Below are positions 1 through 64,000 of a stretch of DNA of 64,000 bases, piece by piece. Made by a program: the position numbers and the translations under genes. This DNA comes from an uncultured Acidobacteriota bacterium (GTDB taxonomy: Bacteria > Acidobacteriota > Terriglobia > Terriglobales > Acidobacteriaceae), in the NCBI GenBank assembly GCA_903832295.1, contig CAILAZ010000227.1:12998-76997 (forward strand). Reading direction: 5' to 3'. How positions within the stretch are numbered: position 1 is the first letter of the stretch; each line of letters opens with the position of its first letter. The notes below the pieces were generated by a model. The model was not told the origin of the DNA. It saw nothing but the letters and a program-made list of their open reading frames with translations, and made no database searches.

Positions 1-456
1 AATGCAGATCAGCCGCGTCTTCGGCGTAATCGCCCGCAGCAGCCCCTCCGCTGGAAACTCCAACCCCGCGCCAGACTGCACCGTGCGCACCTCTGCTCCC
101 GTTGCCAGCGCATAAATCTCGTACATGCTGAACGTGGGCACCGCAAGCAGCGCCTCGTCTCCCGGCTCAAGGTAGGTCTCCGCCAGCAGGTGGATCGCCT
201 CGTCCACGCCGTTCGTCAGCAGCACCGCTTCCGCCGGCATTCCAAAGTGCCTGGCCGCCGCCGCCTCGCCCCCTTCGCGTTCCGGATACCGGTTCAAGGT
301 CTCCGAGGTCATCGCGCGCAGCGTCTCCAGCACCCGTGGCGAGCAGCCATCCACGTTTTCGTTGAAGTCCAGCCGCAACCCGTCTCGACCACCCAACGGT
401 GGGTGGTACTCCTTCATCGTCTCTACCGCGCGGCGCGCCCGCAACCCCGCGCTCAT
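1..456 (-). CDS. hisC: histidinol-phosphate aminotransferase, N-terminal 152 codons (3' end runs off window)
   Basis: Absent from the ORF track because there is no stop in the window. Hand translation of the minus strand from ATG at 456 gives [46 protein letters not shown]...LLTNGVDEAIHLLAETYLEPGDEALLAVPTFSMYEIY, a typical HisC N-terminus. ATGA start/stop overlap with hisD (453-456). Confidence 0.85.
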   Translation of the reverse strand, partial: MSAGLRARRAVETMKEYHPPLGGRDGLRLDFNENVDGCSPRVLETLRAMTSETLNRYPEREGGEAAAARHFGMPAEAVLLTNGVDEAIHLLAETYLEPGDEALLAVPTFSMYEIYALATGAEVRTVQSGAGLEFPAEGLLRAITPKTRLICI

Positions 457-1697
457 TTCTTCAGCCTCACCCGCACGCTCTCCGCGTGACCCTTCAACCC
501 CTCGGCCTCGGCCAGCAGCGTCACCGTCGGAGCAATCCTCTCCAGCCCCTTGCGGCTCGCCTCCTGCAGCGTAATGATCCGCACAAAGTCCATCACGTTC
601 AGTCCGCCCCGGTAGCGCGCCACGTTGCCCGTTGGAAGCGTGTGGTTCGGCCCGCTCGCATAATCGCCCACCGACTGCGGCGTGTAGTCGCCCAGGAACA
701 TCGAGCCCGCGCACTTCAGGTCATACACATCTTCGGATGGCACCGTCACGTGCTCGCCTCCGATTTCATTCGTCCAGTCCAGCGCCTGCTTGCGGCTCTT
801 CGCCACCAGCGCTACACCGCGCGCCGTCAGTGACTGTTTTGCAATCTCATTGTTCTCCGCCATCTCCATCGCGCACTTGATCACAGCTTTTGCCAGCCGC
901 GTGCTCGCCGTCACAAATATCGCCAGCGCCTCCGGATCGTGCTCCGCCTGCGCCACCAGGTCGCTCGCGATGAACTCCGCGTTTCCTTCCGTCGCGCAAT
1001 AGACAATCTCCGTTGGCCCCGCCAGGAAGTCGATACCGCAATCGAACGCCACCAGCTTCTTTGCCAGCGTCACATACGTATTGCCCGGCCCCACGATCTT
1101 GTTCACCCTCGGGATGCTCGGTGTCCCATACGCAAACGCCGCAATTGCCTGCGCCCCGCCCATGCGGTAAAACTCCGTCACCCCAATAATCTCTGCCGCC
1201 GCCAGGGTCTCTGCTGCCGGACGCGGCGACGCCACCGCAATCCGTTTCACTCCCGCCACCTGTGCCGGAATCACCGTCATCAGCACCGTGGAAGGCAGTG
1301 GATACCGCCCTCCCGGCGCATAGCATCCCACCGACTCCAGCGGACGGATCGCCTGTCCCACACGCATCCCCGGATAAATCGTCCGCACCCACGGGCGCGG
1401 CAGTTGCCACTCCGCAAAGTTCCGGATATTCTTCGCCGCCGTCTCAATCGCCTTCACAAACTCGGAGCTCACTTGCCCCAGCGCGGCCTTCATCTCCTCG
1501 GCCGTCACCCGCAACTCCGCGCTCGCGCCCAGCCCGTCGAACTTGCGTGCGTACTCCAGCAGCTTTGCGTCGCCGCCCTTGCGCACATCACCCACAATTT
1601 CCGCGACTGTCTTCTCCACCGCCGGGTTAAACGACTCATAGCGGTGAGCCAGAGCAACCACGGTCTCTGCCGCTTCTTCGCCCGCAAGCAACTTCAT
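453..1697 (-). CDS. hisD: histidinol dehydrogenase
   Basis: ORF 453..1814 trimmed to the ATG at 1697 ([21 protein letters not shown]...), which overlaps the hisG stop (TAATG). Full-length HisD-like sequence ([32 protein letters not shown]). Confidence 0.93.
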
Positions 1698-2569
1698 TAC
1701 ATCACCACCTTGTTCAGCGGATACTCTACAATTCCCGTCCCACCCGCCGCCTTCAACCGCGGAATCACGTCCCGCACCACCGTCTCTTCCAGGATCGTGT
1801 TCACCGCCACCCACTCCGAGTTGCTCAGCGCCGAAATCGTCGGCGAATTCAGCGCCGGCAGCACTGCCAGTACCGCCTGCAGGTTTTTCTGCTGCACGTT
1901 CAGCATCAGCCCCACCCGTCCCTGCGCCGCAATCGCTCCCTGCAGCATCAGTGAGATGTTATCGATCTTCTGCCGCTTCCACGCGTCCGCGTACGCCTTC
2001 TTGTTGGCGATCACCTGCGTGTTTGATTCCAGCACCGTATCCACAATCCGCAGCCGGTTCGCCCGCAGCGAACTTCCCGTCTCCGTCACTTCCACAATCG
2101 CGTCCGCCAGCATCGGAGGCTTCACCTCCGTCGCCCCCCAGCTGAAGTCCACCTGCACCGGAACGTTCTTCCCCGCAAAGTAGTTCTTTGTCACCTCAAC
2201 CAGCTCGGTTGCGATAATCTTCCCCGCCAGGTCCTCCGCCCGTTGCACCGTCGAGTCCTCCGGCACCGCCAGCACCCACCGCACCTTGCCCCGGCTCTGC
2301 TTGGCGTAGATCAGGTCGCAGATCGTCTCCACCTTGCGCCCGCTCTCCACCACCCAGTCCGTCCCCGTCAGCCCCGCGTCCAGCACGCCCTGCTCCACGT
2401 ACCGGGCCATCTCCTGCGCCCGTATCAGCATGCACTCCAGTTCAGGGTCGTCCGTCGAAGGAAAGTAGGAGCGCCCATTCGCATAAATCTTGAAGCCCGC
2501 CGCCGCAAACAGCGCAATCGTCGCGTCCTGCAGTGAGCCCTTTGGAATTCCCAGCCGAATCTTACCCAT
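1697..2569 (-). CDS. hisG: ATP phosphoribosyltransferase (long form)
   Basis: 290-aa [31 protein letters not shown]..., with the C-terminal regulatory domain. 8-nt overlap with the hisI stop. Confidence 0.93.
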
Positions 2570-2906
2570 TCGAAACCTCCGCCGACTTGAACGTCATTTC
2601 CTTCGTAAAGCAGGAGCGCGTGCCCTCGTGGCACACCAACCCGTCGCCTTCCACCTGCACCTTGCACAGCACCGTATCGTTATCGCAATCGGTCGCCGCG
2701 TAGGTCAACCGCAGGCGGTTGCCGCTGGTCTCGCCCTTCGTCCACAGCTTGTTCCGCGTGCGGCTGTAAAAGGTCACATACCCGGTCTCCAGCGTCTTCT
2801 CCAGCGCCTCCCGGTTCATGAACCCCAACATCAGGACCTCGCCATTCCCGTCATCCTGCACAATTGCCGGAGCGAGTCCTCCCATTTTTTCAAAGTCGAT
2901 CTGCAT
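2562..2906 (-). CDS. hisI: phosphoribosyl-AMP cyclohydrolase
   Basis: ORF 2562..2960. Start moved to ATG 2906 ([10 protein letters not shown]...), which has an AAGAGG SD about 8 nt upstream; the ATG at 2960 abuts the attenuator U-run with no room for an RBS. PRA-CH-like core [10 protein letters not shown]...DCDNDT...CHEG. Confidence 0.85.
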
Positions 2907-2960
2907 CGTCGCTACCTCTTCTTTTGCTGGCCTTGCTGGAGCACTCATCCTCAGCGGCAT

Positions 2961-2998
2961 AAAACAAAAAACCCGCTGGGTGTGAATTCGCCAGCGGG
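2961..2998 (-). terminator. intrinsic terminator of the his attenuator
   Basis: Minus-strand RNA: CCCGCUGG (2998->2991), 11-nt loop, CCAGCGGG (2979->2972), then UUUUUUGUUUU (2971->2961). It lies between the leader ORF and hisI. Confidence 0.75.
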
Positions 2999-3020
2999 TC
3001 AGAGCTTGGATAATTACCTT

Positions 3021-3098
3021 TTACAAGGTTCCACGCGCCTCCGCCGACAAAATCGCCGTATGGTGATGATGCGTGCGGTGATGGAGAGTGGAAACCAT
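3021..3098 (-). CDS. histidine-rich leader peptide (hisL-like), MVSTLHHRTHHHHTAILSAEARGTL
   Basis: 25 codons + TAA, read by hand; too short for the ORF track. His codons CAT CAC .. .. CAT CAT CAC CAT give 6 of 8 consecutive codons. An alternative in-frame ATG at 3104 adds MA. No clear SD. Confidence 0.7.
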   Translation of the reverse strand: MVSTLHHRTHHHHTAILSAEARGTL

Positions 3099-3111
3099 TG
3101 CCATTATGGTA

Positions 3112-3140
3112 TCTATACAGAGCGCACCCGGTCAACGCAA
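3112..3140 (-). promoter_or_regulatory. candidate sigma70-type promoter of the his leader
   Basis: Minus strand: TTGCGT (3140->3135), 17-nt spacer, TATAGA (3117->3112). The -10 ends 7 nt before the ATG at 3104, so the transcript could be leaderless or have a very short leader. Hexamer matches are weak. Confidence 0.3.
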
Positions 3141-3264
3141 AAAACGTCTCCCCACCGCGTCCCTGCCCTTGTCTTTCCCCGCCTCCAGTTACAATTCGTA
3201 ACGAACCGCCGCCCCGCCTGCGCCGTATCTTCATCTCAGTGCGTCCAATGAGCTAGGAGTCAGC

Positions 3265-3975
3265 ATGAGCGAACAGACCGGCGCCGTCGCCATCGAGGCC
3301 CGAGCCGCCAGCCGTTTCTACACCATGGGAGAAGCTACCGTCCGCGCCGTCGAAGACGTCAGCTTCCATATCAACCGCGGCGAGTTCGCCGCCCTCCTCG
3401 GCCCCTCCGGCTCTGGCAAGTCCACCCTGCTCAACCTTCTCGCCGGACTCGACCGCCTCACCGCCGGCAGCATCGTCGTCGCCGGCCGCGATCTCAGCAC
3501 CATGGACTCCGAGGCCCTGGCGCGCTACCGCCGCCTCACCGTCGGCATGATCTTCCAGTCCTTCAACCTCGTCCCCACCATGACCCTCGCTGACAATATC
3601 GAGCTCCCCCTGCGCTTTGCGGAAACCGCCCGCGCCGGCCGTCGTGACCGTGTCATGGAACTGCTTACCAACGTCGGCCTCTCCCACCGCGCCGGGCACA
3701 AGCCCACCGAGCTCAGCGGAGGCGAGCAGCAGCGCGCCGCCATCGCCCGAGCCCTCGCCAACAACCCCTCTGTCCTCCTCGCCGACGAACCCACCGGGAA
3801 CCTCGACAGCCGCAACGGTCAGGAAGTCATGACTCTTCTCCGCGACCTCAACCAGAAAATGGGAGTCACCGTTCTCATGGTCACCCACGACCCCTCGCTC
3901 GCCGAGCGCTACGCCCGCAAGTCGCTCCACATGGCCGATGGCCGCCTCGTCTCCACCGTGGAGGCCGCCCAGTGA
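3265..3975 (+). CDS. ABC transporter ATP-binding protein (MacB/LolD/FtsE-like)
   Basis: Walker A GPSGSGKST, signature LSGGEQQR, Walker B LLADEPTGNLD. GTGA overlap with the downstream permease. Confidence 0.9.
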   Translation: MSEQTGAVAIEARAASRFYTMGEATVRAVEDVSFHINRGEFAALLGPSGSGKSTLLNLLAGLDRLTAGSIVVAGRDLSTMDSEALARYRRLTVGMIFQSFNLVPTMTLADNIELPLRFAETARAGRRDRVMELLTNVGLSHRAGHKPTELSGGEQQRAAIARALANNPSVLLADEPTGNLDSRNGQEVMTLLRDLNQKMGVTVLMVTHDPSLAERYARKSLHMADGRLVSTVEAAQ

Positions 3976-5279
3976 TCCGCCAGGACCTCTTCGAACTCGC
4001 CGCCCGCAACATGCGCAACGCCCGCCTCCGCAACGCCCTCACCACCATGGGAATCGCCGTCGGTGTCGCCTCCCTCGTCGCCATGCTCTCCCTCGGCATT
4101 GGCCTCCAGGGCTTTGCCAACCACCAGCTCATGAAGTCCGGAATGTTCCAGACCGTCTTCGTCTCCTCCCGCCAGGACATGCGCAACATGGAGGAGAACG
4201 CCGACGCCAAGCCCGAAGAATCCCCCGCCCTCAATGACGATGCGCGCAAACAAATCTCAGCCCTCCCCGGCGTCGAAGAAGTAGCCCCCGAGGTCCGCGC
4301 CATGTCTGAGGTCGATTTCGGCGGCAAGTCCAACTTCACCCTCATCGCCGGACTCCCCCAGTCCGCCCGCGAAGAGGACTCCATTGAAAAGGTGAAGGGC
4401 CGTTTCTTCAGCTCCCCCACCGCCGATGAAGTTCTCCTCCAGCGCGACTTCGCCAAAAAGCTCGATCCCAATCCCGACGCCGTTCTCGGCAAAACCCTCA
4501 CCGTCCGCTACGCCCAGCGCCAGTCCGGAGACACCTCCTCCAGCTTCAGCATTGAGCGCAAGGAGAAGCAGTTCGTCATCGTCGGCCTTCTCGACGAGGA
4601 GCCCTTTGGCGGCATGCGCATGATCAGCCGCGCCCGCGTCTTCATACCCACCCAGACCGCCGAAGCCATGAACCTCATGCAGCCTGCTGACACGCAGCAG
4701 CTTGTCCGCTCCAGCCCCGGAGCCCGCACCTACTCCATGCTCACCGTCCGCATGAAGTCCGCCGCCTACGCCGAAAAAGTCGAGGAGTCCGTCAAACAGA
4801 TGCACTTCTCCGCCTACTCCTACCTTGACGCCACCAAGAGCATGCGCCGCTTCTTTGCCGTCCTTGACATGTTCCTCGGCATCTTCGGCTCGCTCGCCCT
4901 CGCCGTCGCCTCCCTTGCTATCGTCAACACCCTCATCATGGCCGTGCTTGAGCGCCGCCGCGAAATCGGCATCATGAAGGCTCTCGGAGCCAGCGACGCC
5001 GACGTCAAAAAGCTCTTCTTCGCCGAAGCCGCCACCATGGGCCTCATCGGCGGAGCCCTCGGTGTCACTCTCGGATGGCTCATCGGCCGCGCCATCAACT
5101 TCGGCACCAACATCTATCTCCACAAGATGAAGATGCCCGCCGAAAATCTCTGGACCGTGCCGCCCCTGCTCGTCGTCGGAGCCATCGTCTTCGCCGTTCT
5201 CGTCAGCGTCCTCGCCGGAATCTACCCCGCCGCCCGCGCCGCCAAGCTCGACCCCGTCCAGGCCCTGCGCTATGAATAG
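3972..5279 (+). CDS. ABC transporter permease, MacB/FtsX-type
   Basis: 435 aa with an N-terminal TM helix, a large extracytoplasmic domain and a C-terminal FtsX-type TM bundle (GIMKALGAS). Coupled to the preceding ATPase. Confidence 0.85.
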   Translation: MIRQDLFELAARNMRNARLRNALTTMGIAVGVASLVAMLSLGIGLQGFANHQLMKSGMFQTVFVSSRQDMRNMEENADAKPEESPALNDDARKQISALPGVEEVAPEVRAMSEVDFGGKSNFTLIAGLPQSAREEDSIEKVKGRFFSSPTADEVLLQRDFAKKLDPNPDAVLGKTLTVRYAQRQSGDTSSSFSIERKEKQFVIVGLLDEEPFGGMRMISRARVFIPTQTAEAMNLMQPADTQQLVRSSPGARTYSMLTVRMKSAAYAEKVEESVKQMHFSAYSYLDATKSMRRFFAVLDMFLGIFGSLALAVASLAIVNTLIMAVLERRREIGIMKALGASDADVKKLFFAEAATMGLIGGALGVTLGWLIGRAINFGTNIYLHKMKMPAENLWTVPPLLVVGAIVFAVLVSVLAGIYPAARAAKLDPVQALRYE

Positions 5280-6168
5280 CTCATATCGACATCCATCAAT
5301 CTACTTGCGCCTCGGCCTTCTGCTGGCTCTGCTCCTCGCCCTCGCGTCTCTCGCCGCCGCCCAGTCCTCCCGCGTCGAGTGCGCCACCCTGCCCAGCAAA
5401 ATCCTCGCCCGCGATGTCCCCTACTGCGTCATGCTGCCTCCCAGCTACGCCCAGGATTCTACCCGCCGCTACCCCGTCTCCTACTACCTCCACGGCCTCG
5501 GAGACAACGAGCAATCCCTCGTCAACCTCGGCGGATGGTCTATCTATGACCGCCTCATGCGTGAGAAGAAGATCGGCGAATTCGCCCTCGTCGCCCCCGC
5601 CGGATTCACCTCCTTCTACATCAACTCGCACGACGGCAAATCCCGCTACGAAGATTTCTTCCTCCATGAGTTCATCCCCGCCATGGAGAAGAAATACCGC
5701 ATCGGCACCACTCGCGCCCAGCGTGGCATCATGGGCATCTCCATGGGAGGCTTCGCCGCCCTTCACTACGCCTTCAAATTTCCCGAAAAGTTTTCCGCCG
5801 TCAGCGCCAACATGCCCGCCCTCATCGAGCACCTCCCTCCCGAACTCTCCCAGGAGTGGCAGCGCAAGCTCATGGGAATCATCTTCGGCAACCCGCCTGA
5901 CCTCGCCTACTACGAGCGCAACTCTGCCTTCCACCTCGCCCGCACCGCCCCCGCCGCCTCTCTCAGGCACATGACCATCTACTTCGACTGTGGCGCCCAG
6001 GACCGCTTCGGCTTCAACCAGGGCACAGAGGCCATGGATCATCTCCTCACCCAGCGCGGCATTCCGCATGAGGCCCACGTCTATCCCGGAGGCCATGATT
6101 GGCCCTTCGTCCTCGCGCATTTCGCCGCCTCGCTCCAGGCGCAGTCAAAGGGCCTCGGACTCAATTAG
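5272..6168 (+). CDS. secreted alpha/beta-hydrolase esterase (putative-esterase family)
   Basis: Signal peptide LLLALLLALASLAAAQ and nucleophile elbow GISMGG. 8-nt overlap with the permease stop. Substrate unknown. Confidence 0.65.
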   Translation: MNSSYRHPSIYLRLGLLLALLLALASLAAAQSSRVECATLPSKILARDVPYCVMLPPSYAQDSTRRYPVSYYLHGLGDNEQSLVNLGGWSIYDRLMREKKIGEFALVAPAGFTSFYINSHDGKSRYEDFFLHEFIPAMEKKYRIGTTRAQRGIMGISMGGFAALHYAFKFPEKFSAVSANMPALIEHLPPELSQEWQRKLMGIIFGNPPDLAYYERNSAFHLARTAPAASLRHMTIYFDCGAQDRFGFNQGTEAMDHLLTQRGIPHEAHVYPGGHDWPFVLAHFAASLQAQSKGLGLN

Positions 6169-6181
6169 AATTTCTGGCATC

Positions 6182-6928
6182 ATGAAGCACTCAAACCAGA
6201 TCTCCATCAAGCGGCGTGACCACGTCTTCGTCCTCACCGGCGCAGGCATCTCCGCCGAGAGCGGCCTTGCCACCTTTCGCGGCACCGACGGTCTCTGGGA
6301 GGGTGAGCACGTCGAAGATGTCGCCTCGCCCCAGGGCTGGAAGCGCGATCCCGAGCGTGTCTGGCGCTTCTACTCGCAGCGTCGCAAGGCCGCCCTTGCC
6401 GTCGCGCCCAACCCCGCGCATCTCGCCCTCGCCTCCCTTGAGCAGACTCTCGGAGACCGCTTCTTCCTCTGCACTCAAAACGTGGACAACCTCCACGAGC
6501 GTGCCGGCTCCCGCAATCTCGTCCACATGCACGGCGAGCTTTTCCAGTCCTGCTGTGAATCCTGTGACAACCTGCCTTTCACTGACACGCAGCTCTATGA
6601 GACTAGGGCCTCCCATCGTCACTGTCCCTGCGGCGCGCGTCTCCGCCCCAACATCGTCTGGTTCGGCGAAGTCCCCTTCCACATGGAGCGCATCCTCGAC
6701 GAGCTTCTGCGCTGCACCGTCATGCTCGTCGTCGGAACCTCCGGCGCCGTCCAGCCCGCCGCCAGCTTCGTCCACTGGGCGCGCGATCGCGGACACTCCT
6801 CCCTGCGCTCCTACTACGTCGGACCCGAGCATCCCTCCAACGCCTCGGCCTTCACCCAGCTTTTTGAAGGCCCCGCCGGAGTGCTGCTTCCACAGCTATT
6901 CGCCGTCGCTCCCGCAGATTCCCATTGA
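6182..6928 (+). CDS. cobB: NAD-dependent protein deacylase (Sir2 family)
   Basis: ORF 5990..6928 trimmed to ATG 6182 (MKHSNQISIKRRDHVFVLTGAGISAESGLATFRG...). Carries the QNVDNLH motif and Zn-ribbon cysteines CCESC...CPCG. Confidence 0.85.
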   Translation: MKHSNQISIKRRDHVFVLTGAGISAESGLATFRGTDGLWEGEHVEDVASPQGWKRDPERVWRFYSQRRKAALAVAPNPAHLALASLEQTLGDRFFLCTQNVDNLHERAGSRNLVHMHGELFQSCCESCDNLPFTDTQLYETRASHRHCPCGARLRPNIVWFGEVPFHMERILDELLRCTVMLVVGTSGAVQPAASFVHWARDRGHSSLRSYYVGPEHPSNASAFTQLFEGPAGVLLPQLFAVAPADSH

Positions 6929-6991
6929 CCTTGGGGTGCGCGGCAAACGACAATCGGAGTTCCCCCATCGTTTTTGGCGGACCCCCAAAAC

Positions 6992-7468
6992 ATGCTGATT
7001 TATCTCTGTGGCGCAATTGAATACTCCCCCGACCATGGCAAAGCCTGGCGGGCTGAGGTCACGCGTTCTCTCCACCAGCTCGGGCATCATGTCTATGACC
7101 CCGCGCTCGACGAGAAGAAAGACCTGACCGATCTGGAAGTCCGCGAATTTCGCGGATGGAAGCAAACCGACCTTCCCCGCTTCCAGGAAACCATCCGCAA
7201 AATCATCCAGTACGATCTCGACTGGATCGAAGAGCGCTGTGATGCTCTCGTCGCCTACTGGGACGAATATTCCTGCAAGGGTGCCGGAACTCAGGGTGAG
7301 CTCACCGTCGCTTATCGCCGCGGAATCCCCGTCTATCTCGTCACCGCTCTGCCCATCGAGCAGGTCAGCGGATGGATTCTCGGCTGCGCCTCGCAGGTCT
7401 TCCCCAACTTTGAGGAACTCCACAAATACCTGGCAGGGAAGCGCTCCCGTGAGCTCACCCTCGCCTGA
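6992..7468 (+). CDS. nucleoside 2-deoxyribosyltransferase / Rcl-like family protein (tentative)
   Basis: TTG-initiated ORF 6974..7468; the ATG at 6992 gives MLIYLCGAIEY.... The N-terminal IYLxG and the C-terminal GAGTQGELTVAYRRGIPVYLV resemble the NDT fold. Memory-based and weak. Confidence 0.45.
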   Translation: MLIYLCGAIEYSPDHGKAWRAEVTRSLHQLGHHVYDPALDEKKDLTDLEVREFRGWKQTDLPRFQETIRKIIQYDLDWIEERCDALVAYWDEYSCKGAGTQGELTVAYRRGIPVYLVTALPIEQVSGWILGCASQVFPNFEELHKYLAGKRSRELTLA

Positions 7469-7500
7469 TCGCCCATGAGCCTGATCGCCATGAGAACGCT

Positions 7501-7728
7501 ATGACGGACAATCCCCGCCTCGACCCCGCCACCGTGGCCGGTGCCCAGCGCCGTCTCGGATTCGTCGCATTTCTCTGGTGGATCGCCGCCATCGCCGGTG
7601 CCATTGGCATTGTTCAGGGTCTCTCTGCCGGATGGCTCCGCCTCCTCTTCGTCGGCATCTCCTGGGTGCTCGCAGTCTTTTTCAGTTACGCTTGGTGGGA
7701 AGTTCGCAAGGGACGGATGAAGCAATGA
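7501..7728 (+). CDS. small two-TM membrane protein, unknown function
   Basis: 75 aa with hydrophobic stretches [18 protein letters not shown] and [19 protein letters not shown]. Its TGA overlaps the tdk ATG (ATGA), consistent with translational coupling. Confidence 0.5.
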
Positions 7729-8345
7729 ATTTTACAAAGGGAAACATCGGTTGGATTGAAGTTGTCTGCGGTCCCATGTTCAGCGGAAAAAGCGAAGAGC
7801 TTATCCGCCGCCTCCGCCGTGCGGAAATTGCACGCCAGCGCGTCCAGGTATTCAAGCCCGGACTCGACCAGCGCTACGCCGACGATCAGATCATCAGCCA
7901 CAGCGACTTCAAAATCGCCAGCATTTGCGTCAAAGATGCCGCCGACATGGAAGCCCACCTCGACCTCCGCAGTGAAGTCATCGGCGTCGATGAAGCCCAG
8001 TTCCTCGGCAACGGCATGATCGATCTCGCCGTCCGCCTCGCCGACATGGGCAAGCGCGTCATCATCGCTGGCCTTGATACCGATTACCTCGGCCGCCCCT
8101 TCCATCCCATGCCTGAGCTGCTCGCTGTCGCCGATGAGATCCAGAAGACGCTCGCCATCTGCATGCAGTGTGGCAACCCCGCCAAGCACACCCAGCGCCT
8201 CGTGGAAAGCCAGGAACTCGTCGTCGTCGGCGCTGCCGGAATGTATGAAGCCCGCTGCCGCCGCTGCTTTGAGCCCAACCTCGCCAATCTCCAGAAGCAG
8301 CGGGACTCCGCCACCGCCGCCCTTGGCCGCGTTGCCGTAAAGTAG
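7725..8345 (+). CDS. tdk: thymidine kinase
   Basis: ORF 7578..8345 trimmed to ATG 7725 ([29 protein letters not shown]...). P-loop, VIGVDEAQF, and C-terminal Cys pairs CMQC...CRRC. Confidence 0.92.
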
Positions 8346-8364
8346 CCGCAGCCTGTCCTCACCC

Positions 8365-8387
8365 AGCCCGCTCCGTGCGGGCTTTTT
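8365..8387 (+). terminator. intrinsic terminator after tdk
   Basis: AGCCCGC (8365-8371), loop TCCGT, GCGGGCT (8377-8383), then TTTTT. Confidence 0.7.
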
Positions 8388-8463
8388 CCTCGCCCGCATC
8401 GCTCGTGTTCTTTGAAATTTCATCGCGCGGTGCTAGAGTTCAACTCCGAAGGCTCCACTACCT

Positions 8464-9426
8464 ATGCGAAAACTTGCGCTCTGCCTCTCCCTCATCGCGG
8501 CTGCCATCTTCCTGCCCACTCTTGCCTCCACCTGGGGCGATGTCGGGCACACCACCATCAACCGCGCCGCCGCTGAAAAGATTCCCGCTGACATGCCCCA
8601 GTTTCTCCGCGCCGCCTCTGACCATATCGCCTGGGTCGGCCCCGAGCCTGACCGCTGGCGCTCAAATCTTGAAAAGCCGCTGAATGACGCTCAGGCCCCT
8701 GACCACTTCATCGACCTCGAATACGTCGATTGGCTCAAGCCTCTCCCCCCGGACCGCTACAAATTTATCCAGGCCGTTTATGAATATCGCGCCTCGCATC
8801 CCACGGCCGATGTCCCTCTGCCCGAGAAAATCGGCTTCCAGCCCTACATCACCATCGAGGTCTTTGACCGCCTCAAGGTCGCCTTCCGTGAGTATCGCCA
8901 CGCCCAGGCCGAGAAGCGCTCCACTGCGGACGCCGAGGCCAACGCCATCTTCTACGCTGGATGGCTCGGCCACTACGTAGGCGACGGCTCCAATCCCATG
9001 CACACCTCCATCCAGTACAACGGCTGGGTCGGCCCCAACCCTCACGGCTACTCCACCACTCACGACGTTCACTCCAAGATGGAGACCACCTTCGTCAACG
9101 CCAACCCCGAGGTCACGCACATCTCCAACCTCGTCGGCGCGCCCAAACATCTCGACCATCCCTTTGACGACTATCTCGCCTACCTGCGTGAATCCCAGTC
9201 CAATGTCGAGCGCGCCTACGAACTCGAGAAGCTCTGCGGCTTTGACGGTCACGGCTCTCCCGAATCCCGCGAGTTCATCCGCCAGCAGCTTGCCCGCGGC
9301 TCCCAGATGCTCCTCAACCTCTGGTACACCGCATGGATCGACTCTGCCCAGGACCCCGAGCTGTGGCATGGCGAAAAGCGCGAGCCCCGCGTCTGCACCG
9401 CTCCCGCGAAAGCGGCCAGGGAATAG
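8464..9426 (+). CDS. secreted S1/P1-type nuclease / zinc phospholipase-C-like protein
   Basis: Signal peptide followed by WGDVGHTT (the mature N-terminal WGxxGH of S1/P1 nucleases), then PDHFIDLE and GHYVGDGSNPMH metal-ligand motifs. Confidence 0.7.
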   Translation: MRKLALCLSLIAAAIFLPTLASTWGDVGHTTINRAAAEKIPADMPQFLRAASDHIAWVGPEPDRWRSNLEKPLNDAQAPDHFIDLEYVDWLKPLPPDRYKFIQAVYEYRASHPTADVPLPEKIGFQPYITIEVFDRLKVAFREYRHAQAEKRSTADAEANAIFYAGWLGHYVGDGSNPMHTSIQYNGWVGPNPHGYSTTHDVHSKMETTFVNANPEVTHISNLVGAPKHLDHPFDDYLAYLRESQSNVERAYELEKLCGFDGHGSPESREFIRQQLARGSQMLLNLWYTAWIDSAQDPELWHGEKREPRVCTAPAKAARE

Positions 9427-9428
9427 CC

Positions 9429-9839
9429 ATGCCACTCACCCCGCAGCAGCTCGCCCAACTCATGGAAGCCGCGCAGAAGGCCACCGAGACCGCCTATGCG
9501 CCCTTCAGCAACTTCCACGTCGGAGCCGCCATCCTCACCCATGACGGACAGCTCTTCACCGGATGCAACGTGGAGAACTCCTCCTTCGGCCTCACCAACT
9601 GCGCTGAGCGCACCGCCATCTTCTCCGCCGTCGCCGCCGGAGCTCTCTCCGCTCAGCACGACCTCGTCGCCGTCGCCGTCGTCCATCGCGAAGGCGCAAT
9701 CTGCTCTCCCTGCGGAGCCTGCCGCCAGGTCATCTTTGAATTCGGTCCTGCCGCCGTCGTCATCTACCGCGCCCACAGCGGCGAAATCGCCCAAACCCTG
9801 GCTCGCGATCTCCTCCCGGAAGGCTTCCGCCTCCGCTAG
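9429..9839 (+). CDS. cdd: cytidine deaminase
   Basis: ORF 9333..9839 trimmed to ATG 9429 (MPLTPQQLAQLMEAAQKATETAYAPFSNFHVGAA...). Zn motifs NCAERTA and CSPCGACRQ. Confidence 0.9.
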   Translation: MPLTPQQLAQLMEAAQKATETAYAPFSNFHVGAAILTHDGQLFTGCNVENSSFGLTNCAERTAIFSAVAAGALSAQHDLVAVAVVHREGAICSPCGACRQVIFEFGPAAVVIYRAHSGEIAQTLARDLLPEGFRLR

Positions 9840-9855
9840 CTCGCGCACAAACACA

Positions 9856-9884
9856 AAGGCCGCCCGAATTCATCGAGCGGCCTT
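9856..9884. terminator. hairpin between convergent cdd and adenosine deaminase genes
   Basis: AAGGCCGC (9856-9863) pairs with GCGGCCTT (9877-9884), with inner CGA/TCG pairs. The T-rich tail (TGTGTTTGTG) is only on the minus strand, so it more likely terminates the deaminase gene. Confidence 0.55.
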
Positions 9885-9907
9885 CGTCGTTCCTCAGTCG
9901 CGGCTTC

Positions 9908-11512
9908 CTAGAATTTGTTCTCGAAATCCACAAAGCGGTGTTCCAGCCGCCACTCCTCGCGGGCCTTCTCGCTCCCGTTCAGGAATTTCATGCACCCGCC
10001 CGTCGGCAGGTTCGTTGGCTTCTCGCCCGAGCACTCATGCACCGGAACAAACTTGTGCGCATCGCTCCACAGGCTCGCGCCCGGCAAAAATGAGTGTTCA
10101 ATGCTCGTCCGTGCCATCCGCTTCAGCGTCACGTAATCCAGTCCCTGGTCCAGCACCGCGCGCTCATACTCCCGCGTCATCTCTGAGCGCGATACGCCCT
10201 CGTCATCCGTGGCCAGCGCCACCGGCACCCCGGCCTTCAGATACATCGCCAGCGGATGCTGTCTCCCATGTACTCCCAGGATGCCTTCGTTCGATGTCAG
10301 GCAGATCTCCACCATCACGTTCCTGTGCGCCATCATTGCCAGCAACTCGTGCGGATTCTCTTCGTACATCACGTCCACGCCGTGCCCAATCCGCTCCGCC
10401 TTGCCCAGCTCAATCGACTCCCGTATGTGCGTCCGCAGCCCGTCCGGTGGCACAATCCCAGGCTTCAGCTCTCCGGCGTGCAGTGTCAGGTGAACATTCG
10501 GATACAGACTCTTCAGGTAGCTCACCATCTGCATGTGCAGGTGGAAGTCATGCATCGGCACATACCAGTCTTCCGGCTGCACCAGGTTCAGCGAAACCAC
10601 CCGGGGATCGCGGCTTGCCAGCTCAAATCCCATCAGGATCTGCGCAAACACCTGCACCGGCTTGGCTCCCCGCATCACCGTGTAGATATATCGCACGTGT
10701 ACTGAGCAGCCTCCGCCATGCGCTTCCGGCTCGCTCGCGCACTTCAACTGCGCGTTCTTTCCCGCCTCCATCGCGTCCAGGTTCTTGCGGGCTTCTTCCA
10801 CAATGCTTGCAAAGTCTGCCGCCAGCAGTTTTTGCCGCAGCGCCGCCAGGTCGCCGTCGTAGACAATCTTGCTCGCCGCCGCCGCCGCCCGTCCGTGGTC
10901 TGGCGAAACCATCAGTTCCATGTACTGCACGTTGCCGTCTGCCGCGCGCTGCGTCACCTCGGCCAATATCTGCCCCAGGTGCGCCTCCGTAGCCGCGCCA
11001 AATTTCCCAAAGCTGTCGAAGAAGTGGTCGTGTCCATCCACTCCCGGCTTCAAGTCGCGCATCGACCACGCATCAATCGCGCCCCGGTACAGCTCCGGAT
11101 CGCTCAGCGCCAATCGCGCTTCTGCCTGGTTCGGCTGGCAGGGTGCCGCCGTCAGCACAAAGGTCACCCGGTCCAGGCAAAGCCCAGAATCCGCCGCAAA
11201 CCCTATCAGCGTCTCCGCGTACACCGCGCCCGTAATGTGATTGTGCAGGTCGCCGCCCTTGGGCATCTCTTTCAGCAGCGCGTACAGCGCTCCCCCGTTG
11301 CCCCTGGCCTCGCTCAGTGCCCGTTCCGCCCGCCCTTCCGCGGTATCTGGTGGATGCTGTTCTGCCTGCTGCTGCTGTTCTTTTGCCACCTGCTGCGCCG
11401 CCGTCGCCGGGCGCGCAGGTGTGTTCTTGAATGCCTGTATCTGTGATCCGGCATGGATCGATACCACTGCGGCGAAAACCGCGATTATCAGTCCCGCGCT
11501 GCGCTGGCGCAT
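9908..11512 (-). CDS. add: adenosine deaminase family protein with signal peptide (ADA2/ADGF-like architecture)
   Basis: 534 aa, N-terminal MRQRSAGLIIAVFAAVVSIHAGS. Deaminase motifs DLHNHITG, LTLHAGE, RIGHGV, ATDDEGV. The long N-terminal extension relative to cytosolic Add is an inference. Confidence 0.8.
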   Translation of the reverse strand: MRQRSAGLIIAVFAAVVSIHAGSQIQAFKNTPARPATAAQQVAKEQQQQAEQHPPDTAEGRAERALSEARGNGGALYALLKEMPKGGDLHNHITGAVYAETLIGFAADSGLCLDRVTFVLTAAPCQPNQAEARLALSDPELYRGAIDAWSMRDLKPGVDGHDHFFDSFGKFGAATEAHLGQILAEVTQRAADGNVQYMELMVSPDHGRAAAAASKIVYDGDLAALRQKLLAADFASIVEEARKNLDAMEAGKNAQLKCASEPEAHGGGCSVHVRYIYTVMRGAKPVQVFAQILMGFELASRDPRVVSLNLVQPEDWYVPMHDFHLHMQMVSYLKSLYPNVHLTLHAGELKPGIVPPDGLRTHIRESIELGKAERIGHGVDVMYEENPHELLAMMAHRNVMVEICLTSNEGILGVHGRQHPLAMYLKAGVPVALATDDEGVSRSEMTREYERAVLDQGLDYVTLKRMARTSIEHSFLPGASLWSDAHKFVPVHECSGEKPTNLPTGGCMKFLNGSEKAREEWRLEHRFVDFENKF

Positions 11513-11677
11513 GGATCCCCCCTGGAGCCGCCTGGCCCCATGTCAGTGAACATAAGAAATCATATCGCGAAACCAATACTTTAGCTCTACCCCCGGCCCC
11601 CCCGGGAGCCGCATCGTTTCCCCGCTTGCAACTTTCGCTCAGACCTTCTACTATCCCCTTTCTCCGTTTCTTACGTC

Positions 11678-12217
11678 ATGCCTTTTTGGGAGCCGCTCAT
11701 CGTGTCAGACCTCAAAGTGCTTTTTTCCCGTGAACAGATTGCCGCCCGCGTCGCCGAACTGGGCCAGCAGATTACAAAAGATTTTGCCGGAGAGCCCGTC
11801 GTCCTCGTCGGCGTCCTCAAGGGCGCTGCCATCTTCCTCAGCGACCTCTCCCGCCAGATCGAGCTCGACTCCACCTTTGACTTCATCGCCGTCTCCAGCT
11901 ACGGAAACCAGAAGCAGAACAGCGGCGAGGTCAAGCTCCTTAAAGACGTCGATCAGTCCATGGAAGGCCGCAACGTCATCCTCGTCGAAGACATCCTCGA
12001 CACCGGCCTCACCATGTCCTACCTCAAGAAAATGATCGAGGCCCACCACCCCCGCGCCTTCAAGATCGCCGCTCTCCTCGACAAGCGATGCCGCCGCCAG
12101 CAGCCCATTTACGCCGATTATGTCGGTTTCGAAATCCCTGACGAATTCGTCGTCGGCTACGGCATGGATTACGCCGAACGCTATCGTAACCTTCCGGATA
12201 TTTGCGTCGTACCTTAG
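11678..12217 (+). CDS. hpt: hypoxanthine phosphoribosyltransferase
   Basis: 179 aa with the PRPP-binding motif NVILVEDILDTGLT; typical Hpt length and ends. Confidence 0.92.
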   Translation: MPFWEPLIVSDLKVLFSREQIAARVAELGQQITKDFAGEPVVLVGVLKGAAIFLSDLSRQIELDSTFDFIAVSSYGNQKQNSGEVKLLKDVDQSMEGRNVILVEDILDTGLTMSYLKKMIEAHHPRAFKIAALLDKRCRRQQPIYADYVGFEIPDEFVVGYGMDYAERYRNLPDICVVP

Positions 12218-12301
12218 TTGGCCGCCTTCCTCCGGTCGTACACTAGGAGGGGCCATTTCCCATGGACACCGGACCGCCTCGCGGTCCAGGCAGGTACTTG
12301 A

Positions 12302-13015
12302 ATGCAGCAAACAATCAGCTTGATTCCTTCTCCGGACGCAATTCGCAATGATTGGCGCCTCGCCGCAAAACTCATCGACCACACTCTCCTCAAGCCTGAA
12401 GGCACCCGCGAGCAGGTAACAAAGCTCTGCCGCGAAGCCGTCGAATACGGCTTTTACTCCGTGATGGTCAATCCCTCCAACATCGCCCAGTGCAAATCCG
12501 AGCTTCGCGGCTCCAGCGTCGTCGTCGGCACCGTCATCGGATTTCCCCTCGGCGCAACCACCTCCACCTCCAAGCTCGCCGAAGCCAGCGACTCCCTCCG
12601 CCTCGGCGCCACCGAACTCGACATGGTCATCAACGTCGGCGCTCTCAAGAGCGGAGACCGCGACCTCGTCCAGATGGAGATCCAGTCCCTCGTCCATCTC
12701 TGCCACCGCTCCGGAGCCCTGCTCAAGGTCATCATCGAAACCGCCCTGCTCACCACCGAGGAAAAAATCCTCATCTGTCAGCTTGCCGCCGCCGTCGATG
12801 TCGATTTCGTCAAAACCTCCACCGGCTTCTCCACCGCCGGAGCCACCACCGCCGATGTCTCCCTCATGCGCGGCGTCGTCGGCCACAAAATCGGCGTCAA
12901 GGCCGCCGGAGGCATTCGCACCGCCGCTGACCTGCTTGCCATGGTCGAGGCCGGAGCCAGTCGTGTAGGCGTCTCCGCCAGCGTCGCCATCGTCCGCGAA
13001 CTCGGCGCAAAGTAA
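12302..13015 (+). CDS. deoC: deoxyribose-phosphate aldolase
   Basis: 237 aa: IDHTLLKPE, VDFVKTSTGF (Schiff-base Lys), VKAAGGIRT. Confidence 0.92.
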   Translation: MQQTISLIPSPDAIRNDWRLAAKLIDHTLLKPEGTREQVTKLCREAVEYGFYSVMVNPSNIAQCKSELRGSSVVVGTVIGFPLGATTSTSKLAEASDSLRLGATELDMVINVGALKSGDRDLVQMEIQSLVHLCHRSGALLKVIIETALLTTEEKILICQLAAAVDVDFVKTSTGFSTAGATTADVSLMRGVVGHKIGVKAAGGIRTAADLLAMVEAGASRVGVSASVAIVRELGAK

Positions 13016-13034
13016 GCATCTAGCTTTACCCACC

Positions 13035-13064
13035 AGGCCCGGCCACCCGCCGGGCCTCTTTTCT
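13035..13064 (+). terminator. intrinsic terminator after deoC
   Basis: AGGCCCGGC (13035-13043), loop CACCC, GCCGGGCCT (13049-13057), then CTTTTCT. Confidence 0.7.
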
Positions 13065-13158
13065 GCTCCAGCCAGTGTCAGAGAAAAGTCCTCCATGCCT
13101 CCCCGGAACCCGCGCAAATGTCGGCTATACTCTCCTGCAAACAACTCAGGAGGTGGGG

Positions 13159-14178
13159 ATGAGCAACTGCAGGCGAAAGCTCTGCACAATCATGTATGCC
13201 CTGACGTTCCTAGGGGCAGCGCAACTTCACGCACAGGCACAACACTTCAATGTCGGGGACGCCGTGGACCTGAAGATCGGGACACAGTGGCTGTCATGCA
13301 CCATTCAGAGCCCTTTTTACGGTGGCGGCTATGATCTGAAATGCGGCTCGGCGACCGGGTACCGGGGCTCAGCGGATCCCGCGCGCCTCCGCCCCCATCA
13401 GAATGAGCCACAGACGGCTGCGGCTGCACCACCAGCAGCTACGGCCCGTCCGGCTCCGCCCGCAGCGCGGCCCAATCCCGCTCCTGCGGCTCCGCCCGCA
13501 GCCGCAGCCGGACAGTTCCGCGTCGGCGACAACGTAGAGATCAACTCGGCCGGCACCTGGAAGTGGTGTACGGTCAGCTCTCCCTTGCAGGCCGGAGGCT
13601 ACAACGTGCAGTGCGGGCCGGACGATCTTCGCATCGGCTCCGACCCCGGCCACATCCGTCCGCACACTCTTACGGCCCAGGAGCAGGCGATCGTCAATCA
13701 GACCAACAATGCCATGGCCCACCGCCCCACCGGCAACGGCCCCGGAGCGCAGTATGGCACCCGCGAACCGACCACCTGCAACTCCCGCAGCGGCCCCTTG
13801 AACGCCACCACCGCGCGCCAGTACTTCATCTGCGACAACGAGGGGATCATTTACAACACTATGAACCTGGTCTCGAATGTCACCATCAGTGCACTTGCCT
13901 CGCGGCCATTCAACTACAACCAGGACTCCGCCAAGAACGGAATCGATGTCAGCCAACCGGTCTATGACATTCGCGGCAGCTACAAAAAGTACCAGTGCGT
14001 CAAGCCCTTGAACCCGGACAACGCCTTCAACGTGACCCACAACTGTTACCTCTATGACCAGCCCAACGCCGAGGGTTCCTGCTACATGAACACCTTCCAC
14101 GAGTGGCACTGCCTCATGTCGGACTTCCATGTGGGCAACATCCCGGTCAAGAACCAGATGCCTCCCGCAACCAACTAG
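13159..14178 (+). CDS. secreted hypothetical protein with two ~51-aa internal repeats and a Cys-rich C-terminal domain
   Basis: ORF 13075..14178 trimmed to ATG 13159 (AGGAGG SD; MSNCRRKLCTIMYALTFLGAAQLHAQA signal). Repeats HFNVGDAVDL..W..CT..SP..GGY..CG...DP..LRPH and QFRVGDNVEI..W..CT..SP..GGY..CG...DP..IRPH are separated by a Pro/Ala linker. Confidence 0.6.
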   Translation: MSNCRRKLCTIMYALTFLGAAQLHAQAQHFNVGDAVDLKIGTQWLSCTIQSPFYGGGYDLKCGSATGYRGSADPARLRPHQNEPQTAAAAPPAATARPAPPAARPNPAPAAPPAAAAGQFRVGDNVEINSAGTWKWCTVSSPLQAGGYNVQCGPDDLRIGSDPGHIRPHTLTAQEQAIVNQTNNAMAHRPTGNGPGAQYGTREPTTCNSRSGPLNATTARQYFICDNEGIIYNTMNLVSNVTISALASRPFNYNQDSAKNGIDVSQPVYDIRGSYKKYQCVKPLNPDNAFNVTHNCYLYDQPNAEGSCYMNTFHEWHCLMSDFHVGNIPVKNQMPPATN

Positions 14179-14196
14179 CCGCTGGAGAGGACTCCC

Positions 14197-14229
14197 GCGG
14201 CCCGGCACCCCGCCGGGCCGCTCCTTTTT
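14197..14229 (+). terminator. intrinsic terminator
   Basis: GCGGCCCGGC (14197-14206) pairs with GCCGGGCCGC (14212-14221), followed by TCCTTTTT. Confidence 0.75.
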
Positions 14230-14347
14230 GCCCGCTCCCCCCTCTCCCCGCAAGAATCTGCTTTCCCCGGAATCCCGCGTAAGATAAGCTCAAATCGTCT
14301 TATAAACAACCTATCGGGAGTGCCGTGCCCTCCCGGAATGGCCTCAG

Positions 14348-15670
14348 ATGCTTTTTGTCGAACTCATCCGCAGAAAGCGCGACGGCAAAGAACTGTCGCG
14401 CGAAGAAATTGAAGCAATCGTCGCCGGATACACCCGTAGCGAATTCCCCGATTATCAGGTCTCCGCCTTCCTGATGGCCGCACTTCTTCGTGGCCTCTCC
14501 CACGCCGAAACCGCAGCCCTCACCAACGCCATGCTCAACTCCGGCAAGGTTCTCGACTTCTCCGAGATCCCCGGCCCCAAAATCGATAAGCACTCCACCG
14601 GCGGCGTCGGAGACAAAACCTCCCTCATCCTTGCCCCCATCGTCGCTGCCGCGGGCGTCAACGTCCCCATGGTCAGCGGCCGCGGCCTCGGACATACCGG
14701 CGGCACCCTCGACAAGCTCGAAGCCATCCCCGGCTTCAACGTCCATCTCACCCTGGACGAATTCCGCCGCATCCTCGCCGCCGTCGGCTGCGCCATGATC
14801 GGCCAGACCGAAGACCTCGCTCCCGCTGACAAAAAGCTCTACTCCCTCCGTGACGTCACCGGAACCGTCGAGAGCCCCTCCCTCATCTGCGCCTCCATCA
14901 TGAGCAAAAAGCTCGCCGAAGGCATTGACGGACTCGTCCTCGATGTCAAAACCGGCTCTGGCGCATTTATGAAGACCCCCGCCGATGCCGAGCACCTCGC
15001 CGAACTCATGGTTGAAACCGGTGAGCGCATGGGCAAAAAGATGGTCGCCCTCATCACGGACATGGATCAGCCTCTCGGCCGCTACATCGGCAACGCTCTT
15101 GAGGTTGTCGAGTGTGTCGAAATCCTCCGCGGAAACTTCGCCGGATCCGAGGATCTCGTCGAACTCACCATCGAACTCTGCGCCTGGATGTTCCTCCTCG
15201 GCGGACGCACCGCCACCCGCGAGGAAGGCCGCGCCCTCGCCTTTGACATCGTCCTCAGCGGCCAGGCTCTCTCCAAATTCCGCGACCTCGTTCGCGAGCA
15301 GGGTGGAGACCTCCGCGCCATCGACGATCTCTCGCTCCTCCCCCAGGCCTCCTTCCGCGATGAAATCCTCGCTCCCGCCTCCGGCTTCCTCACCGCCATT
15401 GAGTGCGAGCGCATGGGAATCGCCGGAGTCATGCTGGGCGGCGGCCGTTTCACCAAGGAAGACGCCGTCGATCCCGCCGTCGGGATCGTTCTCCACCGCA
15501 AGGTGGGCGACGCGGTCTCCCAGGGCGACTCGCTCTGCACTGTCTTCTACAACTCGGCCGAGCGCTTTGCCGCTGCCCGGCCCGTCATCGTCGGAGCCTA
15601 TTCCATCGGCGCTGCCAAACCGCAGCCCCGTGCTCTGGTTCAGAAAGTGATTCAAGGCAAGTCTGTCTGA
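14348..15670 (+). CDS. deoA: thymidine / pyrimidine-nucleoside phosphorylase
   Basis: 440 aa: KHSTGGVGDKTSL, SGRGLGHTGGTLDKLE; full-length family match. Confidence 0.92.
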   Translation: MLFVELIRRKRDGKELSREEIEAIVAGYTRSEFPDYQVSAFLMAALLRGLSHAETAALTNAMLNSGKVLDFSEIPGPKIDKHSTGGVGDKTSLILAPIVAAAGVNVPMVSGRGLGHTGGTLDKLEAIPGFNVHLTLDEFRRILAAVGCAMIGQTEDLAPADKKLYSLRDVTGTVESPSLICASIMSKKLAEGIDGLVLDVKTGSGAFMKTPADAEHLAELMVETGERMGKKMVALITDMDQPLGRYIGNALEVVECVEILRGNFAGSEDLVELTIELCAWMFLLGGRTATREEGRALAFDIVLSGQALSKFRDLVREQGGDLRAIDDLSLLPQASFRDEILAPASGFLTAIECERMGIAGVMLGGGRFTKEDAVDPAVGIVLHRKVGDAVSQGDSLCTVFYNSAERFAAARPVIVGAYSIGAAKPQPRALVQKVIQGKSV

Positions 15671-15701
15671 TTTCTACACTGTTGAATTTGAGAGGGAAGC
15701 A

Positions 15702-16943
15702 ATGGGACGTTTCATTGGAGTGATCGGGCTGATCTTGATGCTGGCCGTCGCCTGGCTGTTTTCCACCAACCGCAAGGCCATCCGCTGGCGTGTCGTCGCC
15801 ACCGGAGTCGCCCTCCAGGTAGTCTTTGCCATCTTCGTCACCAAGGTCGTCTGGGGACAGCGTGCCATCGGTGCTGCCGGTTCCGGCGCCAAGCGCCTCC
15901 TCGACTGCTCTTTCGCAGGCTCCAGATTCGTCTTCGGAGAGGCCGGCAAGCCAGCCGACATCTCCAGTCTCGGATTCATCTTTGCCTTCCAGGTCCTCCC
16001 GGCGATCATCTTCATCGCCGCCTTCTTCGCCATCCTCTACTACTTCGGAATCATGCAGGTCGTCATCCGCGGCATCGCCGTCGTCATGGAAAAAACCATG
16101 GGCGCCAGCGGCGCTGAGTCTCTCAACCTCGCTGCTTCCATCGTCATGGGACAAACCGAGGCTCCGCTCACCATCCGGCCTTTCCTCGCAGGTCTCACCC
16201 AGTCGGAACTCATGGTCGTCATGACCGCCGGCATGGCGCACGTCTCAGGCAGCATCATGGCTGCCTACATCTACGCCGGACGCGTTGCCCCCTCCCATCT
16301 CCTCGCCGCCGTCATCATGACCGCGCCCGGAACTCTCACCATCGCCAAAATGTTCGTCCCGGAGACCGGAGTCCCGGAGACCGCCAGCGGTGCCGTAATG
16401 CCCAAGGAAGAGCGTGCCAGCAATGTCCTCGAAGCCGCCGCCAAGGGAACCAGTGACGGTCTTGGCCTCGCCCTCAACGTCGCCGCCATGCTCATCTCTT
16501 TCCTCTCCATCATCTTCCTCATCAACTCCCTGCTGGGCGGCAGCCACAACTTCTTCGCCGCTCACGGTTTCGCCTGGTTCCCCGCCAGCCTTGAGAAAAT
16601 TTTCGGCGTCCTCTTCGCGCCCATTGCCTTTATCATCGGAGTGCCCTGGCGTGATTGCATGGCCATCGGCAGCCTGCTGGGTACGCGCATGGTCCTCAAC
16701 GAACTCGTAGCCTTCAGCATGTTGGGTGCGCAAAAAGCCGCGCTCGATCCCCGTTCGTTCACCATCGCAACCTTCGCCCTCTGCGGATTCGCCAACTTCA
16801 GCTCCATCGGCATTCAGATCGGCGGCCTCGGAGCCCTCGCCCCATCCCGTCGCGGAGATCTTGCCCGCCTCGGATTCAAGGCCATGATCGCCGGAACCAT
16901 GGCCAACCTCATGTCGGCCTGCATCGTCGGAGTTCTGTTATGA
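15702..16943 (+). CDS. nupC: NupC/CNT-family nucleoside transporter
   Basis: 413-aa polytopic membrane protein with a conserved C-terminal region (GFANFSSIGIQIGG). Confidence 0.9.
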   Translation: MGRFIGVIGLILMLAVAWLFSTNRKAIRWRVVATGVALQVVFAIFVTKVVWGQRAIGAAGSGAKRLLDCSFAGSRFVFGEAGKPADISSLGFIFAFQVLPAIIFIAAFFAILYYFGIMQVVIRGIAVVMEKTMGASGAESLNLAASIVMGQTEAPLTIRPFLAGLTQSELMVVMTAGMAHVSGSIMAAYIYAGRVAPSHLLAAVIMTAPGTLTIAKMFVPETGVPETASGAVMPKEERASNVLEAAAKGTSDGLGLALNVAAMLISFLSIIFLINSLLGGSHNFFAAHGFAWFPASLEKIFGVLFAPIAFIIGVPWRDCMAIGSLLGTRMVLNELVAFSMLGAQKAALDPRSFTIATFALCGFANFSSIGIQIGGLGALAPSRRGDLARLGFKAMIAGTMANLMSACIVGVLL

Positions 16944-17821
16944 GTTCGCACGCAGATGTAAAGCACCTTGCCATGGATGAATACACCCGCGCCGAATCCG
17001 CGGCCAATGTCATCCGCATGCAGCTTTCGCAAAAGCCTCACCTTGGCCTGCCGGAGATCGCCGTCGTTCTCGGCTCCGGTCTCGGCTCCTTTGCTGACGA
17101 ACTCGCCGACCCCATCGCCATCCCCTACGGCTCCATCCCCAACTTTCCCCGCTCCACCGCCATCGGCCACGCCGGGCGCATGGTCATCGGCAAAATCGGA
17201 GACCTCACCGTCGCCGCCATGCAGGGCCGCGTCCACCAGTACGAGGGCTACAGCAGCCGCGAAGCCGCCTTCCCCGTCCGCGTCCTCGCCCGCCTCGGAG
17301 TCAAAAGCCTCGTCCTCACCAACGCCGCCGGAGGCATCAACCCCCTCTACGGCCAGGGCGCCCTCGTCCTCCTCAGCGACCACATCAACCTCCAGGGAAC
17401 CAACCCCCTCAACGGTCCCAATGACGACCGCTTCGGACCCCGTTTCCCCGGCATGAGCGAGGCCTACAACCCAGGCTTCCGCCGTATCGCCCAGGCCGCT
17501 GCCCGCGAACTCGGCTATGAACTCAATGAAGGCGTCTATGCCGCCCTCTCCGGTCCCAGTTATGAAACCCCTGCCGAGATTCGTTACCTCCGCACCATCG
17601 GAGCCGATCTCGTCGGCATGTCCACCGTTCCAGAGGTCATCGTCGCCCGTCACATGGGCGTGGAAGTCCTTGCCATCTCCTGCGTCACCAACATGGCCGC
17701 CGGTTTATCCGATGGCGAAATCAATCACGAAGAAGTTCTGGAGACCGGAGAGCGCGTGCGCGGAACCTTCCTCGCCCTGCTCACCGCCATCCTCCCCCGC
17801 ATCGCCGCTGAGGCAAAATAA
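16940..17821 (+). CDS. punA: purine nucleoside phosphorylase (trimeric PNP/MTAP family)
   Basis: ORF 16655..17821 trimmed to ATG 16940 (ATGA overlap with the nupC stop). Motifs GHAGRMV, LTNAAGG, VGMSTVPEV. Confidence 0.9.
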   Translation: MSSHADVKHLAMDEYTRAESAANVIRMQLSQKPHLGLPEIAVVLGSGLGSFADELADPIAIPYGSIPNFPRSTAIGHAGRMVIGKIGDLTVAAMQGRVHQYEGYSSREAAFPVRVLARLGVKSLVLTNAAGGINPLYGQGALVLLSDHINLQGTNPLNGPNDDRFGPRFPGMSEAYNPGFRRIAQAAARELGYELNEGVYAALSGPSYETPAEIRYLRTIGADLVGMSTVPEVIVARHMGVEVLAISCVTNMAAGLSDGEINHEEVLETGERVRGTFLALLTAILPRIAAEAK

Positions 17822-17864
17822 TCACCCCTCTTTTGGGGCAGTTTTTGGGAAGATCTACATCATC

Positions 17865-18485
17865 ATGAAGCCATATTTCATCGGAGTTGCAGGCCCTTCC
17901 TGCGCAGGCAAAAGTTACCTCGCCGAGCATCTTGCGGAAAAGCTCGACGCTGCCCTCTTTCACCTCGACTCCTACTACCGCGAGCTCGACCACCTCAGCC
18001 TCGTCCAGCGCGCCCATTACAACTTCGACTCTCCTGAGGCCCTCGACTCCAACCTCCTCCTCGACCAGGCCCGTCTCCTCTTCTCCGGAGAAACCATCGC
18101 CCGCCCGGTGTATGACTTCACCACCCACACCCGTACCGGCGAAACCCGGGAGCTCGTACCCCGTCCCTTCGTCATCGTCGAAGGCCTCTTCACCCTCTAC
18201 TGGGAAGACCTTCGCCGCATGCTCGGCACCAAGGTCTTTGTCGATCTCGGCGAAGATACCTGCCTCGAGCGCCGCATCGAGCGCGATATCCGCGAGCGTG
18301 GCCGAACCCGCGAGAGTGTCCTCGAACAGTACGCCACCACCGTCGCCCCCATGGCCCGGCAATATGTCTATCCCGCCCGCGTCCATGCCGATATCGTCGT
18401 CACCGGAGACGATGACATCGCCCGCGAGGTCGAGTCCGTCCTCCATCACGTTCAGCGCGGCGCCCGTGCCGTCTCCAGCTCCTGA
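17865..18485 (+). CDS. udk: uridine kinase
   Basis: ORF 17517..18485 trimmed to ATG 17865 (MKPYFIGVAGPSCAGKSYLAEHL...); P-loop kinase of Udk length. Confidence 0.88.
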   Translation: MKPYFIGVAGPSCAGKSYLAEHLAEKLDAALFHLDSYYRELDHLSLVQRAHYNFDSPEALDSNLLLDQARLLFSGETIARPVYDFTTHTRTGETRELVPRPFVIVEGLFTLYWEDLRRMLGTKVFVDLGEDTCLERRIERDIRERGRTRESVLEQYATTVAPMARQYVYPARVHADIVVTGDDDIAREVESVLHHVQRGARAVSSS

Positions 18486-18486
18486 C

Positions 18487-18557
18487 GGTGGCCCACATCC
18501 GCGTGGTGGCCTACATCCGCTCCTCCTTTGGGCAAATGTGGGGTAGCGAATGTGGGG
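18487..18557 (+). repeat. two tandem 16-mers plus two inverted 8-mers upstream of the phosphoesterase gene
   Basis: GGTGGCCCACATCCGC (18487-18502) and GGTGGCCTACATCCGC (18505-18520), then ATGTGGGG (18536-18543) and ATGTGGGG (18550-18557), the reverse complement of the CCCACAT core. Confidence 0.5.
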
Positions 18558-18654
18558 ACGCCAATGCAGTGCTGGCAGCCCCTTTGCTTTCATCCCGCTG
18601 CAACCTCGCGGGCGTACCATCATTCTTTACTCACAACCTCATCGGAGAAGCCTC

Positions 18655-21408
18655 GTGAAGAACGCGATTGCCGCCCTGATTCTCTCCATCGCCATCCTCA
18701 GCCCCGCCGCTGCCCAGGTCGTTCAGTTCCCCAGCAGCAAGGTGCTCTTCGCGCCCGCTCCCGGCTCTCCCCGCCGCACCAACAGCCTCCCTACGGCCAC
18801 CTCCGTCTCGCCGGACCAGCGCTACGTCGCCCTCCTCAACACCGGCTATGGCACCTCGGAGTCTCATCTCGGCCAGTCCATCACCCTGCTTGACCGCGCC
18901 ACCAACCAGCTCACCGACTTCGCCGACACGCGCCTCCGTCCCAAGTTCAAGCAGACCTACTTCTTCGGACTCGCCTTCAGCCCCAGCGGCACCGAACTCT
19001 ACGCCTCCGTCGCTTCCCTCTATGACCCCGAGGGCAAATCCGATGGCGGCACCGGCAGCGGCATCGCCGTCTATTCCTTCCATGACGGCAAGCTCGCCCC
19101 CTCCCGCTTCCTTAAGATTCCCGCGCCGCCGCTTCCCGCCGGAAAGAAGTTCCCCTCCAGGTCGCCGCTCGCCAAAGATCGCATGATCCCCTATCCCGCC
19201 GGTCTCGCCGTCCTTCCCGCAACCGCCGCCGCGCCTGAGCGCCTCCTCGTCGCCGGAAACCTCAGCGACCAGCTCTGGCTCATCGACGCTCACACCGGCG
19301 ACATCCTCAAGACCTTTGACCTCAGCGGCCAGCACACCGAGTGGATTCCCTCCACCATGCCCTACCAAGTCGCCACCGATGGCGATCACAAGGCCTGGGT
19401 CACTCTCTGGAACACCGCCGCCGTCGCTGAACTCGACCTTGCCACCGGCAGCGTCCTGATCATTGAGCTCGAAAAGCCCAAGGGCTCGCCTACCTCCTCC
19501 GGACACGCCACCGCCCTCCTCTACCACGCCGCCGCCCACAAGCTCTACATCACCCTCTCCAACATGGATGAGGTCGCCGTTCTCGACACCAATATCTACG
19601 CCGTCTCTCACATCGACGTCCGTCTCCCCAAGCAGCGCGCCGGAGGCGCATACCCCAACGCCCTCGCCCTCAGTCCCTCAGGCTCGCTCTACGTCGCAGA
19701 AGCCGGAACCAACTCCGTCGCCGTCCTCTCTCCCGCCGGTGCCGTCACCGGCTTCATCCCCACCGAGTACTACCCCACCGCCCTCGCCTTCGCCTCCGAT
19801 GAGCTCATCATCGCCAGCGGCAAGGGACGCGGCACCGGACCCAACAATGGCCCCCACGATCCCGAGTCCAGAAGAAAATCCTGGAAGTACGTCGCCGAGC
19901 TAACCTACGGCTCCGTCGCTCGCCTCCCGGAGAAGGGAATTGCTGCCGACCTCGCCGCCTATTCTGCCCAGGTCATGCGCAACAACCTCATCGCCGAGAC
20001 CCAGCCCCGCCTCGACTTTCACGCCAGCGGGCACCGCACCTCTCCCATCCACCACGTCATCTACATCATCAAAGAGAACCGGACCTACGATCAGATCTTC
20101 GGCGATCTCGAGGTCGGCGACGGCGACCGCTCGCTCGCCATGTTCGGGGAATCCATCACCCCCAACCACCACAAACTCGCCCGCCAGTTCGGAGTCCTCG
20201 ACAACTTCTACGACTCCGGCGAGATCAGCGGCAACGGACATGTCTGGTCCACCGCCGCCATCACCAGCGACTACACCGAAAAAATCTGGCCCATCAATTA
20301 CCGCAACAACCAGCGCTCCTACGACTTCGAGGGCATGGTCAACGGCGAGTATCCCATCCAGCAGCACATCGCTGACGTCGATGAGCCCTCCACCGGATAC
20401 CTCTGGGCCAACGCCGCCCGCGCTCACATCACCTACCGTCACTACGGAGAGTTCGTCAACACCGAGTGGTGCACGGACCCCGTCGCCGTCAACTCACCCG
20501 CCTCCACCGGAACCACCACCGGCCTCTGCGCCATAAAGTCCGTCGCTCCCGGCTCGCCGCTCCCCGCCGGACTCGGCACAACTCCCGGCAAGCCCAGCCC
20601 GTGGCCCTGGCCCGTCCCGCTCATCGCCAGCAACTTCCCCACCAAGCCTGAGCTGGTCGATCACTTCGATCCCCTCTTCGCCGACTTCCGCCTTGAGTAC
20701 CCCGACCAGTACCGCGCCGACGAATTCCTCCGCGAGTTCCAGTCCTTCGTCTCCGCCCGCCAGCGCCGTGACCGCGCCCACGAGCTTCCCAACCTCGTCG
20801 TCATGCGCCTCCCCAATGACCACACCTACGGAACCCGCCCCGGCATGCCCACTCCCCAGGCCTCCCTCAAAGACAACGACCTCGCCCTCGGCCGCATCGT
20901 GGAAGCCGTCTCCCACTCTCCCTATTGGGATGACACCGCCATCCTCGTCCTCGAAGACGACGCCCAGGACGGCCCCGACCACGTGGACGCCCACCGCTCC
21001 ATCGCTCTCGTCATCAGCAAGTACGCGCCCCGCGAAGCTCAACCCCGCGTCGAGCACGGCTTCTACACCACCGTCCACATGATCCGTACCCTCGAAGACC
21101 TCCTCGGCCTTCCTCCCATGAACCACAATGACTCGCTCGCCTCCCCCATCACCGGCCAGTTCTCCGGCAAAGGCGACCAGCCTCCCTACGAAGCCGACCG
21201 CACTCACGAAACCGACGGCAGCCTCTACGAAGCCAACGCACCCAATAACCGCGACGCAAAGACAAGTTCCAAACTCGACTTCAGCCACGAAGACAAAGCC
21301 GACCCCGCCAAGCTCAACGCAATCCTCTGGCGCGCCACCATGGGGCGTCAGCCAATGCCCAGGGCAAAGCACACCGTCATCCCCGCTTCCAGGGATCACG
21401 ACGACTGA
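18655..21408 (+). CDS. secreted beta-propeller + phosphoesterase (AcpA/phospholipase-C family) fusion protein
   Basis: ORF 18550..21408; the likely GTG start at 18655 gives VKNAIAALILSIAILSPAAAQ (signal peptide). The N-terminal half has lactonase-type propeller repeats (YVAEAGTNSVAVL). The C-terminal half has phosphoesterase motifs IIKENRTYDQIFGD and DDAQDGPDHVDAHRS. Confidence 0.7.
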   Translation: MKNAIAALILSIAILSPAAAQVVQFPSSKVLFAPAPGSPRRTNSLPTATSVSPDQRYVALLNTGYGTSESHLGQSITLLDRATNQLTDFADTRLRPKFKQTYFFGLAFSPSGTELYASVASLYDPEGKSDGGTGSGIAVYSFHDGKLAPSRFLKIPAPPLPAGKKFPSRSPLAKDRMIPYPAGLAVLPATAAAPERLLVAGNLSDQLWLIDAHTGDILKTFDLSGQHTEWIPSTMPYQVATDGDHKAWVTLWNTAAVAELDLATGSVLIIELEKPKGSPTSSGHATALLYHAAAHKLYITLSNMDEVAVLDTNIYAVSHIDVRLPKQRAGGAYPNALALSPSGSLYVAEAGTNSVAVLSPAGAVTGFIPTEYYPTALAFASDELIIASGKGRGTGPNNGPHDPESRRKSWKYVAELTYGSVARLPEKGIAADLAAYSAQVMRNNLIAETQPRLDFHASGHRTSPIHHVIYIIKENRTYDQIFGDLEVGDGDRSLAMFGESITPNHHKLARQFGVLDNFYDSGEISGNGHVWSTAAITSDYTEKIWPINYRNNQRSYDFEGMVNGEYPIQQHIADVDEPSTGYLWANAARAHITYRHYGEFVNTEWCTDPVAVNSPASTGTTTGLCAIKSVAPGSPLPAGLGTTPGKPSPWPWPVPLIASNFPTKPELVDHFDPLFADFRLEYPDQYRADEFLREFQSFVSARQRRDRAHELPNLVVMRLPNDHTYGTRPGMPTPQASLKDNDLALGRIVEAVSHSPYWDDTAILVLEDDAQDGPDHVDAHRSIALVISKYAPREAQPRVEHGFYTTVHMIRTLEDLLGLPPMNHNDSLASPITGQFSGKGDQPPYEADRTHETDGSLYEANAPNNRDAKTSSKLDFSHEDKADPAKLNAILWRATMGRQPMPRAKHTVIPASRDHDD

Positions 21409-21475
21409 CGCGGAACCGCGTGGTCTCCAAAGTCAGTGTTCAAGTGTTTCGGGGGGAGCTGGAAGGTTAATGGAA

Positions 21476-21620
21476 GGGTCAATAGAAACTATGTACTGTT
21501 GGGTCAACCAAATGTCACAAAATCTCTGACCAGATGGTCAATCGTATCGGACTGGGCTCAACCATATACCGAAAGGTAACTACAGCGTTTTCAACGATTG
21601 ACCTCCTCGTCAATCGTTGA
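21476..21620. repeat. GGTCAAY motif array, TGACCA-GA-TGGTCA palindrome and a perfect 12-bp-stem inverted repeat
   Basis: GGGTCAAT 21476-21483, GGGTCAAC 21501-21508, TGACCAGATGGTCAAT 21527-21542, and TCAACGATTGAC-CTCCTC-GTCAATCGTTGA 21591-21620. No flanking U-run on either strand. Confidence 0.5.
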
Positions 21621-21633
21621 ACGCCCTGCGAAT

Positions 21634-21975
21634 CTACCCGGTTCTGCGCGTTTCCGCGGTCATTTCGTTGATTGCCGTGTCCAGTGCGCGCCCCAGGTGG
21701 TTCGCGCGAGCAGTGTATTCGCCCTCAATCGCATCGTACTTGCGTTTCAGCTGGTAGTAGTCATCCACAATGTTGATCGCTGCCAGCACCGCCACCCGCA
21801 GCGAATCCACCGTCGCCGTGTGCTGCGCCACCGCTCTCATCTTGGCATCTACCACCTCGGCCAGCCGCTGAATGTAGGCTGGGTCCGAGCCTCTCAGATG
21901 GTAGCTCTCATCGTAAATCTCCACCCGGATGCTGCTGTTGTCATCGGCCAATCGCTCTCTCGCTTTCATCGCCAA
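21634..21975 (-). CDS. zapA: cell division protein ZapA
   Basis: 113 aa: RVEIYDESYHLRGSDPAYIQRLAEVVDAKMRAV...LRVAVLAAINIVDDY, a typical ZapA layout. Confidence 0.8.
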   Translation of the reverse strand: MAMKARERLADDNSSIRVEIYDESYHLRGSDPAYIQRLAEVVDAKMRAVAQHTATVDSLRVAVLAAINIVDDYYQLKRKYDAIEGEYTARANHLGRALDTAINEMTAETRRTG

Positions 21976-22022
21976 CCCCGCGTTTTACGCACCTTTGCCG
22001 CGCATCTGTGCTCAGCGCCTTC

Positions 22023-22319
22023 CTACTCTTCCAGGATGGCGTCCACATCTCCCAGCAGCTTCTCCATCCGCGTGCGAACCTCGGCCCGCTCCTGCTGTAG
22101 CGCCTGCAATTCCTTGCGCACCGCCTCGGTCTCCCCGGCCTGCGCTTCCATCATCTCGCGCATCGTCACCACCTCCAGCTCCGCTGCCGCCTTCTGCGAG
22201 CGTGCCGCCTTCAGCAGTTCGATGGTGCGGTATATCTTCTCTTCCAGCGCCTGGAAATCGCTGCTGGAGCTCTCAAATGCAAGCTGCCCTTCTGCCATCG
22301 AAGCCATCAGTCCCCTCAT
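22023..22319 (-). CDS. coiled-coil cell-division protein (ZapB-like)
   Basis: ORF 22023..22598 trimmed. Candidate ATGs at 22319, 22307 and 22298 (MRGLMASMAEGQ...). The E/K/Q/A-rich heptad sequence and position directly upstream of zapA support the call. Start uncertain. Confidence 0.55.
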   Translation of the reverse strand: MRGLMASMAEGQLAFESSSSDFQALEEKIYRTIELLKAARSQKAAAELEVVTMREMMEAQAGETEAVRKELQALQQERAEVRTRMEKLLGDVDAILEE

Positions 22320-22344
22320 CTTCTCGAACTTTTGGAAAGCTCGA

Positions 22345-22523
22345 ACTTCCGGAAGTATAACGCAGAAAAGCGCGTTGCAATCAGCGCTTCCCTGCCGCCA
22401 TCCCTGTTCCCCGCTCCCCGCGCAGGGTTGCCGCACCTTCACCAAAGCCGCTGCCCGCGCTAAAATTAGCAATTCCGGAAGAACGCGCAAGAAGTTTTGT
22501 GCAACCCCGCCGCCTCCGGAAGT
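22345..22523. promoter_or_regulatory. three TCCGGAAG-core motifs in the zapB|M48 divergent spacer
   Basis: A perfect 12-bp palindrome ACTTCCGGAAGT 22345-22356 lies next to a minus-strand TATACT -10-like hexamer. TTCCGGAA is at 22473-22480 and TCCGGAAGT at 22515-22523. There is also a direct repeat CTCGAACTT at 22323-22331 and 22340-22348. Confidence 0.4.
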
Positions 22524-22567
22524 TCTAATATGGGTAAGGCTAGCCACAGCCTGAGAAGGCACCGACC

Positions 22568-23614
22568 ATGAGAACAAAGATCGCGCTGCTGCTGACATTG
22601 ACTCTCGCGCTCGTCCCCTACGGGCTAGCCGGCGACAAGACCGATAAACCAGAGAAGACGGACGAGAAGAGCGAGTTGGACTTTCCTCATGACGGGAAGA
22701 CCGACGACGTGAACGCGATTGGGAATCGAAACGTGGGATGCAGCAAGGGACTGGGCAACTGGTACTCGCTGGAGAGCCAGGTCTCCATGGGCAAGAGCTT
22801 CGCCATGCAGGTGGAGCAGAGCGCCAAGGTCATCAACGATCCGGTGGTCAGTGAATACGTCAATCGCATCGCGCAGAACATCGTGCGCAACTCTGACGCC
22901 AAGGTTCCCTTCACCGTCAAGGTGCTCGACGACGATTCAGTAAATGCCTTTGCCTTGCCCGGTGGATACTTCTACGTGCAGAGCGGATTGATTCTTGCCG
23001 CTGACAATGAAGCCGAACTTGCCGGAGTGATGGCGCATGAGATCGCGCATGTAGCTGCATGCCATGCGGCCCGCCAGGTGACTCGCGGCAACCTCGCGAA
23101 TCTCGCATCGATTCCGCTCATCTTCCTCGGTGGCGGCCTGGGTTACGGATTGTATGAAGCTGCCGGCATCGGCGTGCCTCTGACGTTCATGAAGTTCCAG
23201 CGCAACTTTGAAGCTCAGGCAGACTACCTCGGCGTGCAGTATCTCTACGCCAGCGGCTACGACCCGCAGGCCTTCCCGCAGTTCTTCGAAAAAATCCAGG
23301 CGCTCGAAAAAAAGAAGCCCGGCTTTGTAGCCAAGGCCTTTGAGACACATCCGCCTACGCCCGCGCGCATGGAACACACGCAGCATGAGATTGCCACCAT
23401 CCTTCCCGCAAAGCCGCAGTACGTGGAAGACACCTCTGAGTTCCAGGACGTGAAGGCCCGGCTCGCAGCGCTGGAGAATCGCCGCAAGGTTGATCAGGGC
23501 AAAGACAAGGGACCGAGCCTTCGCCGCGCAAACACCAGCCAGGGCGATAGTACAAATCCGGATGACCAGACCAAGAGCACGGATGATCGACCCACGTTAA
23601 AGCGCAGGGATTAA
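22568..23614 (+). CDS. secreted M48-family zinc metalloprotease (BepA-like, no TPR seen)
   Basis: Signal peptide, HEIAHV zinc motif, and C-terminal THPPTPARM. Confidence 0.8.
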   Translation: MRTKIALLLTLTLALVPYGLAGDKTDKPEKTDEKSELDFPHDGKTDDVNAIGNRNVGCSKGLGNWYSLESQVSMGKSFAMQVEQSAKVINDPVVSEYVNRIAQNIVRNSDAKVPFTVKVLDDDSVNAFALPGGYFYVQSGLILAADNEAELAGVMAHEIAHVAACHAARQVTRGNLANLASIPLIFLGGGLGYGLYEAAGIGVPLTFMKFQRNFEAQADYLGVQYLYASGYDPQAFPQFFEKIQALEKKKPGFVAKAFETHPPTPARMEHTQHEIATILPAKPQYVEDTSEFQDVKARLAALENRRKVDQGKDKGPSLRRANTSQGDSTNPDDQTKSTDDRPTLKRRD

Positions 23615-23638
23615 GACTGTAAGCAAGTGGACTCACCG

Positions 23639-23663
23639 AGCCTCGCGGCAACGCGAGGCTTTT
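23639..23663 (+). terminator. intrinsic terminator after the M48 gene
   Basis: AGCCTCGCG (23639-23647), loop GCAA, CGCGAGGCT (23652-23660), then TTTC. Confidence 0.65.
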
Positions 23664-23675
23664 CATCGCGCAGAA

Positions 23676-24533
23676 TCACAGCCCGGCTTCGATGCGTGAT
23701 CGCGGATCGAGAAAATCGCGCATCGCGTCTCCCACAAAATTGAAGGCGAGCACTGCGAGCATCACGGCCCCGGCGGGGAACAGGATGACGTGAGGCGAGT
23801 CGAACAGATGCGATCGTCCGTCGTTCAGCATCGCACCCCAGCTTGGCACCGGTGGAGGAACACCGAGACCCAGAAAGCTCATCGTGCCTTCCGCCAGGAT
23901 CGCTCCCGCCATGCCGATTGCCGCCTGCACAATCACCGGCTGCATGATGTTCGGCAGAATGTGGCGCGCGAGAATCCGGAAGTCGGTGGCGCCCAGGGCA
24001 CGTGCGGCTTCCACATATTCCCGCTCCCGCGCTGCCAGCACCTGCGCGCGCACCAGCCGGGCGTAGCCAACCCACCCCCCGACAATCAGCGCGAGAATCA
24101 GGTTGTAGAGCCCCGGGCCGAGGAAGGCGACGAATGCGATGGCCAGCAGGATTCCCGGAAAGGAGAGAAACGCGTTCATCACGATGACGTTGATGAAGCG
24201 GTCCAGCCTCCCACCGTAATACCCCGCGAGCGAGCCAACCAGCGTGCCCAGCAGCAGCGATCCGGAGACCACGGAGATTCCCACCAGCATGGAGATGCGC
24301 GCACCGAAGAGGATGCGCGAGAGAATGTCGCGCCCAAGTTCATCGGTGCCGAACAGATGATGCGCGGATGGCGCCTGCAGTCGCGCCGCCAGTTCGATGG
24401 ATGCCGGATCACGTGGAGCAACCAGCGGCCCAAAGAGAGCGCATAGAATGAAGAGCACGATGAGCGCTGCTCCGAAGAGCGCGAGCGGGTTGCGAAGAAA
24501 CGCACGCGCCAGATTCGAGGTGGCCGGATTCAT
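23676..24533 (-). CDS. ABC transporter permease (DppC/OppC-like)
   Basis: 285 aa with an N-terminal OppC-type segment and the EAA-loop region AARALGATDFRILARHILPN. Confidence 0.88.
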   Translation of the reverse strand: MNPATSNLARAFLRNPLALFGAALIVLFILCALFGPLVAPRDPASIELAARLQAPSAHHLFGTDELGRDILSRILFGARISMLVGISVVSGSLLLGTLVGSLAGYYGGRLDRFINVIVMNAFLSFPGILLAIAFVAFLGPGLYNLILALIVGGWVGYARLVRAQVLAAREREYVEAARALGATDFRILARHILPNIMQPVIVQAAIGMAGAILAEGTMSFLGLGVPPPVPSWGAMLNDGRSHLFDSPHVILFPAGAVMLAVLAFNFVGDAMRDFLDPRSRIEAGL

Positions 24534-24541
24534 GCGCGCTC

Positions 24542-25459
24542 CTACTGCCTGATCCGCGGATTCAGCGCGGAGTAGAGAATGTCTGTAAGGAAGTTGACCG
24601 CCACGTAGGTGAGGCCGATGCAGAGCAGGCAGCCTTGCACCAGCGAGTAGTCGCGGTTATTGATGGCGCTGATGGTGAGGCGTCCGATGCCTGGCCACGC
24701 GAAGATCGTTTCGGTCACGATGGCGCCCGCCAGCAGCGCGCCAAACTGGAGGCCAATCACCGTGACCACCGGGATCATCGCATTGCGCAACGCGTGCCGA
24801 TAGACAACACTGCGCTCGCTTAGCCCCTTGGCGCGCGCCGTGCGGATGTAGTCCTGGCCGAGTTCCTCCAGCATGCTGGTGCGCACCATGCGCGTGAGAA
24901 TCGCGGCCAGCGAGGCTCCCATCGTAACTGCCGGAAGCACGAGGCTGCGCCACGAGACCGCGCCGGAGACCGGCAGCAGATCGAGCTTGATCGCAAACAG
25001 CAGGATGAGGATCGGCCCCAGTGCAAAATTGGGGAACGAGAGTCCGAGCAGACTGACGAAGCCAAGCACGCGGTCGTCCCACCGATTGCGCCGAGTCGCC
25101 GAGCGAACTCCCGCGGGAATCGAGAGAAGTATCGCCACCAGCAGCGCAGAGAGAGTCAGCGACAGCGTGGCCGGATACGCCTGAACGATCAGGTCCCTGA
25201 CTGGTTTATTGAGGCGGATCGACTTGCCGAGATCGCCGTGGAAGACCCCGCCCCAGTAGCGCAGATACTGCGTGGGAAGAGGCACGTCGAGGTTATAGGC
25301 ATGTCGCGCGGCCTGAATGTCCGCGCCGGCTGCGCCCTCGCCGAGCATCGCCTGGATCGGGTCTCCGGGTACAAGATGGATCAGCAGAAAGACGACGCTT
25401 ACCACCAGCCAGAGGACGGGCAGCATATACCCCATGCGCGTGAGGAGCCGCCGGATCAC
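24542..25459 (-). CDS. ABC transporter permease (DppB/OppB-like)
   Basis: 305 aa, GTG start with a GTGA overlap on the upstream gene stop. EAA-loop region YIRTARAKGLSERSVVYRHALRNA. Confidence 0.88.
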   Translation of the reverse strand: MIRRLLTRMGYMLPVLWLVVSVVFLLIHLVPGDPIQAMLGEGAAGADIQAARHAYNLDVPLPTQYLRYWGGVFHGDLGKSIRLNKPVRDLIVQAYPATLSLTLSALLVAILLSIPAGVRSATRRNRWDDRVLGFVSLLGLSFPNFALGPILILLFAIKLDLLPVSGAVSWRSLVLPAVTMGASLAAILTRMVRTSMLEELGQDYIRTARAKGLSERSVVYRHALRNAMIPVVTVIGLQFGALLAGAIVTETIFAWPGIGRLTISAINNRDYSLVQGCLLCIGLTYVAVNFLTDILYSALNPRIRQ

Positions 25460-26835
25460 TCGCCTACCCCGGCCACGTCGGAGAGCAGATCGACCTTCAC
25501 CGCCCCGACGCGGCGACCTTCCATCTCCATCACCGTGAAGCGCCGCTGCTGGTAAAGAAAGCTGTCGCCCGGTTTAGGAATGCGTTGCAACTTGGCGACG
25601 ACGAATCCCGCGAGGGTTTCAAAGCCCTCGTCGCGCGGCAGCAGCAGATTGTGCTGAGACTCTAAATCCCGGATGTTGAGCGCAGCATCAAGCACCAGCG
25701 AAGCCGGATTGCCGTGATTGGTGTGGGCGACCACATCGAACTCGTCTTCAATCTCTCCGACAAGCTGCTCCAGAACGTCTTCGACGCTGACGACGCCAGC
25801 AGTGGAACCATACTCATCAACGACCACGGCCAAATGGCGGCGGCGATGCTTGAACTCGTCAAGCAGGTCCGGCAGTGGCTTGGTCTCGGGAACAACAAGC
25901 ACGTCGCGCATGATGTGGCGGATGGCGAGCGTGGGTTGCGCCGGCAGCGGGCCGGTGGCGCTCTGCGCGCGCTGCAGGCGGAACTGCATCCAGCGCATCA
26001 GGTCCTTGGAGTAGAGCACGCCGATGATTGCCTCAGGCCCGCGGGCCGCGTCATAAACAGGGATGCGCGAATGCTGCTCCTCCACCACGCGTGAAACCGC
26101 CTCTTCGAGCGGCATGTCGCCGGGCAATGAAAAAATATCGGGGCGTGGCACCATGATCTCACGCACTGTGATCGTCTCTAGATCGAGCGCATTATGGAGA
26201 AGTTCCTGCTGCACGCTGGTGATGAGTCCGTAGCGATGCGAGGCGGTGACGCTGAGCTTCAGTTCCTCGGGCGTGTGCACGCCGCCCTCACGGATGTGAT
26301 TCCAGCCAAAGGAGCGCAGCACGAAGCGCGAAGAAGCAGCCATGGTACGCGTGACCGGACTGAAGATGGTGATGAAGACATCGAGCGGTCCGGCGACGGC
26401 GAGCCCAACCTGCTCTGCCTTTTGCAGTGCGATGGACTTGGGAACGACCTCGCCAAGTATGACGTGCAGGTAGGTGATGGAAGTGAAGGCCAGCACTGTG
26501 GCCAAAGCGTGCGCATAGAGGACGGCGTGCGGCAAGCGCGCGAGTGGGACTTCCAGGAGGTGAGCCATGGACTCTTCGCCGATCCAGCCCAGAGCAAGGC
26601 TGGCCATGGTGACGCCGATCTGGATCCCGTTGAGAACTTCATCGAGCTTGTTGTGGAGTTTGCGGATCGTTCGGGCACCGATCCGGCCCTCGTCTATGAG
26701 CTGTTGCAGGCGCGTGTCGCGGATGCTGACCAGCGCGTATTCGCCGGCTGCAAAGAAGGCGTTGCCCGCCACGAGCAGGATCACGGCGATGATCCGCATA
26801 AGCACATAGGTGAACAAGGCTCGGTCGCTCCCCAA
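25456..26835 (-). CDS. CNNM/TlyC-family protein (DUF21 + CBS pair + CorC_HlyC)
   Basis: 459 aa with N-terminal 4-TM DUF21, a tandem CBS region and a C-terminal transporter-associated domain (FTVMEMEGRRVGAVKV). Confidence 0.85.
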   Translation of the reverse strand: MGSDRALFTYVLMRIIAVILLVAGNAFFAAGEYALVSIRDTRLQQLIDEGRIGARTIRKLHNKLDEVLNGIQIGVTMASLALGWIGEESMAHLLEVPLARLPHAVLYAHALATVLAFTSITYLHVILGEVVPKSIALQKAEQVGLAVAGPLDVFITIFSPVTRTMAASSRFVLRSFGWNHIREGGVHTPEELKLSVTASHRYGLITSVQQELLHNALDLETITVREIMVPRPDIFSLPGDMPLEEAVSRVVEEQHSRIPVYDAARGPEAIIGVLYSKDLMRWMQFRLQRAQSATGPLPAQPTLAIRHIMRDVLVVPETKPLPDLLDEFKHRRRHLAVVVDEYGSTAGVVSVEDVLEQLVGEIEDEFDVVAHTNHGNPASLVLDAALNIRDLESQHNLLLPRDEGFETLAGFVVAKLQRIPKPGDSFLYQQRRFTVMEMEGRRVGAVKVDLLSDVAGVGE

Positions 26836-26964
26836 AAGAACTGGTAGAGATGGATTTTATCAGTGCGGGGAAGATTCAGTGGAACCGCAAGAATCCGGTC
26901 CACGTACATGACAGTGTGCGCAGACTGCGCGAGTGATGCCCTGTTGAGGATTGGGGAGGCAGAA

Positions 26965-28173
26965 GTGGCAAACGGAAACGGAAAGCGGCGGCGCAAGAAT
27001 TTCTGGATTGCGGCAATCGTAGTTGTGGCATTGTTGCTTGCTGTGGGCGGGCTGATGGCGGCACGCAGCGGGGGCGCCAAGATCGATCCCACAAAGCTGG
27101 CGAAGGTAGAGCGTGGCGACCTGGTGAAGAGCGTCGTGGCCACCGGTAAGGTGGAGCCGATCACTAAGGTCGAAATCAAGAGCAAGGCCAGCGGCATTGT
27201 GAAGAAGCTCTACATCGAGGCTGGCGACCATGTGAAGGCTGGGCAGGTTCTGGCGGAGCTGGATCGTGTGGAGATGGAGGCCCAGGTGCGCCAGTCGGAG
27301 GCGCAGTTGCAGTCTTCAGAAGCAACCCTGCACTCGTCGGAAGCGGACCTGGCGCGCTCCAGGGTGGACGCCGAGGGCGTGGACGTTCCGATGACGAAGA
27401 GGGCCTACGAGCGCGCTGGGGCGATGGCAAAGCAGGGCGTTGTGTCGGCAGCTGCGCTGGACGACGCGGAGAAGAACTACGAGATGGCCGCCAACAAGCA
27501 GCACGTTGCGCAGGCCCAGGTGCTGGTCAATTCTGCCAAGGTGTCACAGGCGCGAGCGGACGTGAAGCGCGCCGAGGCGACGCTCTCTCAGCTTCGCGAG
27601 CAGTTGAGCTACACCACGATTGTCGCGCCGATCGACGGCATTGTGCTCTCGCGCGACGTTGAGATCGGTGACGCGGTCAGCTCCATCCTGGTGATGGGCT
27701 CGGCCGCAACCCTGGTGATGACCGTGGGCGATACGCGCGAGGTTTACGTCAAGGGCAAGGTGGACGAGAGCGATATCGGCAAGGTCTTCCTCGGGCAGCC
27801 GGCCCGCATCCGCGTGGAGTCGTTCAAGGATAAGACGTTCCAGGGAAAGGTGACGAAGATCTCTCCGATGGGCGTGGAGAAGGACAACGTGACGACCTTC
27901 GAGGTCCGGGTTTCCATCAACAATCCCGGAGGCGAGTTGAAGGCGATGATGACGGCCAACGCGGAGATGATTCTGGAGGAGCACAAGAACGTGCTCAATG
28001 TGCCGGAGAGCTCGCTCATCTACGACCAGAACAAGGCCGCATCCATTGAGATTCCCGACGCAAAGGCAAAGGACGGGAAGAAGAAGATCACGGTGAAGGC
28101 CGGGATCTCCAACGGAGCGAAGACAGAAATCCTGGACGGACTCAACGAAGGACAGCAGGTAGTGTTGCAGTAA
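26965..28173 (+). CDS. HlyD/MacA-type periplasmic adaptor (membrane fusion protein)
   Basis: ORF 26863..28173; the likely GTG start at 26965 has a GGGGAGG SD 5 nt upstream. Contains a TM anchor, long coiled-coil hairpin, lipoyl and beta-barrel segments. Confidence 0.8.
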   Translation: MANGNGKRRRKNFWIAAIVVVALLLAVGGLMAARSGGAKIDPTKLAKVERGDLVKSVVATGKVEPITKVEIKSKASGIVKKLYIEAGDHVKAGQVLAELDRVEMEAQVRQSEAQLQSSEATLHSSEADLARSRVDAEGVDVPMTKRAYERAGAMAKQGVVSAAALDDAEKNYEMAANKQHVAQAQVLVNSAKVSQARADVKRAEATLSQLREQLSYTTIVAPIDGIVLSRDVEIGDAVSSILVMGSAATLVMTVGDTREVYVKGKVDESDIGKVFLGQPARIRVESFKDKTFQGKVTKISPMGVEKDNVTTFEVRVSINNPGGELKAMMTANAEMILEEHKNVLNVPESSLIYDQNKAASIEIPDAKAKDGKKKITVKAGISNGAKTEILDGLNEGQQVVLQ

Positions 28174-28205
28174 TTTGGAGTACGGCGGGAGCCGCCTGGC
28201 TCCCG

Positions 28206-28526
28206 CTAGCTGCGGAAGACCGTCATGACGATCCCGCCAAGAACAACAAGCCCGCCGCCCGCGATCACTCCCCGGTCAATGTTCTCGCGAAAAACGAGCA
28301 CGGCCACTGTCTGGGCAACCAAAAAGAAAATGACAATGTAGAGCCCCATGAGGCGGCTGAAGTCGAGCCTGGTCAGGTTCACCATCACGCCATAAACGAT
28401 CAGCGTCACGGCGCCGCCCAGCAGCAGAAGAACTCCCCGCCGCTGCAATCCACCGCGAATCAGCGCATCGCCGCCAACTTCCAGCAGGGCTGCGAGCACG
28501 AGAAAAATCAGAATACGTAAGGTCAT
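28206..28526 (-). CDS. small 4-TM membrane protein (YnfA/SMR-like, DMT superfamily)
   Basis: 106 aa with four hydrophobic helices and a conserved early Glu (LLEVGGDAL). Family assignment from memory only. Confidence 0.5.
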   Translation of the reverse strand: MTLRILIFLVLAALLEVGGDALIRGGLQRRGVLLLLGGAVTLIVYGVMVNLTRLDFSRLMGLYIVIFFLVAQTVAVLVFRENIDRGVIAGGGLVVLGGIVMTVFRS

Positions 28527-28575
28527 TTTTCCTCAGCCTGTTTGGATGATCGAGCTTGCGATTGGATTCGAGTTG

Positions 28576-29295
28576 CTAGCTGGCTTGCGGACCCAGCGCA
28601 GCAACAGCCGCGCGGCGGGCGCGCTCGAGCGAGTCCTGCATCTGGTGATGGCACTCATTCATCTGCTCATTGGTGGCGTCGGGGGGAACGTGAATGAGGG
28701 TGGTCCAGCGGAGGTGCACCTTGGAGAAGGGCCGCGGAATCATCATTGCATCCCAGGTGCGCAGCATCCACGGGCGGTCCAGCGCAAGATAAAAGCTGAG
28801 GATCGGCGCGCCGCTCATGCGGGCCAGAATGACGGGACCGGGTTTGGCCATGAAGCGCGGACCGCGTGGCCCGTCGATGGTGAAGGCTGCAATGCGCCCC
28901 TGGGCGAGAGCGCGATTCATCCCGAGCAATGCCGCCGAGCCTCCGCGCGAACTGGAGCCGCGCACGGCAACAAATCCGAAGCGCTCAATAATGCGTGCAA
29001 TGTATTCGCCGTCAAAGCTGAGACTGGTCATCACCGCGATGCCCTTGCGGCGAAAATACCAGGTCGCTGGAATCACGCAGCGGTGCCAGAAAGGGCCGAT
29101 GGTGAATGGCTCGGGTTCCGCACCCTCTGCTACCCCGCCGGGCTCGGATGAGCACTCATAGCGCAGCGTGCAGCCGATGAGGCTGATGAGCAGAAATCCT
29201 GCCCAGGAGATGCACCACAGCCCAAGCCGTTGCCCAACGGTGAACCTGGTGGGCAGGGCGGGCTCTGCGGATGTCGATGAAGGAGTGGTGCTCAC
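28576..29295 (-). CDS. DUF374 / lysophospholipid-acyltransferase-like protein
   Basis: 239 aa: SFDGEYIARIIERFGFVAVRGSSSRGG...AFTIDGPRGPRFMAKPG, the DUF374 signature as I remember it. Confidence 0.6.
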   Translation of the reverse strand: MSTTPSSTSAEPALPTRFTVGQRLGLWCISWAGFLLISLIGCTLRYECSSEPGGVAEGAEPEPFTIGPFWHRCVIPATWYFRRKGIAVMTSLSFDGEYIARIIERFGFVAVRGSSSRGGSAALLGMNRALAQGRIAAFTIDGPRGPRFMAKPGPVILARMSGAPILSFYLALDRPWMLRTWDAMMIPRPFSKVHLRWTTLIHVPPDATNEQMNECHHQMQDSLERARRAAVAALGPQAS

Positions 29296-29313
29296 GTAGG
29301 AATTGTACCCTGC

Positions 29314-30498
29314 TCAGCGGCGCGAGGCGGCCCAGGCAATCGCGGTCCTGGTGCGGCGCCCAATTGAGGGGTGAGAGTGAAACAGGAGTTCCACCCAGCG
29401 CGACGGATCGCGCTCAGATAGATTCAGCGCTGCGATCTTTTCCATCGCTGAGCAGAATGGCTGAACAGTTCCCAGTGATTTCCACGCGTAAAGATCGGCC
29501 TGTCGCTCGTTGAAGCGCGAATACGCGTTCATCACCGGCATTAACACAACTGAAATCCCGGTTGCCACCAGCGCAATCAGCGGAAGGTTTGCGAAATCGA
29601 TCTGATCCAGGGGATGTACCCAGTCGATGGCCGCCCAGCGAACCGCAAGTTTCAGGCACCAGAAGCCGAGAAACGTTATGACGCTCTGGACCGCAATTCC
29701 CTTGAGCATGTGGTGGCAGACGTGATGGCCGAGTTCATGAGCAAGCACGGCTTCAATCTCTTCGTGGTCGCAGGTGGCCAGCAGGGTGTCTGAAATCACG
29801 ATCCGGCGGGTTCGCCCCAGTCCCATGAGCGCAGCGTTGGCTTTCTTGGTCTTTTCCGAGAGCATCCACTCATATACGCCGCGCACCTTAGCTCCCGCTT
29901 TCTCGCTCAATCGAGTTAGGCGTGCGGTCAGTTCTTCGTCAGCCAGGGCTTTGAAGCGGAAGAACAAGGGAAACAGCACGATGGGAGCGATGTGCGCCAT
30001 GAGCACGCTGAACACCATGAACAACACCCAACCGGTTACCCACCACCACTGTGGCTGCAGGCGGATCAAGAAATAGAGAAACTGAACCAGAATCTGGCAG
30101 AGCAGAAAATTCAGGGCGAAACCCTTGGTCTGATCCCAGGCCCAACTGCGCAGGCGCTGGTTGCTGAGGTGGTAGCTGTGCTCGATCAGGAAGCTGTAGT
30201 AGTCCAGACCAAGGCTGAGGAGCTTTGTTAGCAGGAGCAGGATGGAGGTGTAAAGGAAGAGCGCGGCGGAATGGTGATCGCCGGCGATTCGCACGGCAAA
30301 GTTCCGGATGCTGCTGGTCCAGTCCGCGGCGAGCAGCAACGCCATCAGAACGAGACCCAGCCCCAGGTCTGCGACGCCAATGCGTCGGAGGAGGCGGTTG
30401 TAGCGACGCGCCTCTGCCGTCTCCGCAGGTAAACGACGTTCACCGGGCAAGCCGGGAGGGGGAATCATGGTTTCCATGCGATTGTCATCAGTGTACAA
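29314..30498 (-). CDS. membrane M48 metalloprotease (Ste24/HtpX-like)
   Basis: 394 aa with multiple N-terminal TM helices, HELGHHV, NERQADLYA, and C-terminal HSHPSIGRR. Confidence 0.8.
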   Translation of the reverse strand: MYTDDNRMETMIPPPGLPGERRLPAETAEARRYNRLLRRIGVADLGLGLVLMALLLAADWTSSIRNFAVRIAGDHHSAALFLYTSILLLLTKLLSLGLDYYSFLIEHSYHLSNQRLRSWAWDQTKGFALNFLLCQILVQFLYFLIRLQPQWWWVTGWVLFMVFSVLMAHIAPIVLFPLFFRFKALADEELTARLTRLSEKAGAKVRGVYEWMLSEKTKKANAALMGLGRTRRIVISDTLLATCDHEEIEAVLAHELGHHVCHHMLKGIAVQSVITFLGFWCLKLAVRWAAIDWVHPLDQIDFANLPLIALVATGISVVLMPVMNAYSRFNERQADLYAWKSLGTVQPFCSAMEKIAALNLSERDPSRWVELLFHSHPSIGRRTRTAIAWAASRR

Positions 30499-30558
30499 GA
30501 GTGCTTCGCGGTTCCTGAAGTAATTTAATTGGACGCTTTCCTGCAGGTCAAAGGGTGG

Positions 30559-31443
30559 CTATTTTAGTTCAGTGACGACTGCGCCCGGCGGCGTATCGAG
30601 TTGAAATTGCTCAGGACTTAGCGGCCCGTTCAGGGTTAGCTTAATCATCTTCAGGGTGATGCTGTACTCCTCCTGCGGCCTCTGAATTTCAACCAGAGAA
30701 GGGAACTGAACCCCGCCATAATCCTGCAGGTCCGAGTAGGTCGCGTCCGTCGCAATCGCTCCCTTGTCGTCGTAGATCGTCTGCCGGTAGGGCTGAAGGT
30801 CTGCACGGCTGAAGTAGATTTTCCGGTAGAGATGCCAGGAGTCCTGCGGACCGCGACGGATTACCACGACATGGTAGTTCGGCTGGGTTACAGACTTGTG
30901 AGTCTTCTCGTCCACAACTTCCTGGGTACCCTCTTCGAGCACTGCAATCTCTGTCTTGGGATCGATCTCAGGCATGAGCAGGGCCTCGTAAATCACCTGG
31001 GGACGGAGATTCTCCAGTGGATTGTCACTGATTTTCGTGAGCTGGTTGCTGCCGGTGACGAAGCGGTTCCGAGGAGGTATAGACAGTTTGAAGCGATCCC
31101 CATCGCTGACCATGTCGAAAGCGCGATTCCGAACAATTGGAAGCAGTCCGATCATGCGCAACATCGACGGTTTTTGCGCCAGGATGTAGCCACGAATCTG
31201 CTGGTACTCAATGACTTTGCCCTTCTTTTCGCCGCCAACGGTGGTATCGATATCCACCGTTGCATTCATGGTTCGAACGCTGGCGGAAAGTTGGGCTATC
31301 TTCGCCACCAATTCCTGCTGCGTTGCACTCTTGAGAGGCACGGGAGAGCGCTTCGATTCCACCCGGTGCGAGCGGAACAGACAGCCGGTTGTGCTACACA
31401 AGCACAGTGCCAGCAGGACAATTGTCAGGCGAGCTCTTTCCAT
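30559..31443 (-). CDS. lipoprotein, unknown function (LolA/LolB-like fold possible)
   Basis: Lipobox-like signal MERARLTIVLLALCLCSTTGC. No motif I can name. Confidence 0.5.
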   Translation of the reverse strand: MERARLTIVLLALCLCSTTGCLFRSHRVESKRSPVPLKSATQQELVAKIAQLSASVRTMNATVDIDTTVGGEKKGKVIEYQQIRGYILAQKPSMLRMIGLLPIVRNRAFDMVSDGDRFKLSIPPRNRFVTGSNQLTKISDNPLENLRPQVIYEALLMPEIDPKTEIAVLEEGTQEVVDEKTHKSVTQPNYHVVVIRRGPQDSWHLYRKIYFSRADLQPYRQTIYDDKGAIATDATYSDLQDYGGVQFPSLVEIQRPQEEYSITLKMIKLTLNGPLSPEQFQLDTPPGAVVTELK

Positions 31444-31577
31444 TGAGGACGAAACGTACTCCTGTCGGGTCAGTTTTTAGTATATAGGCTCAGGCAGAAT
31501 TGAGTGCAGCCGCAGTAGAGACAGGCGCAAAGAAGCTGACCTTCATCGAAAATAAGACAGATTTCAGCAGGATGGAA

Positions 31578-33806
31578 TCAGTGTGATTCGCCGTCTGCAG
31601 TGGACGCGGCTGGCTTGGACTTACGGCCCGTCAGGACCTCAGGAGGAGCCTCAGGAAACTGTTCGTCGTCCCGACCGGCAATGGCCACCTTCATGAAGTC
31701 CATCCAGATTGGAAGGGCTGCCTGAGCCCCGGTCTCCTTGGCACCCAGTGTCTTCTTCTCGTCGAATCCGACCCAGACCCCGCACGTCATGGAGGGCGAG
31801 AAGCCCATGAACCAGGCATCGGTGAAATCGTTGGTGGTACCGGTTTTCCCTGCAAGAGGATGATTCAGTTTGCTGGCGGCGAAGGCCGTCCCGTGCTGAA
31901 CCACTCCCTGGAGCAGTTCCACCATAACCCGCGCAGAATGAGCACTGATCACATCGCGAACATCCGCGAAATCCTGTTCCATGATGTGGCCATCGTAGTC
32001 GGTAACCTTGCGAATGGAATGCGGGCTGAGGCGAACTCCATCATTCGGAAATGTCGAGTAGGCGGCTGCGTGCTCGAGCAGGATGACCTCCGCGGAGCCC
32101 AGCGCTACTGGAAGGTAGGGCTGAATGTCCGAGGTGATGCCGAACTTGTGGACGTAGTCGATCACGGTCTTGATGCCGACGCGCTGTGCCAGTTTAATGG
32201 CGGGAATATTGCGCGAGTCGGCTAGAGCGCGGCGCAGCGATATGTTGCCCTCGTACTTGTTGTCATAGTTGTGCGGCGCCCATGTGCCGGAGACGCTACT
32301 GAAGCTGATAGGGGCGTCAAGGATCGTGTCGTCAGGAAGCGCGCCGTCCTCGACGGCGGCAGAATAGACGTAAGGCTTGAAGGAGGACCCGGTCTGGCGC
32401 AGAGCCTGGGTCGCGCGATTGAACTTCGATTCTTCGAAGTCCCGGCCGCCAACCATGGCGCGAATTTCTCCCGTATTGTTGTCGATGGCGACCAGCGCAC
32501 CTTGCGCTCCGGAATCCTGCTCCAGCGTGAGTTGTAACCGGTGCTCGAGTTCAACCGCAGAGACCCGGACATAGACTACGTCTCCAACGGAGAGAATCTC
32601 ATTGGGGGAGTGATGGCCCGTCCAACTCATGTCTGCAGGGCGAATCTGCCCACGATATTTACCGACCTTCACTGTTGCCTCGCCTTGCGCAACGCTGGTC
32701 ACCAGGGCATGGAAGTAGGAACCCGGCTCGGGCGAGTGATTCCAGTCCGGGTGTTCGTACAGTGAGAAATCCTCCCCTGCGGCGATGACATTCCGAACAT
32801 GGCCCTTCCAGCCATGCCGGCGCTCATAGGCGGCCAACCCATCCAGCAGTGCGCGGTTTGCAGTCCGCTGCAAGTCCATATCCAAAGTCGTATAAACACG
32901 GAGTCCGCCTTCGTGAACCTGATCAGTACCATACTTTTTTTCAAGATAGCGGCGAATCTCTTCCACAAAATATGGAGCAAGGTTGTTGGGGTCGGATTGC
33001 AGCCGGAGATTAAGAGGCCGGCTCTTTGCTTCCTGTGCCTGCTGAGCGGTAATGCGGCCATCTTCCATCATGTTGTTGATGACGAGGTTGCGGCGACGCT
33101 GCGCTTTGTCCGGGTTGTTGACGGGCGAATAAGCGCTTGGACCCTTCGGTAGTCCTGCGAGCAGGGCGGCCTCTTCAATCGTCAGATCGCGCGCGTGCTT
33201 GCCGAAGTAGAATTCCGAGCCGGCCTCAAAGCCATAAACCCCATGGCCGAGGAATATCTGGTTGGCATAGAGGGTGAAAATCTGTTCCTTGGTGAATCTG
33301 CGCTCGATCTGGATAGCCAGCATGATTTCCTGTACCTTGCGGCCAAACTTGCGGTCGGCGGTGAGGAACAGGTTCCGCGAAAGCTGCATGGTGAGGGTGG
33401 ACGCGCCCTGCGCGCGCGACCCGCTGGCGAGGTCGCGGTAGGCTGCCCCCATCACCCGCCACAAATCGATACCCCAATGCCGCTCAAAGTCTTTGTCCTC
33501 AATGGAGATAACGGCATCGCGCAGCACCTTTGGATAGTCTTCGTAACGGGCGATGACGCGGCGTTGCAGGGCAAAGGTTCCAATCACATTGCCCTTCTGG
33601 TCGTAGAGTTCGGTAATCGAACTGGGCCGGTAGCGTTCAAGATCGGTGACCTGGGGAAGGTCCGTGGAATAGACAAAGAGGAGTCCGGCGAGAGTGCCAA
33701 ACAACGCCGCTGCAATAATGGCCAAGCCAAAGATCACACGATGCACCATGCGTGTGCGTTCGGCGTGGAAGATGGGCGTGGCCCGTTTGTCGAGAAGCGT
33801 GGTCAT
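31578..33806 (-). CDS. mrcA: penicillin-binding protein 1A (bifunctional glycosyltransferase/transpeptidase)
   Basis: 742 aa: GT51 motifs EDKDFERHWGID and RKVQE; transpeptidase motifs SSFKP, SRN, KTGTT. Confidence 0.92.
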   Translation of the reverse strand: MTTLLDKRATPIFHAERTRMVHRVIFGLAIIAAALFGTLAGLLFVYSTDLPQVTDLERYRPSSITELYDQKGNVIGTFALQRRVIARYEDYPKVLRDAVISIEDKDFERHWGIDLWRVMGAAYRDLASGSRAQGASTLTMQLSRNLFLTADRKFGRKVQEIMLAIQIERRFTKEQIFTLYANQIFLGHGVYGFEAGSEFYFGKHARDLTIEEAALLAGLPKGPSAYSPVNNPDKAQRRRNLVINNMMEDGRITAQQAQEAKSRPLNLRLQSDPNNLAPYFVEEIRRYLEKKYGTDQVHEGGLRVYTTLDMDLQRTANRALLDGLAAYERRHGWKGHVRNVIAAGEDFSLYEHPDWNHSPEPGSYFHALVTSVAQGEATVKVGKYRGQIRPADMSWTGHHSPNEILSVGDVVYVRVSAVELEHRLQLTLEQDSGAQGALVAIDNNTGEIRAMVGGRDFEESKFNRATQALRQTGSSFKPYVYSAAVEDGALPDDTILDAPISFSSVSGTWAPHNYDNKYEGNISLRRALADSRNIPAIKLAQRVGIKTVIDYVHKFGITSDIQPYLPVALGSAEVILLEHAAAYSTFPNDGVRLSPHSIRKVTDYDGHIMEQDFADVRDVISAHSARVMVELLQGVVQHGTAFAASKLNHPLAGKTGTTNDFTDAWFMGFSPSMTCGVWVGFDEKKTLGAKETGAQAALPIWMDFMKVAIAGRDDEQFPEAPPEVLTGRKSKPAASTADGESH

Positions 33807-33894
33807 TGCGGGTGAGGGTCAGAGGAAGAATAACACCAGCAGCAGGTCTGCTGCTCTAAGGAATGCGCTGGGGATGTACGAAGGGACACTCACC

Positions 33895-34329
33895 TCAGGG
33901 TTCCAACGGGTGGTGGCGCGCCTCCATCCAATTCTGGAGAATGAGAACAGCGGCAAGCTGGTCAACAACAGCGGCGCGTTTCTTGATGGACATTTCGGTC
34001 TCCCGAAGAACGCGGTTGGCCTCCACGGAGGTGAGCCTCTCATCCCAGAGATGGATGGGCAGATTGAAGCGTTGTTGAAGCACGGTGACGAATTCGCGCA
34101 TCTTCTCTGATTGGATGCCTTCCGCACCACTCATTCGGAGGGGGAGTCCCACGACGAGTTCCACGACGCCATACTTCCGAATGACGTCTTCAAGGGCGGC
34201 GAGATCCGTCCGCTTGTTTTTGCGGCGAATGGTGATCAGGCCCTGGGCGGTGAAGCCGAGCGGGTCCGTTACGGCCAGTCCGATGGTGCGGGAACCAACA
34301 TCGAGGGCCATGATGCGTCCAGAAGGCAT
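33895..34329 (-). CDS. ruvX: Holliday-junction resolvase-like nuclease RuvX/YqgF
   Basis: ORF 33895..34566 trimmed to ATG 34329 (MPSGRIMALDVGSRTIGLAV...); alternative ATG at 34311. Confidence 0.85.
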   Translation of the reverse strand: MPSGRIMALDVGSRTIGLAVTDPLGFTAQGLITIRRKNKRTDLAALEDVIRKYGVVELVVGLPLRMSGAEGIQSEKMREFVTVLQQRFNLPIHLWDERLTSVEANRVLRETEMSIKKRAAVVDQLAAVLILQNWMEARHHPLEP

Positions 34330-34412
34330 TTCTTTATCGTTGGTCTGCACAAGGCAAGTATAGTTCGATATAGACGGGATTACAGCCAGCAGCTCTGTAC
34401 TGCCGGGAGAAG

Positions 34413-35576
34413 ATGGAGATGGAGCGCACAACAGACACTCTTGAAGGCGGAGACGCTCAGACGGCGAAGTTGCAGGCGCTGGCTCCGGTATTGGAGAACA
34501 CGGCAAAGTCCGTGTTGCTGACGGACGCCGACAGGCAAAGACACGCGCGAATCCAGAGCGGCTCACTCGCTGTGCTGGCCGTGGGCGGCGTGCTGGTGCT
34601 GATGTACCTTGCCAAGGCCGTACTGGTGCTCACCCTGGTTTCGGTGTTAATCGCGTTCATGCTGGCTCCGATCGTTGAACTCTGCCAGCGGATTCACCTG
34701 CCGCGCTCACTGGGTTCACTGATTGCCGTACTGCTGATGTGTGCAGCACTCTACGGCATCTTCTACGTGTCTTACAGTCAGGCCAATGAGTTTGTCTCTG
34801 AGCTCCCAAAATATTCCGGAAAGATCCGTTCCGTGCTGAACCAGGTGCGCCTGCGGGCGGAGCGCGTCCGCCAAACGACGCGGAACGTTCTGCCAGAGGA
34901 GAAGGTGGAAAAGGGAACTCTGACCGTGCGCCAATCCAGCAACTGGATGGATGATCTGACGAGCGGGGCAATTGGAGCGACGGAGGTAGTACTGCTGGCA
35001 GCTTTTGTCCCATTCCTCGTCTTCTTCATGTTGAGCTGGCAGGACCACGTTCGGTCCTCCACTGTAATGCTCTTCAACATGGAGAATCGGAACACCGCTT
35101 ATGTGACCTTGGGGCTGATTTCGCAGATGATCCGAGGATTCATTGTCGGAAACGTAGTCATTGGAGTGATTCTGGGGATCACCAGCACCATCGCATTCTG
35201 GATTTTGGGAGTTCCGTATTTTTACATCATCGGGATGATCAGTGGCATCGTGAGCCTGCTGCCGTACCTGGGAATTGTGCTGGCGATTCTTCCCCCGGTG
35301 GTCGTCAGCCTGGGTTCAATGAATATCCGGAGCTTCGCGTCCATAGTGGCGGTGGTGGCCATCAGCCACGTGATTGCGCTCAACGTGCTCTATCCGAAGA
35401 TCATCGGACGCCGCCTGCAACTGAATCCGCTGGCGGTCACCCTGGCGTTGCTATTCTGGGGATGGCTATGGGGGGCGATGGGATTGATTCTTGCGGTGCC
35501 GCTTACGGCCGCTATCAAGATCATCTTCGATCACGTAGAGAGCTTGCGGTCGTGGGGGGACTGGCTAGGCGAGTAA
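34413..35576 (+). CDS. AI-2E family transporter (PerM/YhhT-like)
   Basis: 387 aa, 7-8 TM helices, conserved C-terminal region LLFWGWLWGAMGLILAVPLTA. Confidence 0.85.
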   Translation: MEMERTTDTLEGGDAQTAKLQALAPVLENTAKSVLLTDADRQRHARIQSGSLAVLAVGGVLVLMYLAKAVLVLTLVSVLIAFMLAPIVELCQRIHLPRSLGSLIAVLLMCAALYGIFYVSYSQANEFVSELPKYSGKIRSVLNQVRLRAERVRQTTRNVLPEEKVEKGTLTVRQSSNWMDDLTSGAIGATEVVLLAAFVPFLVFFMLSWQDHVRSSTVMLFNMENRNTAYVTLGLISQMIRGFIVGNVVIGVILGITSTIAFWILGVPYFYIIGMISGIVSLLPYLGIVLAILPPVVVSLGSMNIRSFASIVAVVAISHVIALNVLYPKIIGRRLQLNPLAVTLALLFWGWLWGAMGLILAVPLTAAIKIIFDHVESLRSWGDWLGE

Positions 35577-35600
35577 AGAGTTCTGCGAAGGAAATAAATC

Positions 35601-35622
35601 AGCGCAGCCCGCAGGCTGCGCT
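35601..35622. terminator. hairpin between convergent AI-2E transporter and carD genes
   Basis: AGCGCAGCC (35601-35609), loop CGCA, GGCTGCGCT (35614-35622). The T-rich tail (GATTTATTT) is on the minus strand, so it probably serves carD. Confidence 0.55.
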
Positions 35623-35637
35623 TGGGCCAAACGGATC

Positions 35638-36168
35638 CTAAACTTCTATGCTTGCAGCCTCCGGCCAGCGCAGCTTGCACTTGCAAAGCGCCTTGCGGAG
35701 TTCCTCTTCCACTTCCTCTTCGTCACGAGCCCTGGCCATGGCCATTTCACTGATAAGAAGGAACCTGGCACGCTCCAGCATCTTCTTTTCACGGAAGCTG
35801 AGGGGCTTTTGAGCCGCCAGGACGAGCAGACCCTTGAGCACAATTGCCACTTCCAGCAATGAGCCGGTCCGCATCTTGTCCGAGTTTTCTTTGAAGCGGT
35901 TCTTCCAATCCGAACTGCTTTCGCACTTGCCGTCCGACAAATACTCGAGGATCTTCTGGGCTTCCGTGTTCTTGACGATCCGGCGTAAGCCCACCGCCTC
36001 GGCGTTCTGGAAAGGCACCATCACCTTAAGACTGCTGGAGCGAATGCGAAGCAGGTAAAAGCGCTCGACCGAGGTACCGATCGTGCGGCTGGAAATCTGC
36101 TCGATGATTCCTACCCCGTGGTTTGGGTAGACTACCTTTTCGCCGACGCTAAACTGTGTTGTGCTCAT
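35638..36168 (-). CDS. carD: CarD/CdnL-family RNA-polymerase-binding transcription factor
   Basis: 176 aa: FSVGEKVVYPNHGVGIIEQI (Tudor-like RID) plus a helical C-terminal domain. Confidence 0.88.
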   Translation of the reverse strand: MSTTQFSVGEKVVYPNHGVGIIEQISSRTIGTSVERFYLLRIRSSSLKVMVPFQNAEAVGLRRIVKNTEAQKILEYLSDGKCESSSDWKNRFKENSDKMRTGSLLEVAIVLKGLLVLAAQKPLSFREKKMLERARFLLISEMAMARARDEEEVEEELRKALCKCKLRWPEAASIEV

Positions 36169-36263
36169 TCATTAGACCCGGAGGCCGGGCAGATTACTAT
36201 TTCATTATACGTCGCGCGCTGAGAGAGGGTCAACGAAGTGGTCGTGCCACCCCGTAGGCGCGG

Positions 36264-36309
36264 TATAATAACGGACTGTACCTCTTCCCGTGCGCGGCTT
36301 GCCGCGCAC
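36264..36309 (+). promoter_or_regulatory. greA -10 box and 5'-leader hairpin
   Basis: TATAAT at 36264-36269. GTGCGCGG (36290-36297), loop CTTG, CCGCGCAC (36302-36309), then AAAGGTTTTAT before the ATG at 36326. Confidence 0.4.
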
Positions 36310-36325
36310 AAAGGTTTTATAGGAA

Positions 36326-36820
36326 ATGCCTGAACACGTTAAGAAGAAGCTCCAGGAAGAAATCGATCTGCTCGAACACGAGCTGAATCACGAACTTCCG
36401 GCTGAGCTCAAGAAAGCCGTGGCTCTCGGAGACCTCTCTGAGAATGCCGAATACCACATGGCCAAGCAGCGCCAGGAGTTTGTCCGCGCCCGCTTGGGAA
36501 TGATGAAAAAACGTATGGCCGAGCTGTCATTGATGAATCTGGCCAACATTCCCCGCGACCGGGCAGCACTGGGTTCCACGTTGGTGGTCTTTGATTCCAC
36601 CAAGGATGAAGAGATCGTCTATAAACTGGTGACCAGCGAGGAAAGCGATGTCACCAAGGGTATGGTCTCCACCACGTCGCCTATTGGCCGCTCTCTGATG
36701 GGCAAGAAGGTGGGAGATGTGACGACCGTAGTTACTCCAGGGGGCACTCGCGAGTTGGAGGTCCTGAAGTTGACCACCATGCACGACGCCACCGACCAAC
36801 GAACGGAATCACAAGCATGA
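36326..36820 (+). CDS. greA: transcription elongation factor GreA
   Basis: 164 aa with the coiled-coil tip GDLSENAEYHMAKQ and a C-terminal globular domain. Confidence 0.92.
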   Translation: MPEHVKKKLQEEIDLLEHELNHELPAELKKAVALGDLSENAEYHMAKQRQEFVRARLGMMKKRMAELSLMNLANIPRDRAALGSTLVVFDSTKDEEIVYKLVTSEESDVTKGMVSTTSPIGRSLMGKKVGDVTTVVTPGGTRELEVLKLTTMHDATDQRTESQA

Positions 36821-37455
36821 CCTGGACCAGCGCCGTCGGAAAATATTGCGGAGTGGTGCTGTATAAGATCGTGGACGGTCTTGCCCTGACCCGCATATCC
36901 CCCAACACCTTGACGTTCATTGGATTGATCATCAATGTTGTGGCGGCGTTGTTCTTTGGGTTCGCTAGCTCTGACAACAATCAACCGCGGCGATTCGTCT
37001 ATGCCGGGCTGGTCATCATTGGAGCTGGTATTTTTGACATGGTGGATGGGCGGGTGGCTCGGGCCACCAACCAGGTCACCGTCTTCGGCGCTTTCTTTGA
37101 CTCGGTGATCGATCGCTACTCTGACGTGGCGATCTTCTTTGGCCTGCTGGTGTACTATGCCCGCGCCAACCGTTTCTTTTATGTGGTGCTGGTTGCCTTC
37201 GTCATGACCACATCCGTCATGGTCAGCTACACGCGCGCCCGGGCTGAGTCTCTGATTCCCACCTGTAAAGTCGGATTTATGGAACGTCCAGAGCGGATCG
37301 TGCTGGTGATTATCGGTGCCCTGTCTAACCGCATGGGACCGGTCCTCTGGGTGCTGGCCGTGCTCTCAACCATGACAGTCATTCACCGCATCCGCTTCAC
37401 CTACGTGGAAAGCACCGCGCGCGAAGCTGCTGAGCGCCAGACCACGACAGCTTAG
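36817..37455 (+). CDS. CDP-alcohol phosphatidyltransferase family protein
   Basis: DMVDGRVARATNQVTVFGAFFDSVIDRYSD matches DG(x2)AR(x8)G(x3)D(x3)D. ATGA overlap with greA. Confidence 0.85.
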   Translation: MTWTSAVGKYCGVVLYKIVDGLALTRISPNTLTFIGLIINVVAALFFGFASSDNNQPRRFVYAGLVIIGAGIFDMVDGRVARATNQVTVFGAFFDSVIDRYSDVAIFFGLLVYYARANRFFYVVLVAFVMTTSVMVSYTRARAESLIPTCKVGFMERPERIVLVIIGALSNRMGPVLWVLAVLSTMTVIHRIRFTYVESTAREAAERQTTTA

Positions 37456-37477
37456 ACTTTTCATATCAATCGACTAC

Positions 37478-37505
37478 GGTCCGGCTTCCGCCGGGCCTTT
37501 GTTTT
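37478..37505 (+). terminator. intrinsic terminator
   Basis: GGTCCGGC (37478-37485), loop TTCC, GCCGGGCC (37490-37497, one G-U pair), then TTTGTTTT. Confidence 0.75.
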
Positions 37506-37578
37506 GAGTCTGCTGTCACCCGGGTGCAGGCGTTTCAGGTGATATGCTGAAGCGTTCATTTTCGAGTCGAGGTGAGTT

Positions 37579-38493
37579 GTGCCGTCTCCCATTATTCTTG
37601 TACACGGTGGCGCCTGGGCCATCCCGGATGCAGCTTGTCCCGCTCATCAGCAAGGCGTGGAGCGCGCGGCGGCCGCTGGTTGGCGGGCGCTGGAACGCGG
37701 GGCTTCCTCATTGGACGCAGTGGAAGAAGCCGTCGCAGTGTTGGAAGATGACGATACCTTTGACGCCGGACGCGGGGCCTTCCTGAATCGAGATGGACGA
37801 GTGCAACTGGATGCGCTGATCATGGACGGCGCGAGCCTGAAAGCAGGAGGAGTGGGCTGCGTCGAGCGAATTTTGAATCCGGTTCGGGCGGCCAGGGTAG
37901 TGCTGGAGAAGAGTCCGCACATCTATTTCGTCGCTGAGGGTGCCGAGCGCTTTGCCACCGAACACGGCATTCCGCTGATCGACAACAGTGAACTGGTGCT
38001 GCAGCGCGAGGTTGAGCGTTGGAAGAGTGCCGCAGAACAGCGATATTTGAGCGTTCCTGCGGAATTCAGCGGAGACTCACATGACACCGTGGGAGCAGTA
38101 GCGCTGGACGTCCAGGGTAATATTGCAGCCGCCACTTCGACAGGGGGCACGCTGAATAAAGCTCCTGGGCGGGTGGGCGACTCCTCGCTGATAGGATGCG
38201 GCTGCTATGCCGACAACGAGACGGCTGCCGCCTCCACCACGGGATGGGGCGAACCAATGATGAAGTTGGTATTCGCCAAGTGGGCGACTGATAAAGTCAC
38301 AGCCGATGTGGCTCCAGCACAGGTCGCGCCAGCATCCATTCACTATCTCAAGCGCCGACTGAACGGCCAAGGTGGAATTATCCTGCTGGACCGCGAAGGA
38401 CGGATCGGCCTGGCGCACAATACTCCGCGCATGGCCTGGGCCTGGCGGAGCCAACAGTCCAGCGAGAGTGGGTTGACCGCTCCGCAGCAATAG
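37579..38493 (+). CDS. iaaA: isoaspartyl peptidase / L-asparaginase (Ntn hydrolase)
   Basis: GTG start. Autoprocessing site HDTVGAVALD; GAGRGAFLN-type glycine-rich loops. Confidence 0.85.
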   Translation: MPSPIILVHGGAWAIPDAACPAHQQGVERAAAAGWRALERGASSLDAVEEAVAVLEDDDTFDAGRGAFLNRDGRVQLDALIMDGASLKAGGVGCVERILNPVRAARVVLEKSPHIYFVAEGAERFATEHGIPLIDNSELVLQREVERWKSAAEQRYLSVPAEFSGDSHDTVGAVALDVQGNIAAATSTGGTLNKAPGRVGDSSLIGCGCYADNETAAASTTGWGEPMMKLVFAKWATDKVTADVAPAQVAPASIHYLKRRLNGQGGIILLDREGRIGLAHNTPRMAWAWRSQQSSESGLTAPQQ

Positions 38494-38535
38494 ACGAGGC
38501 AGAATCTTACGCCGACACACTTCTCGCCAAGAACG

Positions 38536-39045
38536 ATGCAGCTCACCGCAATCCTGCTGGTTCTCTCCGGCACGATGGCAGCCGCGCCCGCGTGGACCCC
38601 GGCAAAGTTCCGGGGTCTGGTCGTCGGGAGCGCGCGCAGGGCCGACGTTGTGCGTGTATTGGGTTCCCCCGACTCCGATACGCAGGACGGCAAGGGTGAA
38701 ACCCTGACCTATAAGTCAGGTGGCGACCATAAGGGAAGCTTGACGATTGCTGTAAACAGGCAGGGAATTGTAGTTGAGATTCAAGAGGCGTTCCCCGTCT
38801 CAATCCCGCGCACACAAATCTACAAGGAGTTCGGCAAGGATGCCCTGACCGCTCACTTCTCGCAGGCGACGTGTGCAGGCAGGAGCCTCTATCGCGATCC
38901 GAAGGGAAACGTGGAACTGACGCTCTTTCCGGCAAGAGGCATCGCCGTCTGGGCCGACCAGTACGGTTATGATTTCGCGGCAATTCAGTATGTTGCGCGC
39001 TTTCCCGGGTTGGCACGCAAACCGTCGTGCACCACCCCGCGTTGA
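38536..39045 (+). CDS. secreted hypothetical protein
   Basis: 169 aa with signal peptide MQLTAILLVLSGTMAAAPA. No recognisable motif. Confidence 0.5.
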   Translation: MQLTAILLVLSGTMAAAPAWTPAKFRGLVVGSARRADVVRVLGSPDSDTQDGKGETLTYKSGGDHKGSLTIAVNRQGIVVEIQEAFPVSIPRTQIYKEFGKDALTAHFSQATCAGRSLYRDPKGNVELTLFPARGIAVWADQYGYDFAAIQYVARFPGLARKPSCTTPR

Positions 39046-39083
39046 CTCGCGGTCGAATCCTAAATTGTTGTTGGAGGTGCGCC

Positions 39084-39941
39084 TTGCGCGTACGCATTCT
39101 TCTTCCCGCTCTTTTGCTGCTGTGCACCTGTGGCTGCAAGAACGAGAAACCCGCCCCAGAACGCCGTTTCCCCATAGAAGGACGTGTCGTTGCAGTCGAT
39201 CCAAAGGAACACACGATCACGCTTGACCATCACGAAGTGGTCGGCTACATGAAAGCCATGACCATGGGCTTCACGGTGCGCGACGCGTGGGTTTTCAATG
39301 TGGTGCATCCGGGAGATTCACTCCAGGCAACGCTGGTGGTCTCCGATGATGCTTATCTGGAGAATATCTCCGTAACGCAGGCGCGAGGGACCGCGGAACT
39401 CTCCAACACCTCGACCGCGCATTTTCCCCAGATAGGCGAACAGGTTCCTGACTTCCACTTCGTGAACCAGGATGGGAAGCCGATTCACCTGTCACAGTTC
39501 CGCGGTCAGCCTCTACTGATTACCTTTATCTATTCGCGCTGTCCGCTGCCGGATTACTGCATTCGGATGAGCAATAACTTTGCCGAGGTTGCAAAGACAT
39601 TGCAGAAGGACAATGCCGCATCCTTCGCAAAACTACAGATGCTTTCCATCAGCATCGACCCGGAATTCGATGATCCCAAAGTCCTGCGAACGTACGGAAC
39701 CAGCTATGCAGGAGAGCTAGACCCGATGTTCAAGCATTGGACCTTCGCATCCGGCAAGGACGAAGACATTCGTAAGGCTGCTGAGTTTTTCGCACTTTCC
39801 TACGAAAAGCAGAATGGCCAGATCATCCACGACCTGCGCACAGCGCTGTTGGACCGGGACGGGAAGGTCGCCGGCTTTTACCGGGGAAACCAATGGAGGC
39901 CCGCTGAATTGGCTGCTCAGCTTACGTCGCTACAGAGATGA
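39084..39941 (+). CDS. lipoprotein fusing a CusF-like Cu(I)-binding domain to a SCO1/SenC thioredoxin-like domain
   Basis: ORF 39027..39941. The likely TTG start at 39084 (GGAGG 6 nt upstream) gives MRVRILLPALLLLCTCGC (lipobox) and removes the overlap with the upstream gene. ITLDHHEVVGYMKAMTMGFTV resembles the CusF H/M/M site. The SCO part has RCPLPDYC and a conserved His (IIHDLR). Confidence 0.75.
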   Translation: MRVRILLPALLLLCTCGCKNEKPAPERRFPIEGRVVAVDPKEHTITLDHHEVVGYMKAMTMGFTVRDAWVFNVVHPGDSLQATLVVSDDAYLENISVTQARGTAELSNTSTAHFPQIGEQVPDFHFVNQDGKPIHLSQFRGQPLLITFIYSRCPLPDYCIRMSNNFAEVAKTLQKDNAASFAKLQMLSISIDPEFDDPKVLRTYGTSYAGELDPMFKHWTFASGKDEDIRKAAEFFALSYEKQNGQIIHDLRTALLDRDGKVAGFYRGNQWRPAELAAQLTSLQR

Positions 39942-40058
39942 ACTTTCGCAGGGTATGCATGCACCACGTTGGTGCGTGATTGATTCGCCATCGAAGGGGA
40001 GATTTCGGTTTGACTGCCGGTGTGAATCTTTTGTGAAGATTCTTGCATCCATGCTGGA

Positions 40059-40763
40059 ATGGAAGTGGGCCTGCGAGGCGCGATCACCGAAGTTGCAACC
40101 ACAGCTTCGGGAGAGCGCTCAGGAGTGTTGCTGCGATTGCTGTTTCCAATCGTACTGCTGGAAGCAGCGCTCTGGGCACCCCTTCCGCTTGCGGTGCTCT
40201 GCGGCATTTGTGCATTGTGGTATGTGAGCTGGCATCTCTGGGAAGTGGCTGGAAAATCAGCCGCCCTTGGATTGGATTTGCGCGGGTTGCTGAAGGCGCC
40301 GGTGTTGCTGGGCGCAACCTCTATGATTGCGATTGCGCTGCTCGCCGCAGCTTACTACTCCGGATCGTTACATCGTCTCTGGGGGCTGCAGAATCCCTGG
40401 TACGCCGCACTGGGGTATGTGTGCTGGGCTCTGATACAGGAATTCATGTTGCAGTGCTTTTGCTTTCGGATGCTCAGGGTGCTGGTGTCTCGCGTTGGGT
40501 CGCTGCTCTTATCGGGAGTAGTATTTTCAATCGCTCATCTGCCCAATCCCAGCTTGACACTGCTCACCTTCTTTGCGGGCATCGCCTTCACCTTCATCTA
40601 CGTCCGTAAGCGCAATTTGTACGTCGTGGCGCTGATTCATGCGATTCTTGGCCTGACGCTCGCAGTGTCCGCACCGGACGCCTGGTTCCATGGGTTGCGC
40701 GTAGGTCGCGATTTTCTTGAAGGCCCCCGAGCAATCACGGCAGAGGCTATACCCCGTCGTTAA
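40059..40763 (+). CDS. CPBP-family intramembrane glutamic protease (CAAX/Abi)
   Basis: Motif 1 QEFMLQCFCFR (EExxxR-like), motif 2 FSIAHL, motif 3 IHAILG, in a polytopic protein. Confidence 0.75.
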   Translation: MEVGLRGAITEVATTASGERSGVLLRLLFPIVLLEAALWAPLPLAVLCGICALWYVSWHLWEVAGKSAALGLDLRGLLKAPVLLGATSMIAIALLAAAYYSGSLHRLWGLQNPWYAALGYVCWALIQEFMLQCFCFRMLRVLVSRVGSLLLSGVVFSIAHLPNPSLTLLTFFAGIAFTFIYVRKRNLYVVALIHAILGLTLAVSAPDAWFHGLRVGRDFLEGPRAITAEAIPRR

Positions 40764-40933
40764 CCTTGGTCCTCTTCCACTTCCATGGGCTTCTTGTGCT
40801 TCCCGCCGCGCATCTCAGCCTTGGTTTTTGCATCCGGAATTGCGCGGGTTGATTTTGGCATGCCAATATTCACGCGTGCGGCGTCTTTTATGGCTTTCAC
40901 CTTACTGAACACCTCTTTTTTGCGGGCTTTCAT
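40760..40933 (-). CDS. small highly basic hypothetical protein (57 aa)
   Basis: ORF 40760..40972 trimmed to ATG 40933 (GGAGGG SD about 9 nt upstream): MKARKKEVFSKVKAIKDAARVNIGMPKSTRAIPDAKTKAEMRGGKHKKPMEVEEDQG. No family recognised. Confidence 0.35.
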   Translation of the reverse strand: MKARKKEVFSKVKAIKDAARVNIGMPKSTRAIPDAKTKAEMRGGKHKKPMEVEEDQG

Positions 40934-40961
40934 ATCTACTACCCTCCAAACAAGTGAAATA

Positions 40962-40992
40962 TTCTTGTTCAAGAATAATTCTGAAACAAGAA
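40962..40992. promoter_or_regulatory. 31-bp near-perfect palindrome (candidate Fur/PerR operator)
   Basis: TTCTTGTTCAAGAAT-A-ATTCTGAAACAAGAA, with 2 mismatches between the arms. It sits 27 nt upstream of the Fur-family gene in the divergent spacer. Confidence 0.5.
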
Positions 40993-41018
40993 CTACTCTC
41001 GTTTGATATCATAAACAC

Positions 41019-41465
41019 ATGGGTCAAACCCTGGACAGTCAATTTCAGCAACTCTGCCGCGAGAAGCAGTTGGCCGTAACGCATCAGCGTTTGGTGGTTT
41101 ACCGCGCGTTGATGCAGATGTGCGATCATCCCAGTCCGGAGCAGATTTACGAACGAGTGCGGGGCGAGCTGCCATCCATTTCCCTGGGCACAGTGTACAA
41201 AACCCTGCACGTCTTCCTGGCGGCCGGACTGATTCGCGAAGTAAGTCCTCATCACGGTTCCCTTCGCATCGAGCCGAATGCGGAACACCACTGCCATTTC
41301 TTCTGCCTTCAGTGTCACACCATTACAGACCTTGAGCCAAGCGAGGTGGATGTGGTGCCACTGATGAATTCTGTTCCCGAGAACTTTCAAGTCGATCGAG
41401 TCTCATTGGAAGTTCGGGGTGTATGCGGGCATTGTTCGGGAAGTTTTGTTTCTGCGGACGCCTGA
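41019..41465 (+). CDS. Fur-family transcriptional regulator (PerR-like by context)
   Basis: 148 aa: winged-helix SLGTVYKTLHVF, metal sites HHCHFFCLQC and CGHC. Sits directly upstream of ahpC-ahpD. Confidence 0.85.
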   Translation: MGQTLDSQFQQLCREKQLAVTHQRLVVYRALMQMCDHPSPEQIYERVRGELPSISLGTVYKTLHVFLAAGLIREVSPHHGSLRIEPNAEHHCHFFCLQCHTITDLEPSEVDVVPLMNSVPENFQVDRVSLEVRGVCGHCSGSFVSADA

Positions 41466-41515
41466 AACGCAAGCCGATTCATTCACATAGCTTCTACTCA
41501 ATAAGGAGATTACTA

Positions 41516-42052
41516 ATGCTGGGTGTTGGAGAAAAGTTTCCCACATATTCACTATCCGCAGTTGTCAGCCTGGAAAAGGGCAAGGAATTCACCACCATTA
41601 CGAATGAGAGCTTTGAAGGCAAGTGGAAGGTTTACTTCTTCTGGCCCAAGGATTTCACCTTTGTGTGCCCAACCGAGATCGCAGGCTTCGGCAAGCACGA
41701 CAAGGAGTTCAAGGATCGCGACGCGCAGCTGCTGGGCGGCTCGGTTGATTCCGAGTGGGTTCATCTCGCATGGCGCAAGGATCATGCCGACCTGAAGAAC
41801 CTGCCTTTCCCGATGCTGGCGGACTTCAAGCGTGAGTTGGCAGGAGAACTTGGCATTCTGGATCCAGTTGCGGGTGCGGCGCAACGCGCAGCCTACATCG
41901 TCGATCCCCAGGGAGTGATCCGCTTCGTGTACGTTACCGACCTTTCGGTAGGACGCGAGCCGAAGGAGGTTCTCCGCGTGCTGGACGCATTGCAGACCGA
42001 CGAACTTTGTCCCTGCGGCTGGCAGAAGGGCGAAGAAGTCCTGCACGTGTAA
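41516..42052 (+). CDS. ahpC: peroxiredoxin (alkyl hydroperoxide reductase C)
   Basis: ORF 41423..42052 trimmed to ATG 41516 (AAGGAG SD). Peroxidatic Cys motif DFTFVCPTE, resolving Cys near the C-terminus (ELCPCGW). Confidence 0.92.
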   Translation: MLGVGEKFPTYSLSAVVSLEKGKEFTTITNESFEGKWKVYFFWPKDFTFVCPTEIAGFGKHDKEFKDRDAQLLGGSVDSEWVHLAWRKDHADLKNLPFPMLADFKRELAGELGILDPVAGAAQRAAYIVDPQGVIRFVYVTDLSVGREPKEVLRVLDALQTDELCPCGWQKGEEVLHV

Positions 42053-42120
42053 TCTTCCTGAAACCGGGCGCGGCCCCGCAGGGCCGCGCCTGCTACCTCG
42101 CACCGAAGAAAGCCAGACAT

Positions 42121-42648
42121 ATGACAGTTGAAGCCATTCTAGAAACATTGCCTGAGTATGCGAAGGACCTGCGCCTGAACTGGTCAGCGCTAGTAAACGC
42201 GACGGAATTGAACGAGAACCAGAAGTGGGGATCGTTTGTGGCGGCAGCATACGGTGCGCGCAGTCCGCAACTGCTGGCTGCCGTAGAAGCAGAAGCCGCG
42301 ACATACTTGGCACCTGTGGTCATCAACGCCGCCAAAGGAGCCGCGGCGATCATGGGCATGAACAACATCTACTACCGCTTCCATCACCTCAGCACCAATG
42401 AAAAGTACGCCACTATGCCGGCACGGCTACGGATGAATATCATGCGCACGCATGGGGCGGACAACACCGACTTTGAACTGTGGGCACTGGTGGTTTCCGC
42501 CATCAACGGATGCGGCAAGTGCGTTAGTTCCCACGAGAAAGTGTTGCTGGAAAAGGGTGTAACTGAGGAGATGATTCTGGCAGGAGTACGCATCGCCGCC
42601 GTGGTAAGTGCGACGGCGGCGGCTTTGGACGCGCTGCAACCTGCATGA
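42121..42648 (+). CDS. ahpD: alkyl hydroperoxide reductase AhpD (carboxymuconolactone decarboxylase fold)
   Basis: ORF 42007..42648 trimmed to ATG 42121 (MTVEAILETLPEYAKDLRLN...). CxxC active site INGCGKCVSSHE. Confidence 0.88.
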   Translation: MTVEAILETLPEYAKDLRLNWSALVNATELNENQKWGSFVAAAYGARSPQLLAAVEAEAATYLAPVVINAAKGAAAIMGMNNIYYRFHHLSTNEKYATMPARLRMNIMRTHGADNTDFELWALVVSAINGCGKCVSSHEKVLLEKGVTEEMILAGVRIAAVVSATAAALDALQPA

Positions 42649-42667
42649 ACGACGGCATTGAAATGCA

Positions 42668-42698
42668 AAACGGCGGGCCTGGGCGCCCGCCGTTTCTT
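42668..42698. terminator. bidirectional intrinsic terminator between ahpD and the kor operon
   Basis: AAACGGCGGGC (42668-42678) pairs with GCCCGCCGTTT (42685-42695). T-runs follow on both strands (TTTCTTG on plus, TTTTGCATTT on minus). Confidence 0.75.
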
Positions 42699-42718
42699 GC
42701 TGCTGGAAATACTCGAAC

Positions 42719-44176
42719 CTATTCTCCGCAGCCGTCCGGTCCTGCAACCGCCCCGACGAGAACTTCGGTGTCGAGATAATTGCGCCCGGCTTCGAGTGCC
42801 TTTTCGTTCATCTCTGCCAGCTTGCGATTCTTAACCAGGCCGCTTAGAACTGCCTGTGCGGTGGTGAATGGCAGGCAGTCGGTGGCCTCCAGAAGCGCTC
42901 CCATCATGACTACGTTCGACACTTTGGCAGATCCGATCTGATCGGCGATCTCGCTGGCGGGTACGCAAGCGACGGTAAGACCTTCAAATTTCAGATCTTC
43001 CGGCAGTTGTCGGCTGTTATAGAGGATCACTCCTCCAGGTCTCACATGGGGCGCAAATTTGCGCAACGACGGCTCGTTCATCGCTACCAGCACATCCGGC
43101 GTTGAGACCAGCGGCGTGCCGACGCGATCATGCGAGAGGGTTACGTCGCAATGGGCGCTGCCGGAACGCATCTCCGGGCCATAGCTGGGCAGCCAGCTTA
43201 CTTCCATGTGCTCGCGCATTCCCATCTCTGCAATCAACTGGCCAAGGAGGAGAATTCCCTGTCCACCAAAGCCGGAAACCTTGATGGTCTTAGCGCGGGT
43301 ATGCTGGCGGCGCGCATGTCTTTCTTCGTCGCTAAGGCGCTTTCCAGAGATTCCAAGCAACTCAGCAACGCCTTTCTGCGGCACCAGGACGGGCTCAAAT
43401 TCCGGCTTGCGATCGCGGTAAACACCCAGGGGAAATTGCTTGATCAGCGTGTCGGCAACCCAGTGCCGGGCAACCGTCGGTTCCATCTTGAGGATCGTTG
43501 GGCAAGGCGAGAGGATTTCGACCATGGTGAATCCTGCGCCTTCCTTCTGGAGTTGAAGTGCCTTCTTCACCGCGCGACGCGCCTGCATGATGTGCTTGGC
43601 GTCGCTGAGGGCAACGCGCTCGATATAAACCGGAGCTTCCAACGCGGAGAGCATTTCTGCCATCTTGATTGGAAAGCCCTCGTTATTCGGGCGACGTCCC
43701 CAGGGGCTGGTCGTGCTGGTTTGGCCTATCAGCGTAGTCGGAGCCATCTGGCCGCCAGTCATGCCGTAGATGGAATTATTGACAAAGAACACGGTGATGT
43801 TCTCACCACGATTGGCGGCGTGAACGATCTCGGCGGTACCGATTGCGGCAAGATCTCCGTCTCCCTGATAGCTGATGACGATCGATCCGGGGTTGGAGCG
43901 CTTGACGGCAGTCGCTACGGCTGGGGCACGCCCGTGGGCGGCCTGCACATTTCCGGTGTCGAAATAGTAGTACGCGAATACCGAGCAACCAACCGGACTG
44001 ACCATAACGGTGCGGTCCTGCAACCCAAGCTCTCCGAGGGCTTCGGCGATTAACTTGTGCGCCACGCCATGGCCGCAGCCAGGGCAATAGTGGGTCTGGT
44101 GCTGGTTTTCATCTTTGCGCTCAAAGCGGTCGAAGAATACCGGCGTCCTACACTGCGAAACGTTATATTCACTCAT
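42719..44176 (-). CDS. korB: 2-oxoacid:ferredoxin oxidoreductase, beta subunit fused to a gamma domain
   Basis: 485 aa. The N-terminal TPP-binding beta part has HYCPGCGHG and GDGD. The C-terminal ~180 aa gamma-type domain has VSGFGGQGILLLGQ...SYGPEMRSG. Confidence 0.85.
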   Translation of the reverse strand: MSEYNVSQCRTPVFFDRFERKDENQHQTHYCPGCGHGVAHKLIAEALGELGLQDRTVMVSPVGCSVFAYYYFDTGNVQAAHGRAPAVATAVKRSNPGSIVISYQGDGDLAAIGTAEIVHAANRGENITVFFVNNSIYGMTGGQMAPTTLIGQTSTTSPWGRRPNNEGFPIKMAEMLSALEAPVYIERVALSDAKHIMQARRAVKKALQLQKEGAGFTMVEILSPCPTILKMEPTVARHWVADTLIKQFPLGVYRDRKPEFEPVLVPQKGVAELLGISGKRLSDEERHARRQHTRAKTIKVSGFGGQGILLLGQLIAEMGMREHMEVSWLPSYGPEMRSGSAHCDVTLSHDRVGTPLVSTPDVLVAMNEPSLRKFAPHVRPGGVILYNSRQLPEDLKFEGLTVACVPASEIADQIGSAKVSNVVMMGALLEATDCLPFTTAQAVLSGLVKNRKLAEMNEKALEAGRNYLDTEVLVGAVAGPDGCGE

Positions 44177-44185
44177 CGCCGCCTC

Positions 44186-45241
44186 CTATACCAACACTTC
44201 CATGCGGGCAAACAACTCGGCCTGGCACTCTTCCGCCGAAGGCACGTTGCCGCCCACACGTCCGTAGAATTCAACCGGCATACTGCCGTTGATCGACAGT
44301 TTCACATCCTCCACCATCTGTCCGGTAGAGAGTTCAACAACCATGACCTTGACTGCGGACTTGGCAGCCGTTGCCAGTGCTTTGGATGGGAAGGGCCAGA
44401 GCGAAATCGGGCGGAAGAGTCCGGCTTTCACACCATGCTGTCTTGCGAGATCGACCGTGGAGCGAAGGATACGGGACACGATACCGTAGCCCACCAGCAG
44501 CACTTCGGCATCTTCCGTGCGGTAGGTTTCAGACCGGCACTCATTACGCTCGCACTCTGAATACTTCTCTTCAAGGTGGCGGATGTGCGCCTCCATGAGA
44601 TCAGGGGTGAGATGGATGGACGATATGAGATTTTTGCGGGTTTCGAGGTCGCCCTTCACTGCCCACGGCTTCTGCGGCACCACCGGCTCAACAAGTTCGA
44701 GATCCAGCGGCTCCATCATCTGTCCTACGAATCCGTCGGCGAGCAGTACCGCAGGATTGCGATACTTGTCGGCCAGTTCGAAAGCCAGCATCGTGAGCGA
44801 GGCCATCTCCTGCACGCTGGACGGGGCCAGGACGATGTTCCGATAACAGCCGTGGCCACCACCCTTGGTCATGCAGAAATAGTCGCTCTGTTCGGGCGCA
44901 ATGTTGCCCAGGCCGGGGCCGGCACGCATTACGTCCGCAATCACACAGGGCAATTCCGCGCCCGCCAGGTAGCTGATACCTTCCTGCATCAGACTGATTC
45001 CAGGTCCGCTGGATGCAGTCATCACACGCTGTCCGGCAGCCGCGGCACCATAGACCATGTTGATAGCCGAAACTTCGCTCTCTGCCTGGAGAAATGTTCC
45101 CCCGACCTGCGGAATCAGCAGCGCCGCATATTCCGCGATTTCACTGGCGGGTGTAATTGGATAACCGTAAAACGACCGGCAGCCCGCCATGATTGCAGCC
45201 TTTACCACAGCCACGTTTCCCTTACACAGTTGCCGCATCAC
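44186..45241 (-). CDS. korA: 2-oxoacid:ferredoxin oxidoreductase alpha subunit
   Basis: 351 aa: [23 protein letters not shown]. Overlaps the delta-subunit stop by about 20 nt; alternative ATG at 45238. Confidence 0.88.
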
Positions 45242-45482
45242 TCACCTCGCTCTTTGCGACGGCCAATCGATACACGGTGATCGCACCGGGCTCCGGACAT
45301 ACGAAATAGCAGATGCCGCATCCCGTGCAGATCTCGGCGTGATACTGAGCCGGGTGCACTCCGTAGTGATTTAGTTCCGGGCTGAGGGTCAGCCCCTTCG
45401 GGGGACAGGACTCCACGCAAAGGCCACAGCCTTTGCACTCATCCTGATTGACTTCAACTTTTCCTCTGGCTTGTTCGGCCAT
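45222..45482 (-). CDS. 2x[4Fe-4S] ferredoxin (oxidoreductase delta subunit)
   Basis: 86 aa with [12 protein letters not shown] and [12 protein letters not shown]. Confidence 0.8.
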
Positions 45483-45485
45483 CTC

Positions 45486-46808
45486 TCACCTCGCCATGTC
45501 GGCAAACATCTTTGGCCCCCATCCCATTTCGCGCAGGTGCTCGCTGAGCTCCGAACGGAATTTTGGATGGGCTATTTCTATGAGTGCTTCAGCGCGCTGG
45601 CGCACATTCCTGCCGTGCAGATAAGCCACGCCGTATTCTGTTGCCACGTAATGCACATCGGCTCGGGTCGTCACCACTCCGGCACCGTTCTTGATGCGGG
45701 GAACGATGCGCGAAACAGTTCCATGCTTGGCCGTGGAGGATATCGCGATAATGGGCTTGCCTCCGCGGCTTCGAGCTGCGCCGCGCATGAAGTCCACCTG
45801 CCCTCCAAAGCCGCTGATGAAGCGCGCGCCGATGGAATCCGAGACCACCTGCCCTGTAATATCGATCTCGATTGCAGAGTTGATGGCTACTACATTGTCA
45901 TTCTGCGCAATCACAAACGGATCGTTTGTGTAAGCACTGGGCTGGAAATCGAAGATCGGATTGTCATCGACGTATTCGTACCATTCCCGTGTGCCCAGCG
46001 CGAATCCCAGCACAATCTTATTTGGATTAATTTGCTTTCGAGATCCAGTGATTATTCCCTTTTCGATGAGAGGGATCGCACTCTCGGTCAGTGTCTCGGT
46101 ATGGATTCCGAGATCCCTGCGGTCAGCGAGAAAGGGCAGAATTGCATTTGGAATGCCGCCGATGCCAACCTGCACGCAATCCCCATCTCCGATCAGAGTG
46201 GATACATGGCGGGCGATCATGCGATGTTCTTCCGTCGTCTGCTCCGGCACAAGTTCCGGGAGTGGTTGCGAGCATTCCACAATCGCGTCAAATTCGCTGA
46301 CGTGCATGAAGGTGTTGCCGAATGTACGCGGCATGCGGTCATTCACCTGTGCGATCCGGATGCGGGCGCAACGAGCCGCGGTCAGCGTGGTTTCCACCGC
46401 CACCCCAAGACTGCAATATCCATGACGGTCCGGAGTGGAGACCTGCAACAGCGCTACATCGATCTCGATATCCTTGTCCCGGAAGAGCCCCTCGATTTCG
46501 CTGAGATGGACGGGGATGTAATCGGCGCGCCCCTCGAGCACGGTCTTGCGCATGTTGGCGCCGATGAAGAGAGCGTTATGCCGGAAACTCTCGGCAAATT
46601 CGGCACGATTGTAAAATGCCTCCCCGAACCCGAGCAGGTGGAGCATCTCCACATTACGGACCTGGCCAGAGCGGCGAGTAAGAGCCTCCAGCAGCACTTG
46701 CGGAAATGCCGCATTAGCGTGCACATAGACGCGCATATCGCTCTCGACTGCGCGCATCGCCGCATCGGCGGACATCAATTTCTTCTGATACTCGGACTGC
46801 CAGGGCAT
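45486..46808 (-). CDS. acetyl-CoA hydrolase/transferase family protein (4-hydroxybutyrate/succinyl-CoA:acetate CoA-transferase-like)
   Basis: ORF 45486..46931 trimmed to ATG 46808 (MPWQSEYQKKLMSADAAMRAVESDMRVYVH...). Length of about 440 aa and the GGQVDF motif fit the family. Confidence 0.8.
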   Translation of the reverse strand: MPWQSEYQKKLMSADAAMRAVESDMRVYVHANAAFPQVLLEALTRRSGQVRNVEMLHLLGFGEAFYNRAEFAESFRHNALFIGANMRKTVLEGRADYIPVHLSEIEGLFRDKDIEIDVALLQVSTPDRHGYCSLGVAVETTLTAARCARIRIAQVNDRMPRTFGNTFMHVSEFDAIVECSQPLPELVPEQTTEEHRMIARHVSTLIGDGDCVQVGIGGIPNAILPFLADRRDLGIHTETLTESAIPLIEKGIITGSRKQINPNKIVLGFALGTREWYEYVDDNPIFDFQPSAYTNDPFVIAQNDNVVAINSAIEIDITGQVVSDSIGARFISGFGGQVDFMRGAARSRGGKPIIAISSTAKHGTVSRIVPRIKNGAGVVTTRADVHYVATEYGVAYLHGRNVRQRAEALIEIAHPKFRSELSEHLREMGWGPKMFADMAR

Positions 46809-46860
46809 AAGAGAAACACCTTCGATGAGTGTGACCTTCAAAACAAACAACGGATATTTT

Positions 46861-47316
46861 TTACTTGCGCTGCTCGCGCGCGTCCCGAACCTGCTCGTGT
46901 CCGCGCACCGCGTAATACATGGCACGATCAAAAAACTGATCCACCATTTGCGTGAGTTCCAGCTCTCCGAAAATCTGTGCGGTAGTTTCCAGGTTCTCGT
47001 TGTCCTTCAGATACTCCCAGAGGTTTTCCTTTACCAGCACGATGCACCACAACAACTGGCTTACCGGGACACACTGTTCGGCACGACGGGTGCCGATCAT
47101 GGTGTACCGGCGTTCGATGTCTTCCTCCGTCTTGGCAACAAGCCACTGACCCAACTGCCCATAGATTCCGCCAACCAAGGTCTTCACCTCGCCTGTCGAA
47201 ACCCGCCAGTAGTCGGCGCACCGCTCCGAGGCCACAATTCTCGCCTCCAGCGATTCCGCAAGCGCCTCGGCGTGAGTCTCGATTAGTCGCATCAACCTGT
47301 GAGCCAGTATCGTCAT
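46861..47316 (-). CDS. hypothetical all-helical protein (first gene of the CoA-transferase/kor operon)
   Basis: GTG-initiated ORF 46861..47334; the ATG at 47316 has a GAGGT about 9 nt upstream. No motif recognised; a vague resemblance to RsbR-type non-haem globin sensor domains is a guess. Confidence 0.5.
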   Translation of the reverse strand: MTILAHRLMRLIETHAEALAESLEARIVASERCADYWRVSTGEVKTLVGGIYGQLGQWLVAKTEEDIERRYTMIGTRRAEQCVPVSQLLWCIVLVKENLWEYLKDNENLETTAQIFGELELTQMVDQFFDRAMYYAVRGHEQVRDAREQRK

Positions 47317-47618
47317 TTGCTCTACCTCGATCACCTAAATGACATGCCACCCTTCAGAAGCCTCCCGCACGCTCCTGAGGACCGTATAGTCTGTTCGTTT
47401 CCGGCGGCTCCAGCCGTGATTCGAGTCACCACCTCCTGTGACTATAATCACCGCCGTAACCGGCTTACAATCAATAGGTTGCGGAACCCTTGACTTTAGC
47501 CTCTTCGCACCTTGAACGCTGACAAGACAGCCCACCATGAATTTGAGCCGGGAAACCATGTTTATTGCCTGGTGGCGCGCTGTTCCTGTCCGATTAGCAT
47601 CGGAAATGCTGCGGTCGA

Positions 47619-48068
47619 TCAGGCCGTAGGGGCCTCTTCGATGGCGTGAATTTTCTCCAGGCGACCGGAATGGCGGCCTCCAGAAAATGGCGTATCCAGC
47701 CAGATTTGCACGATATGCTTGGCGTTGTTCTCATCAAGAATTCGTGCCCCCAAGGTGAGGACATTGAGATCGTTGTGTTCGCGCGAAATCTGAGCTTCGT
47801 ACTCGCTGCAGATATTGGCGGCACGGATGCCGGGAACTTTATTGGCTGTGATCGCCATACCGATTCCGGAGCCGCAGACCAGAATCCCGCGCTCGGCGCG
47901 CCCGGCGGCTACGTCCTGAGCCACCCTCACGGCATAGTCGGGGTAGTCCACCGAGTCAGAGGTGTTCGTGCCTTCGTCGATGACCTGGTGACCTTGTTCC
48001 GTGACGTACTGGCGGATGCTGTCCTTGAGCAAATAGCCGGCGTGGTCGGCTCCAAGCGCGAGTTTCAT
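47619..48068 (-). CDS. rpiB: ribose-5-phosphate isomerase B
   Basis: ORF 47619..48140 trimmed to ATG 48068 (MKLALGADHAGYLLKD...); LVCGSGIGMAITANK. Confidence 0.9.
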   Translation of the reverse strand: MKLALGADHAGYLLKDSIRQYVTEQGHQVIDEGTNTSDSVDYPDYAVRVAQDVAAGRAERGILVCGSGIGMAITANKVPGIRAANICSEYEAQISREHNDLNVLTLGARILDENNAKHIVQIWLDTPFSGGRHSGRLEKIHAIEEAPTA

Positions 48069-48155
48069 GTAGGTATTGTATCCGGGAGCGGTTCTCATGA
48101 CACACAGAAATCGAGGCCGCACAGAGTCGGCACCGGACATGCGTTGCAGCTGTCA

Positions 48156-49352
48156 CTACAGGGTGAGTTGAAGAGGTGCGGCCTCAACCGAATTGCCCTC
48201 GGCATAAGCACGATTGAATGCGCGAGCCACGAAACGGGTCACCAGGAAGCCGTCCATGTATTTGTAGGGCGACTCGCCGAGCGTGTAATGGCCGCAAGGA
48301 AGGCACCGGATCTCCGCACTAAGCTTGCGTTGCCGGAACTCTGCGGCGATCTTCTGGCTGAACTCCGGCAGGAAGGTGCGGTCATAAGCAGTGTGAATCA
48401 TCAGTACGCGCTTGGGCCAGCGCTCGAACTTGTCAAAGAAACTCATGGGGCTGACGCAAGCCAGCACTCGGCGCAACTCAGTGCCGTTGAGCACTTTTTC
48501 GATGCCTGCGCGGACGTGCCGGGTGGAGAAACCAGTCCAGACAACGTCTCCAAAATAGGTCGATGCGTGATTGAAAATATTGACCCGGATGCGGGCATCG
48601 TGAGCGCTGGCGTTGAAGGCGTAACAGGAGCCCAAACTCGTGCCCAGGACGCCAAATTCTGTGTAGCCCTGCTGTTCGAGCCAGTCAACGCAGCAGCGAA
48701 TATCAATCACACCCTGCCTGGCGGCGTGGATGGTGCGGCCAATATTGGAACTGACCGAGTAATCGGCGCGGTGCAGTTCGGCAGGCATTCGAATGTCGTG
48801 ATACGGCATGCTCAGCCGCAGAGTTGAAACTCCGAATAGGCGAAACAGGTTTGAAAAGGCGTTGTGGCTGATCGCATCGCCATTCCACTGCGGTATCGCG
48901 ATTATTGCGCGCTTCGGCTTCCCCTTCGCGGGCGGTGTTGGAAACCAGCGCGCGTTGACCACGTCATTCTCCGGATACGGTGAGCGGACAGGCGAGGTAA
49001 ATCTCAGAAAGGTCCCGAACTGTCCTGCATACTTGGCGTCATCAACCTCGGGATTCGCATGACTTCCGGTGCCATGTACGCGGATCGGTCGCTGCTCAAG
49101 GCGGAAGTCCGTGGGTGTCCGGTAGCCGAAGAACTCTTCGCTGTTTGCGACCAGCCGATCATTCAGATCGAAGAAGAAGCGTTTCTGCTCGTCGAGTGGA
49201 GCGGATTGCAAGTCGGAGGTGTCCGGAACTCCGGGAAAGTCACCAATCCAATCCATGCCCCATTCGAACGGACGCACGATGCGATTGCTGTCGCGTGTCT
49301 CGAGACGATACTCCCAGGCATTCATCCAGCGTGCATAACGAGAGCGGATCAT
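48156..49352 (-). CDS. alpha/beta-hydrolase family protein, unknown substrate
   Basis: 398 aa, nucleophile elbow GTSLGS, late His (CGHYT). Confidence 0.6.
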   Translation of the reverse strand: MIRSRYARWMNAWEYRLETRDSNRIVRPFEWGMDWIGDFPGVPDTSDLQSAPLDEQKRFFFDLNDRLVANSEEFFGYRTPTDFRLEQRPIRVHGTGSHANPEVDDAKYAGQFGTFLRFTSPVRSPYPENDVVNARWFPTPPAKGKPKRAIIAIPQWNGDAISHNAFSNLFRLFGVSTLRLSMPYHDIRMPAELHRADYSVSSNIGRTIHAARQGVIDIRCCVDWLEQQGYTEFGVLGTSLGSCYAFNASAHDARIRVNIFNHASTYFGDVVWTGFSTRHVRAGIEKVLNGTELRRVLACVSPMSFFDKFERWPKRVLMIHTAYDRTFLPEFSQKIAAEFRQRKLSAEIRCLPCGHYTLGESPYKYMDGFLVTRFVARAFNRAYAEGNSVEAAPLQLTL

Positions 49353-49470
49353 AGGCGTTCGTAAGCACTCAGTTTACCAAGGGAGGGGATGATGGCGGAG
49401 TAGCTCGCAGCAAGATGTTGGCAGAGCGCGTTGAAAGGCAATGAGGCGGGGCTCAATGGCACCGCCTCTC

Positions 49471-50607
49471 CTACTCGACGTACACCCGGGGAACCCGCGG
49501 GGAAAGCCCGCAGAGAATCTCGTAAACGATCGTCCCAGCGAGCCGGGCCTGATCGTCGGCGCCAATCGAACAATGTTGACTGCTCCCGATCAGCAAGACT
49601 TCATCTCCGATGGAAGCTTGAGGGATATCGGTGACGTCAACCGTCGTTAGGTCCATGCTGATGTTGCCCACGATCGGAGCGAAGTGGTCATGCAGAATCA
49701 CTTGTCCACCCGAGGAAAGCCGGCGGTTGAAACCATCTCCATAGCCGACAGGGACGACGGCCAGGCGCGTGGGGCGCGCCGCGCGCCAGCGCTGGTTGTA
49801 GCCAACCGGGGTGCCGGGAGCAATGTCACGCAAAGCGATGATTCGCGTCTTCCAGGTAAGCACCGGGCGCACGGGAAGTGCGGCTTCCCTGGCCCCAGGG
49901 CCTTCACACTGGAGGTTATATCCGTAAAGCGCCAGGCCAGGACGAACCATATTGTTCCATGTATCCGGACGGGCCACGGTTGCGGCGGTATTAGCGAGGT
50001 GGCGGTAGCGGGGGTGTAACCCGGCAGCGGCAAGTACTTGGATGGCTCGGGCGAAATCCAGACGCTGCTGCAAGGCGGCAGGGGAGTCCAGTACCTCGGA
50101 CTCTGACAGGTGGCTGAACACTCCTTGAAGTTCGACAACGGGAGACGATGCGATGCGTTGAGCCAGCGCAGGAAGTTCCGCCATCGATGCTCCCAATCGC
50201 GCCATTCCTGTATCCACCTTGAGGTGAACGGGAACACGATGAGAAATGGCAATCGCGGCGGCTGCACGTTCCAGGGCCTCGATGTGTTCGAGCGTGGCAA
50301 TCGCCGGGATGAGGTCACACCGCAGAATCGTCTCTTCTTCCCCGCGCCAGAATCCGGTCATCACGAGGATGGGCAACTTCACCCCTGCATCGCGCACGGC
50401 AAGGCCCTCTTCCGTGGAAGTGACGCCCAGCCAGACTGCCCCAGCCCCCTCCAGTGCATGCGCGCTCTCGATGACACCGTGACCGTAGGCATCACACTTG
50501 ATTACGCAGCAGGGGGTGACGTTGGACCCGAGGTGCCGGGCGACGACGCGATAGTTATCGGCCAGCGCGGAGAGTGAAATCTCAGCCCAGTTGGGTCTTG
50601 TGTGCAT
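49471..50607 (-). CDS. alr: alanine racemase
   Basis: TTG-initiated ORF 49471..50634; the ATG at 50607 gives MHTRPNWAEISLSAL..., the usual Alr N-terminus. PLP-Lys motif VIKCDAYGHG. Confidence 0.9.
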   Translation of the reverse strand: MHTRPNWAEISLSALADNYRVVARHLGSNVTPCCVIKCDAYGHGVIESAHALEGAGAVWLGVTSTEEGLAVRDAGVKLPILVMTGFWRGEEETILRCDLIPAIATLEHIEALERAAAAIAISHRVPVHLKVDTGMARLGASMAELPALAQRIASSPVVELQGVFSHLSESEVLDSPAALQQRLDFARAIQVLAAAGLHPRYRHLANTAATVARPDTWNNMVRPGLALYGYNLQCEGPGAREAALPVRPVLTWKTRIIALRDIAPGTPVGYNQRWRAARPTRLAVVPVGYGDGFNRRLSSGGQVILHDHFAPIVGNISMDLTTVDVTDIPQASIGDEVLLIGSSQHCSIGADDQARLAGTIVYEILCGLSPRVPRVYVE

Positions 50608-50736
50608 GGAGAACTTCTGTTGTGTGGATGACAAGAGAATTTGACCTTAACAAAAACAGTATAGCTCCGCGCGGCTCTTGCAAAAGGGGAGTACGGAGCG
50701 TTTGTATCGGAAATAAAGTGAAACCCCGAATCCCTG

Positions 50737-52113
50737 CTAGGGAATCCACTCTTCTCGCACCAATGTCTCAAAGCGCGTGGAGGCCTTAATAAACGCAAGC
50801 TGGATAGTGTTTGTGGGGCCGTTGCGCTGTTTGGCCACAATTATCTTGGCCTTGTCTTTCAAATCGGGATTGTCACGGTCGTAGTACTCGGGACGGTAAA
50901 TAAACATAACGATATCGGCATCCTGCTCGATGGAGCCGGATTCGCGCAGATCGCTGAGTTTCGGCTCGGAATCCTTGCCGCCCCGGGTTTCTGGAGCACG
51001 GCTCAGTTGCGAAAGTGCGACGACTGGAACTTTGAGTTCCTTGGCAATTGCCTTTAACCCGCGAGATATAGCGGACACTTCCTGCGTTCGATTTTCATAG
51101 CGACGGCCCCCAGGAGCCGAAGCCGACATCAACTGAAGGTAATCCACGACAATGAGGTCCAGACCGTCTTTGTCCATTGCCTTGCGGCGAGCCTTGGCGC
51201 GCAACTCGGTAAGCGAGATTCCTGGCGTGTCATCGATGTAGATGTGTGCTTGATTCAATTTGGCCAGCGCTGCTCGCAGCTTGCCCTGGTCCTCGCGGGT
51301 GATGAATCCGGTGCGCAGCTTCTGGGCATCCACGTGGGCCTGCGAACAGAGCATGCGATTAAGCAGTGCTTCCTTGGACATTTCAAGCGAAAAGACCGCA
51401 ACGGTTTTGCTGCCGAGGATGGCCGCATTCTCAGCAATATTTATGGCAAATGCGGTTTTACCCATGGAAGGACGGGCCGCGATAATGATGAGGTCGGACT
51501 TCTGAAGACCGCTGGTCATGTCATCGAGATCGGCGTAGTAGGTCTCAAGACCGGTGACGCGGCCGCCGCGTTGAAAGAGCTTATCGAGATCTCCTCCGAA
51601 AGCTTCGTGTGCAATCGTCTTGATATCAGTGAGTTGCTGACCGCTGCGCTCCTCGGAAATGTTGAAAATGCTGGACTCGGCAGAGTCGATGACTTCGGCA
51701 GCGGTGCTTGCCTGTTCGAGCGCTTGCGAGATCACTCCATTGGCCGCATGGATGAGGTTACGCAGCATCGCCTTGTCGCGCACAATGCGAACGTAGTGTT
51801 CCACGGAGGAACGCCGGGGAACGCCGTCCGTGAGCGACGCCAGATAGCCTGCGCCTCCGACCGCCTCCAACTCCTTATATCGCAGCAGTTCCTCTGTGAG
51901 GGTGACGATGTCGATGGGGCGGTTGGTCTCAGAAAGATCAGCGATCCGCTGGTAAATGCGGCGATGCGCGTCTAAAAAGAAGTGCTCGGCTTTGAGCGAC
52001 GAAAGAGCCTCGTTCTGCAGGTTGTTGTCGAGCAGAATCGCGCCCAGAATGGAGCGCTCGGCCTCAGGACTGGCTGGGAGACCGCGATCGAGACTGTAAT
52101 CGGTTGCAGGCAT
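50737..52113 (-). CDS. dnaB: replicative DNA helicase
   Basis: 458 aa: Walker A ARPSMGKTAF, LIVVDYLQLM, SQLSR, ESGSIEQDAD. No intein. Confidence 0.95.
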   Translation of the reverse strand: MPATDYSLDRGLPASPEAERSILGAILLDNNLQNEALSSLKAEHFFLDAHRRIYQRIADLSETNRPIDIVTLTEELLRYKELEAVGGAGYLASLTDGVPRRSSVEHYVRIVRDKAMLRNLIHAANGVISQALEQASTAAEVIDSAESSIFNISEERSGQQLTDIKTIAHEAFGGDLDKLFQRGGRVTGLETYYADLDDMTSGLQKSDLIIIAARPSMGKTAFAINIAENAAILGSKTVAVFSLEMSKEALLNRMLCSQAHVDAQKLRTGFITREDQGKLRAALAKLNQAHIYIDDTPGISLTELRAKARRKAMDKDGLDLIVVDYLQLMSASAPGGRRYENRTQEVSAISRGLKAIAKELKVPVVALSQLSRAPETRGGKDSEPKLSDLRESGSIEQDADIVMFIYRPEYYDRDNPDLKDKAKIIVAKQRNGPTNTIQLAFIKASTRFETLVREEWIP

Positions 52114-52141
52114 AGTCTGAGTATCTCAAATCCCTTGCGAA

Positions 52142-52178
52142 AATGAGGCCCGGAGAAGCCAGCCGCCTCTCCGGGCCT
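52142..52178 (-). terminator. strong intrinsic terminator 28 nt upstream of the dnaB start codon
   Basis: Minus-strand RNA: AGGCCCGGAGA (52178->52168), 11-nt loop, UCUCCGGGCCU (52156->52146), then CAUUUUCG. Confidence 0.7.
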
Positions 52179-52636
52179 TCAACGTCGCGCTGTGCTGCGT
52201 GTGGTGACTCGCTCCCGCCGCCTTGCGGAAACCTGGGAGTCTGAGCGTCGAGTGGACTCCGCGGACTTTGATCCGTTGTCGGAGGCTCGCGCCCGACTCC
52301 CCTTCCGGCTCTAAGCGGCGACCCTGTTGCCAAGGGGCAGGGCAGTCCGGTTTGGATCTCGGTTGCTATCCACCGTCGGCTGCGATTTCTCGCGCCTGAA
52401 CCGTGGTTGGGCCGCGTTGTCGCAAACCCTCCGCTACCAATTTCCAACCGGATTCTGCAGTGCCTTTCGCTGCTGTTCGAGCCGGGAAGCACCACGCAGC
52501 GGCATACGCGCCGTTGCGTTATTTGAAGAGTGCAACAACCAGAACGATGTTGAACGTGAAATCTGACCCGACCTTGTGGGAATGCTGTTCGGAAGACAGA
52601 AATGTTGTGGATTGCTGTGGAAAACGCGGCCTAAGG

Positions 52637-53164
52637 CTAGGGTGCGGACTCGGGTTCAATTACATTGCGGAACCGGCGAAAGAGACGGAGCGACGCCTCA
52701 ACTTCGTTGTCCTCCCGCTGGCGCTCCTTCACCGAGGACTTGGGTTGCTCGGAGCCGCTCCAGAGCATGGCACGGTCCCGTGCATCGAGAATGCTCAAGC
52801 GAATCTGAGTTACGTTGGGGCTGGAGAGACTTCTGCCGGACCCGGAAGAACGTCCGTTGCCGCCGCTGATGCCCACGCCGGAATCCGACATGGGAGCGAC
52901 TATGGAGACGATCAAGTCGGCTTTGGCTATCTCATAGACAACTTCGAAGTGTCCCCAACCCTGAAATGCTTCTGAGATGACCTCGTTCGGCAGACGCCCT
53001 CCGAGATGCTCAAAGTAGATGCTACGAGCTGCCAGCAGGCGAGCATGGGGTGCTACCACGGGAGGACTTGTCTCCTGTGCTGGCAAAACCCCACCGAACG
53101 GGAACATCATCATCACAAAGAGTGCGGCTGTCCGAAATACCCGGTGCTGTCCGAAGGCGAGCAT
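52637..53164 (-). CDS. secreted hypothetical protein
   Basis: 175 aa with signal-like N-terminus MLAFGQHRVFRTAALFVMMMFPFGGVLPAQE and a Gly/Ser-rich central segment. Confidence 0.5.
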   Translation of the reverse strand: MLAFGQHRVFRTAALFVMMMFPFGGVLPAQETSPPVVAPHARLLAARSIYFEHLGGRLPNEVISEAFQGWGHFEVVYEIAKADLIVSIVAPMSDSGVGISGGNGRSSGSGRSLSSPNVTQIRLSILDARDRAMLWSGSEQPKSSVKERQREDNEVEASLRLFRRFRNVIEPESAP

Positions 53165-53182
53165 TTGCGTCTCCTGCCTTGG

Positions 53183-53512
53183 TTACCAACTTTTCAGATA
53201 CTCTGCCATGGCTCGAACTTCATGATCTGAAGCTTTTACTTTGTGCATGATGGCGAAGCCAGGATTAAGCGGCTTGCGGCCAAGGCGGCGATAAACATCC
53301 TCCGGATCGCGAATAAAGTCCTCGACGGTGTGCAAATCGTACTGGGGCAGAATCGTGCTGAGATTAGGACCGCCTCCTGAGAAGTGGCAGCTCGCACAAC
53401 CGAGACGGGCAAACGATCGCTTGCCAAGGTCGAGTTCGTAAACGTGATAGGAAGCCCAGAGGGCAAATACAGCAATCGGAAGAAGGATCACCAGCTTTAA
53501 CTTCGAATTCAC
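53183..53512 (-). CDS. membrane-anchored monohaem c-type cytochrome
   Basis: GTG start (AAGGAG upstream). N-terminal TM helix and a single CASCH haem-binding site. Confidence 0.65.
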   Translation of the reverse strand: MNSKLKLVILLPIAVFALWASYHVYELDLGKRSFARLGCASCHFSGGGPNLSTILPQYDLHTVEDFIRDPEDVYRRLGRKPLNPGFAIMHKVKASDHEVRAMAEYLKSW

Positions 53513-53568
53513 ACTTACTCCTTGCGAAACTTGTGTTCTGGCCGGTTCCAGACACCGGGATCATAGGG

Positions 53569-53904
53569 CTAGCGCTGGGCTGACAGATAGAAGGAGAGCG
53601 CCACCACGTCGCGTCCCGAAGCCGCAAGCCGCGGCATGGGAAGGTATCCTACGTTCAGTGACCGATGTCCCCTGCACGCATAGACAGTCTCGGGATTGCC
53701 AATGAACTCGGCCAGAGCTGCTCGGTCATACTTGCTTCCCACGTGCGCAAGCGAAGGTGCACCCCCGGCAAGATGGCAAGCCGGACAGCCTAGGCGCGCA
53801 AAAGCGTGCTCGCCCTGTGCTACGCGAAGGTTTCGATACGACAGGCCCACGGAGACAGTGACGCACACAGCCAGGACCAGCCAATGCCAGAATCTCAACT
53901 TCAA
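53569..53904 (-). CDS. membrane-anchored monohaem c-type cytochrome (paralogue of 53183..53512)
   Basis: ORF 53569..54102 trimmed to TTG 53904 (GGAG 8 nt upstream), giving LKLRFWHWLVLAVCVTV...; this removes the overlap with the GT gene at 54027. CPACH site; FARLGC.ACH..GG.P.L shared with the neighbouring gene. Confidence 0.6.
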   Translation of the reverse strand: MKLRFWHWLVLAVCVTVSVGLSYRNLRVAQGEHAFARLGCPACHLAGGAPSLAHVGSKYDRAALAEFIGNPETVYACRGHRSLNVGYLPMPRLAASGRDVVALSFYLSAQR

Positions 53905-54026
53905 CGGATGTTCTCCGTGACTCCTTTTGAGTATGCCTGAAATTCGAGGGAGGGGAAATGGAGGAATATTCCAATTCCTCGACTTCCAGCCGCAGGGCAA
54001 CTTCCGATAAGCTCTAATCGGCAGCC

Positions 54027-55193
54027 ATGCTGAAACCTCTCCTCCATTCTGTGGCGTATCTGTCTGCACTGCTTTCCTTGTGCGGGTTGGGATATCTTGC
54101 ACTCTCGCTCTGGAGCGAGTGGAGATTCATCGTCCGCAGGCGTGAATACACGCGCATGCCGCAGACAACCTATGCGCCACCGATCAGCATTTTGAAACCC
54201 CTGCGTGGTACTGACAGGCAGATGTATGAGGGTCTTCGCTCCCATTGTCTCCAGGATTATCCGCGATACGAGATCATCTTTGGAGTGAACGATGCCAGCG
54301 AGGAAGCGGTGGCTGAGGTTGAAAAGCTTCGCCATGAGTTTCCGGAGTGCGCAATCCGGCTTGTCATTTGTCCCGAACCGCTTGGAACAAATCGCAAGGT
54401 CAGCAATCTCTCGCAAATGCTGCGTGAGGCAAAGTACGACCACATCGTTATCAATGATAGCGATATTCGCGTGCCATACGACTATCTGCGCCGGATCGTC
54501 GCTCCGATGCAAGACCAGAAGGTCGGACTGGTAACGGCCCTCTATCGCGCCGAGGCTGGTCAGGGTATTGCATCCCGCGTTGAGGCCATCACCATCGCCA
54601 CCGATTTTGCCGGAGGCGTCCTATGTGCCATGCAAATTGAGGATGGGTTGCACTTCGGACTAGGCTCAACGCTCGCTTTTCCGCGGAGGGCCGCCTCCGC
54701 TATTGGAGGACTGGAAGCACTGCTTGACTACCTTGCAGACGATCATGAATTGGGAAGGATGATCTCTAAGGCCGGGTTCAAGGTAGTGCTCTCCGATGTA
54801 GTTGTGGAGACATTCTTGCCGGATTACAACTTCAAAGCCATGTTCGAGCACCAGTTGCGATGGGCCCGCACCGTGCGCGATCTCCGCAAGATCGGCTACA
54901 TCGGAGTGCTGTTGACCTTTGGGCTTCCGTGGGCGATGGTAGCGGCGGCATGTGCAGGCGGAGCACTGTGGTCTCTTGTTTTGCTGGGTGCGGTGGCCTC
55001 GATGCGGTTCGCCTCGGGGTACCTGCTCAGCGGTCCGATCCTGAATTCCAGAAAAGCAATTCGGGACCTGTGGCTCATCCCTTTACGCGATCTAGTGGGA
55101 GTTGCGGTCTGGTTTGCGAGCTTTGCCGGGGACACCATAGTGTGGCGCGGAGAAAAGTTCCATCTGAAAGACGGACGGCTAAGGCGAGTGTAG
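54027..55193 (+). CDS. GT21/GT2 glycosyltransferase (ceramide-glucosyltransferase / HpnI-like)
   Basis: 388 aa: ISILKPLRG, DSD, and (Q/R)xxRW as QLRWARTV. TM helices at both ends. Confidence 0.75.
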   Translation: MLKPLLHSVAYLSALLSLCGLGYLALSLWSEWRFIVRRREYTRMPQTTYAPPISILKPLRGTDRQMYEGLRSHCLQDYPRYEIIFGVNDASEEAVAEVEKLRHEFPECAIRLVICPEPLGTNRKVSNLSQMLREAKYDHIVINDSDIRVPYDYLRRIVAPMQDQKVGLVTALYRAEAGQGIASRVEAITIATDFAGGVLCAMQIEDGLHFGLGSTLAFPRRAASAIGGLEALLDYLADDHELGRMISKAGFKVVLSDVVVETFLPDYNFKAMFEHQLRWARTVRDLRKIGYIGVLLTFGLPWAMVAAACAGGALWSLVLLGAVASMRFASGYLLSGPILNSRKAIRDLWLIPLRDLVGVAVWFASFAGDTIVWRGEKFHLKDGRLRRV

Positions 55194-55229
55194 ATTCGGT
55201 CCACTGGAACGCAGTGAACTCACGCGAGC

Positions 55230-56507
55230 TCACTCAACAGCTTCGCTCCTGCGTTGAACTGGGGAAATCCGACCGCCGGAAGTAAAGCGGTAAAGCTCGC
55301 CCCTCCATCGGAAACTGCTGCCCCCCAGATAGCTGGCCATCCAAACAAAGAACCCAAGAAGGTCGCGCAACGGGTAAAGCCAACAAAGACGAAGTGCTCG
55401 TTGATCGCCAATAACCCCGTATCCGATGGAAACGCACTGTGCCATCCTGTTTAAGAGACTCCAAACGAAAAGAGCTGCGCCGAGACCCGAATGGCCAAGG
55501 GCGGTCGCGGCGACAAAGCCCAGGATGCCGTAAGGCACAGCAAAGGTGAGACCGGTCCCAAGATGTCCCAGCGGGCGAGAGTAGCGAGTGCTCTTCATCC
55601 AGCGTATCTGGGTTGAAATAGTAGTACTCAACGACTGTTCGCACAGAACGTGTGCCGCACGATAGTGCGAGAGCACAACCTGATATCCAGCGGCGTGTAC
55701 TTGATTGCCGAGGACGAAGTCATCCGAGTAGTACTCCGCCATCGAGGCAATACCGCCGATCTGTTCGAGCACCTCCCGGCGCATGGCCATTACACATCCG
55801 AGCGCAAATTTCATTCCCTCCAGCATGTCAGCCGTAATGACCCCGGAAGCCATCTCCACTGACATACCCAGGGCTTCAAGGGACGACCAAATGCCACGCG
55901 CCGGCACGCCACGATAGAGGCAAGTGACCAACCCGTTCTTCGGCAGCAAGAGGGGAGGGATTACGTTGCGCAGAAAATCGGGGCTGACCAGAATGTCGCT
56001 GTCGCTGATGACCAGGTATGAGTGCTTCGCACCAGCAATCATCTTGTCGAGCGACCACACCTTGGCGCTGGGCCAATGGGGCGCTCCGGAGAGCACGACT
56101 CGCACAGGGATCCCAGGATAGCGTGCACGCAAACGCTCAACAATCACCAGCGCCGGATCCGCCGATGAACGGCAGCCAAAGACAATTTCGAATTCCGGAT
56201 AGTCCTGAAGAAAAAAGGTCTCGAGGTTCTCTTCCAGTTGGGGCTCAGCTCCGTGAAGCGGCTTGAGAATGGATACTGCCGGATGCAGGCGATCTGCCGG
56301 TTCAGCCATTCCCGCTTGCTGCGCGCGTGCCAGTTTGAGATTGCGAACTGCGGCCACGAATGCGATCCCAAGGAACGCGGTGGAGGATGCCGTGCCAATC
56401 ACCGCCACAAACAGGATCGCACGCCAAAACAGGGAGAGGCCTTCGCACGAGAGCAACACGCAGGTGGCTGCGGATTTCACGAGGTACGCAGTTGCCGAGA
56501 AGGTCAT
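55230..56507 (-). CDS. GT21/GT2 glycosyltransferase (second ceramide-glucosyltransferase / HpnI-like paralogue)
   Basis: 425 aa: VSILKPLHG, DSD, QIRWMKST. ATGA overlap with the upstream GT39 gene. Confidence 0.75.
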   Translation of the reverse strand: MTFSATAYLVKSAATCVLLSCEGLSLFWRAILFVAVIGTASSTAFLGIAFVAAVRNLKLARAQQAGMAEPADRLHPAVSILKPLHGAEPQLEENLETFFLQDYPEFEIVFGCRSSADPALVIVERLRARYPGIPVRVVLSGAPHWPSAKVWSLDKMIAGAKHSYLVISDSDILVSPDFLRNVIPPLLLPKNGLVTCLYRGVPARGIWSSLEALGMSVEMASGVITADMLEGMKFALGCVMAMRREVLEQIGGIASMAEYYSDDFVLGNQVHAAGYQVVLSHYRAAHVLCEQSLSTTISTQIRWMKSTRYSRPLGHLGTGLTFAVPYGILGFVAATALGHSGLGAALFVWSLLNRMAQCVSIGYGVIGDQRALRLCWLYPLRDLLGFFVWMASYLGGSSFRWRGELYRFTSGGRISPVQRRSEAVE

Positions 56508-58336
56508 AGATGATTGGCCAGAATCAGCTTACCCCCGCTTCGTGCAATTGTCCGATACCCCGTCCGTACCAGGAGGGCGGGAATTTCGCCTTGCGTAGTG
56601 AATACAAAGACTCGCCCGCGGCCCAGCCAGAGCCTGGAAAATGAAATGTCATCTTCGAAGACCGCAGGGGCGTCCGGAAAAAGTGAACCAAAGTATAGAT
56701 TTCCGTTTTCGCGCGAATTCAAGACATGCAAGGCAAGATGCCCGTAAAAATTGAGCGTCGATGCGTCTTCATAGGCGCCATTAATGACGATCACATCGTC
56801 AGCTCGATACATGGCTGCAACGGAGTCAGACAGTGTTCGCGACGAGAGAATGGGCGCGAAGGTGACCAGCGCCGAATGAACGCACTGCAGGGAAACTAAC
56901 ATCATCAGGGCCAGTGCAGCATTGGCCCCGCGCGCGCGATTCCAGCGCCGCAAAATCCAGTTCATCAGCGCGCCACCAGCCAGGGTCATTCCAAGCAACA
57001 GAAGTTCAGGTCGGAACATCCCCATGGCTCGCGGCGTCAGGTCGAAAATATGACCGAACGATAACGCGTATTCCGACGGGTTTCGCGTCAGCAGATCAGA
57101 GAGTTCACTCTGCGGCGGGACGCTCTGCGACAGCCATAGCATTCCAAGAACCGCCGCCGCCACCGGCACGGCTACGAGAAGAGTCACAAGCGCAATTCGC
57201 TTTCCAGCAATGCGGATCGGGGAGTCTGCCGGTGATCGTTGCTCCTCTGCAAGCCAGTTCCCGAGCAGCAGTGCCAGCGCTGGAAGTGCGGGGATTACGT
57301 AATATTCCTGGCGACTGCTGAAGCTGAAGAACCCGAGTACGACCACAATTGTGATTGCACAGAGCAACAGGGCGCGGCCACTTCGGCTGAGAGTTCCCCA
57401 TGACCTCCAACTGCGCGGCACCGCGGCAACCGCCTTGAAAGCGAATGCAGACCAGGGCAGGAGAAAGAGCAGGGCAAGCGTCCAGAAAAGCAAGAGCGGC
57501 ACGGTGTCATAGTCACGTGGAAATCTCTGGTTGATGTATCGGAGGAAATGTTCATTGACAAAGTAGAACCAGAAGAATCCGCGGGCCTGCCCTGCGGCGG
57601 GATTGCGCAATCCCGCGACGATGTGCCAGGGGGCCGCAATTGCAAGGAAGACTGCCAGACTCGAAACGAGCCGCATACGCAGGAGCAGGCGAAGGTTGCG
57701 GGTGAGCACAAGAAAAATGAGGACGGCGGCTGAAGGAAAGACCAGGCCAATCAGGCCCTTGGTAAGCACACCCAATGCGGCAGTTGCGGCCATTCCCCAA
57801 CATGCGGTAAGCGAAGGATATGGCTGGTCAACCGCCATGAGAAAACAGTGCAGACCCAGCACCAGCCAGAGAGCTACCAGGATGTCAGGAATCAGGATGC
57901 GGGTATATATATATGGACCGAATGACAGTCCCAGCACAAGTGCCGCATAATACCCAGCCGCCGTCGAGAAGTGATTTCTGCCGATGAAGAATGTAGAGAG
58001 AAGCAGGGCCAACACTCCCACCGCAAGCGGCACTCGCGCAGCCCAGTCTGTTGTCCCGAAGACCTCGTAGCTTGCGGCCATGCTCCAGTAGAGCAGCGGC
58101 GCTTTCTCAAGGTAGCGCAGGCCGTTGACGTAGAGCGTTGACCAGTCATGGCGAAGCATCATCTCGCGGGCTGCCTCGGCATGCACCGAGTCAGCGTCGT
58201 CAAGCAGCGGCGGCGACCATAGGCCTGGAACGTAAAGCAACAGCCATAGAAGAACGATGAGAGCCACGGAGTTCTTCGTGGTGAACGCTGGTAAGCGAGA
58301 TTCAGGGGAGGAGCTTGTTTGCTTTTCGTCCATCAC
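56504..58336 (-). CDS. GT39/GT83 (ArnT/PMT-like) lipid-carrier-dependent glycosyltransferase
   Basis: 610 aa, more than 10 TM helices, N-terminal DDADSVHAEAAREM loop typical of ArnT/PMT enzymes. GTG 58336 or ATG 58333 as start. Confidence 0.8.
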   Translation of the reverse strand: MMDEKQTSSSPESRLPAFTTKNSVALIVLLWLLLYVPGLWSPPLLDDADSVHAEAAREMMLRHDWSTLYVNGLRYLEKAPLLYWSMAASYEVFGTTDWAARVPLAVGVLALLLSTFFIGRNHFSTAAGYYAALVLGLSFGPYIYTRILIPDILVALWLVLGLHCFLMAVDQPYPSLTACWGMAATAALGVLTKGLIGLVFPSAAVLIFLVLTRNLRLLLRMRLVSSLAVFLAIAAPWHIVAGLRNPAAGQARGFFWFYFVNEHFLRYINQRFPRDYDTVPLLLFWTLALLFLLPWSAFAFKAVAAVPRSWRSWGTLSRSGRALLLCAITIVVVLGFFSFSSRQEYYVIPALPALALLLGNWLAEEQRSPADSPIRIAGKRIALVTLLVAVPVAAAVLGMLWLSQSVPPQSELSDLLTRNPSEYALSFGHIFDLTPRAMGMFRPELLLLGMTLAGGALMNWILRRWNRARGANAALALMMLVSLQCVHSALVTFAPILSSRTLSDSVAAMYRADDVIVINGAYEDASTLNFYGHLALHVLNSRENGNLYFGSLFPDAPAVFEDDISFSRLWLGRGRVFVFTTQGEIPALLVRTGYRTIARSGGKLILANHL

Positions 58337-58351
58337 AGGCTGCTGGAGCGT

Positions 58352-58666
58352 TCAGCTAAGGAGTTTCTGCAATTCCGTGAGGCGGAGTTTGCTGGTGGCG
58401 CCAAGATAACCTTTGCGCCGAAACCAGTCGGTCAGGCGATCCTCCAGCAGTTCCATGGGAACCCGCAACCCGATTTCCATCACCCCATCAGCAACCGGTA
58501 GAGTGTCGTCGAATATCTGGTCATTGGTAAAGCTGCGCATGGAAAAGTTGTCCAGCCATTTCAGCGGCACCGGGGCAGGAACGCCGGCATTGTCATATTC
58601 CACGCGAACTTTGCGGACGAACATATGCAAACAGTATAGAACCGCCGTCGAGAGATGGCGAACCAC
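58352..58666 (-). CDS. hypothetical protein
   Basis: 104-aa ORF between tyrS and the GT39 gene on the same strand; an internal ATG at 58624 is possible. No motif recognised. Confidence 0.4.
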   Translation of the reverse strand: MVRHLSTAVLYCLHMFVRKVRVEYDNAGVPAPVPLKWLDNFSMRSFTNDQIFDDTLPVADGVMEIGLRVPMELLEDRLTDWFRRKGYLGATSKLRLTELQKLLS

Positions 58667-58680
58667 CTCCCGACAACGCT

Positions 58681-59925
58681 CTAGGTGAGGCTGACCTTCT
58701 TCATCTTTCGACCAACGCGGAGGACAATCTCAACTGGAATTGCGGCTTCCAGATGCAGTTCCTTGTGCGATTCTCCGTTTACTTTTACCGATCCGGCCTT
58801 GATCTTTCGTTGAGCGTCGCTATTGGAGTCGGCAAGCCCCGCCTGGGCGATCAACTTGTCTAATTTGATTCTGAAATTTCCATCGGCGGCAGAGCCAACG
58901 TCCGATGCGTGGATCACCACCTCTTCCAGGTTTTCCGGCACCTCATCCTTCTGGAACTGTCGTGCCCAGTTGTCTTCGGCGGCTTCAGCCTCAGCCACAG
59001 AATGGAAGTCGGCGATGATGCGCTTGGCTAGGTCCTTTTTGGCTCGCATGGGGTGAAGTGCACCCGAGGAGACATCCGCCTTCCACTTCTCAATTTCCGC
59101 AATTGTAAAGTCCGTGAGCAGTTCATAATAGCGCCACATCAGCAGATCGCTGATCGACATGAGCTTTCCGAACATCTCCTGCGCTGTTTCAGTAATTCCT
59201 ACGTAGTTGCCGTAGGACTTAGACATCTTTCGCTCCCCGTCGAGACCTTCAAGCAGAGGCATCGTCAATACGATTTGCGGGGGGAATCCGTAATCCTGTT
59301 GCAGCTTTCGTCCCATCAACAGGTTGAACTTCTGGTCAGTGCCACCTAGTTCGACGTCGCATTCAAGGGCGACCGAGTCGTAGCCCTGCATCATCGGATA
59401 GAGAAGTTCGTGAACGCTGATCGGCTTTTCCTCGTTGAATCGCTTGTTGAAGTCCTCGCGCTCAAGCATTTGCGAAACGGTGAACTTCGCAGTCAAGCGC
59501 ACAAAGCCTTCATAGTTGAGTTTGAAAAGCCATTCGGTGTTGTAGCGTACCTCGGTCTTCTGCTCGTCCAATATCTTGAACACTTGTGCCTTGTAGGTTT
59601 CGGCATTGGCATCAAGTTGTTCTCGCGTAAGAGGCGGACGCGTGGCGTTGCGCCCAGTTGGGTCGCCGATCAGGCCTGTGCCGTCTCCTATGAGGAAGAT
59701 GACGGTATGGCCCAGATCCTGAAAATGCTTCAACTTTCGGATGAGCACCGTGTGGCCCAGGTGAAGGTCGGGAGCTGTTGGATCAAAGCCGGCTTTAATG
59801 CGCAGCGGTTTGCCGCTTTTGAAAGACTTCTCGAGGCGTTCACGCAGATCGCTCTCACGAATAATTTCGACCGAACCTTTGCGCAGGTAGGCCAGTTGCT
59901 CGTCAATGGGGCGGAATGAGGACAT
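58681..59925 (-). CDS. tyrS: tyrosine--tRNA ligase
   Basis: ORF 58681..60117 trimmed to ATG 59925 ([17 protein letters not shown]...). HIGH motif as HLGH, KMSKS, and a C-terminal S4 domain. Confidence 0.93.
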
Positions 59926-59997
59926 AGCATTGCAATTATAAGGTTTCGGAGATTCGGTCTTAGGAAGTTTCGGAACGGGTACTGCTATATTCAGCAG

Positions 59998-60432
59998 ATG
60001 CTGAAAGTTAAATTGCTCTCGCCTTCGGCCAAACCGCCCTCCATCGCTCATCCTGGCGAAGACTTGGGATACGACCTCTACGCGAGCGAATCCGTGACAA
60101 TTACGCCACGTGCACACGCCGTGGTAGCAACAGGGGTTGCGATGGAATTGACCAGTTCCAACGGAGATCCCTTGGGGGCGCTCTTGCGCGATAAATCCTC
60201 CATGGCCGCGCGTCGCCTGACCTGTACAGGAGGGGTGATTGACGCGGGGTACCGGGGTGAAATTCGAGTCATGATAGAAAACCTGGGTGATGAACCGGCC
60301 GAAATCCTTGCCGGGGATAAACTGGTAAACCTGATCCCCTATCCTGTGTTAACCACGCCAGTGGAGGTTGTAAACGATTTAGCGGCAAGCAACCGGGAGA
60401 CGGGAGGATTCGGGTCGAGCGGAAGAAAGTGA
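59998..60432 (+). CDS. dut: dUTP diphosphatase
   Basis: 144 aa: [10 protein letters not shown] and C-terminal GGFGSSG. Confidence 0.92.
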
Positions 60433-60616
60433 GTCGTCTCCCCGCGTTTCCAGTTCGTGCCGCGCTCTCTCGTTCCCAAACTCCGCTGCTGCAAGGTAAA
60501 ATTGATTGTTCGCCGTGGCTGGGTTCTCTTGCCAGGGCACGACCCGCCTGCCAGGATTGGTTTCGTCCGCCCCAGGCCAGAATTTTCGAGCAGAAAAGAT
60601 TGGAGCAACATCCGTC

Positions 60617-61177
60617 ATGGCGATTATTGCCACTCAAATGCGTCCGGGCATGATCATTAAGCACAACAACGAATTGCATTCGGTCTTCACCGTGGAACAC
60701 CGCACCCCCGGCAACCTGCGTGCATTCATCCAGGCCAAACTGCGCAACTTGCGCACCGGCGCGATGTTTGAGCATCGCTTCCGCTCCGGCGATGCCATTG
60801 AGAAGATAACCGTCGATGAAATAAAGATGGAGTACCTCTACAACGACGGGGACAATTATTTCTTCATGGATATTGAGAGCTACGAGCAGACAGCGTTAAA
60901 CCGCGACACCTTGGGCGATTCCGTGGACTACCTGACTCCGAATCTCCAGATCACGGTCGAGTTTTTTGACGGCAAGGCGGTTGGAATTGACCTTCCCCAA
61001 ACCGTGGAGCTCACAATCCTGGAGACCGAACCAGGGCTGAAGTCGGCTACGGCTTCCAGCGTTACCAAGCCGGCTAAGACCGAGACAGGACTGGTTGTGC
61101 AAGTTCCTCCATTTGTGAATGAGGGCGAGAAGATTCGCGTAGATACTGCCGAAGGCACGTACCTTTCCCGCGCATAA
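60617..61177 (+). CDS. efp: translation elongation factor P
   Basis: ORF 60506..61177 trimmed to ATG 60617 (MAIIATQMRPGMIIKHNNELHSVFTVEHRTPGNLRAFIQAKLRNLRTG...), 186 aa. Confidence 0.92.
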   Translation: MAIIATQMRPGMIIKHNNELHSVFTVEHRTPGNLRAFIQAKLRNLRTGAMFEHRFRSGDAIEKITVDEIKMEYLYNDGDNYFFMDIESYEQTALNRDTLGDSVDYLTPNLQITVEFFDGKAVGIDLPQTVELTILETEPGLKSATASSVTKPAKTETGLVVQVPPFVNEGEKIRVDTAEGTYLSRA

Positions 61178-61230
61178 ATGCTTGCATAGCCGTCATTTTC
61201 GCGGTGTGCAGTTCTCCATCAAGGAGTGCA

Positions 61231-61521
61231 ATGGCTTCCATCGAAGTATTTCGACGATATCTCGTGTCGGGCCGTGTGCAGGGCGTGGGTTTCCGCTGGT
61301 TTGTTGAGCGGGAAGCACGCTTGATCGGTGTTGGAGGATGGGTGCGCAATCGGGACGATGGCGCGGTGGAAGTGCTGGCTTCAGGAACAAATGAGCAGTT
61401 AGGCTCGCTTTACGAAAAGTTGAAAGAAGGACCGCGCGCCGCTCGCATCGACCTGGTCGAGGTGGATACCGCCGCTCCCTTCAGCGGATACAAGACATTT
61501 CAAATTGAAGAAACCCGGTGA
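61231..61521 (+). CDS. acyP: acylphosphatase
   Basis: ORF 61204..61521 trimmed to ATG 61231 (AAGGAG SD); [13 protein letters not shown] motif. Confidence 0.85.
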
Positions 61522-61547
61522 TCACCTTGTCACAATCACAAACCGTG

Positions 61548-62075
61548 ATGGCCTCTGACGATCTAAAGAAACTTATCCGGGAGATTCCCGACTATCCTAA
61601 ACCGGGCATTCTCTTCTACGACATCACCACACTTATCAAGGACCGTGCGGGCTTCGCACGCGTCGTGGATTACATGACTTCACCTTACCTGGACAAGAAT
61701 ATTGACCTGGTCCTGGGAATGGAAGCGCGCGGGTTCATCTTCGGACCCGCAATGGCCTACCGCCTGAATGCCGGATTCATTCCGGTGCGCAAGCCCAAGA
61801 AGCTTCCCGGGGAGACCGTCAGCTACACCTACGATCTCGAGTACGGGACGGATACGTTGGAAATCCACAAGGACGCGATTCAACCCGGACAACGTGTGCT
61901 GATCGTCGATGATCTTCTGGCAACAGGAGGCACCGCCGAAGCTACAGCAAAACTCGCCACGAAGTTGGGCGCTGATATCTGCGGGCTCAGCTTTGTAGTG
62001 GAGCTGGACTTTCTCAATGGGCGCAAGCGTCTTGTCCCTTATGACGTGTTCTCCCTTTTGCACTACGACAAGTAA
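61548..62075 (+). CDS. apt: adenine phosphoribosyltransferase
   Basis: GTG-initiated ORF 61518..62075; the ATG at 61548 gives [27 protein letters not shown], the usual Apt N-terminus. PRPP motif [13 protein letters not shown]. Confidence 0.9.
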
Positions 62076-62115
62076 ATCAGTCTCACATTCTTTGCGGCCC
62101 TAAGAGCCGCGGACG

Positions 62116-62137
62116 CCCCCACCTCCCCTGGTGGGGG
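62116..62137 (+). terminator. terminator-like hairpin after apt
   Basis: CCCCCACC (62116-62123), loop TCCCCT, GGTGGGGG (62130-62137), then TTCGCCTTT (weak U-run). Confidence 0.5.
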
Positions 62138-62381
62138 TTCGCCTTTGCATGGGGACAACGGGTGCCGGGGTCGCTCGTAAGCTATAGATTCAACGTGCCT
62201 GGAGCATGTCCCCCCAGGCAATAAGTTGGCCGGGAGGAGGAGTGCTCAAGTCCATCCATCACAAGCAGGAGTGAGGCTTGCCACAGACTCCTGTGCGCCC
62301 GCGCCAAATAATGCTTGCGGGGATGGCTCCGCCCCATGTTTTTTCGGTTGGCTGATCGCTTGCCGAATGGAGGTTACAGCA

Positions 62382-64000
62382 ATGAGCATGAATCGACGAC
62401 AGTGGCTGAAGGTTACTGCCGGAATGGGTGCAGGACTGGCCCTCGCGGATCTGGGCGTCAACGTCCAGCAAGTGCATGCCGCCACACGCGGGATGAAGCT
62501 GAACGGCACTGCCGAGTTCACTTCCGCCTGCAACTTCTGTTCCTGTGGTTGTGGCATGATCTGCCACGTTAAAGACGGCAAGCTGATCAACCTGGAAGGC
62601 GATCCGGATCACATCATCAACCAGGGTTCGCTGTGCAGCAAGGGCGCGGCGATGTCTGCCGTACCGAATTCGCCGCAGCGCATCAAGAAGCCGATGTACC
62701 GCGCACCGGGCAGCGCCGAGTGGAAGGAAATCAGCTGGGACGAGGCCTACGACCGTATCGCCCACAAGATGAAGGACACTCGCGAAAAGACCTGGAAGGC
62801 AACCGAGATGGACGGCGACAAGCAACTGGTCGTCAACCGCACGGACGCGATCGCTTTCCTGGGCGCGGCGCAGAACACCAACGAAGAGTGCTACCTGATC
62901 ACGAAGGCCAGCCGCCTGCTCGGCACCGTGAACGTGGAACACCAGGCCAGACTTTGACACAGCCCCACCGTCCCCAGTTTGGGGGCAACATTCGGCCGTG
63001 GCGCGATGACCAATCACTGGCTGGACCTGCAGCACTCCAAGGTTTTCCTGATTGAGGGCAGCAACGCCGCCGAAAATCATGTGATGAGCATGAAGTGGAT
63101 CCGCAAGGCGCAGGAAAAAGGCGCCATCATTATCCACGTGGATCCCCGTTACAACCGCACCTCTTCAATCGCAGATATCTACGCCTGCATCCGCCCCGGT
63201 GCTGACATTGCATTCCTCGGCGCGATGATCAACTACATCCTGGAAAACAAGCTGTACGACGATGCCTACGTCAAGCTGCACACCAATGCGCTGATGCTGG
63301 CCAACCAGGATTTCGGTTTTGACGACGGCGTGTTCAGCGGCTACGACGAGGCCACACGGCACTACGAGATGGCTAGCTGGAGCTACCAGACCGCAGGGCC
63401 GGATAAGAAACCGAAGAAGGCCAAGAGCCTGGACGACCCGCACTGCGTGTTCGCACAGCTCAAGAAGCACTACAGCCGCTACACCATGGAGATGGGATCG
63501 CAGATCTCGGGTATCCCCGTGGAGACGATCAAGAAGATTGCCGACATCATGGCAACCACCAAGCCCGGAACCATCATGTACGCACTCGGCATGACGCAGC
63601 ACACGGTGGGCGTGCAGAACATTCGCTGCTACGGCGTGCTGCAGTTGTTGCTGGGCAACATTGGCAAGCCCGGCGGCGGTGTAAACGCGTTGCGCGGTGA
63701 GCCGAACGTGCAGGGTTCCAGCGACATGGCGGTGCTGAGCGGCTACATGCCCGGATACCTGACCTACCCGGCGCACAACGAGCCCACGCTGAAGGACTGG
63801 ACGAAGAACAACGGCACCTTCCGCGCCAAGTTCCTGGTGAACAACCTGAAGGCGTGGTTTGGCGACCAGGCCACGGCGGAGAACGACTTCGGCTATGGCT
63901 GGCTTCCCAAGCGCAGCCTGAAGGCGAACCACACGGTGTACGGGTTCTTTGAGTCGGCCGCCAAGGGCGACGTAAAGATGATGTACGTTATCGGGCAGAA
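62382..64000 (+). CDS. fdnG: formate dehydrogenase catalytic (alpha) subunit, Tat-exported, selenocysteine-containing; 3' end runs off window
   Basis: ATG 62382 (GGAGG 8 nt upstream). Tat signal MSMNRRQWLKVTAGMG, [4Fe-4S] motif CNFCSCGCGMIC. The frame continues through TGA at 62955-62957: VEHQARL-U-HSPTVPSLGATFGRGAMTNHW, matching the FdnG/FdoG Sec site. The ORF track splits it at the TGA. Confidence 0.88.
62958..62990 (+). other. candidate SECIS hairpin downstream of the UGA
   Basis: GCCCC (62962-62966) or CCCC (62972-62975) can pair with GGGGGC (62981-62986), placing a G+C hairpin 5-30 nt 3' of the UGA. The exact fold was not computed. Confidence 0.45.

Follow-up and report, generated by a model that had tools for sequence, protein, structure and literature searches.

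At one edge of the 64-kb stretch of acidobacterial DNA analysed here (the window) lie the first genes of a histidine biosynthesis operon, hisI, hisG and hisD, followed by the 5′ part of an aminotransferase gene that is consistent with hisC (Table 1). The true start of hisD is probably near 1697, abutting hisG, and gene calls at a related locus (L081) place hisD immediately after hisG. Directly upstream of hisI, on the same strand, there is a short open reading frame (ORF) with a run of histidine codons, followed by a hairpin and a U-tract. The upstream neighbour of this leader is a divergent ABC ATPase gene, so that the hairpin terminates no gene.

Table 1. Features of the leader region and the his operon, in the order of transcription (positions of the window)
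Feature	Position	Strand	Details and basis
-35 box TTGACC	3130..3135	-	Promoter scan; family conservation
-10 box TACCAT	3106..3111	-	18-nt spacer to -35 box; promoter scan and family geometry
Predicted transcription start	3098..3099	-	On the A of the leader AUG or 1 nt ahead of it; from 7-nt gap between -10 box and ATG
Leader ORF	3021..3098	-	25 codons plus stop, MVSTLHHRTHHHHTAILSAEARGTL; ATG 3098, TAA 3023-3021
His-His-Arg-Thr-His-His-His-His run	3060..3083	-	Proposed ribosome stall site; 6 His in 8 consecutive codons
Region 1, CCGCACGC	3071..3078	-	Pairs with region 2 when ribosome absent (anti-antiterminator); minimum free energy (MFE) fold of untranslated transcript; least secure helix
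Region 2, GAUUUUGUCGGCGG	3041..3054	-	Antiterminator 5′ strand, within leader codons 15-20; pair counts, wobble conservation, stalled-ribosome folds
Region 3, CCGCUGGCGAAUUC	2984..2997	-	Terminator 5′ arm and loop start; pairs with region 2 or 4; alignment and folds
Region 4	2970..2979	-	Partner of region 3 in terminator
Intrinsic terminator hairpin	2970..3000	-	10 bp, GACCCGCUGG / CCAGCGGGUU, 11-nt loop, about -18 kcal/mol; folding and alignment
U-tract UUUUUUGUUUU (U6GU4)	2961..2971	-	Conserved as UUUUUGUUU in aligned relatives
hisI, phosphoribosyl-AMP cyclohydrolase	2562..2906	-	Proposed first regulated gene; PF01502, E = 1.5e-31; ATG at 2906
hisG, ATP phosphoribosyltransferase, long form	1697..2569	-	PF01634 and PF08029
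hisD, histidinol dehydrogenase	453..1814	-	PF00815
Class I/II aminotransferase gene, 5′ part, consistent with hisC	1..456	-	PF00155, E = 4e-11; cut by window edge

Histidine codons and promoter geometry of the leader

The leader ORF has exactly the coordinates and the reading given in the original prediction, and the in-frame ATG GCA noted there at 3104 is also present. Across all six frames of the 64-kb window, this leader holds the single stretch with at least six His codons in eight, and none of 200 Markov-simulated windows contained such a run. A second His-rich spot (plus strand, 22149, five of eight codons) was rejected as a leader; its frame has no ORF and lies opposite a 191-aa minus-strand ORF. 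Standard annotation pipelines had been expected to miss the ORF, and the leader peptides are indeed not found in a collection of 15 billion proteins, gene callers having never recorded them.

The locus was compared with those of related species-level genomes in a 79-row alignment (A1, 78 relatives plus the window), for which the scan covered the 80 closest; HisI in the compared loci is 68-89% identical to that of the window, and the relatives listed by a protein-level HisI homologue search are all at least 75% identical. A His-run ORF lies upstream of hisI at all 79 Terriglobia loci with upstream sequence, window included. The best 8-codon stretch of the relatives holds 4-7 His codons (5-7 in all but the frameshifted L004), and the leaders are 19-26 codons long. 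At 77 of the 79 loci the start codon of the ORF keeps a constant spacing to the promoter and its stop codon precedes the terminator, and the two exceptions are single-base frameshifts in metagenome-assembled genomes (MAGs). The fold of the 161-nt leader of the window has an energy of -54.3 kcal/mol, with a z of -3.2 when set against shuffles. A conserved unpaired box (GCAAUCAU-like, positions 3017-3008 in the window) also lies downstream of the leader stop and ahead of the terminator.

The promoter elements keep a constant relation to the leader start: of the 80 loci that have a leader ORF, 74 carry a TTGAC(A/C/T/G) box at a fixed distance from that start, and a TAnnnT hexamer with a 17- or 18-nt spacer occurs in 72 of the 74 modelled loci. 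The -10 box ends 7 nt before the start codon in the window and 6-10 nt before it in 70 of the 74 (mode 8), the -35 box standing 35-42 nt away (mode 38). Shine-Dalgarno (SD)-like 4-mers precede 19 of the 74 leaders as against 58 of the 74 hisI starts, and in 16 loci the -10 hexamer is TAGGAT, which itself contains AGGA. With the -10 box only 6-10 nt before the start codon, this conserved geometry implies that the predicted transcript would be leaderless or near-leaderless. Such a transcript had already been suspected from a TATAGA hexamer and the first ATG; the suspicion stands, but the signals behind it have to be replaced by TACCAT and ATG 3098. TATAGA (3117-3112) is rejected as the -10 box, since just 12 nt separate it from the conserved -35 box; so is ATG 3104 as the start, since it lies 1 nt past the -10 box and is not conserved, the homologous start being ATG 3098.

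Mutually exclusive helices in the leader

The terminator was described in the original prediction as an 8-bp stem, CCCGCUGG (2998-2991) with CCAGCGGG (2979-2972), around an 11-nt loop and followed by a U-tract ahead of hisI; every detail is exact, and the G+C stem extends to 10 bp. In the 79-row alignment 99% of its cells are paired, with five covarying pairs and 51 double-change cells, as against 26-54% paired in shifted registers. A custom scan of both strands of the window yielded only 14 candidates of the type hairpin plus U-tract. A standard terminator scan admits loops of no more than 8 nt and for that reason did not flag this one.

An antiterminator had likewise been proposed, between UGUCGGCGG (3049-3041) in the leader codons and CCGCUGGCG, which are complementary when G-U pairs are included. 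Its existence is borne out by in-register conservation and compensatory changes, but its extent had been drawn too short: the helix comprises 12 bp across the 14-nt segments 3054-3041 and 2997-2984, and reaches into the terminator loop. In the alignment (columns 64-76 with 136-147) it is 87.5% paired, as against 29-57% in shifted registers, and contains 30 double-change cells; its score was reached by 0 of 500 shuffles, a control of the pair counts that ignores phylogeny, many sequences sharing clade-level changes. The pair 72/140 is unbroken in all rows (GU in 50, GC in 20, AU in 9). Columns 136-142 are common to antiterminator and terminator, and column 140 (U or C) is paired with both alternative partners throughout. 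Between the window and a related locus (L001), the leader change from GAUUGUG to GAUUUUG is matched by a loop change from GCGCAAUC to GCGAAUUC.

The coding sequence of region 2 is constrained as well. Its wobble positions are 89-97% conserved, on a par with the remaining codon positions, compared with a mean of 59% at the hisI wobble positions of the same genomes; this pattern points to selection for the RNA and not for the peptide. In terms of energy, the duplex of regions 2 and 3 (2:3) of the window reaches -20.6 kcal/mol, compared with -14.9 +/- 2.6 for shuffles, and falls within the best 5% of shuffles at 53 of the 79 loci. For the window alone, the antiterminator was matched by 11 of 200 dinucleotide shuffles, which is modestly better than chance; the case for it rests on the family and not on this one locus.

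Folding with the ribosome at different positions, on transcripts cut before region 4, uncovered the competitor for the terminator 5′ arm that mutually exclusive helices call for, namely 2:3 against 3:4. The free RNA of the window forms 1:2 and leaves region 3 open, and a ribosome placed on a mid-run His codon allows 11 bp of 2:3. Throughout the family, at least 6 bp of 2:3 form at 69 of the 79 loci with a mid-run stall versus 35 of 79 in the free RNA. The anti-antiterminator 1:2 is thus weak, the untranslated transcript of those 35 loci already adopting 2:3. Its family-wide counterpart, a small hairpin immediately downstream of the His codons, is 89% paired. When the full leader was folded to equilibrium under ribosome footprints, the terminator prevailed at every position tested, so the predicted switch would have to be kinetic, a mode on which such folds are uninformative. 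Kinetic switching is normal for attenuators.

Attenuation weighed against other explanations

We propose that this leader is a ribosome-mediated transcription attenuator, through which the supply of charged tRNA-His would set the expression of hisI-hisG-hisD-hisC, and we place the probability of this reading, made from sequence and its conservation, at roughly 85%. A sigma-70-type promoter (TTGACC and TACCAT, 18 nt apart) would start the transcript on the A of the AUG at 3098 or one nucleotide ahead of it, and the leader ORF would be translated from its leaderless or near-leaderless 5′ end by a ribosome travelling close behind the RNA polymerase. When His-tRNA is scarce, the ribosome would stall in the HHRTHHHH run and leave region 2 free to pair with region 3 on its emergence, in which case no terminator would form and the polymerase would enter hisI. 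When it is plentiful, the ribosome would pass region 2 as far as the stop codon and cover the linker between regions 2 and 3; region 3 would then pair with region 4, and transcription would end in the U-tract. The nominal footprint of a ribosome on the stop codon stops 2-3 nt short of region 2, so the presumed block of 2:3 at high histidine is a steric argument and not one of direct masking. If no ribosome is present, region 1, in the His-codon area, would hold region 2 and also favour termination. Ribosome-mediated attenuation of the his operon was the reading of the original prediction too, and it is strongly supported by the His-run ORF and hairpin kept at 79 of 79 loci, as the suggested alignment of hisI upstream regions made clear, by the covariation of the terminator with its compensatory stem changes, by the conserved antiterminator and by the constraint on region 2 at the RNA level.

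Control could instead be mainly post-transcriptional, through translational coupling, reinitiation or Rho-dependent polarity, the hairpin being a leaky constitutive terminator or an RNA stabiliser. Whether intrinsic termination and ribosome-polymerase coupling behave in Acidobacteria as in E. coli is not known to have been studied. Some attenuators act on translation (PMC9413887), and a boost to reinitiation has been suggested for leader ORFs that lie near genes (PMC4833913). However, the 114 nt from the leader stop to hisI (67-304 nt in relatives) are too far for reinitiation, hisI has an SD-like sequence of its own and a ribosome-binding site outside the hairpin, and the covarying pairing between the leader and the terminator 5′ arm would be purposeless, all of which renders this explanation improbable.

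A regulated terminator with a sensor other than the ribosome, either a protein, an uncharged tRNA in the manner of a T-box or a small ligand, would make the His codons incidental. In other phyla, his operons are under T-boxes or the HisR repressor (PMC9413887), and the conserved unpaired box downstream of the leader stop has no assigned role, but the T-box covariance model gave no match in positions 2500-3600 of the window, where no other Rfam family was matched either, and 20 representative related loci matched no family at the gathering threshold, T-box and His_leader included. The His run, moreover, sits in a properly placed ORF at every locus but the two frameshifted ones, and a ligand pocket would need a longer leader with less variation outside the three helices; we find such a sensor very unlikely. 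Slimmer still is the chance that the product that matters is the peptide, a functional His-rich micropeptide (metal-binding, for instance) that is co-transcribed with the his genes and has nothing to do with the hairpin. Conservation of the peptide extends to a C-terminal ...VSAE(A)... tail, and some leader peptides act in trans (peTrpL), yet that tail coincides with region 2 and its constrained wobble positions, the N-terminus and the His count vary freely, and the element is always tied to his biosynthesis genes and a terminator. That a His-rich ORF and a hairpin should have come together by chance in intergenic DNA rich in G+C is supported solely by the modest single-sequence statistics of the antiterminator of the window; the simulated windows devoid of such a His run and the presence of all elements at 79 of 79 loci reduce this to a negligible prospect, which conservation refutes.

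Relation to known leaders and implications

In hisL attenuation, the position of the ribosome selects between mutually exclusive terminator and antiterminator helices (PMC9413887). The acidobacterial leader resembles enterobacterial hisL in its short His-run ORF directly before the his operon, its intrinsic terminator and its competing helices, but the two have no detectable similarity in sequence or structure. A search with the Rfam His_leader model (RF00514), suggested along with the original prediction, was negative even at E <= 10 in positions 2500-3600 of the window, where the Rfam scan returned only sub-threshold, terminator-driven noise (anti-hemB, 17.9 bits; Trp_leader, 15.5 bits); the element would be hisL-like in its working while standing outside the hisL sequence family. 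The acidobacterial leaders also differ from the 16-codon hisL of E. coli in their greater length, in a His run broken by a conserved Arg codon, in a first gene that is hisI instead of the enterobacterial hisG, and in the lack of an SD sequence before a start whose promoter geometry implies leaderless initiation. Their phylum is not that of the hisL hosts, and the acidobacterial leader is therefore probably of independent origin.

Candidate his attenuators have also been put forward in Firmicutes, for the Bacillus cereus group, Peptostreptococcaceae and Erysipelotrichales (Ashniev et al. 2022, PMC9413887; Naville & Gautheret 2010, PMC2965389). These are likewise lineage-specific His leaders (3-5 or more His codons) with terminator and antiterminator, predicted by comparative genomics and with no RF00514 match, but they belong to another phylum, have other sequences and are not reported as leaderless; the evidence base is larger here, with 79 species-level genomes and explicit covariation counts. 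Leaderless counterparts come from the 14 leader-peptide attenuators predicted in Deinococcus deserti (PMC4007540), trpL/rnTrpL of Sinorhizobium meliloti (PMC6614838) and the poly-Cys short regulatory ORFs of mycobacteria (bioRxiv 10.1101/834739). As predicted for the present family, their ORFs lie at or about 1 nt from the 5′ end, have no SD and precede genes for amino-acid biosynthesis or tRNA synthetases, although the amino acid and the taxa differ, and transcription starts were mapped there whereas ours is predicted from the -35/-10 spacing.

The full-text literature that we searched, whose coverage stops short of one multi-phylum survey (Lopatovskaya et al. 2010), holds no description of a His leader attenuator in Acidobacteria or Terriglobia, in agreement with the original prediction, which knew of none in Acidobacteriota. 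What is new here is the sequence family and the phylum; the proposed mechanism is a well-known one, with a function deduced from comparative evidence, and the understanding of attenuation itself is left unchanged. The wider claim is that leaderless attenuators sensing histidine evolved here independently, as a family widespread in Terriglobales, and that they are the first leader-peptide attenuators for an amino acid to be defined in Acidobacteriota; we would put it at even odds.

The 79 sequences and three helices provide a ready seed alignment for a new RNA family, with which annotation pipelines could label the leader ORF and no longer over-extend hisI into it. For Acidobacteriota, the leader is a concrete, testable candidate regulatory element, and it lengthens the list of His leaders that seem to have been invented independently. 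The conserved spacing of promoter and AUG furthermore speaks indirectly for leaderless translation in Terriglobia, and for the coupling of transcription with translation there. If the proposal is true, an abundant terminated leader RNA of about 135 nt, or its peptide, could act in trans like rnTrpL/peTrpL of Sinorhizobium, and these slow-growing soil bacteria would depend, in the sensing of amino acids, on leaderless initiation of the 70S type and on a tight coupling of ribosome and polymerase.

The histidine-codon leader and its genomic setting

Re-reading the minus strand from 3140 to 2900 recovered every feature of the original prediction, which had seen here a histidine-codon leader peptide and a terminator forming a ribosome-mediated attenuator in front of hisI-hisG-hisD-hisC (see the table). 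The class I/II aminotransferase fragment at the window edge is consistent with hisC. Since the upstream neighbour is a divergent ABC-transporter ATPase gene, the hairpin terminates no gene.

Features of the leader region and its neighbouring genes
Feature	Position	Strand	Basis or remarks
-35 box TTGACC	3135-3130	-	family geometry; promoter scan finds the same site
-10 box TACCAT	3111-3106	-	family geometry and promoter scan; 18-nt spacer, 7 nt before ATG 3098
In-frame ATG GCA ahead of leader ATG	3104	-	sequence
Leader ORF, 25 codons, MVSTLHHRTHHHHTAILSAEARGTL	ATG 3098 to TAA 3023-3021	-	sequence
Region 1, partner of region 2, CCGCACGC	3078-3071	-	folding; within His-codon area
Region 2, antiterminator 5′ strand UUGUGU-CGGCGG, here GAUUUUGUCGGCGG	3054-3041	-	alignment pairing (columns 64-76)
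Antiterminator 3′ strand CCGCUGGCGCAA	2997-2984	-	alignment pairing (columns 136-147)
Terminator stem CCCGCUGG / CCAGCGGG, 11-nt loop	2998-2991 / 2979-2972	-	begins 22 nt past leader stop
Tract UUUUUUGUUUU	2971-2961	-	sequence
hisI start	2906	-	PF01502
hisG	downstream of hisI		PF01634 and PF08029
hisD	downstream		PF00815
hisC-like class I/II aminotransferase	downstream		first ~140 residues, truncated by window edge
ABC-transporter ATPase gene	3265-3975	+	divergent upstream neighbour

The leader features exceed chance expectation. No other stretch of the 64-kb window, in any of the six frames, has at least six His in eight codons; such runs arose in 0 of 200 Markov-simulated windows, and the 161-nt leader folds with an energy of -54.3 kcal/mol (z = -3.2). 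Our own scan of both strands gave only 14 hairpin and U-tract candidates, the clearest near + 8383, + 13059, + 37498, - 35598, - 23313 and - 2971. The only other spot with five His codons in eight, at about 22149 (+ strand), was rejected as a leader peptide; its frame contains no ORF of at least 40 aa, and it lies opposite a 191-aa minus-strand ORF (22023-22598).

Within 2906-2960 (minus strand), an in-frame ATG at 2960, immediately past the U-tract, gives a 132-aa hisI ORF, and the database HisI proteins of close relatives, of 130-197 aa (P0001, P0003, P0008, P0014, P0019), suggest that automated gene calls for hisI often run too far upstream, into the attenuator. The conserved N-terminus MQIDFEKM and an SD-like GAAGAGG speak for the start at 2906.

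Conservation and covariation among relatives

A HisI query against one genome per species (GTDB r232) yielded 80 loci from the 80 closest species-level genomes, with HisI identities of 68-89%. A short ORF with a His run precedes hisI in the window and in all 79 loci with upstream sequence, where it ends 67-304 nt from hisI (median about 95). Its best 8-codon window holds 4-7 His (5-7 in all except the frameshifted L004), and the consensus peptide reads M-x-S-L-x-H-(H)-R-H-H-H-H-H-(H)-x-A-x-V-S-A-E/G-... The single-base frameshifts of two leaders, L004 (2815-2944) and L010 (2799-2943), both with intact RNA elements, are most likely indel errors of MAG assembly and not real loss. Six leader peptides, including that of the window, had no match in a collection of 15 billion proteins; these peptides are never recorded by gene callers.

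The source MAGs carry Acidobacteriota, Terriglobia, Terriglobales, Acidobacteriaceae, Korobacteraceae or Candidatus Angelobacter labels, except two, labelled Candidatus Saccharimonadales (L009, DATLJC010000070.1) and Verrucomicrobiia (L076, DATMPO010000136.1). Both have a Terriglobales-type HisI (89% and 71% identity, respectively) and the same leader-attenuator, and their contigs are probably mis-binned. In L059 (~2790-3000) and L067 (~2885-3000), 170-300 extra nt separate the attenuator from hisI, with long spacers also in L018, L060, L074 and L080; a repeated element, GTAAGCGGTTTGGAGCGAAGCGAC, present directly upstream of hisI in both L059 and L067, may be a REP/MITE-like repeat.

We aligned 79 leaders (the window and 78 loci) over 177 columns, starting shortly ahead of the start codon and running as far as the U-tract. 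The terminator (columns 133-142 with 158-167) is 99% paired, versus 26-54% in shifted registers, and compensatory double changes affect five of its ten pairs (51 cells in total), with U-A/C-G swaps in 20 sequences, A-U/G-C in 21 and C-G/U-A in 3. Pairing in the antiterminator is 87.5% (29-57% when the register is shifted), with double changes in 30 cells and a score matched by 0 of 500 shuffles. Column 140 (U/C) remains paired in both helices: its terminator partner is column 160 (UA 58, CG 20) and its antiterminator partner column 72 (GU 50, GC 20, AU 9, broken 0). Between the window and its close relative L001, a leader change from GAUUGUG to GAUUUUG is matched in the loop by GCGCAAUC to GCGAAUUC. 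The pairing with the terminator 5′ arm that had been proposed is conserved, and its extent exceeds the suggested 9 bp and reaches into the terminator loop.

Taken alone, the window sequence gives the antiterminator modest support, and the helix rests on comparative evidence. The duplex that the post-His segment forms with the 5′ arm and loop of the terminator reaches -20.6 kcal/mol. Mononucleotide shuffles give -14.9 +/- 2.6, with 2.5% of them doing as well, and 11 of 200 dinucleotide shuffles equal it; independently of the alignment, the median across loci is -21.7 kcal/mol, and 53 of 79 fall in the best 5% of shuffles.

Directly 3′ of the His run, a small hairpin (columns 54-58 with 65-69; 89% paired) overlaps the 5′ part of region 2. 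In the window, region 1 takes the place of its other arm as the partner of region 2, and a conserved Arg codon (CGC) inside the His run provides the complementary bases. The conserved “tail” of the leader peptide reflects an RNA constraint: conservation at the four region 2 wobble positions is 89-97%, against a hisI wobble mean of 59% in the same genomes, where only 5.5% of hisI wobble columns reach 88%. Between leader stop and terminator, a box like AGCAAUCAU (GUAAUUAUCC in the window, 3008-3017, minus strand; columns ~112-122) is kept across clades and takes no part in the three helices; in some clades, AUCCA in its 3′ portion is paired to UGGAU in the leader codons within the extended antiterminator.

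Ribosome position and the leader start

In equilibrium folds the terminator (about -18 kcal/mol in the window; median -20.9) prevails under every masking of the leader, as is usual for attenuators, whose choice between states is made kinetically. We therefore folded transcripts truncated just before the terminator 3′ arm. In the ribosome-free window transcript, region 1 pairs with region 2 and the terminator 5′ arm stays open, a state that in this model would favour termination. When a His codon in the middle of the run is covered by a 30-nt footprint centred on it, mimicking a stalled ribosome, an antiterminator of 11 bp forms; across the alignment, at least 6 bp of it appear in 69 of 79 stalled sequences versus 35 of 79 free ones. 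When the footprint sits on the stop codon, the predicted folds of some sequences, the window included, still have the antiterminator closed around the masked stretch, yet a loop enclosing a ribosome with only about 11 free nt would be sterically implausible.

Nearly all loci have a TTGAC(A/C/T/G) box 35-42 nt ahead of the leader start codon (mode 38). A TAnnnT hexamer (TAGCAT, TAGGAT, TATCGT, others) follows the box after 17/18 nt; in 70 of the 74 loci modelled, 6-10 nt (mode 8) separate the end of this hexamer from the start codon. The start codon would thus be expected at the predicted transcription start or 0-4 nt after it, leaving no space for an SD. SD-like 4-mers occur in 19 of 74 leaders versus 58 of 74 hisI starts; in 16 loci the -10 hexamer is TAGGAT, itself containing AGGA. 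From this geometry, a leaderless or near-leaderless transcript is predicted with fair confidence. The original prediction had also seen hints of a leaderless start, in the lack of an SD and in TATAGA (3117-3112), which is only 12 nt from the conserved -35 box; the conserved geometry points instead to TACCAT and ATG 3098. The upstream ATG at 3104, noted there as an extension, is not conserved and follows the -10 box by 1 nt. The arrangement ATG-NNN-ATG, with an in-frame ATG two codons ahead of the conserved start, was seen in the window (3096-3104), L001 and L002 and not elsewhere, overlapping or abutting the -10 box.

Relation to known attenuators

The His-run ORF, covarying terminator and conserved antiterminator support the attenuator interpretation as essentially right, and we give a probability of about 0.85 to a His-responsive leader-peptide transcription attenuator. 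In layout and logic it follows classical ribosome-mediated attenuation as known from enterobacterial hisL (PMC9413887). The Rfam His_leader search proposed at the outset came out negative, with no RF00514 hit in the window even at E <= 10, and no Rfam family matched in 20 related loci; the leader would function like hisL, yet is a separate, unregistered sequence family. Some Firmicutes have predicted lineage-specific His leaders that likewise escape RF00514 (PMC9413887; PMC2965389), and leaderless regulatory leader ORFs are documented in Deinococcus deserti (PMC4007540), Sinorhizobium meliloti (trpL; PMC6614838) and mycobacteria (bioRxiv 10.1101/834739). Both the mechanism and its leaderless variant are of kinds already known. 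Full-text literature searches turned up no account of His leaders or His attenuators in either Acidobacteria or Terriglobia; the multi-phylum survey of Lopatovskaya et al. 2010 may hold an earlier prediction. The finding adds a new phylum and a new sequence family to a well-known kind of regulator, and is useful in annotating genomes, in defining an Rfam family and as a way into the study of regulation in Acidobacteria.

What the first reader, a model, noticed from the sequence alone, without database searches (positions are those of the whole stretch)
21400..22600. Abrupt strand-composition (GC-skew polarity) and GC3 switch at the zapB|M48 divergent spacer
To the left of about 22.3 kb the top strand is strongly C-rich whichever strand the genes are on. 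Plus-strand genes use almost only C-ending codons (CTC, GCC, GTC, ACC, CCC; e.g. 3265-3975 and 18655-21408). Minus-strand genes (hisD, add, zapA, zapB-like) use G-ending codons (CTG, GCG, GTG).

To the right, the top strand is G-rich. Plus-strand genes prefer G-ending codons, minus-strand genes are mixed C/G/T-ending, and overall GC3 is visibly lower.

Hand counts of single 60-nt lines:
- Left: 481-540 G14/C27; 3301-3360 G17/C22; 10201-10260 G16/C25; 20701-20760 G13/C28. Sum G60/C102.
- Right: 24601-24660 G21/C16; 27001-27060 G24/C10; 32041-32100 G21/C17; 57001-57060 G18/C16; 62401-62460 G24/C14. Sum G108/C73.

The zapB-like gene (ends 22319) still has left-type codon usage (CTG 7, CTC 0). The M48 gene (starts 22568) has right-type usage. 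The break therefore lies within the 248-bp spacer.

By the usual rule (leading strand G>C), a C-rich to G-rich switch marks a replication origin. Several things argue against that here. No dnaA, DnaA-box cluster or AT-rich unwinding element is present. Genes on both sides mostly point toward the break, which is terminus-like. GC3 also changes, which an origin or terminus alone does not explain. Alternatives are an inversion or recombination breakpoint, a junction with a large foreign block, or an assembly chimera.
Basis: partly seen in the sequence, partly recalled or inferred. Interest (0 to 1): 0.65.

Follow-up and report, generated by a model that had tools for sequence, protein, structure and literature searches.

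The report
Extreme strand-bias boundary in an acidobacterial chromosome
In one correctly assembled stretch of an uncultured pond acidobacterium, at least 25 kb of housekeeping genes carry a strand bias about as strong as in animal mitochondria, it ends within a few hundred bases at an ordinary promoter region, and it most likely marks where replication direction changes, although no origin or terminus signal is present.

Summary
- Top-strand GC skew is -0.24 over 1-22.4 kb and about +0.03 beyond.
- At fourfold-degenerate sites it is -0.75 on the left (C 0.68-0.73, G 0.09-0.15, whichever way the gene points) and +0.14 on the right.
- The main changepoint lies in zapB-to-M48-start (22,071-22,588). 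A short tail runs to about 25.5 kb.
- The GC/GC3 step is separate, at about 29.4 kb.

**What it is not.**
- Not a chimera: four assemblies span it at 99.7-100% identity and depth is equal on both sides in two runs.
- Not foreign DNA: both sides are core Korobacteraceae genes.
- Not a breakpoint at the spacer: the spacer is orthologous in the relatives that keep the zapA-zapB-M48 triad.
- Not a recognisable origin or dif site.

**How it arose.** The same orthologs in the same order carry very different skews in relatives (oppC -0.20 here, +0.71 in L009). The bias therefore arises in place by substitution, mainly G>C and G>T on one strand at synonymous sites. zapA and zapB were converted on this lineage; genes right of corC were not.

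**Best reading (confidence 0.4).** A lineage-specific boundary of replication direction in a clade with unusually strong, fast-changing strand bias. The tenfold weaker skew on the right is unexplained. Rivals are a translocation scar and a recombination import.

The parts
1..21408 (.). Left block with extreme strand asymmetry. Genes: hisD/G/I, ABC/FtsX, esterase, SIR2, nucleoside deoxyribosyltransferase, thymidine kinase, S1/P1-like, adenosine deaminase, HPRT, DeoC, thymidine phosphorylase, NupC, PNP and a 917/952-aa beta-propeller phosphoesterase. The top strand is C-rich whichever way the genes point. The block continues at least 2.8 kb beyond the window start.
   Evidence: Raw skew is -0.24. 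Fourfold-site skew is -0.61 to -0.92 per gene, with a plateau of -0.85 to -0.95 up to the stop codon at 21,408. Annotation. Extension through hisC/B/H/A at skew -0.21 to -0.31.
13075..14178 (+). Window-specific ORF of 367 aa, with no family match, inserted between DeoC and thymidine phosphorylase. Its skew is much weaker than that of its neighbours.
   Evidence: Fourfold skew is -0.29 (G51/C92), against -0.84 to -0.92 for the flanking genes. It is absent from the salvage clusters of 20 relatives. No Pfam or NCBIfam hit.
21409..21633 (.). Convergent intergenic region between the 952-aa gene and zapA. It has GC 0.48, a 20-nt inverted repeat (21583-21628) that looks like a terminator, and GGTCAAT repeats. 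Most relatives differ in gene order to the left of this point.
   Evidence: skew +0.06. Gene order left of zapA differs in L004, L005, L088-L095 and is shared only with L008.
21634..22319 (-). zapA (21634-21975) and a ZapB-like coiled-coil gene (22023-22319). They still carry left-type skew, converted from the positive state seen in most relatives.
   Evidence: Fourfold skew is -0.49 and -0.42 here. It is +0.44 to +0.78 in L008, L009, L089, L092, L094 and L095; about 0 to +0.3 in L004, L005 and L010; and -0.13/-0.24 in L011. Polarised G>C is 14/28 against C>G 0/5. ZapA family match. No ZapA relative above 81% identity.
22320..22567 (.). zapB|M48 divergent-promoter spacer, which holds the main changepoint of strand asymmetry. 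It is orthologous in relatives and has two conserved modules and three TTCCGGAA palindromes.
   Evidence: Changepoints 22,476-22,517 and 22,224 with support 22,071-22,588. Alignment of 11 spacers. Palindromes at 22343, 22473 and 22515.
22568..25459 (.). Intermediate zone: M48 (BepA-like) peptidase, oppC, oppB.
   Evidence: Fourfold skew is -0.17, -0.20 and -0.03. The segment mean is -0.16, with a second changepoint at 25,199. Polarised G>C is 0.29 against C>G 0.09.
25456..64000 (.). Right block of core genes with weak opposite asymmetry. Genes include corC, HlyD-like, DUF374, Ste24-like M48, PBP1A, RuvX, CarD, GreA, 2-oxoacid:ferredoxin oxidoreductase, Alr, DnaB, TyrRS and EF-P.
   Evidence: Fourfold skew is +0.14 over 25.2-55.8 kb and -0.06 over 55.8-64 kb. 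Gene for gene it equals the L095 orthologs. Annotation. A separate GC-content step lies at 29,413.

Best explanation
**What it is.** The junction is a real, long-standing boundary between two regimes of strand-asymmetric base substitution. It lies inside one chromosome of an uncultured Candidatus Korobacteraceae (Acidobacteriota) bacterium.

**Nature of the asymmetry.**
- It is of the replication type: it follows the DNA strand, not the direction of each gene.
- It is built in place, mostly by G>C and G>T changes at synonymous sites on one strand.
- In this clade it is unusually strong and changes quickly between species.

**Most likely mechanism (inferred).** Replication forks always cross the left block, up to and including zapA/zapB, in one direction. 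DNA to the right of the zapB|M48 spacer is crossed predominantly in the other direction. The spacer region would then be the meeting point of two replichores in this lineage.

**Which kind of meeting point.**
- Terminus-type: gene orientation converges on the break, and T>A sits on the strand that would be leading on each side.
- Origin-type: this is what the classical 'leading strand is G-rich' rule would say.

**Shown versus inferred.**
- Shown: the boundary, its position, that it arose in place by substitution, and the substitution spectrum.
- Inferred: that fork direction is the cause.
- Unexplained: why the right side is about ten times less skewed, and why no oriC or dif signal is present.
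For: 1. **Strand dependence.** Left-block fourfold skew is -0.78 for plus genes and -0.64 for minus genes. This decomposes into a strand term R=-0.71 and a small coding-strand term T=-0.07. The right block has the same T (-0.075) but R=+0.075. GC and AT skews both change sign at the junction: ATskew4 is -0.21/-0.45 on the left and +0.08/+0.12 on the right.
2. **Arose in place.** Gene order is conserved (TP-NupC-PNP..zapA-zapB-M48 in L008; zapA-zapB-M48-oppCB-corC in L004, L005, L009, L010, L094), yet orthologs differ enormously in skew. PNP is -0.87 here and +0.27 in L008. oppC is -0.20 here and +0.58 to +0.71 in L006, L009, L010 and L094.
3. **A persistent boundary, not a mere juxtaposition.** zapA and zapB are negative here (-0.49, -0.42). 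They are +0.44 to +0.78 in the six closest relatives, with G>C 14/28 against C>G 0/5 on this branch. corC and HlyD are at baseline, and genes beyond 28 kb equal their L095 orthologs.
4. **Vertical descent.** The terminal branch for left-block proteins is ordinary: 0.074 against 0.066-0.081 for neighbours. NupC identity tracks M48 identity across the three MAGs that carry both loci. No ZapA closer than 81% exists among 5.8 billion proteins, so no donor lineage has been sampled.
5. **One genome.**
6. **Gene orientation.** Genes converge on the break (left 14 plus/6 minus, right 13 plus/24 minus; gene list). In strongly skewed segments of the clade, 134 genes against 78 lie on the C-rich strand.
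Against: 1. **Unequal magnitude.** A simple origin or terminus should give equal and opposite skew. Here R is -0.71 against +0.075. The right block matches L095 gene for gene, so it does not look 'in transit'.
2. **No site signals.** There is no DnaA-box cluster, dnaA or AT-rich unwinding element. There is no dif-like XerCD site by the proteobacterial/firmicute consensus. The spacer is an ordinary conserved promoter region that does not switch in L009 or L095.
3. **Patchy skew in relatives.** In 20-kb samples of relatives the skew occurs in patches of 5-20 kb, which is not the classical two-replichore picture.
4. **Not a purely neutral equilibrium.** Intergenic DNA is much less skewed than fourfold sites (-0.22 against -0.75). 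Lineage-specific amino-acid replacements are not directional. The same 0.3 ratio is seen in relatives.
5. **Terminus geometry conflicts with the usual rule.** It would require a C-rich leading strand.
6. **Limited context.** Only about 67 kb of a 90-kb contig is visible. Whole-replicon skew could not be computed.
Confidence: 0.4

Rival explanations
1. Pseudo-shift point left by a rearrangement. The nucleoside-salvage block, which was already C-rich on its coding strand, was translocated next to the zapA-zapB-M48 triad, which was G-rich on that strand. Each block still carries the skew it acquired at its earlier position, and that skew has been partly worn down since.
For: - In the nearest relatives the salvage cluster is already negative (-0.3 to -0.6 in L096, L097, L103, L105). 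The triad and Opp region is positive (+0.4 to +0.78) in the same orientations.
- The salvage|zapA adjacency is derived. It is seen only here and in L008. Most relatives have GT2, RR-HD and a 225-aa gene to the left of zapA.
- Flanks of the triad are highly variable, so rearrangement is frequent in the clade.
- The steepest single drop is at the end of the 952-aa gene, 21.4 kb.
- Reviews state that inversions and transfer create pseudo-shift points (PMC3269016).
Against: - The rearrangement junction is at 21.41-21.63 kb. Yet zapA and zapB, to its right, have been converted from about +0.5 to about -0.45.
- The left block is more extreme than in any relative. It looks maintained or intensified, not decaying.
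- A uniform regime after the juxtaposition predicts uniform erosion. Instead the change falls from zapAB to zero by about 28 kb.
- L008 has the same adjacency but is positive on both sides.
Confidence: 0.22
2. Recombination mosaic. The left block, including zapA and zapB, was imported by homologous recombination from an unsampled, strongly skewed sister lineage in which the whole locus is replicated in the opposite direction. The right-hand crossover fell in the ultra-conserved promoter modules of the spacer.
For: - The break falls in a spacer that holds 17- to 40-nt modules nearly identical across species. These would be good crossover substrates.
- ZapA is an outlier (75-81% identical to all relatives, which are 81-92% identical to each other), while M48 nests with L089, L092 and L094 at 94%.
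- Strongly skewed relatives exist: L009 has R of about +0.5 over 20 kb.
- The left block's symmetrised tetranucleotide signature is closest to L009 (r=0.89), against 0.80-0.81 to the window's own right side.
- The right block resembles weakly skewed genomes (L004, L005, L095).
Against: - No donor-like ZapA or 952-aa protein was found among 5.8 billion proteins; best hits are 81% and 78%.
- Minus-type and plus-type versions of the locus would differ at most third positions, which strongly inhibits homologous recombination over 25 kb or more.
- Left-block protein branch lengths and identity levels fit vertical descent.
- Depth on the two sides is the same in two samples, so there is no sign of strain heterogeneity.
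Confidence: 0.15
3. A one-sided, region-specific mutational process that starts at a fixed boundary. One possibility is a polar replication-fork barrier: forks from the right stop here, while forks from the left sometimes pass. Another is recurrent one-ended breaks with long resection that always exposes the same strand of the left block.
For: - Full-strength plateau on one side, near-zero skew on the other, and a sharp edge with a tail of about 3 kb.
- The spectrum is dominated by loss of guanine from one strand (G>C 0.61, G>T 0.14, against 0.02 and 0.05 for the complements). That fits damage to an exposed single strand.
- L010 also steps at the same spacer, and several relatives show 'strong | about 0' boundaries rather than plus/minus boundaries.
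Against: - No barrier protein or motif, nuclease or relaxase has been identified.
- A mixed-direction model predicts equal GC4 on both sides, but GC4 falls from 0.82 to about 0.67.
- There is no decay of skew with distance over 25 kb.
- It is entirely inferential.
Confidence: 0.12
4. Replication origin (oriC) in the zapB|M48 spacer or in the 21.4-21.6 kb intergenic region.
For: - The polarity (C-rich to G-rich on the top strand) is the classical origin polarity.
- Both GC and AT skews would fit a purine-rich leading strand as in Firmicutes.
- The 21409-21633 region has the lowest GC (0.48) and short repeats.
Against: - No DnaA-box enrichment anywhere in 64 kb.
- No dnaA, dnaN or parAB.
- The spacer is an orthologous promoter region in relatives that do not switch there.
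- The repeats at 21.5 kb form a terminator-like hairpin between convergent genes.
- About 70% of genes on both sides would be head-on to replication.
Confidence: 0.05
5. Assembly chimera or a mixture of strains joined at a conserved sequence.
For: - Unitigs of both runs break at about 22,378-22,407, and unitig depths differ locally in X1 (2.4 against 5.7).
- Related taxa co-occur in the samples (loose ends).
Against: - L001 spans 20,151-26,036 at 99.7% identity with no gap. L002 and L003 span 21,939-25,942 at 99.98%. A fourth assembly has the same gene order.
- There are no loose ends or alternative joins in the spacer at 80% stringency or above.
- The unitig break lies in the species-specific middle of the spacer, not in a shared module.
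- Mean depth left against right: X1 4.40 against 3.97, X2 4.42 against 4.69.
- The coding-strand term T is identical on both sides.
Confidence: 0.02

Closest known systems
GC-skew shift point at a bacterial replication terminus (dif / fork-fusion region)
   Same: - An abrupt sign change of strand-dependent GC and AT skew that does not depend on gene direction.
- Genes on both sides point toward the break.
- T>A on the strand that would be leading on each side.
- The switch sits in an intergenic region.
- Skew shift points normally coincide with dif (PMC3317982).
   Different: - The polarity is opposite to the usual G-rich leading strand.
- No dif-like XerCD site was found.
- The magnitude is about tenfold different on the two sides.
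- The position is not conserved in close relatives with the same gene order.
- Fourfold skew of -0.75 is, to my knowledge, well above values reported for bacterial chromosomes.
GC-skew shift point at oriC
   Same: The C-rich to G-rich polarity on the top strand is the textbook origin signature.
   Different: - No DnaA-box cluster, dnaA/dnaN or unwinding element.
- Genes would be mostly head-on to replication.
- The spacer is a conserved promoter region.
Pseudo-shift points / GC-skew anomalies caused by inversions, translocations or transfer of biased DNA (described in PMC3269016)
   Same: - The clade shows frequent rearrangement around the triad and patchy skew.
- The salvage block was joined to zapA by a derived rearrangement.
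- Its sign agrees with the sign it has in the nearest relatives.
   Different: - The main changepoint is about 0.9 kb to the right of the rearrangement junction, inside conserved gene order.
- zapA and zapB have been converted after the juxtaposition.
- The block is more extreme than in any relative.
Strand asymmetry of animal mitochondrial genomes
   Same: - Comparable magnitude at fourfold sites (own knowledge).
- One strand is almost stripped of G.
- Codon choice is dictated by which strand a gene lies on.
   Different: - Mitochondrial bias is attributed to transitions: deamination giving C>T and A>G on the exposed strand.
- Here twofold (transition-only) sites are only mildly affected, and the exchange is G to C/T, a transversion type.
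- This is a 62% GC bacterial chromosome.
Strand-specific codon usage in Borrelia burgdorferi and other strongly skewed bacteria (own knowledge)
   Same: Genes on the two strands of one region use different synonymous codons because of replication-linked bias.
   Different: - In those genomes the bias is replichore-wide, symmetric about the origin and G+T-rich on the leading strand.
- Here it is one-sided within the visible 67 kb, richer in C+T than in G+A, and changes between congeners.

Membership tests
Replication origin (oriC) | Cluster of DnaA boxes (TTATCCACA-like) | tested here: not met
   5 matches with at most 1 mismatch in 64 kb, against 6.2 expected. There is one at 21,761 inside zapA and none in the spacer.
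Replication origin (oriC) | AT-rich unwinding element and usual neighbours (dnaA, dnaN, parAB, rpmH and others) | tested here: not met
   The spacer has GC 0.57. The lowest-GC stretch (21409-21633, GC 0.48) is a terminator-like hairpin between convergent genes. None of these genes is in the window.
Replication origin (oriC) | Skew polarity C-rich to G-rich on the top strand | tested here: met
   -0.24 to +0.03 on all sites, and -0.75 to +0.14 on fourfold sites.
Replication terminus / dif | 28-bp XerCD dif site at the shift point | tested here: not met
   No match to CATAAT-N6-TTATGTNAA with up to 3 mismatches. The only match to ATTATGTNAA with up to 1 mismatch is at 35,221. Caveat: the consensus comes from other phyla, and no acidobacterial dif model was available.
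Replication terminus / dif | Convergent gene orientation toward the shift point | tested here: met
   Left 14 plus/6 minus genes, right 13 plus/24 minus. Clade-wide, 134 against 78 genes lie on the C-rich strand in strongly skewed segments, though these are not independent.
Replication terminus / dif | Skew polarity G-rich to C-rich on the top strand (leading strand G-rich) | tested here: not met
   The polarity is the reverse. AT skew (T>A on the left, A>T on the right) would fit a terminus.
Replication terminus / origin | Located at the extremum of whole-replicon cumulative skew, or at a coverage trough or peak | not testable with these tools
   Only about 67 kb of a 90,111-bp contig is visible. 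The runs hold it at about 5x and only as contigs.
Horizontally acquired island / foreign block | Integrase or transposase, tRNA target, flanking repeats, genes absent from relatives | tested here: not met
   No tRNA or Rfam hit. No mobile-element domains. Both blocks are core genes with orthologs at 75-94% in many Korobacteraceae. Branch lengths are ordinary.
Inversion/translocation breakpoint | Break of conserved gene order at the compositional boundary | tested here: inconclusive
   There is no break at the main changepoint, where the spacer is orthologous in 10 relatives. Gene order does break 0.9 kb to the left, at 21.41-21.63 kb, where the steepest local drop occurs.
Assembly chimera | No independent support across the join, or unequal depth on the two sides | tested here: not met
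   Four assemblies span it. No branches. Depth is equal in X1 and X2.

The most novel reading that the evidence does not exclude
A subclade of Korobacteraceae may carry a previously undescribed kind of strand asymmetry with four features.
- It is driven by loss of guanine (G>C and G>T transversions) from the strand exposed during replication or repair, not by cytosine deamination.
- It reaches mitochondrion-like strength.
- Its polarity is inverted, so the gene-rich strand, presumably the leading strand, is C-rich.
- It acts in domains with sharp, one-sided edges.

In this reading the zapB|M48 boundary is a polar fork barrier or a recurrent break or restart site, not a classical origin or dif terminus.
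Probability: 0.15. Interest if true: 0.85.

Novelty: new variant of a known kind. Interest (0 to 1): 0.62.

Why it matters
**It is a natural experiment on how strand asymmetry is made.**
- GC-skew shift points are the standard computational marker for bacterial origins and termini.
- Here a very strong shift point sits in conserved gene order with no origin or dif signal.
- Its two sides are unequal, and it is built by transversions rather than the textbook deamination transitions.
- The same genes carry skews from -0.9 to +0.8 in closely related species, so the bias turns over about as fast as synonymous sites do.

**Practical consequences.**
- Skew-based origin or terminus calls, composition-based binning, and chimera or island detectors will misread such genomes. 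Several contigs of this clade already sit in MAGs with the wrong taxonomic label.
- Codon-usage-based inference of expression is meaningless in a block where the DNA strand dictates codon choice.

**Open question it could address.** If the leading strand is really C-rich here, that would be a rare exception to a near-universal rule. It would also point to guanine-oxidation repair as a determinant of genome composition.

Tried and rejected
**Readings rejected**
- **Chimera or strain mixture.** Rejected by spanning contigs, unbranched unitigs and equal depth on both sides.
- **Origin.** The DnaA-box scan was negative.
- **dif.** Two consensus scans were negative.
- **Structured RNA or tRNA at the boundary**, for example 6S RNA downstream of zapA. 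None was found at the gathering threshold or at E<=1.
- **Foreign island.** No mobile-element genes, and all genes are core.

**Tests that gave no clear answer**
- **Acceleration of left-block proteins.** Not seen; branch lengths are ordinary.
- **Directional amino-acid replacement driven by the bias.** Not seen.
- **Phylogenetic discordance between left and right as proof of recombination.** Inconclusive, because only three MAGs carry both loci and their identities scale consistently.
- **Polarity test with tRNA gene orientation.** Only one tRNA turned up in 31 loci.
- **Closer relatives of the left block or of ZapA.** None exist in the protein collection; the best hits are 78% and 81%.
- **Literature on extreme or inverted skew in Acidobacteria.** Nothing relevant was found.
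- **Mixed fork-direction model for the weak right side.** Weakened by the GC4 difference between the blocks.

**Failed or corrected steps**
- My first crude ORF caller mis-called several genes and understated the skew (-0.58). Curated gene calls give -0.75.

Full report
**1. The observation**

Sliding windows show top-strand GC skew of -0.15 to -0.32 from base 1 to about 22 kb, and -0.07 to +0.15 beyond. A two-segment fit on all bases puts the break at 22,476-22,517.

- The left block's top strand is A 0.07, C 0.73, G 0.09, T 0.11 in plus-strand genes, and A 0.05, C 0.68, G 0.15, T 0.13 in minus-strand genes.
- The GC skew is therefore -0.78 and -0.64. In the right block it is 0.00 and +0.15.
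- Individual genes are striking: PNP G9/C134, FtsX G10/C212, the 952-aa gene G40/C418, hisG (minus strand) top-strand G11/C132.
- Codon tables are mirror images on the two strands. Leu is CTC 0.75/CTG 0.11 on plus genes and 0.01/0.84 on minus genes. Val, Ala, Pro and Thr behave the same way.

Segmentation of the fourfold-site series gives:

| Segment | Fourfold GC skew |
|---|---|
| to 22,224 (support 22,071-22,588) | -0.75 |
| to 25,199 | -0.16 |
| to 55,803 | +0.14 |
| to the window end | -0.06 |

The fine profile is a plateau of -0.85 to -0.95 up to the stop codon of the 952-aa gene. After that come zapA/zapB at about -0.45, M48/oppC at about -0.2, oppB at about 0, and corC at about +0.3.

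AT skew changes sign at the same place. The block continues at least 2.8 kb left of the window, through hisC/B/H/A.

GC content changes at 29,413 (0.620 to 0.568), and GC4 stays 0.74-0.85 from zapA to DUF374.

**2. It is one real molecule**

- The M48 protein is encoded on four other public contigs with the same neighbours.
- L001 matches window 20,151-26,036 at 99.7% without gaps. L002 and L003 match 21,939-25,942 at 99.98%.
- Two pond-metagenome runs from different studies hold the region. Their unitigs tile the junction at 100% identity. At 80% stringency or above there are no joints, branches or loose ends in the spacer.
- Both runs have a unitig break at about 22,378-22,407. This lies in the species-specific middle of the spacer, and coverage is only about 5x.
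- Mean depth left against right is 4.40 against 3.97 in X1 and 4.42 against 4.69 in X2. The differences are within about 1 SE.
- The small coding-strand component of the skew is identical on both sides (-0.07), as expected for one genome.

**3. Who it is and what the genes are**

Homologs identify Candidatus Korobacteraceae (Acidobacteriota, Terriglobia). The source contig is 90,111 bp.

- Left block: hisD/G/I, an ABC/FtsX pair, esterase, SIR2 and a nucleoside-salvage cluster. The cluster holds deoxyribosyltransferase, thymidine kinase, an S1/P1-like nuclease, adenosine deaminase, HPRT, DeoC, thymidine phosphorylase, NupC and PNP. After it come a beta-propeller phosphoesterase, zapA and a ZapB-like coiled-coil gene.
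- Right block: BepA-like M48 peptidase, oppC/B, corC, an HlyD-like gene, DUF374, Ste24-like M48, PBP1A, RuvX, CarD, GreA, 2-oxoacid:ferredoxin oxidoreductase, Alr, DnaB, TyrRS, EF-P and others.
- There is no integrase, transposase, Xer, DnaA, tRNA or Rfam RNA in the 64 kb.

**4. Nothing structural marks the boundary**

- DnaA boxes are not enriched: 5 against 6.2 expected.
- No dif-like site is found.
- The spacer aligns with the spacers of ten relatives. It shares two conserved promoter-like modules with them, AGTATAACGCAGAAAAG beside zapB and GAAGTTTTGTGCAACCC...GGAAGTTCTAATATG beside M48, and has no insertion.
- The 21,409-21,633 region is a convergent intergenic region with a terminator-like 20-nt inverted repeat.

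**5. Comparison with relatives is the key evidence**

- The zapA-zapB-M48 triad is present in all sampled relatives except L006/L007, where zapA and zapB are missing. Its flanks vary a great deal.
- The adjacency of the salvage cluster to zapA is derived. It is seen only here and in L008. In 20 other Korobacteraceae MAGs the cluster lies elsewhere, for example 180 kb from the triad on a 4.43-Mb contig.
- With gene order and orientation held constant, fourfold skews of the same orthologs differ enormously:

| Genes | This window | Relatives |
|---|---|---|
| Salvage genes | -0.6 to -0.92 | -0.3 to -0.6 in the nearest (L096, L097, L103, L105); about 0 to +0.27 in L008; +0.1 to +0.5 in L107, L110, L114 |
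| Triad and Opp genes | -0.49 to +0.20 | +0.4 to +0.78 in L006, L008, L009, L089, L092, L094 (L010 +0.03 to +0.59); about -0.2 to +0.3 in L004, L005, L011 |
| Genes beyond 28 kb | +0.09 to +0.29 | match L095 gene for gene |

The skew is therefore produced in place by substitution and turns over on the time scale of species divergence. Twenty-kilobase samples of relatives show patches of strong and near-zero skew with their own abrupt steps. L010 has one at this very spacer.

**6. Substitution spectrum**

I polarised changes on the window's branch against the majority state of relatives at fourfold sites.

| Region | G>C | C>G | Other pairs |
|---|---|---|---|
| Left block | 112/185 | 4/251 | G>T 0.14 vs C>A 0.05; G>A 0.01 vs C>T 0.08 |
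| zapA + zapB | 14/28 | 0/5 | |
| M48 to oppB | 0.29 | 0.09 | |
| corC / HlyD | 0.20 | 0.10 | |

- zapA and zapB show the full left-block pattern. M48-oppB is mildly shifted. corC/HlyD are at the background level expected from the relatives' own G-enrichment.
- Twofold sites, where only transitions are silent, are only mildly shifted: top-strand C/(C+T) is 0.78 and G/(G+A) is 0.67.
- The asymmetry is therefore transversion-type loss of G from one strand. It is not the classical deamination signature, and the top strand is pyrimidine-rich (C>>T>G>A).

Two caveats apply:
- Intergenic DNA is much less skewed (-0.22), and lineage-specific amino-acid replacements are not directional.
- The same intergenic-to-fourfold ratio of about 0.3 holds in strongly skewed relatives, so it is a property of the clade's process.

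**7. History of the two sides**

- For left-block proteins the window's terminal branch is ordinary: 0.074 against 0.066-0.081.
- NupC identity to relatives scales with M48 identity in the three MAGs that carry both loci.
- ZapA is an outlier. Its best hit among 5.8 billion proteins is 81%, whereas M48 has many hits at 92-95%.
- No donor-like lineage has been sampled. Phylogenetic tests for recombination were inconclusive.

**8. Interpretation**

- **A simple rearrangement scar does not fit.** zapA and zapB lie to the right of the rearrangement junction and have been converted. The left block is more extreme than in any relative. The amount of change falls to zero by about 28 kb instead of being uniform.
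- **Import by homologous recombination is possible.** The conserved spacer modules would be natural crossover sites. However, it needs an unsampled donor, and it needs recombination between sequences that differ at most third positions.
- **The best fit is a persistent, lineage-specific boundary of the strand-asymmetric regime.** I read this as a change of replication direction.
- **Its polarity is ambiguous.** The GC rule says origin. Gene orientation says terminus (left 14 plus/6 minus, right 13 plus/24 minus), as does AT skew. Clade-wide, 134 against 78 genes lie on the C-rich strand in strongly skewed segments, though these counts are not independent.
- **Terminus geometry would imply a C-rich leading strand.** The guanine-loss spectrum would make that plausible if the exposed strand loses G.
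- **The tenfold weaker skew on the right remains unexplained** (R=+0.075 against -0.71). A polar-barrier or mixed-direction model could produce it, but the lower GC4 on the right weakens that model.

I therefore give the replichore-boundary reading 0.4, the translocation scar 0.22, recombination import 0.15, a one-sided new process 0.12, a classical origin 0.05 and a chimera 0.02.

**9. Comparison with what is known**

Skew shift points at oriC and dif, and pseudo-shift points caused by inversions or transfer, are well described (PMC3269016; PMC3317982). This case differs in five ways:
- its magnitude (own knowledge: bacterial fourfold skews this large are not reported);
- its transversion-type spectrum;
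- its unequal sides;
- its location in conserved gene order without site signals;
- its rapid turnover among congeners.

It is best filed as a new variant of a known kind, with moderate to high interest.

Noticed in passing
window 13075-14178: A 367-aa ORF with no Pfam or NCBIfam match sits between DeoC and thymidine phosphorylase. It is absent from that position in 20 relatives. Its fourfold skew is only -0.29, inside a block at -0.85. It is probably a more recent insertion and could serve as an internal clock for the bias.
   Followed up: partly
window 29413 (about 29.3-29.5 kb): GC content steps from 0.620 to 0.568 here, about 7 kb to the right of the skew switch, near the DUF374/Ste24-like M48 boundary. 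GC4 then declines gradually from about 0.8 to about 0.65 over the next 15 kb.
   Followed up: partly
window 23676-28173 versus L095 11050-11430: The oppC-oppB-corC-HlyD block lies between M48 and the YnfA-like/DUF374 genes in the window. In L095 it is missing, and M48 is followed directly by the 113-aa gene and DUF374. This is an indel or rearrangement immediately right of the junction.
   Followed up: no
window 22343-22353, 22473-22481, 22515-22525: Three copies of a TTCCGGAA palindrome (GAACTTCCGGA / TCCGGAAGTTC) lie in the divergent promoter spacer. The first and third overlap modules that are conserved in relatives. They are probably binding sites for a regulator of zapB and/or M48.
   Followed up: partly
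window 17822-18654: An 833-bp stretch between PNP and the 917-aa phosphoesterase gene has no convincing ORF (skew -0.22, GC 0.61). A gap of similar size exists in L097 and L103. It could hold an unannotated small gene or a regulatory RNA.
   Followed up: no
window 20154-20241 versus the end of L001: Thirteen differences within 90 nt, all spaced by multiples of three (i.e. one codon position). Nine of them have C in the window and T or G in L001. This is a co-occurring variant haplotype with less C-biased codons in the same gene.
   Followed up: no
That is unexpected for a pond acidobacterium. It may reflect a conserved gene or contamination of human-sample runs.
   Followed up: no
L103 (DATLJC010000070.1); also L118, L129, L131, L135: These contigs carry NupC loci and sit in MAGs labelled Saccharimonadales, Verrucomicrobiia, Gammaproteobacteria or Arcobacter. 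L103 has 88% NupC identity and full synteny with the window, so it is clearly Korobacteraceae-like and its bin label is likely wrong. The other four were judged only on a 58-66% NupC match and were not examined further.
   Followed up: no
window 55803-64000: A third, small changepoint: fourfold skew drops from +0.14 to -0.06 for the last 8 kb (GT21b, PMT, TyrRS, EF-P and following genes).
   Followed up: no
L006/L007 at about 4.6-5.4 kb; L105 at about 12 kb; L092 at about 13 kb; L010 at 7.3 kb: Other Korobacteraceae loci have their own abrupt steps between near-zero and strong skew (0.15-0.25 on all sites). Most fall at intergenic regions, and L010's is at the same zapB|M48 spacer.
   Followed up: partly
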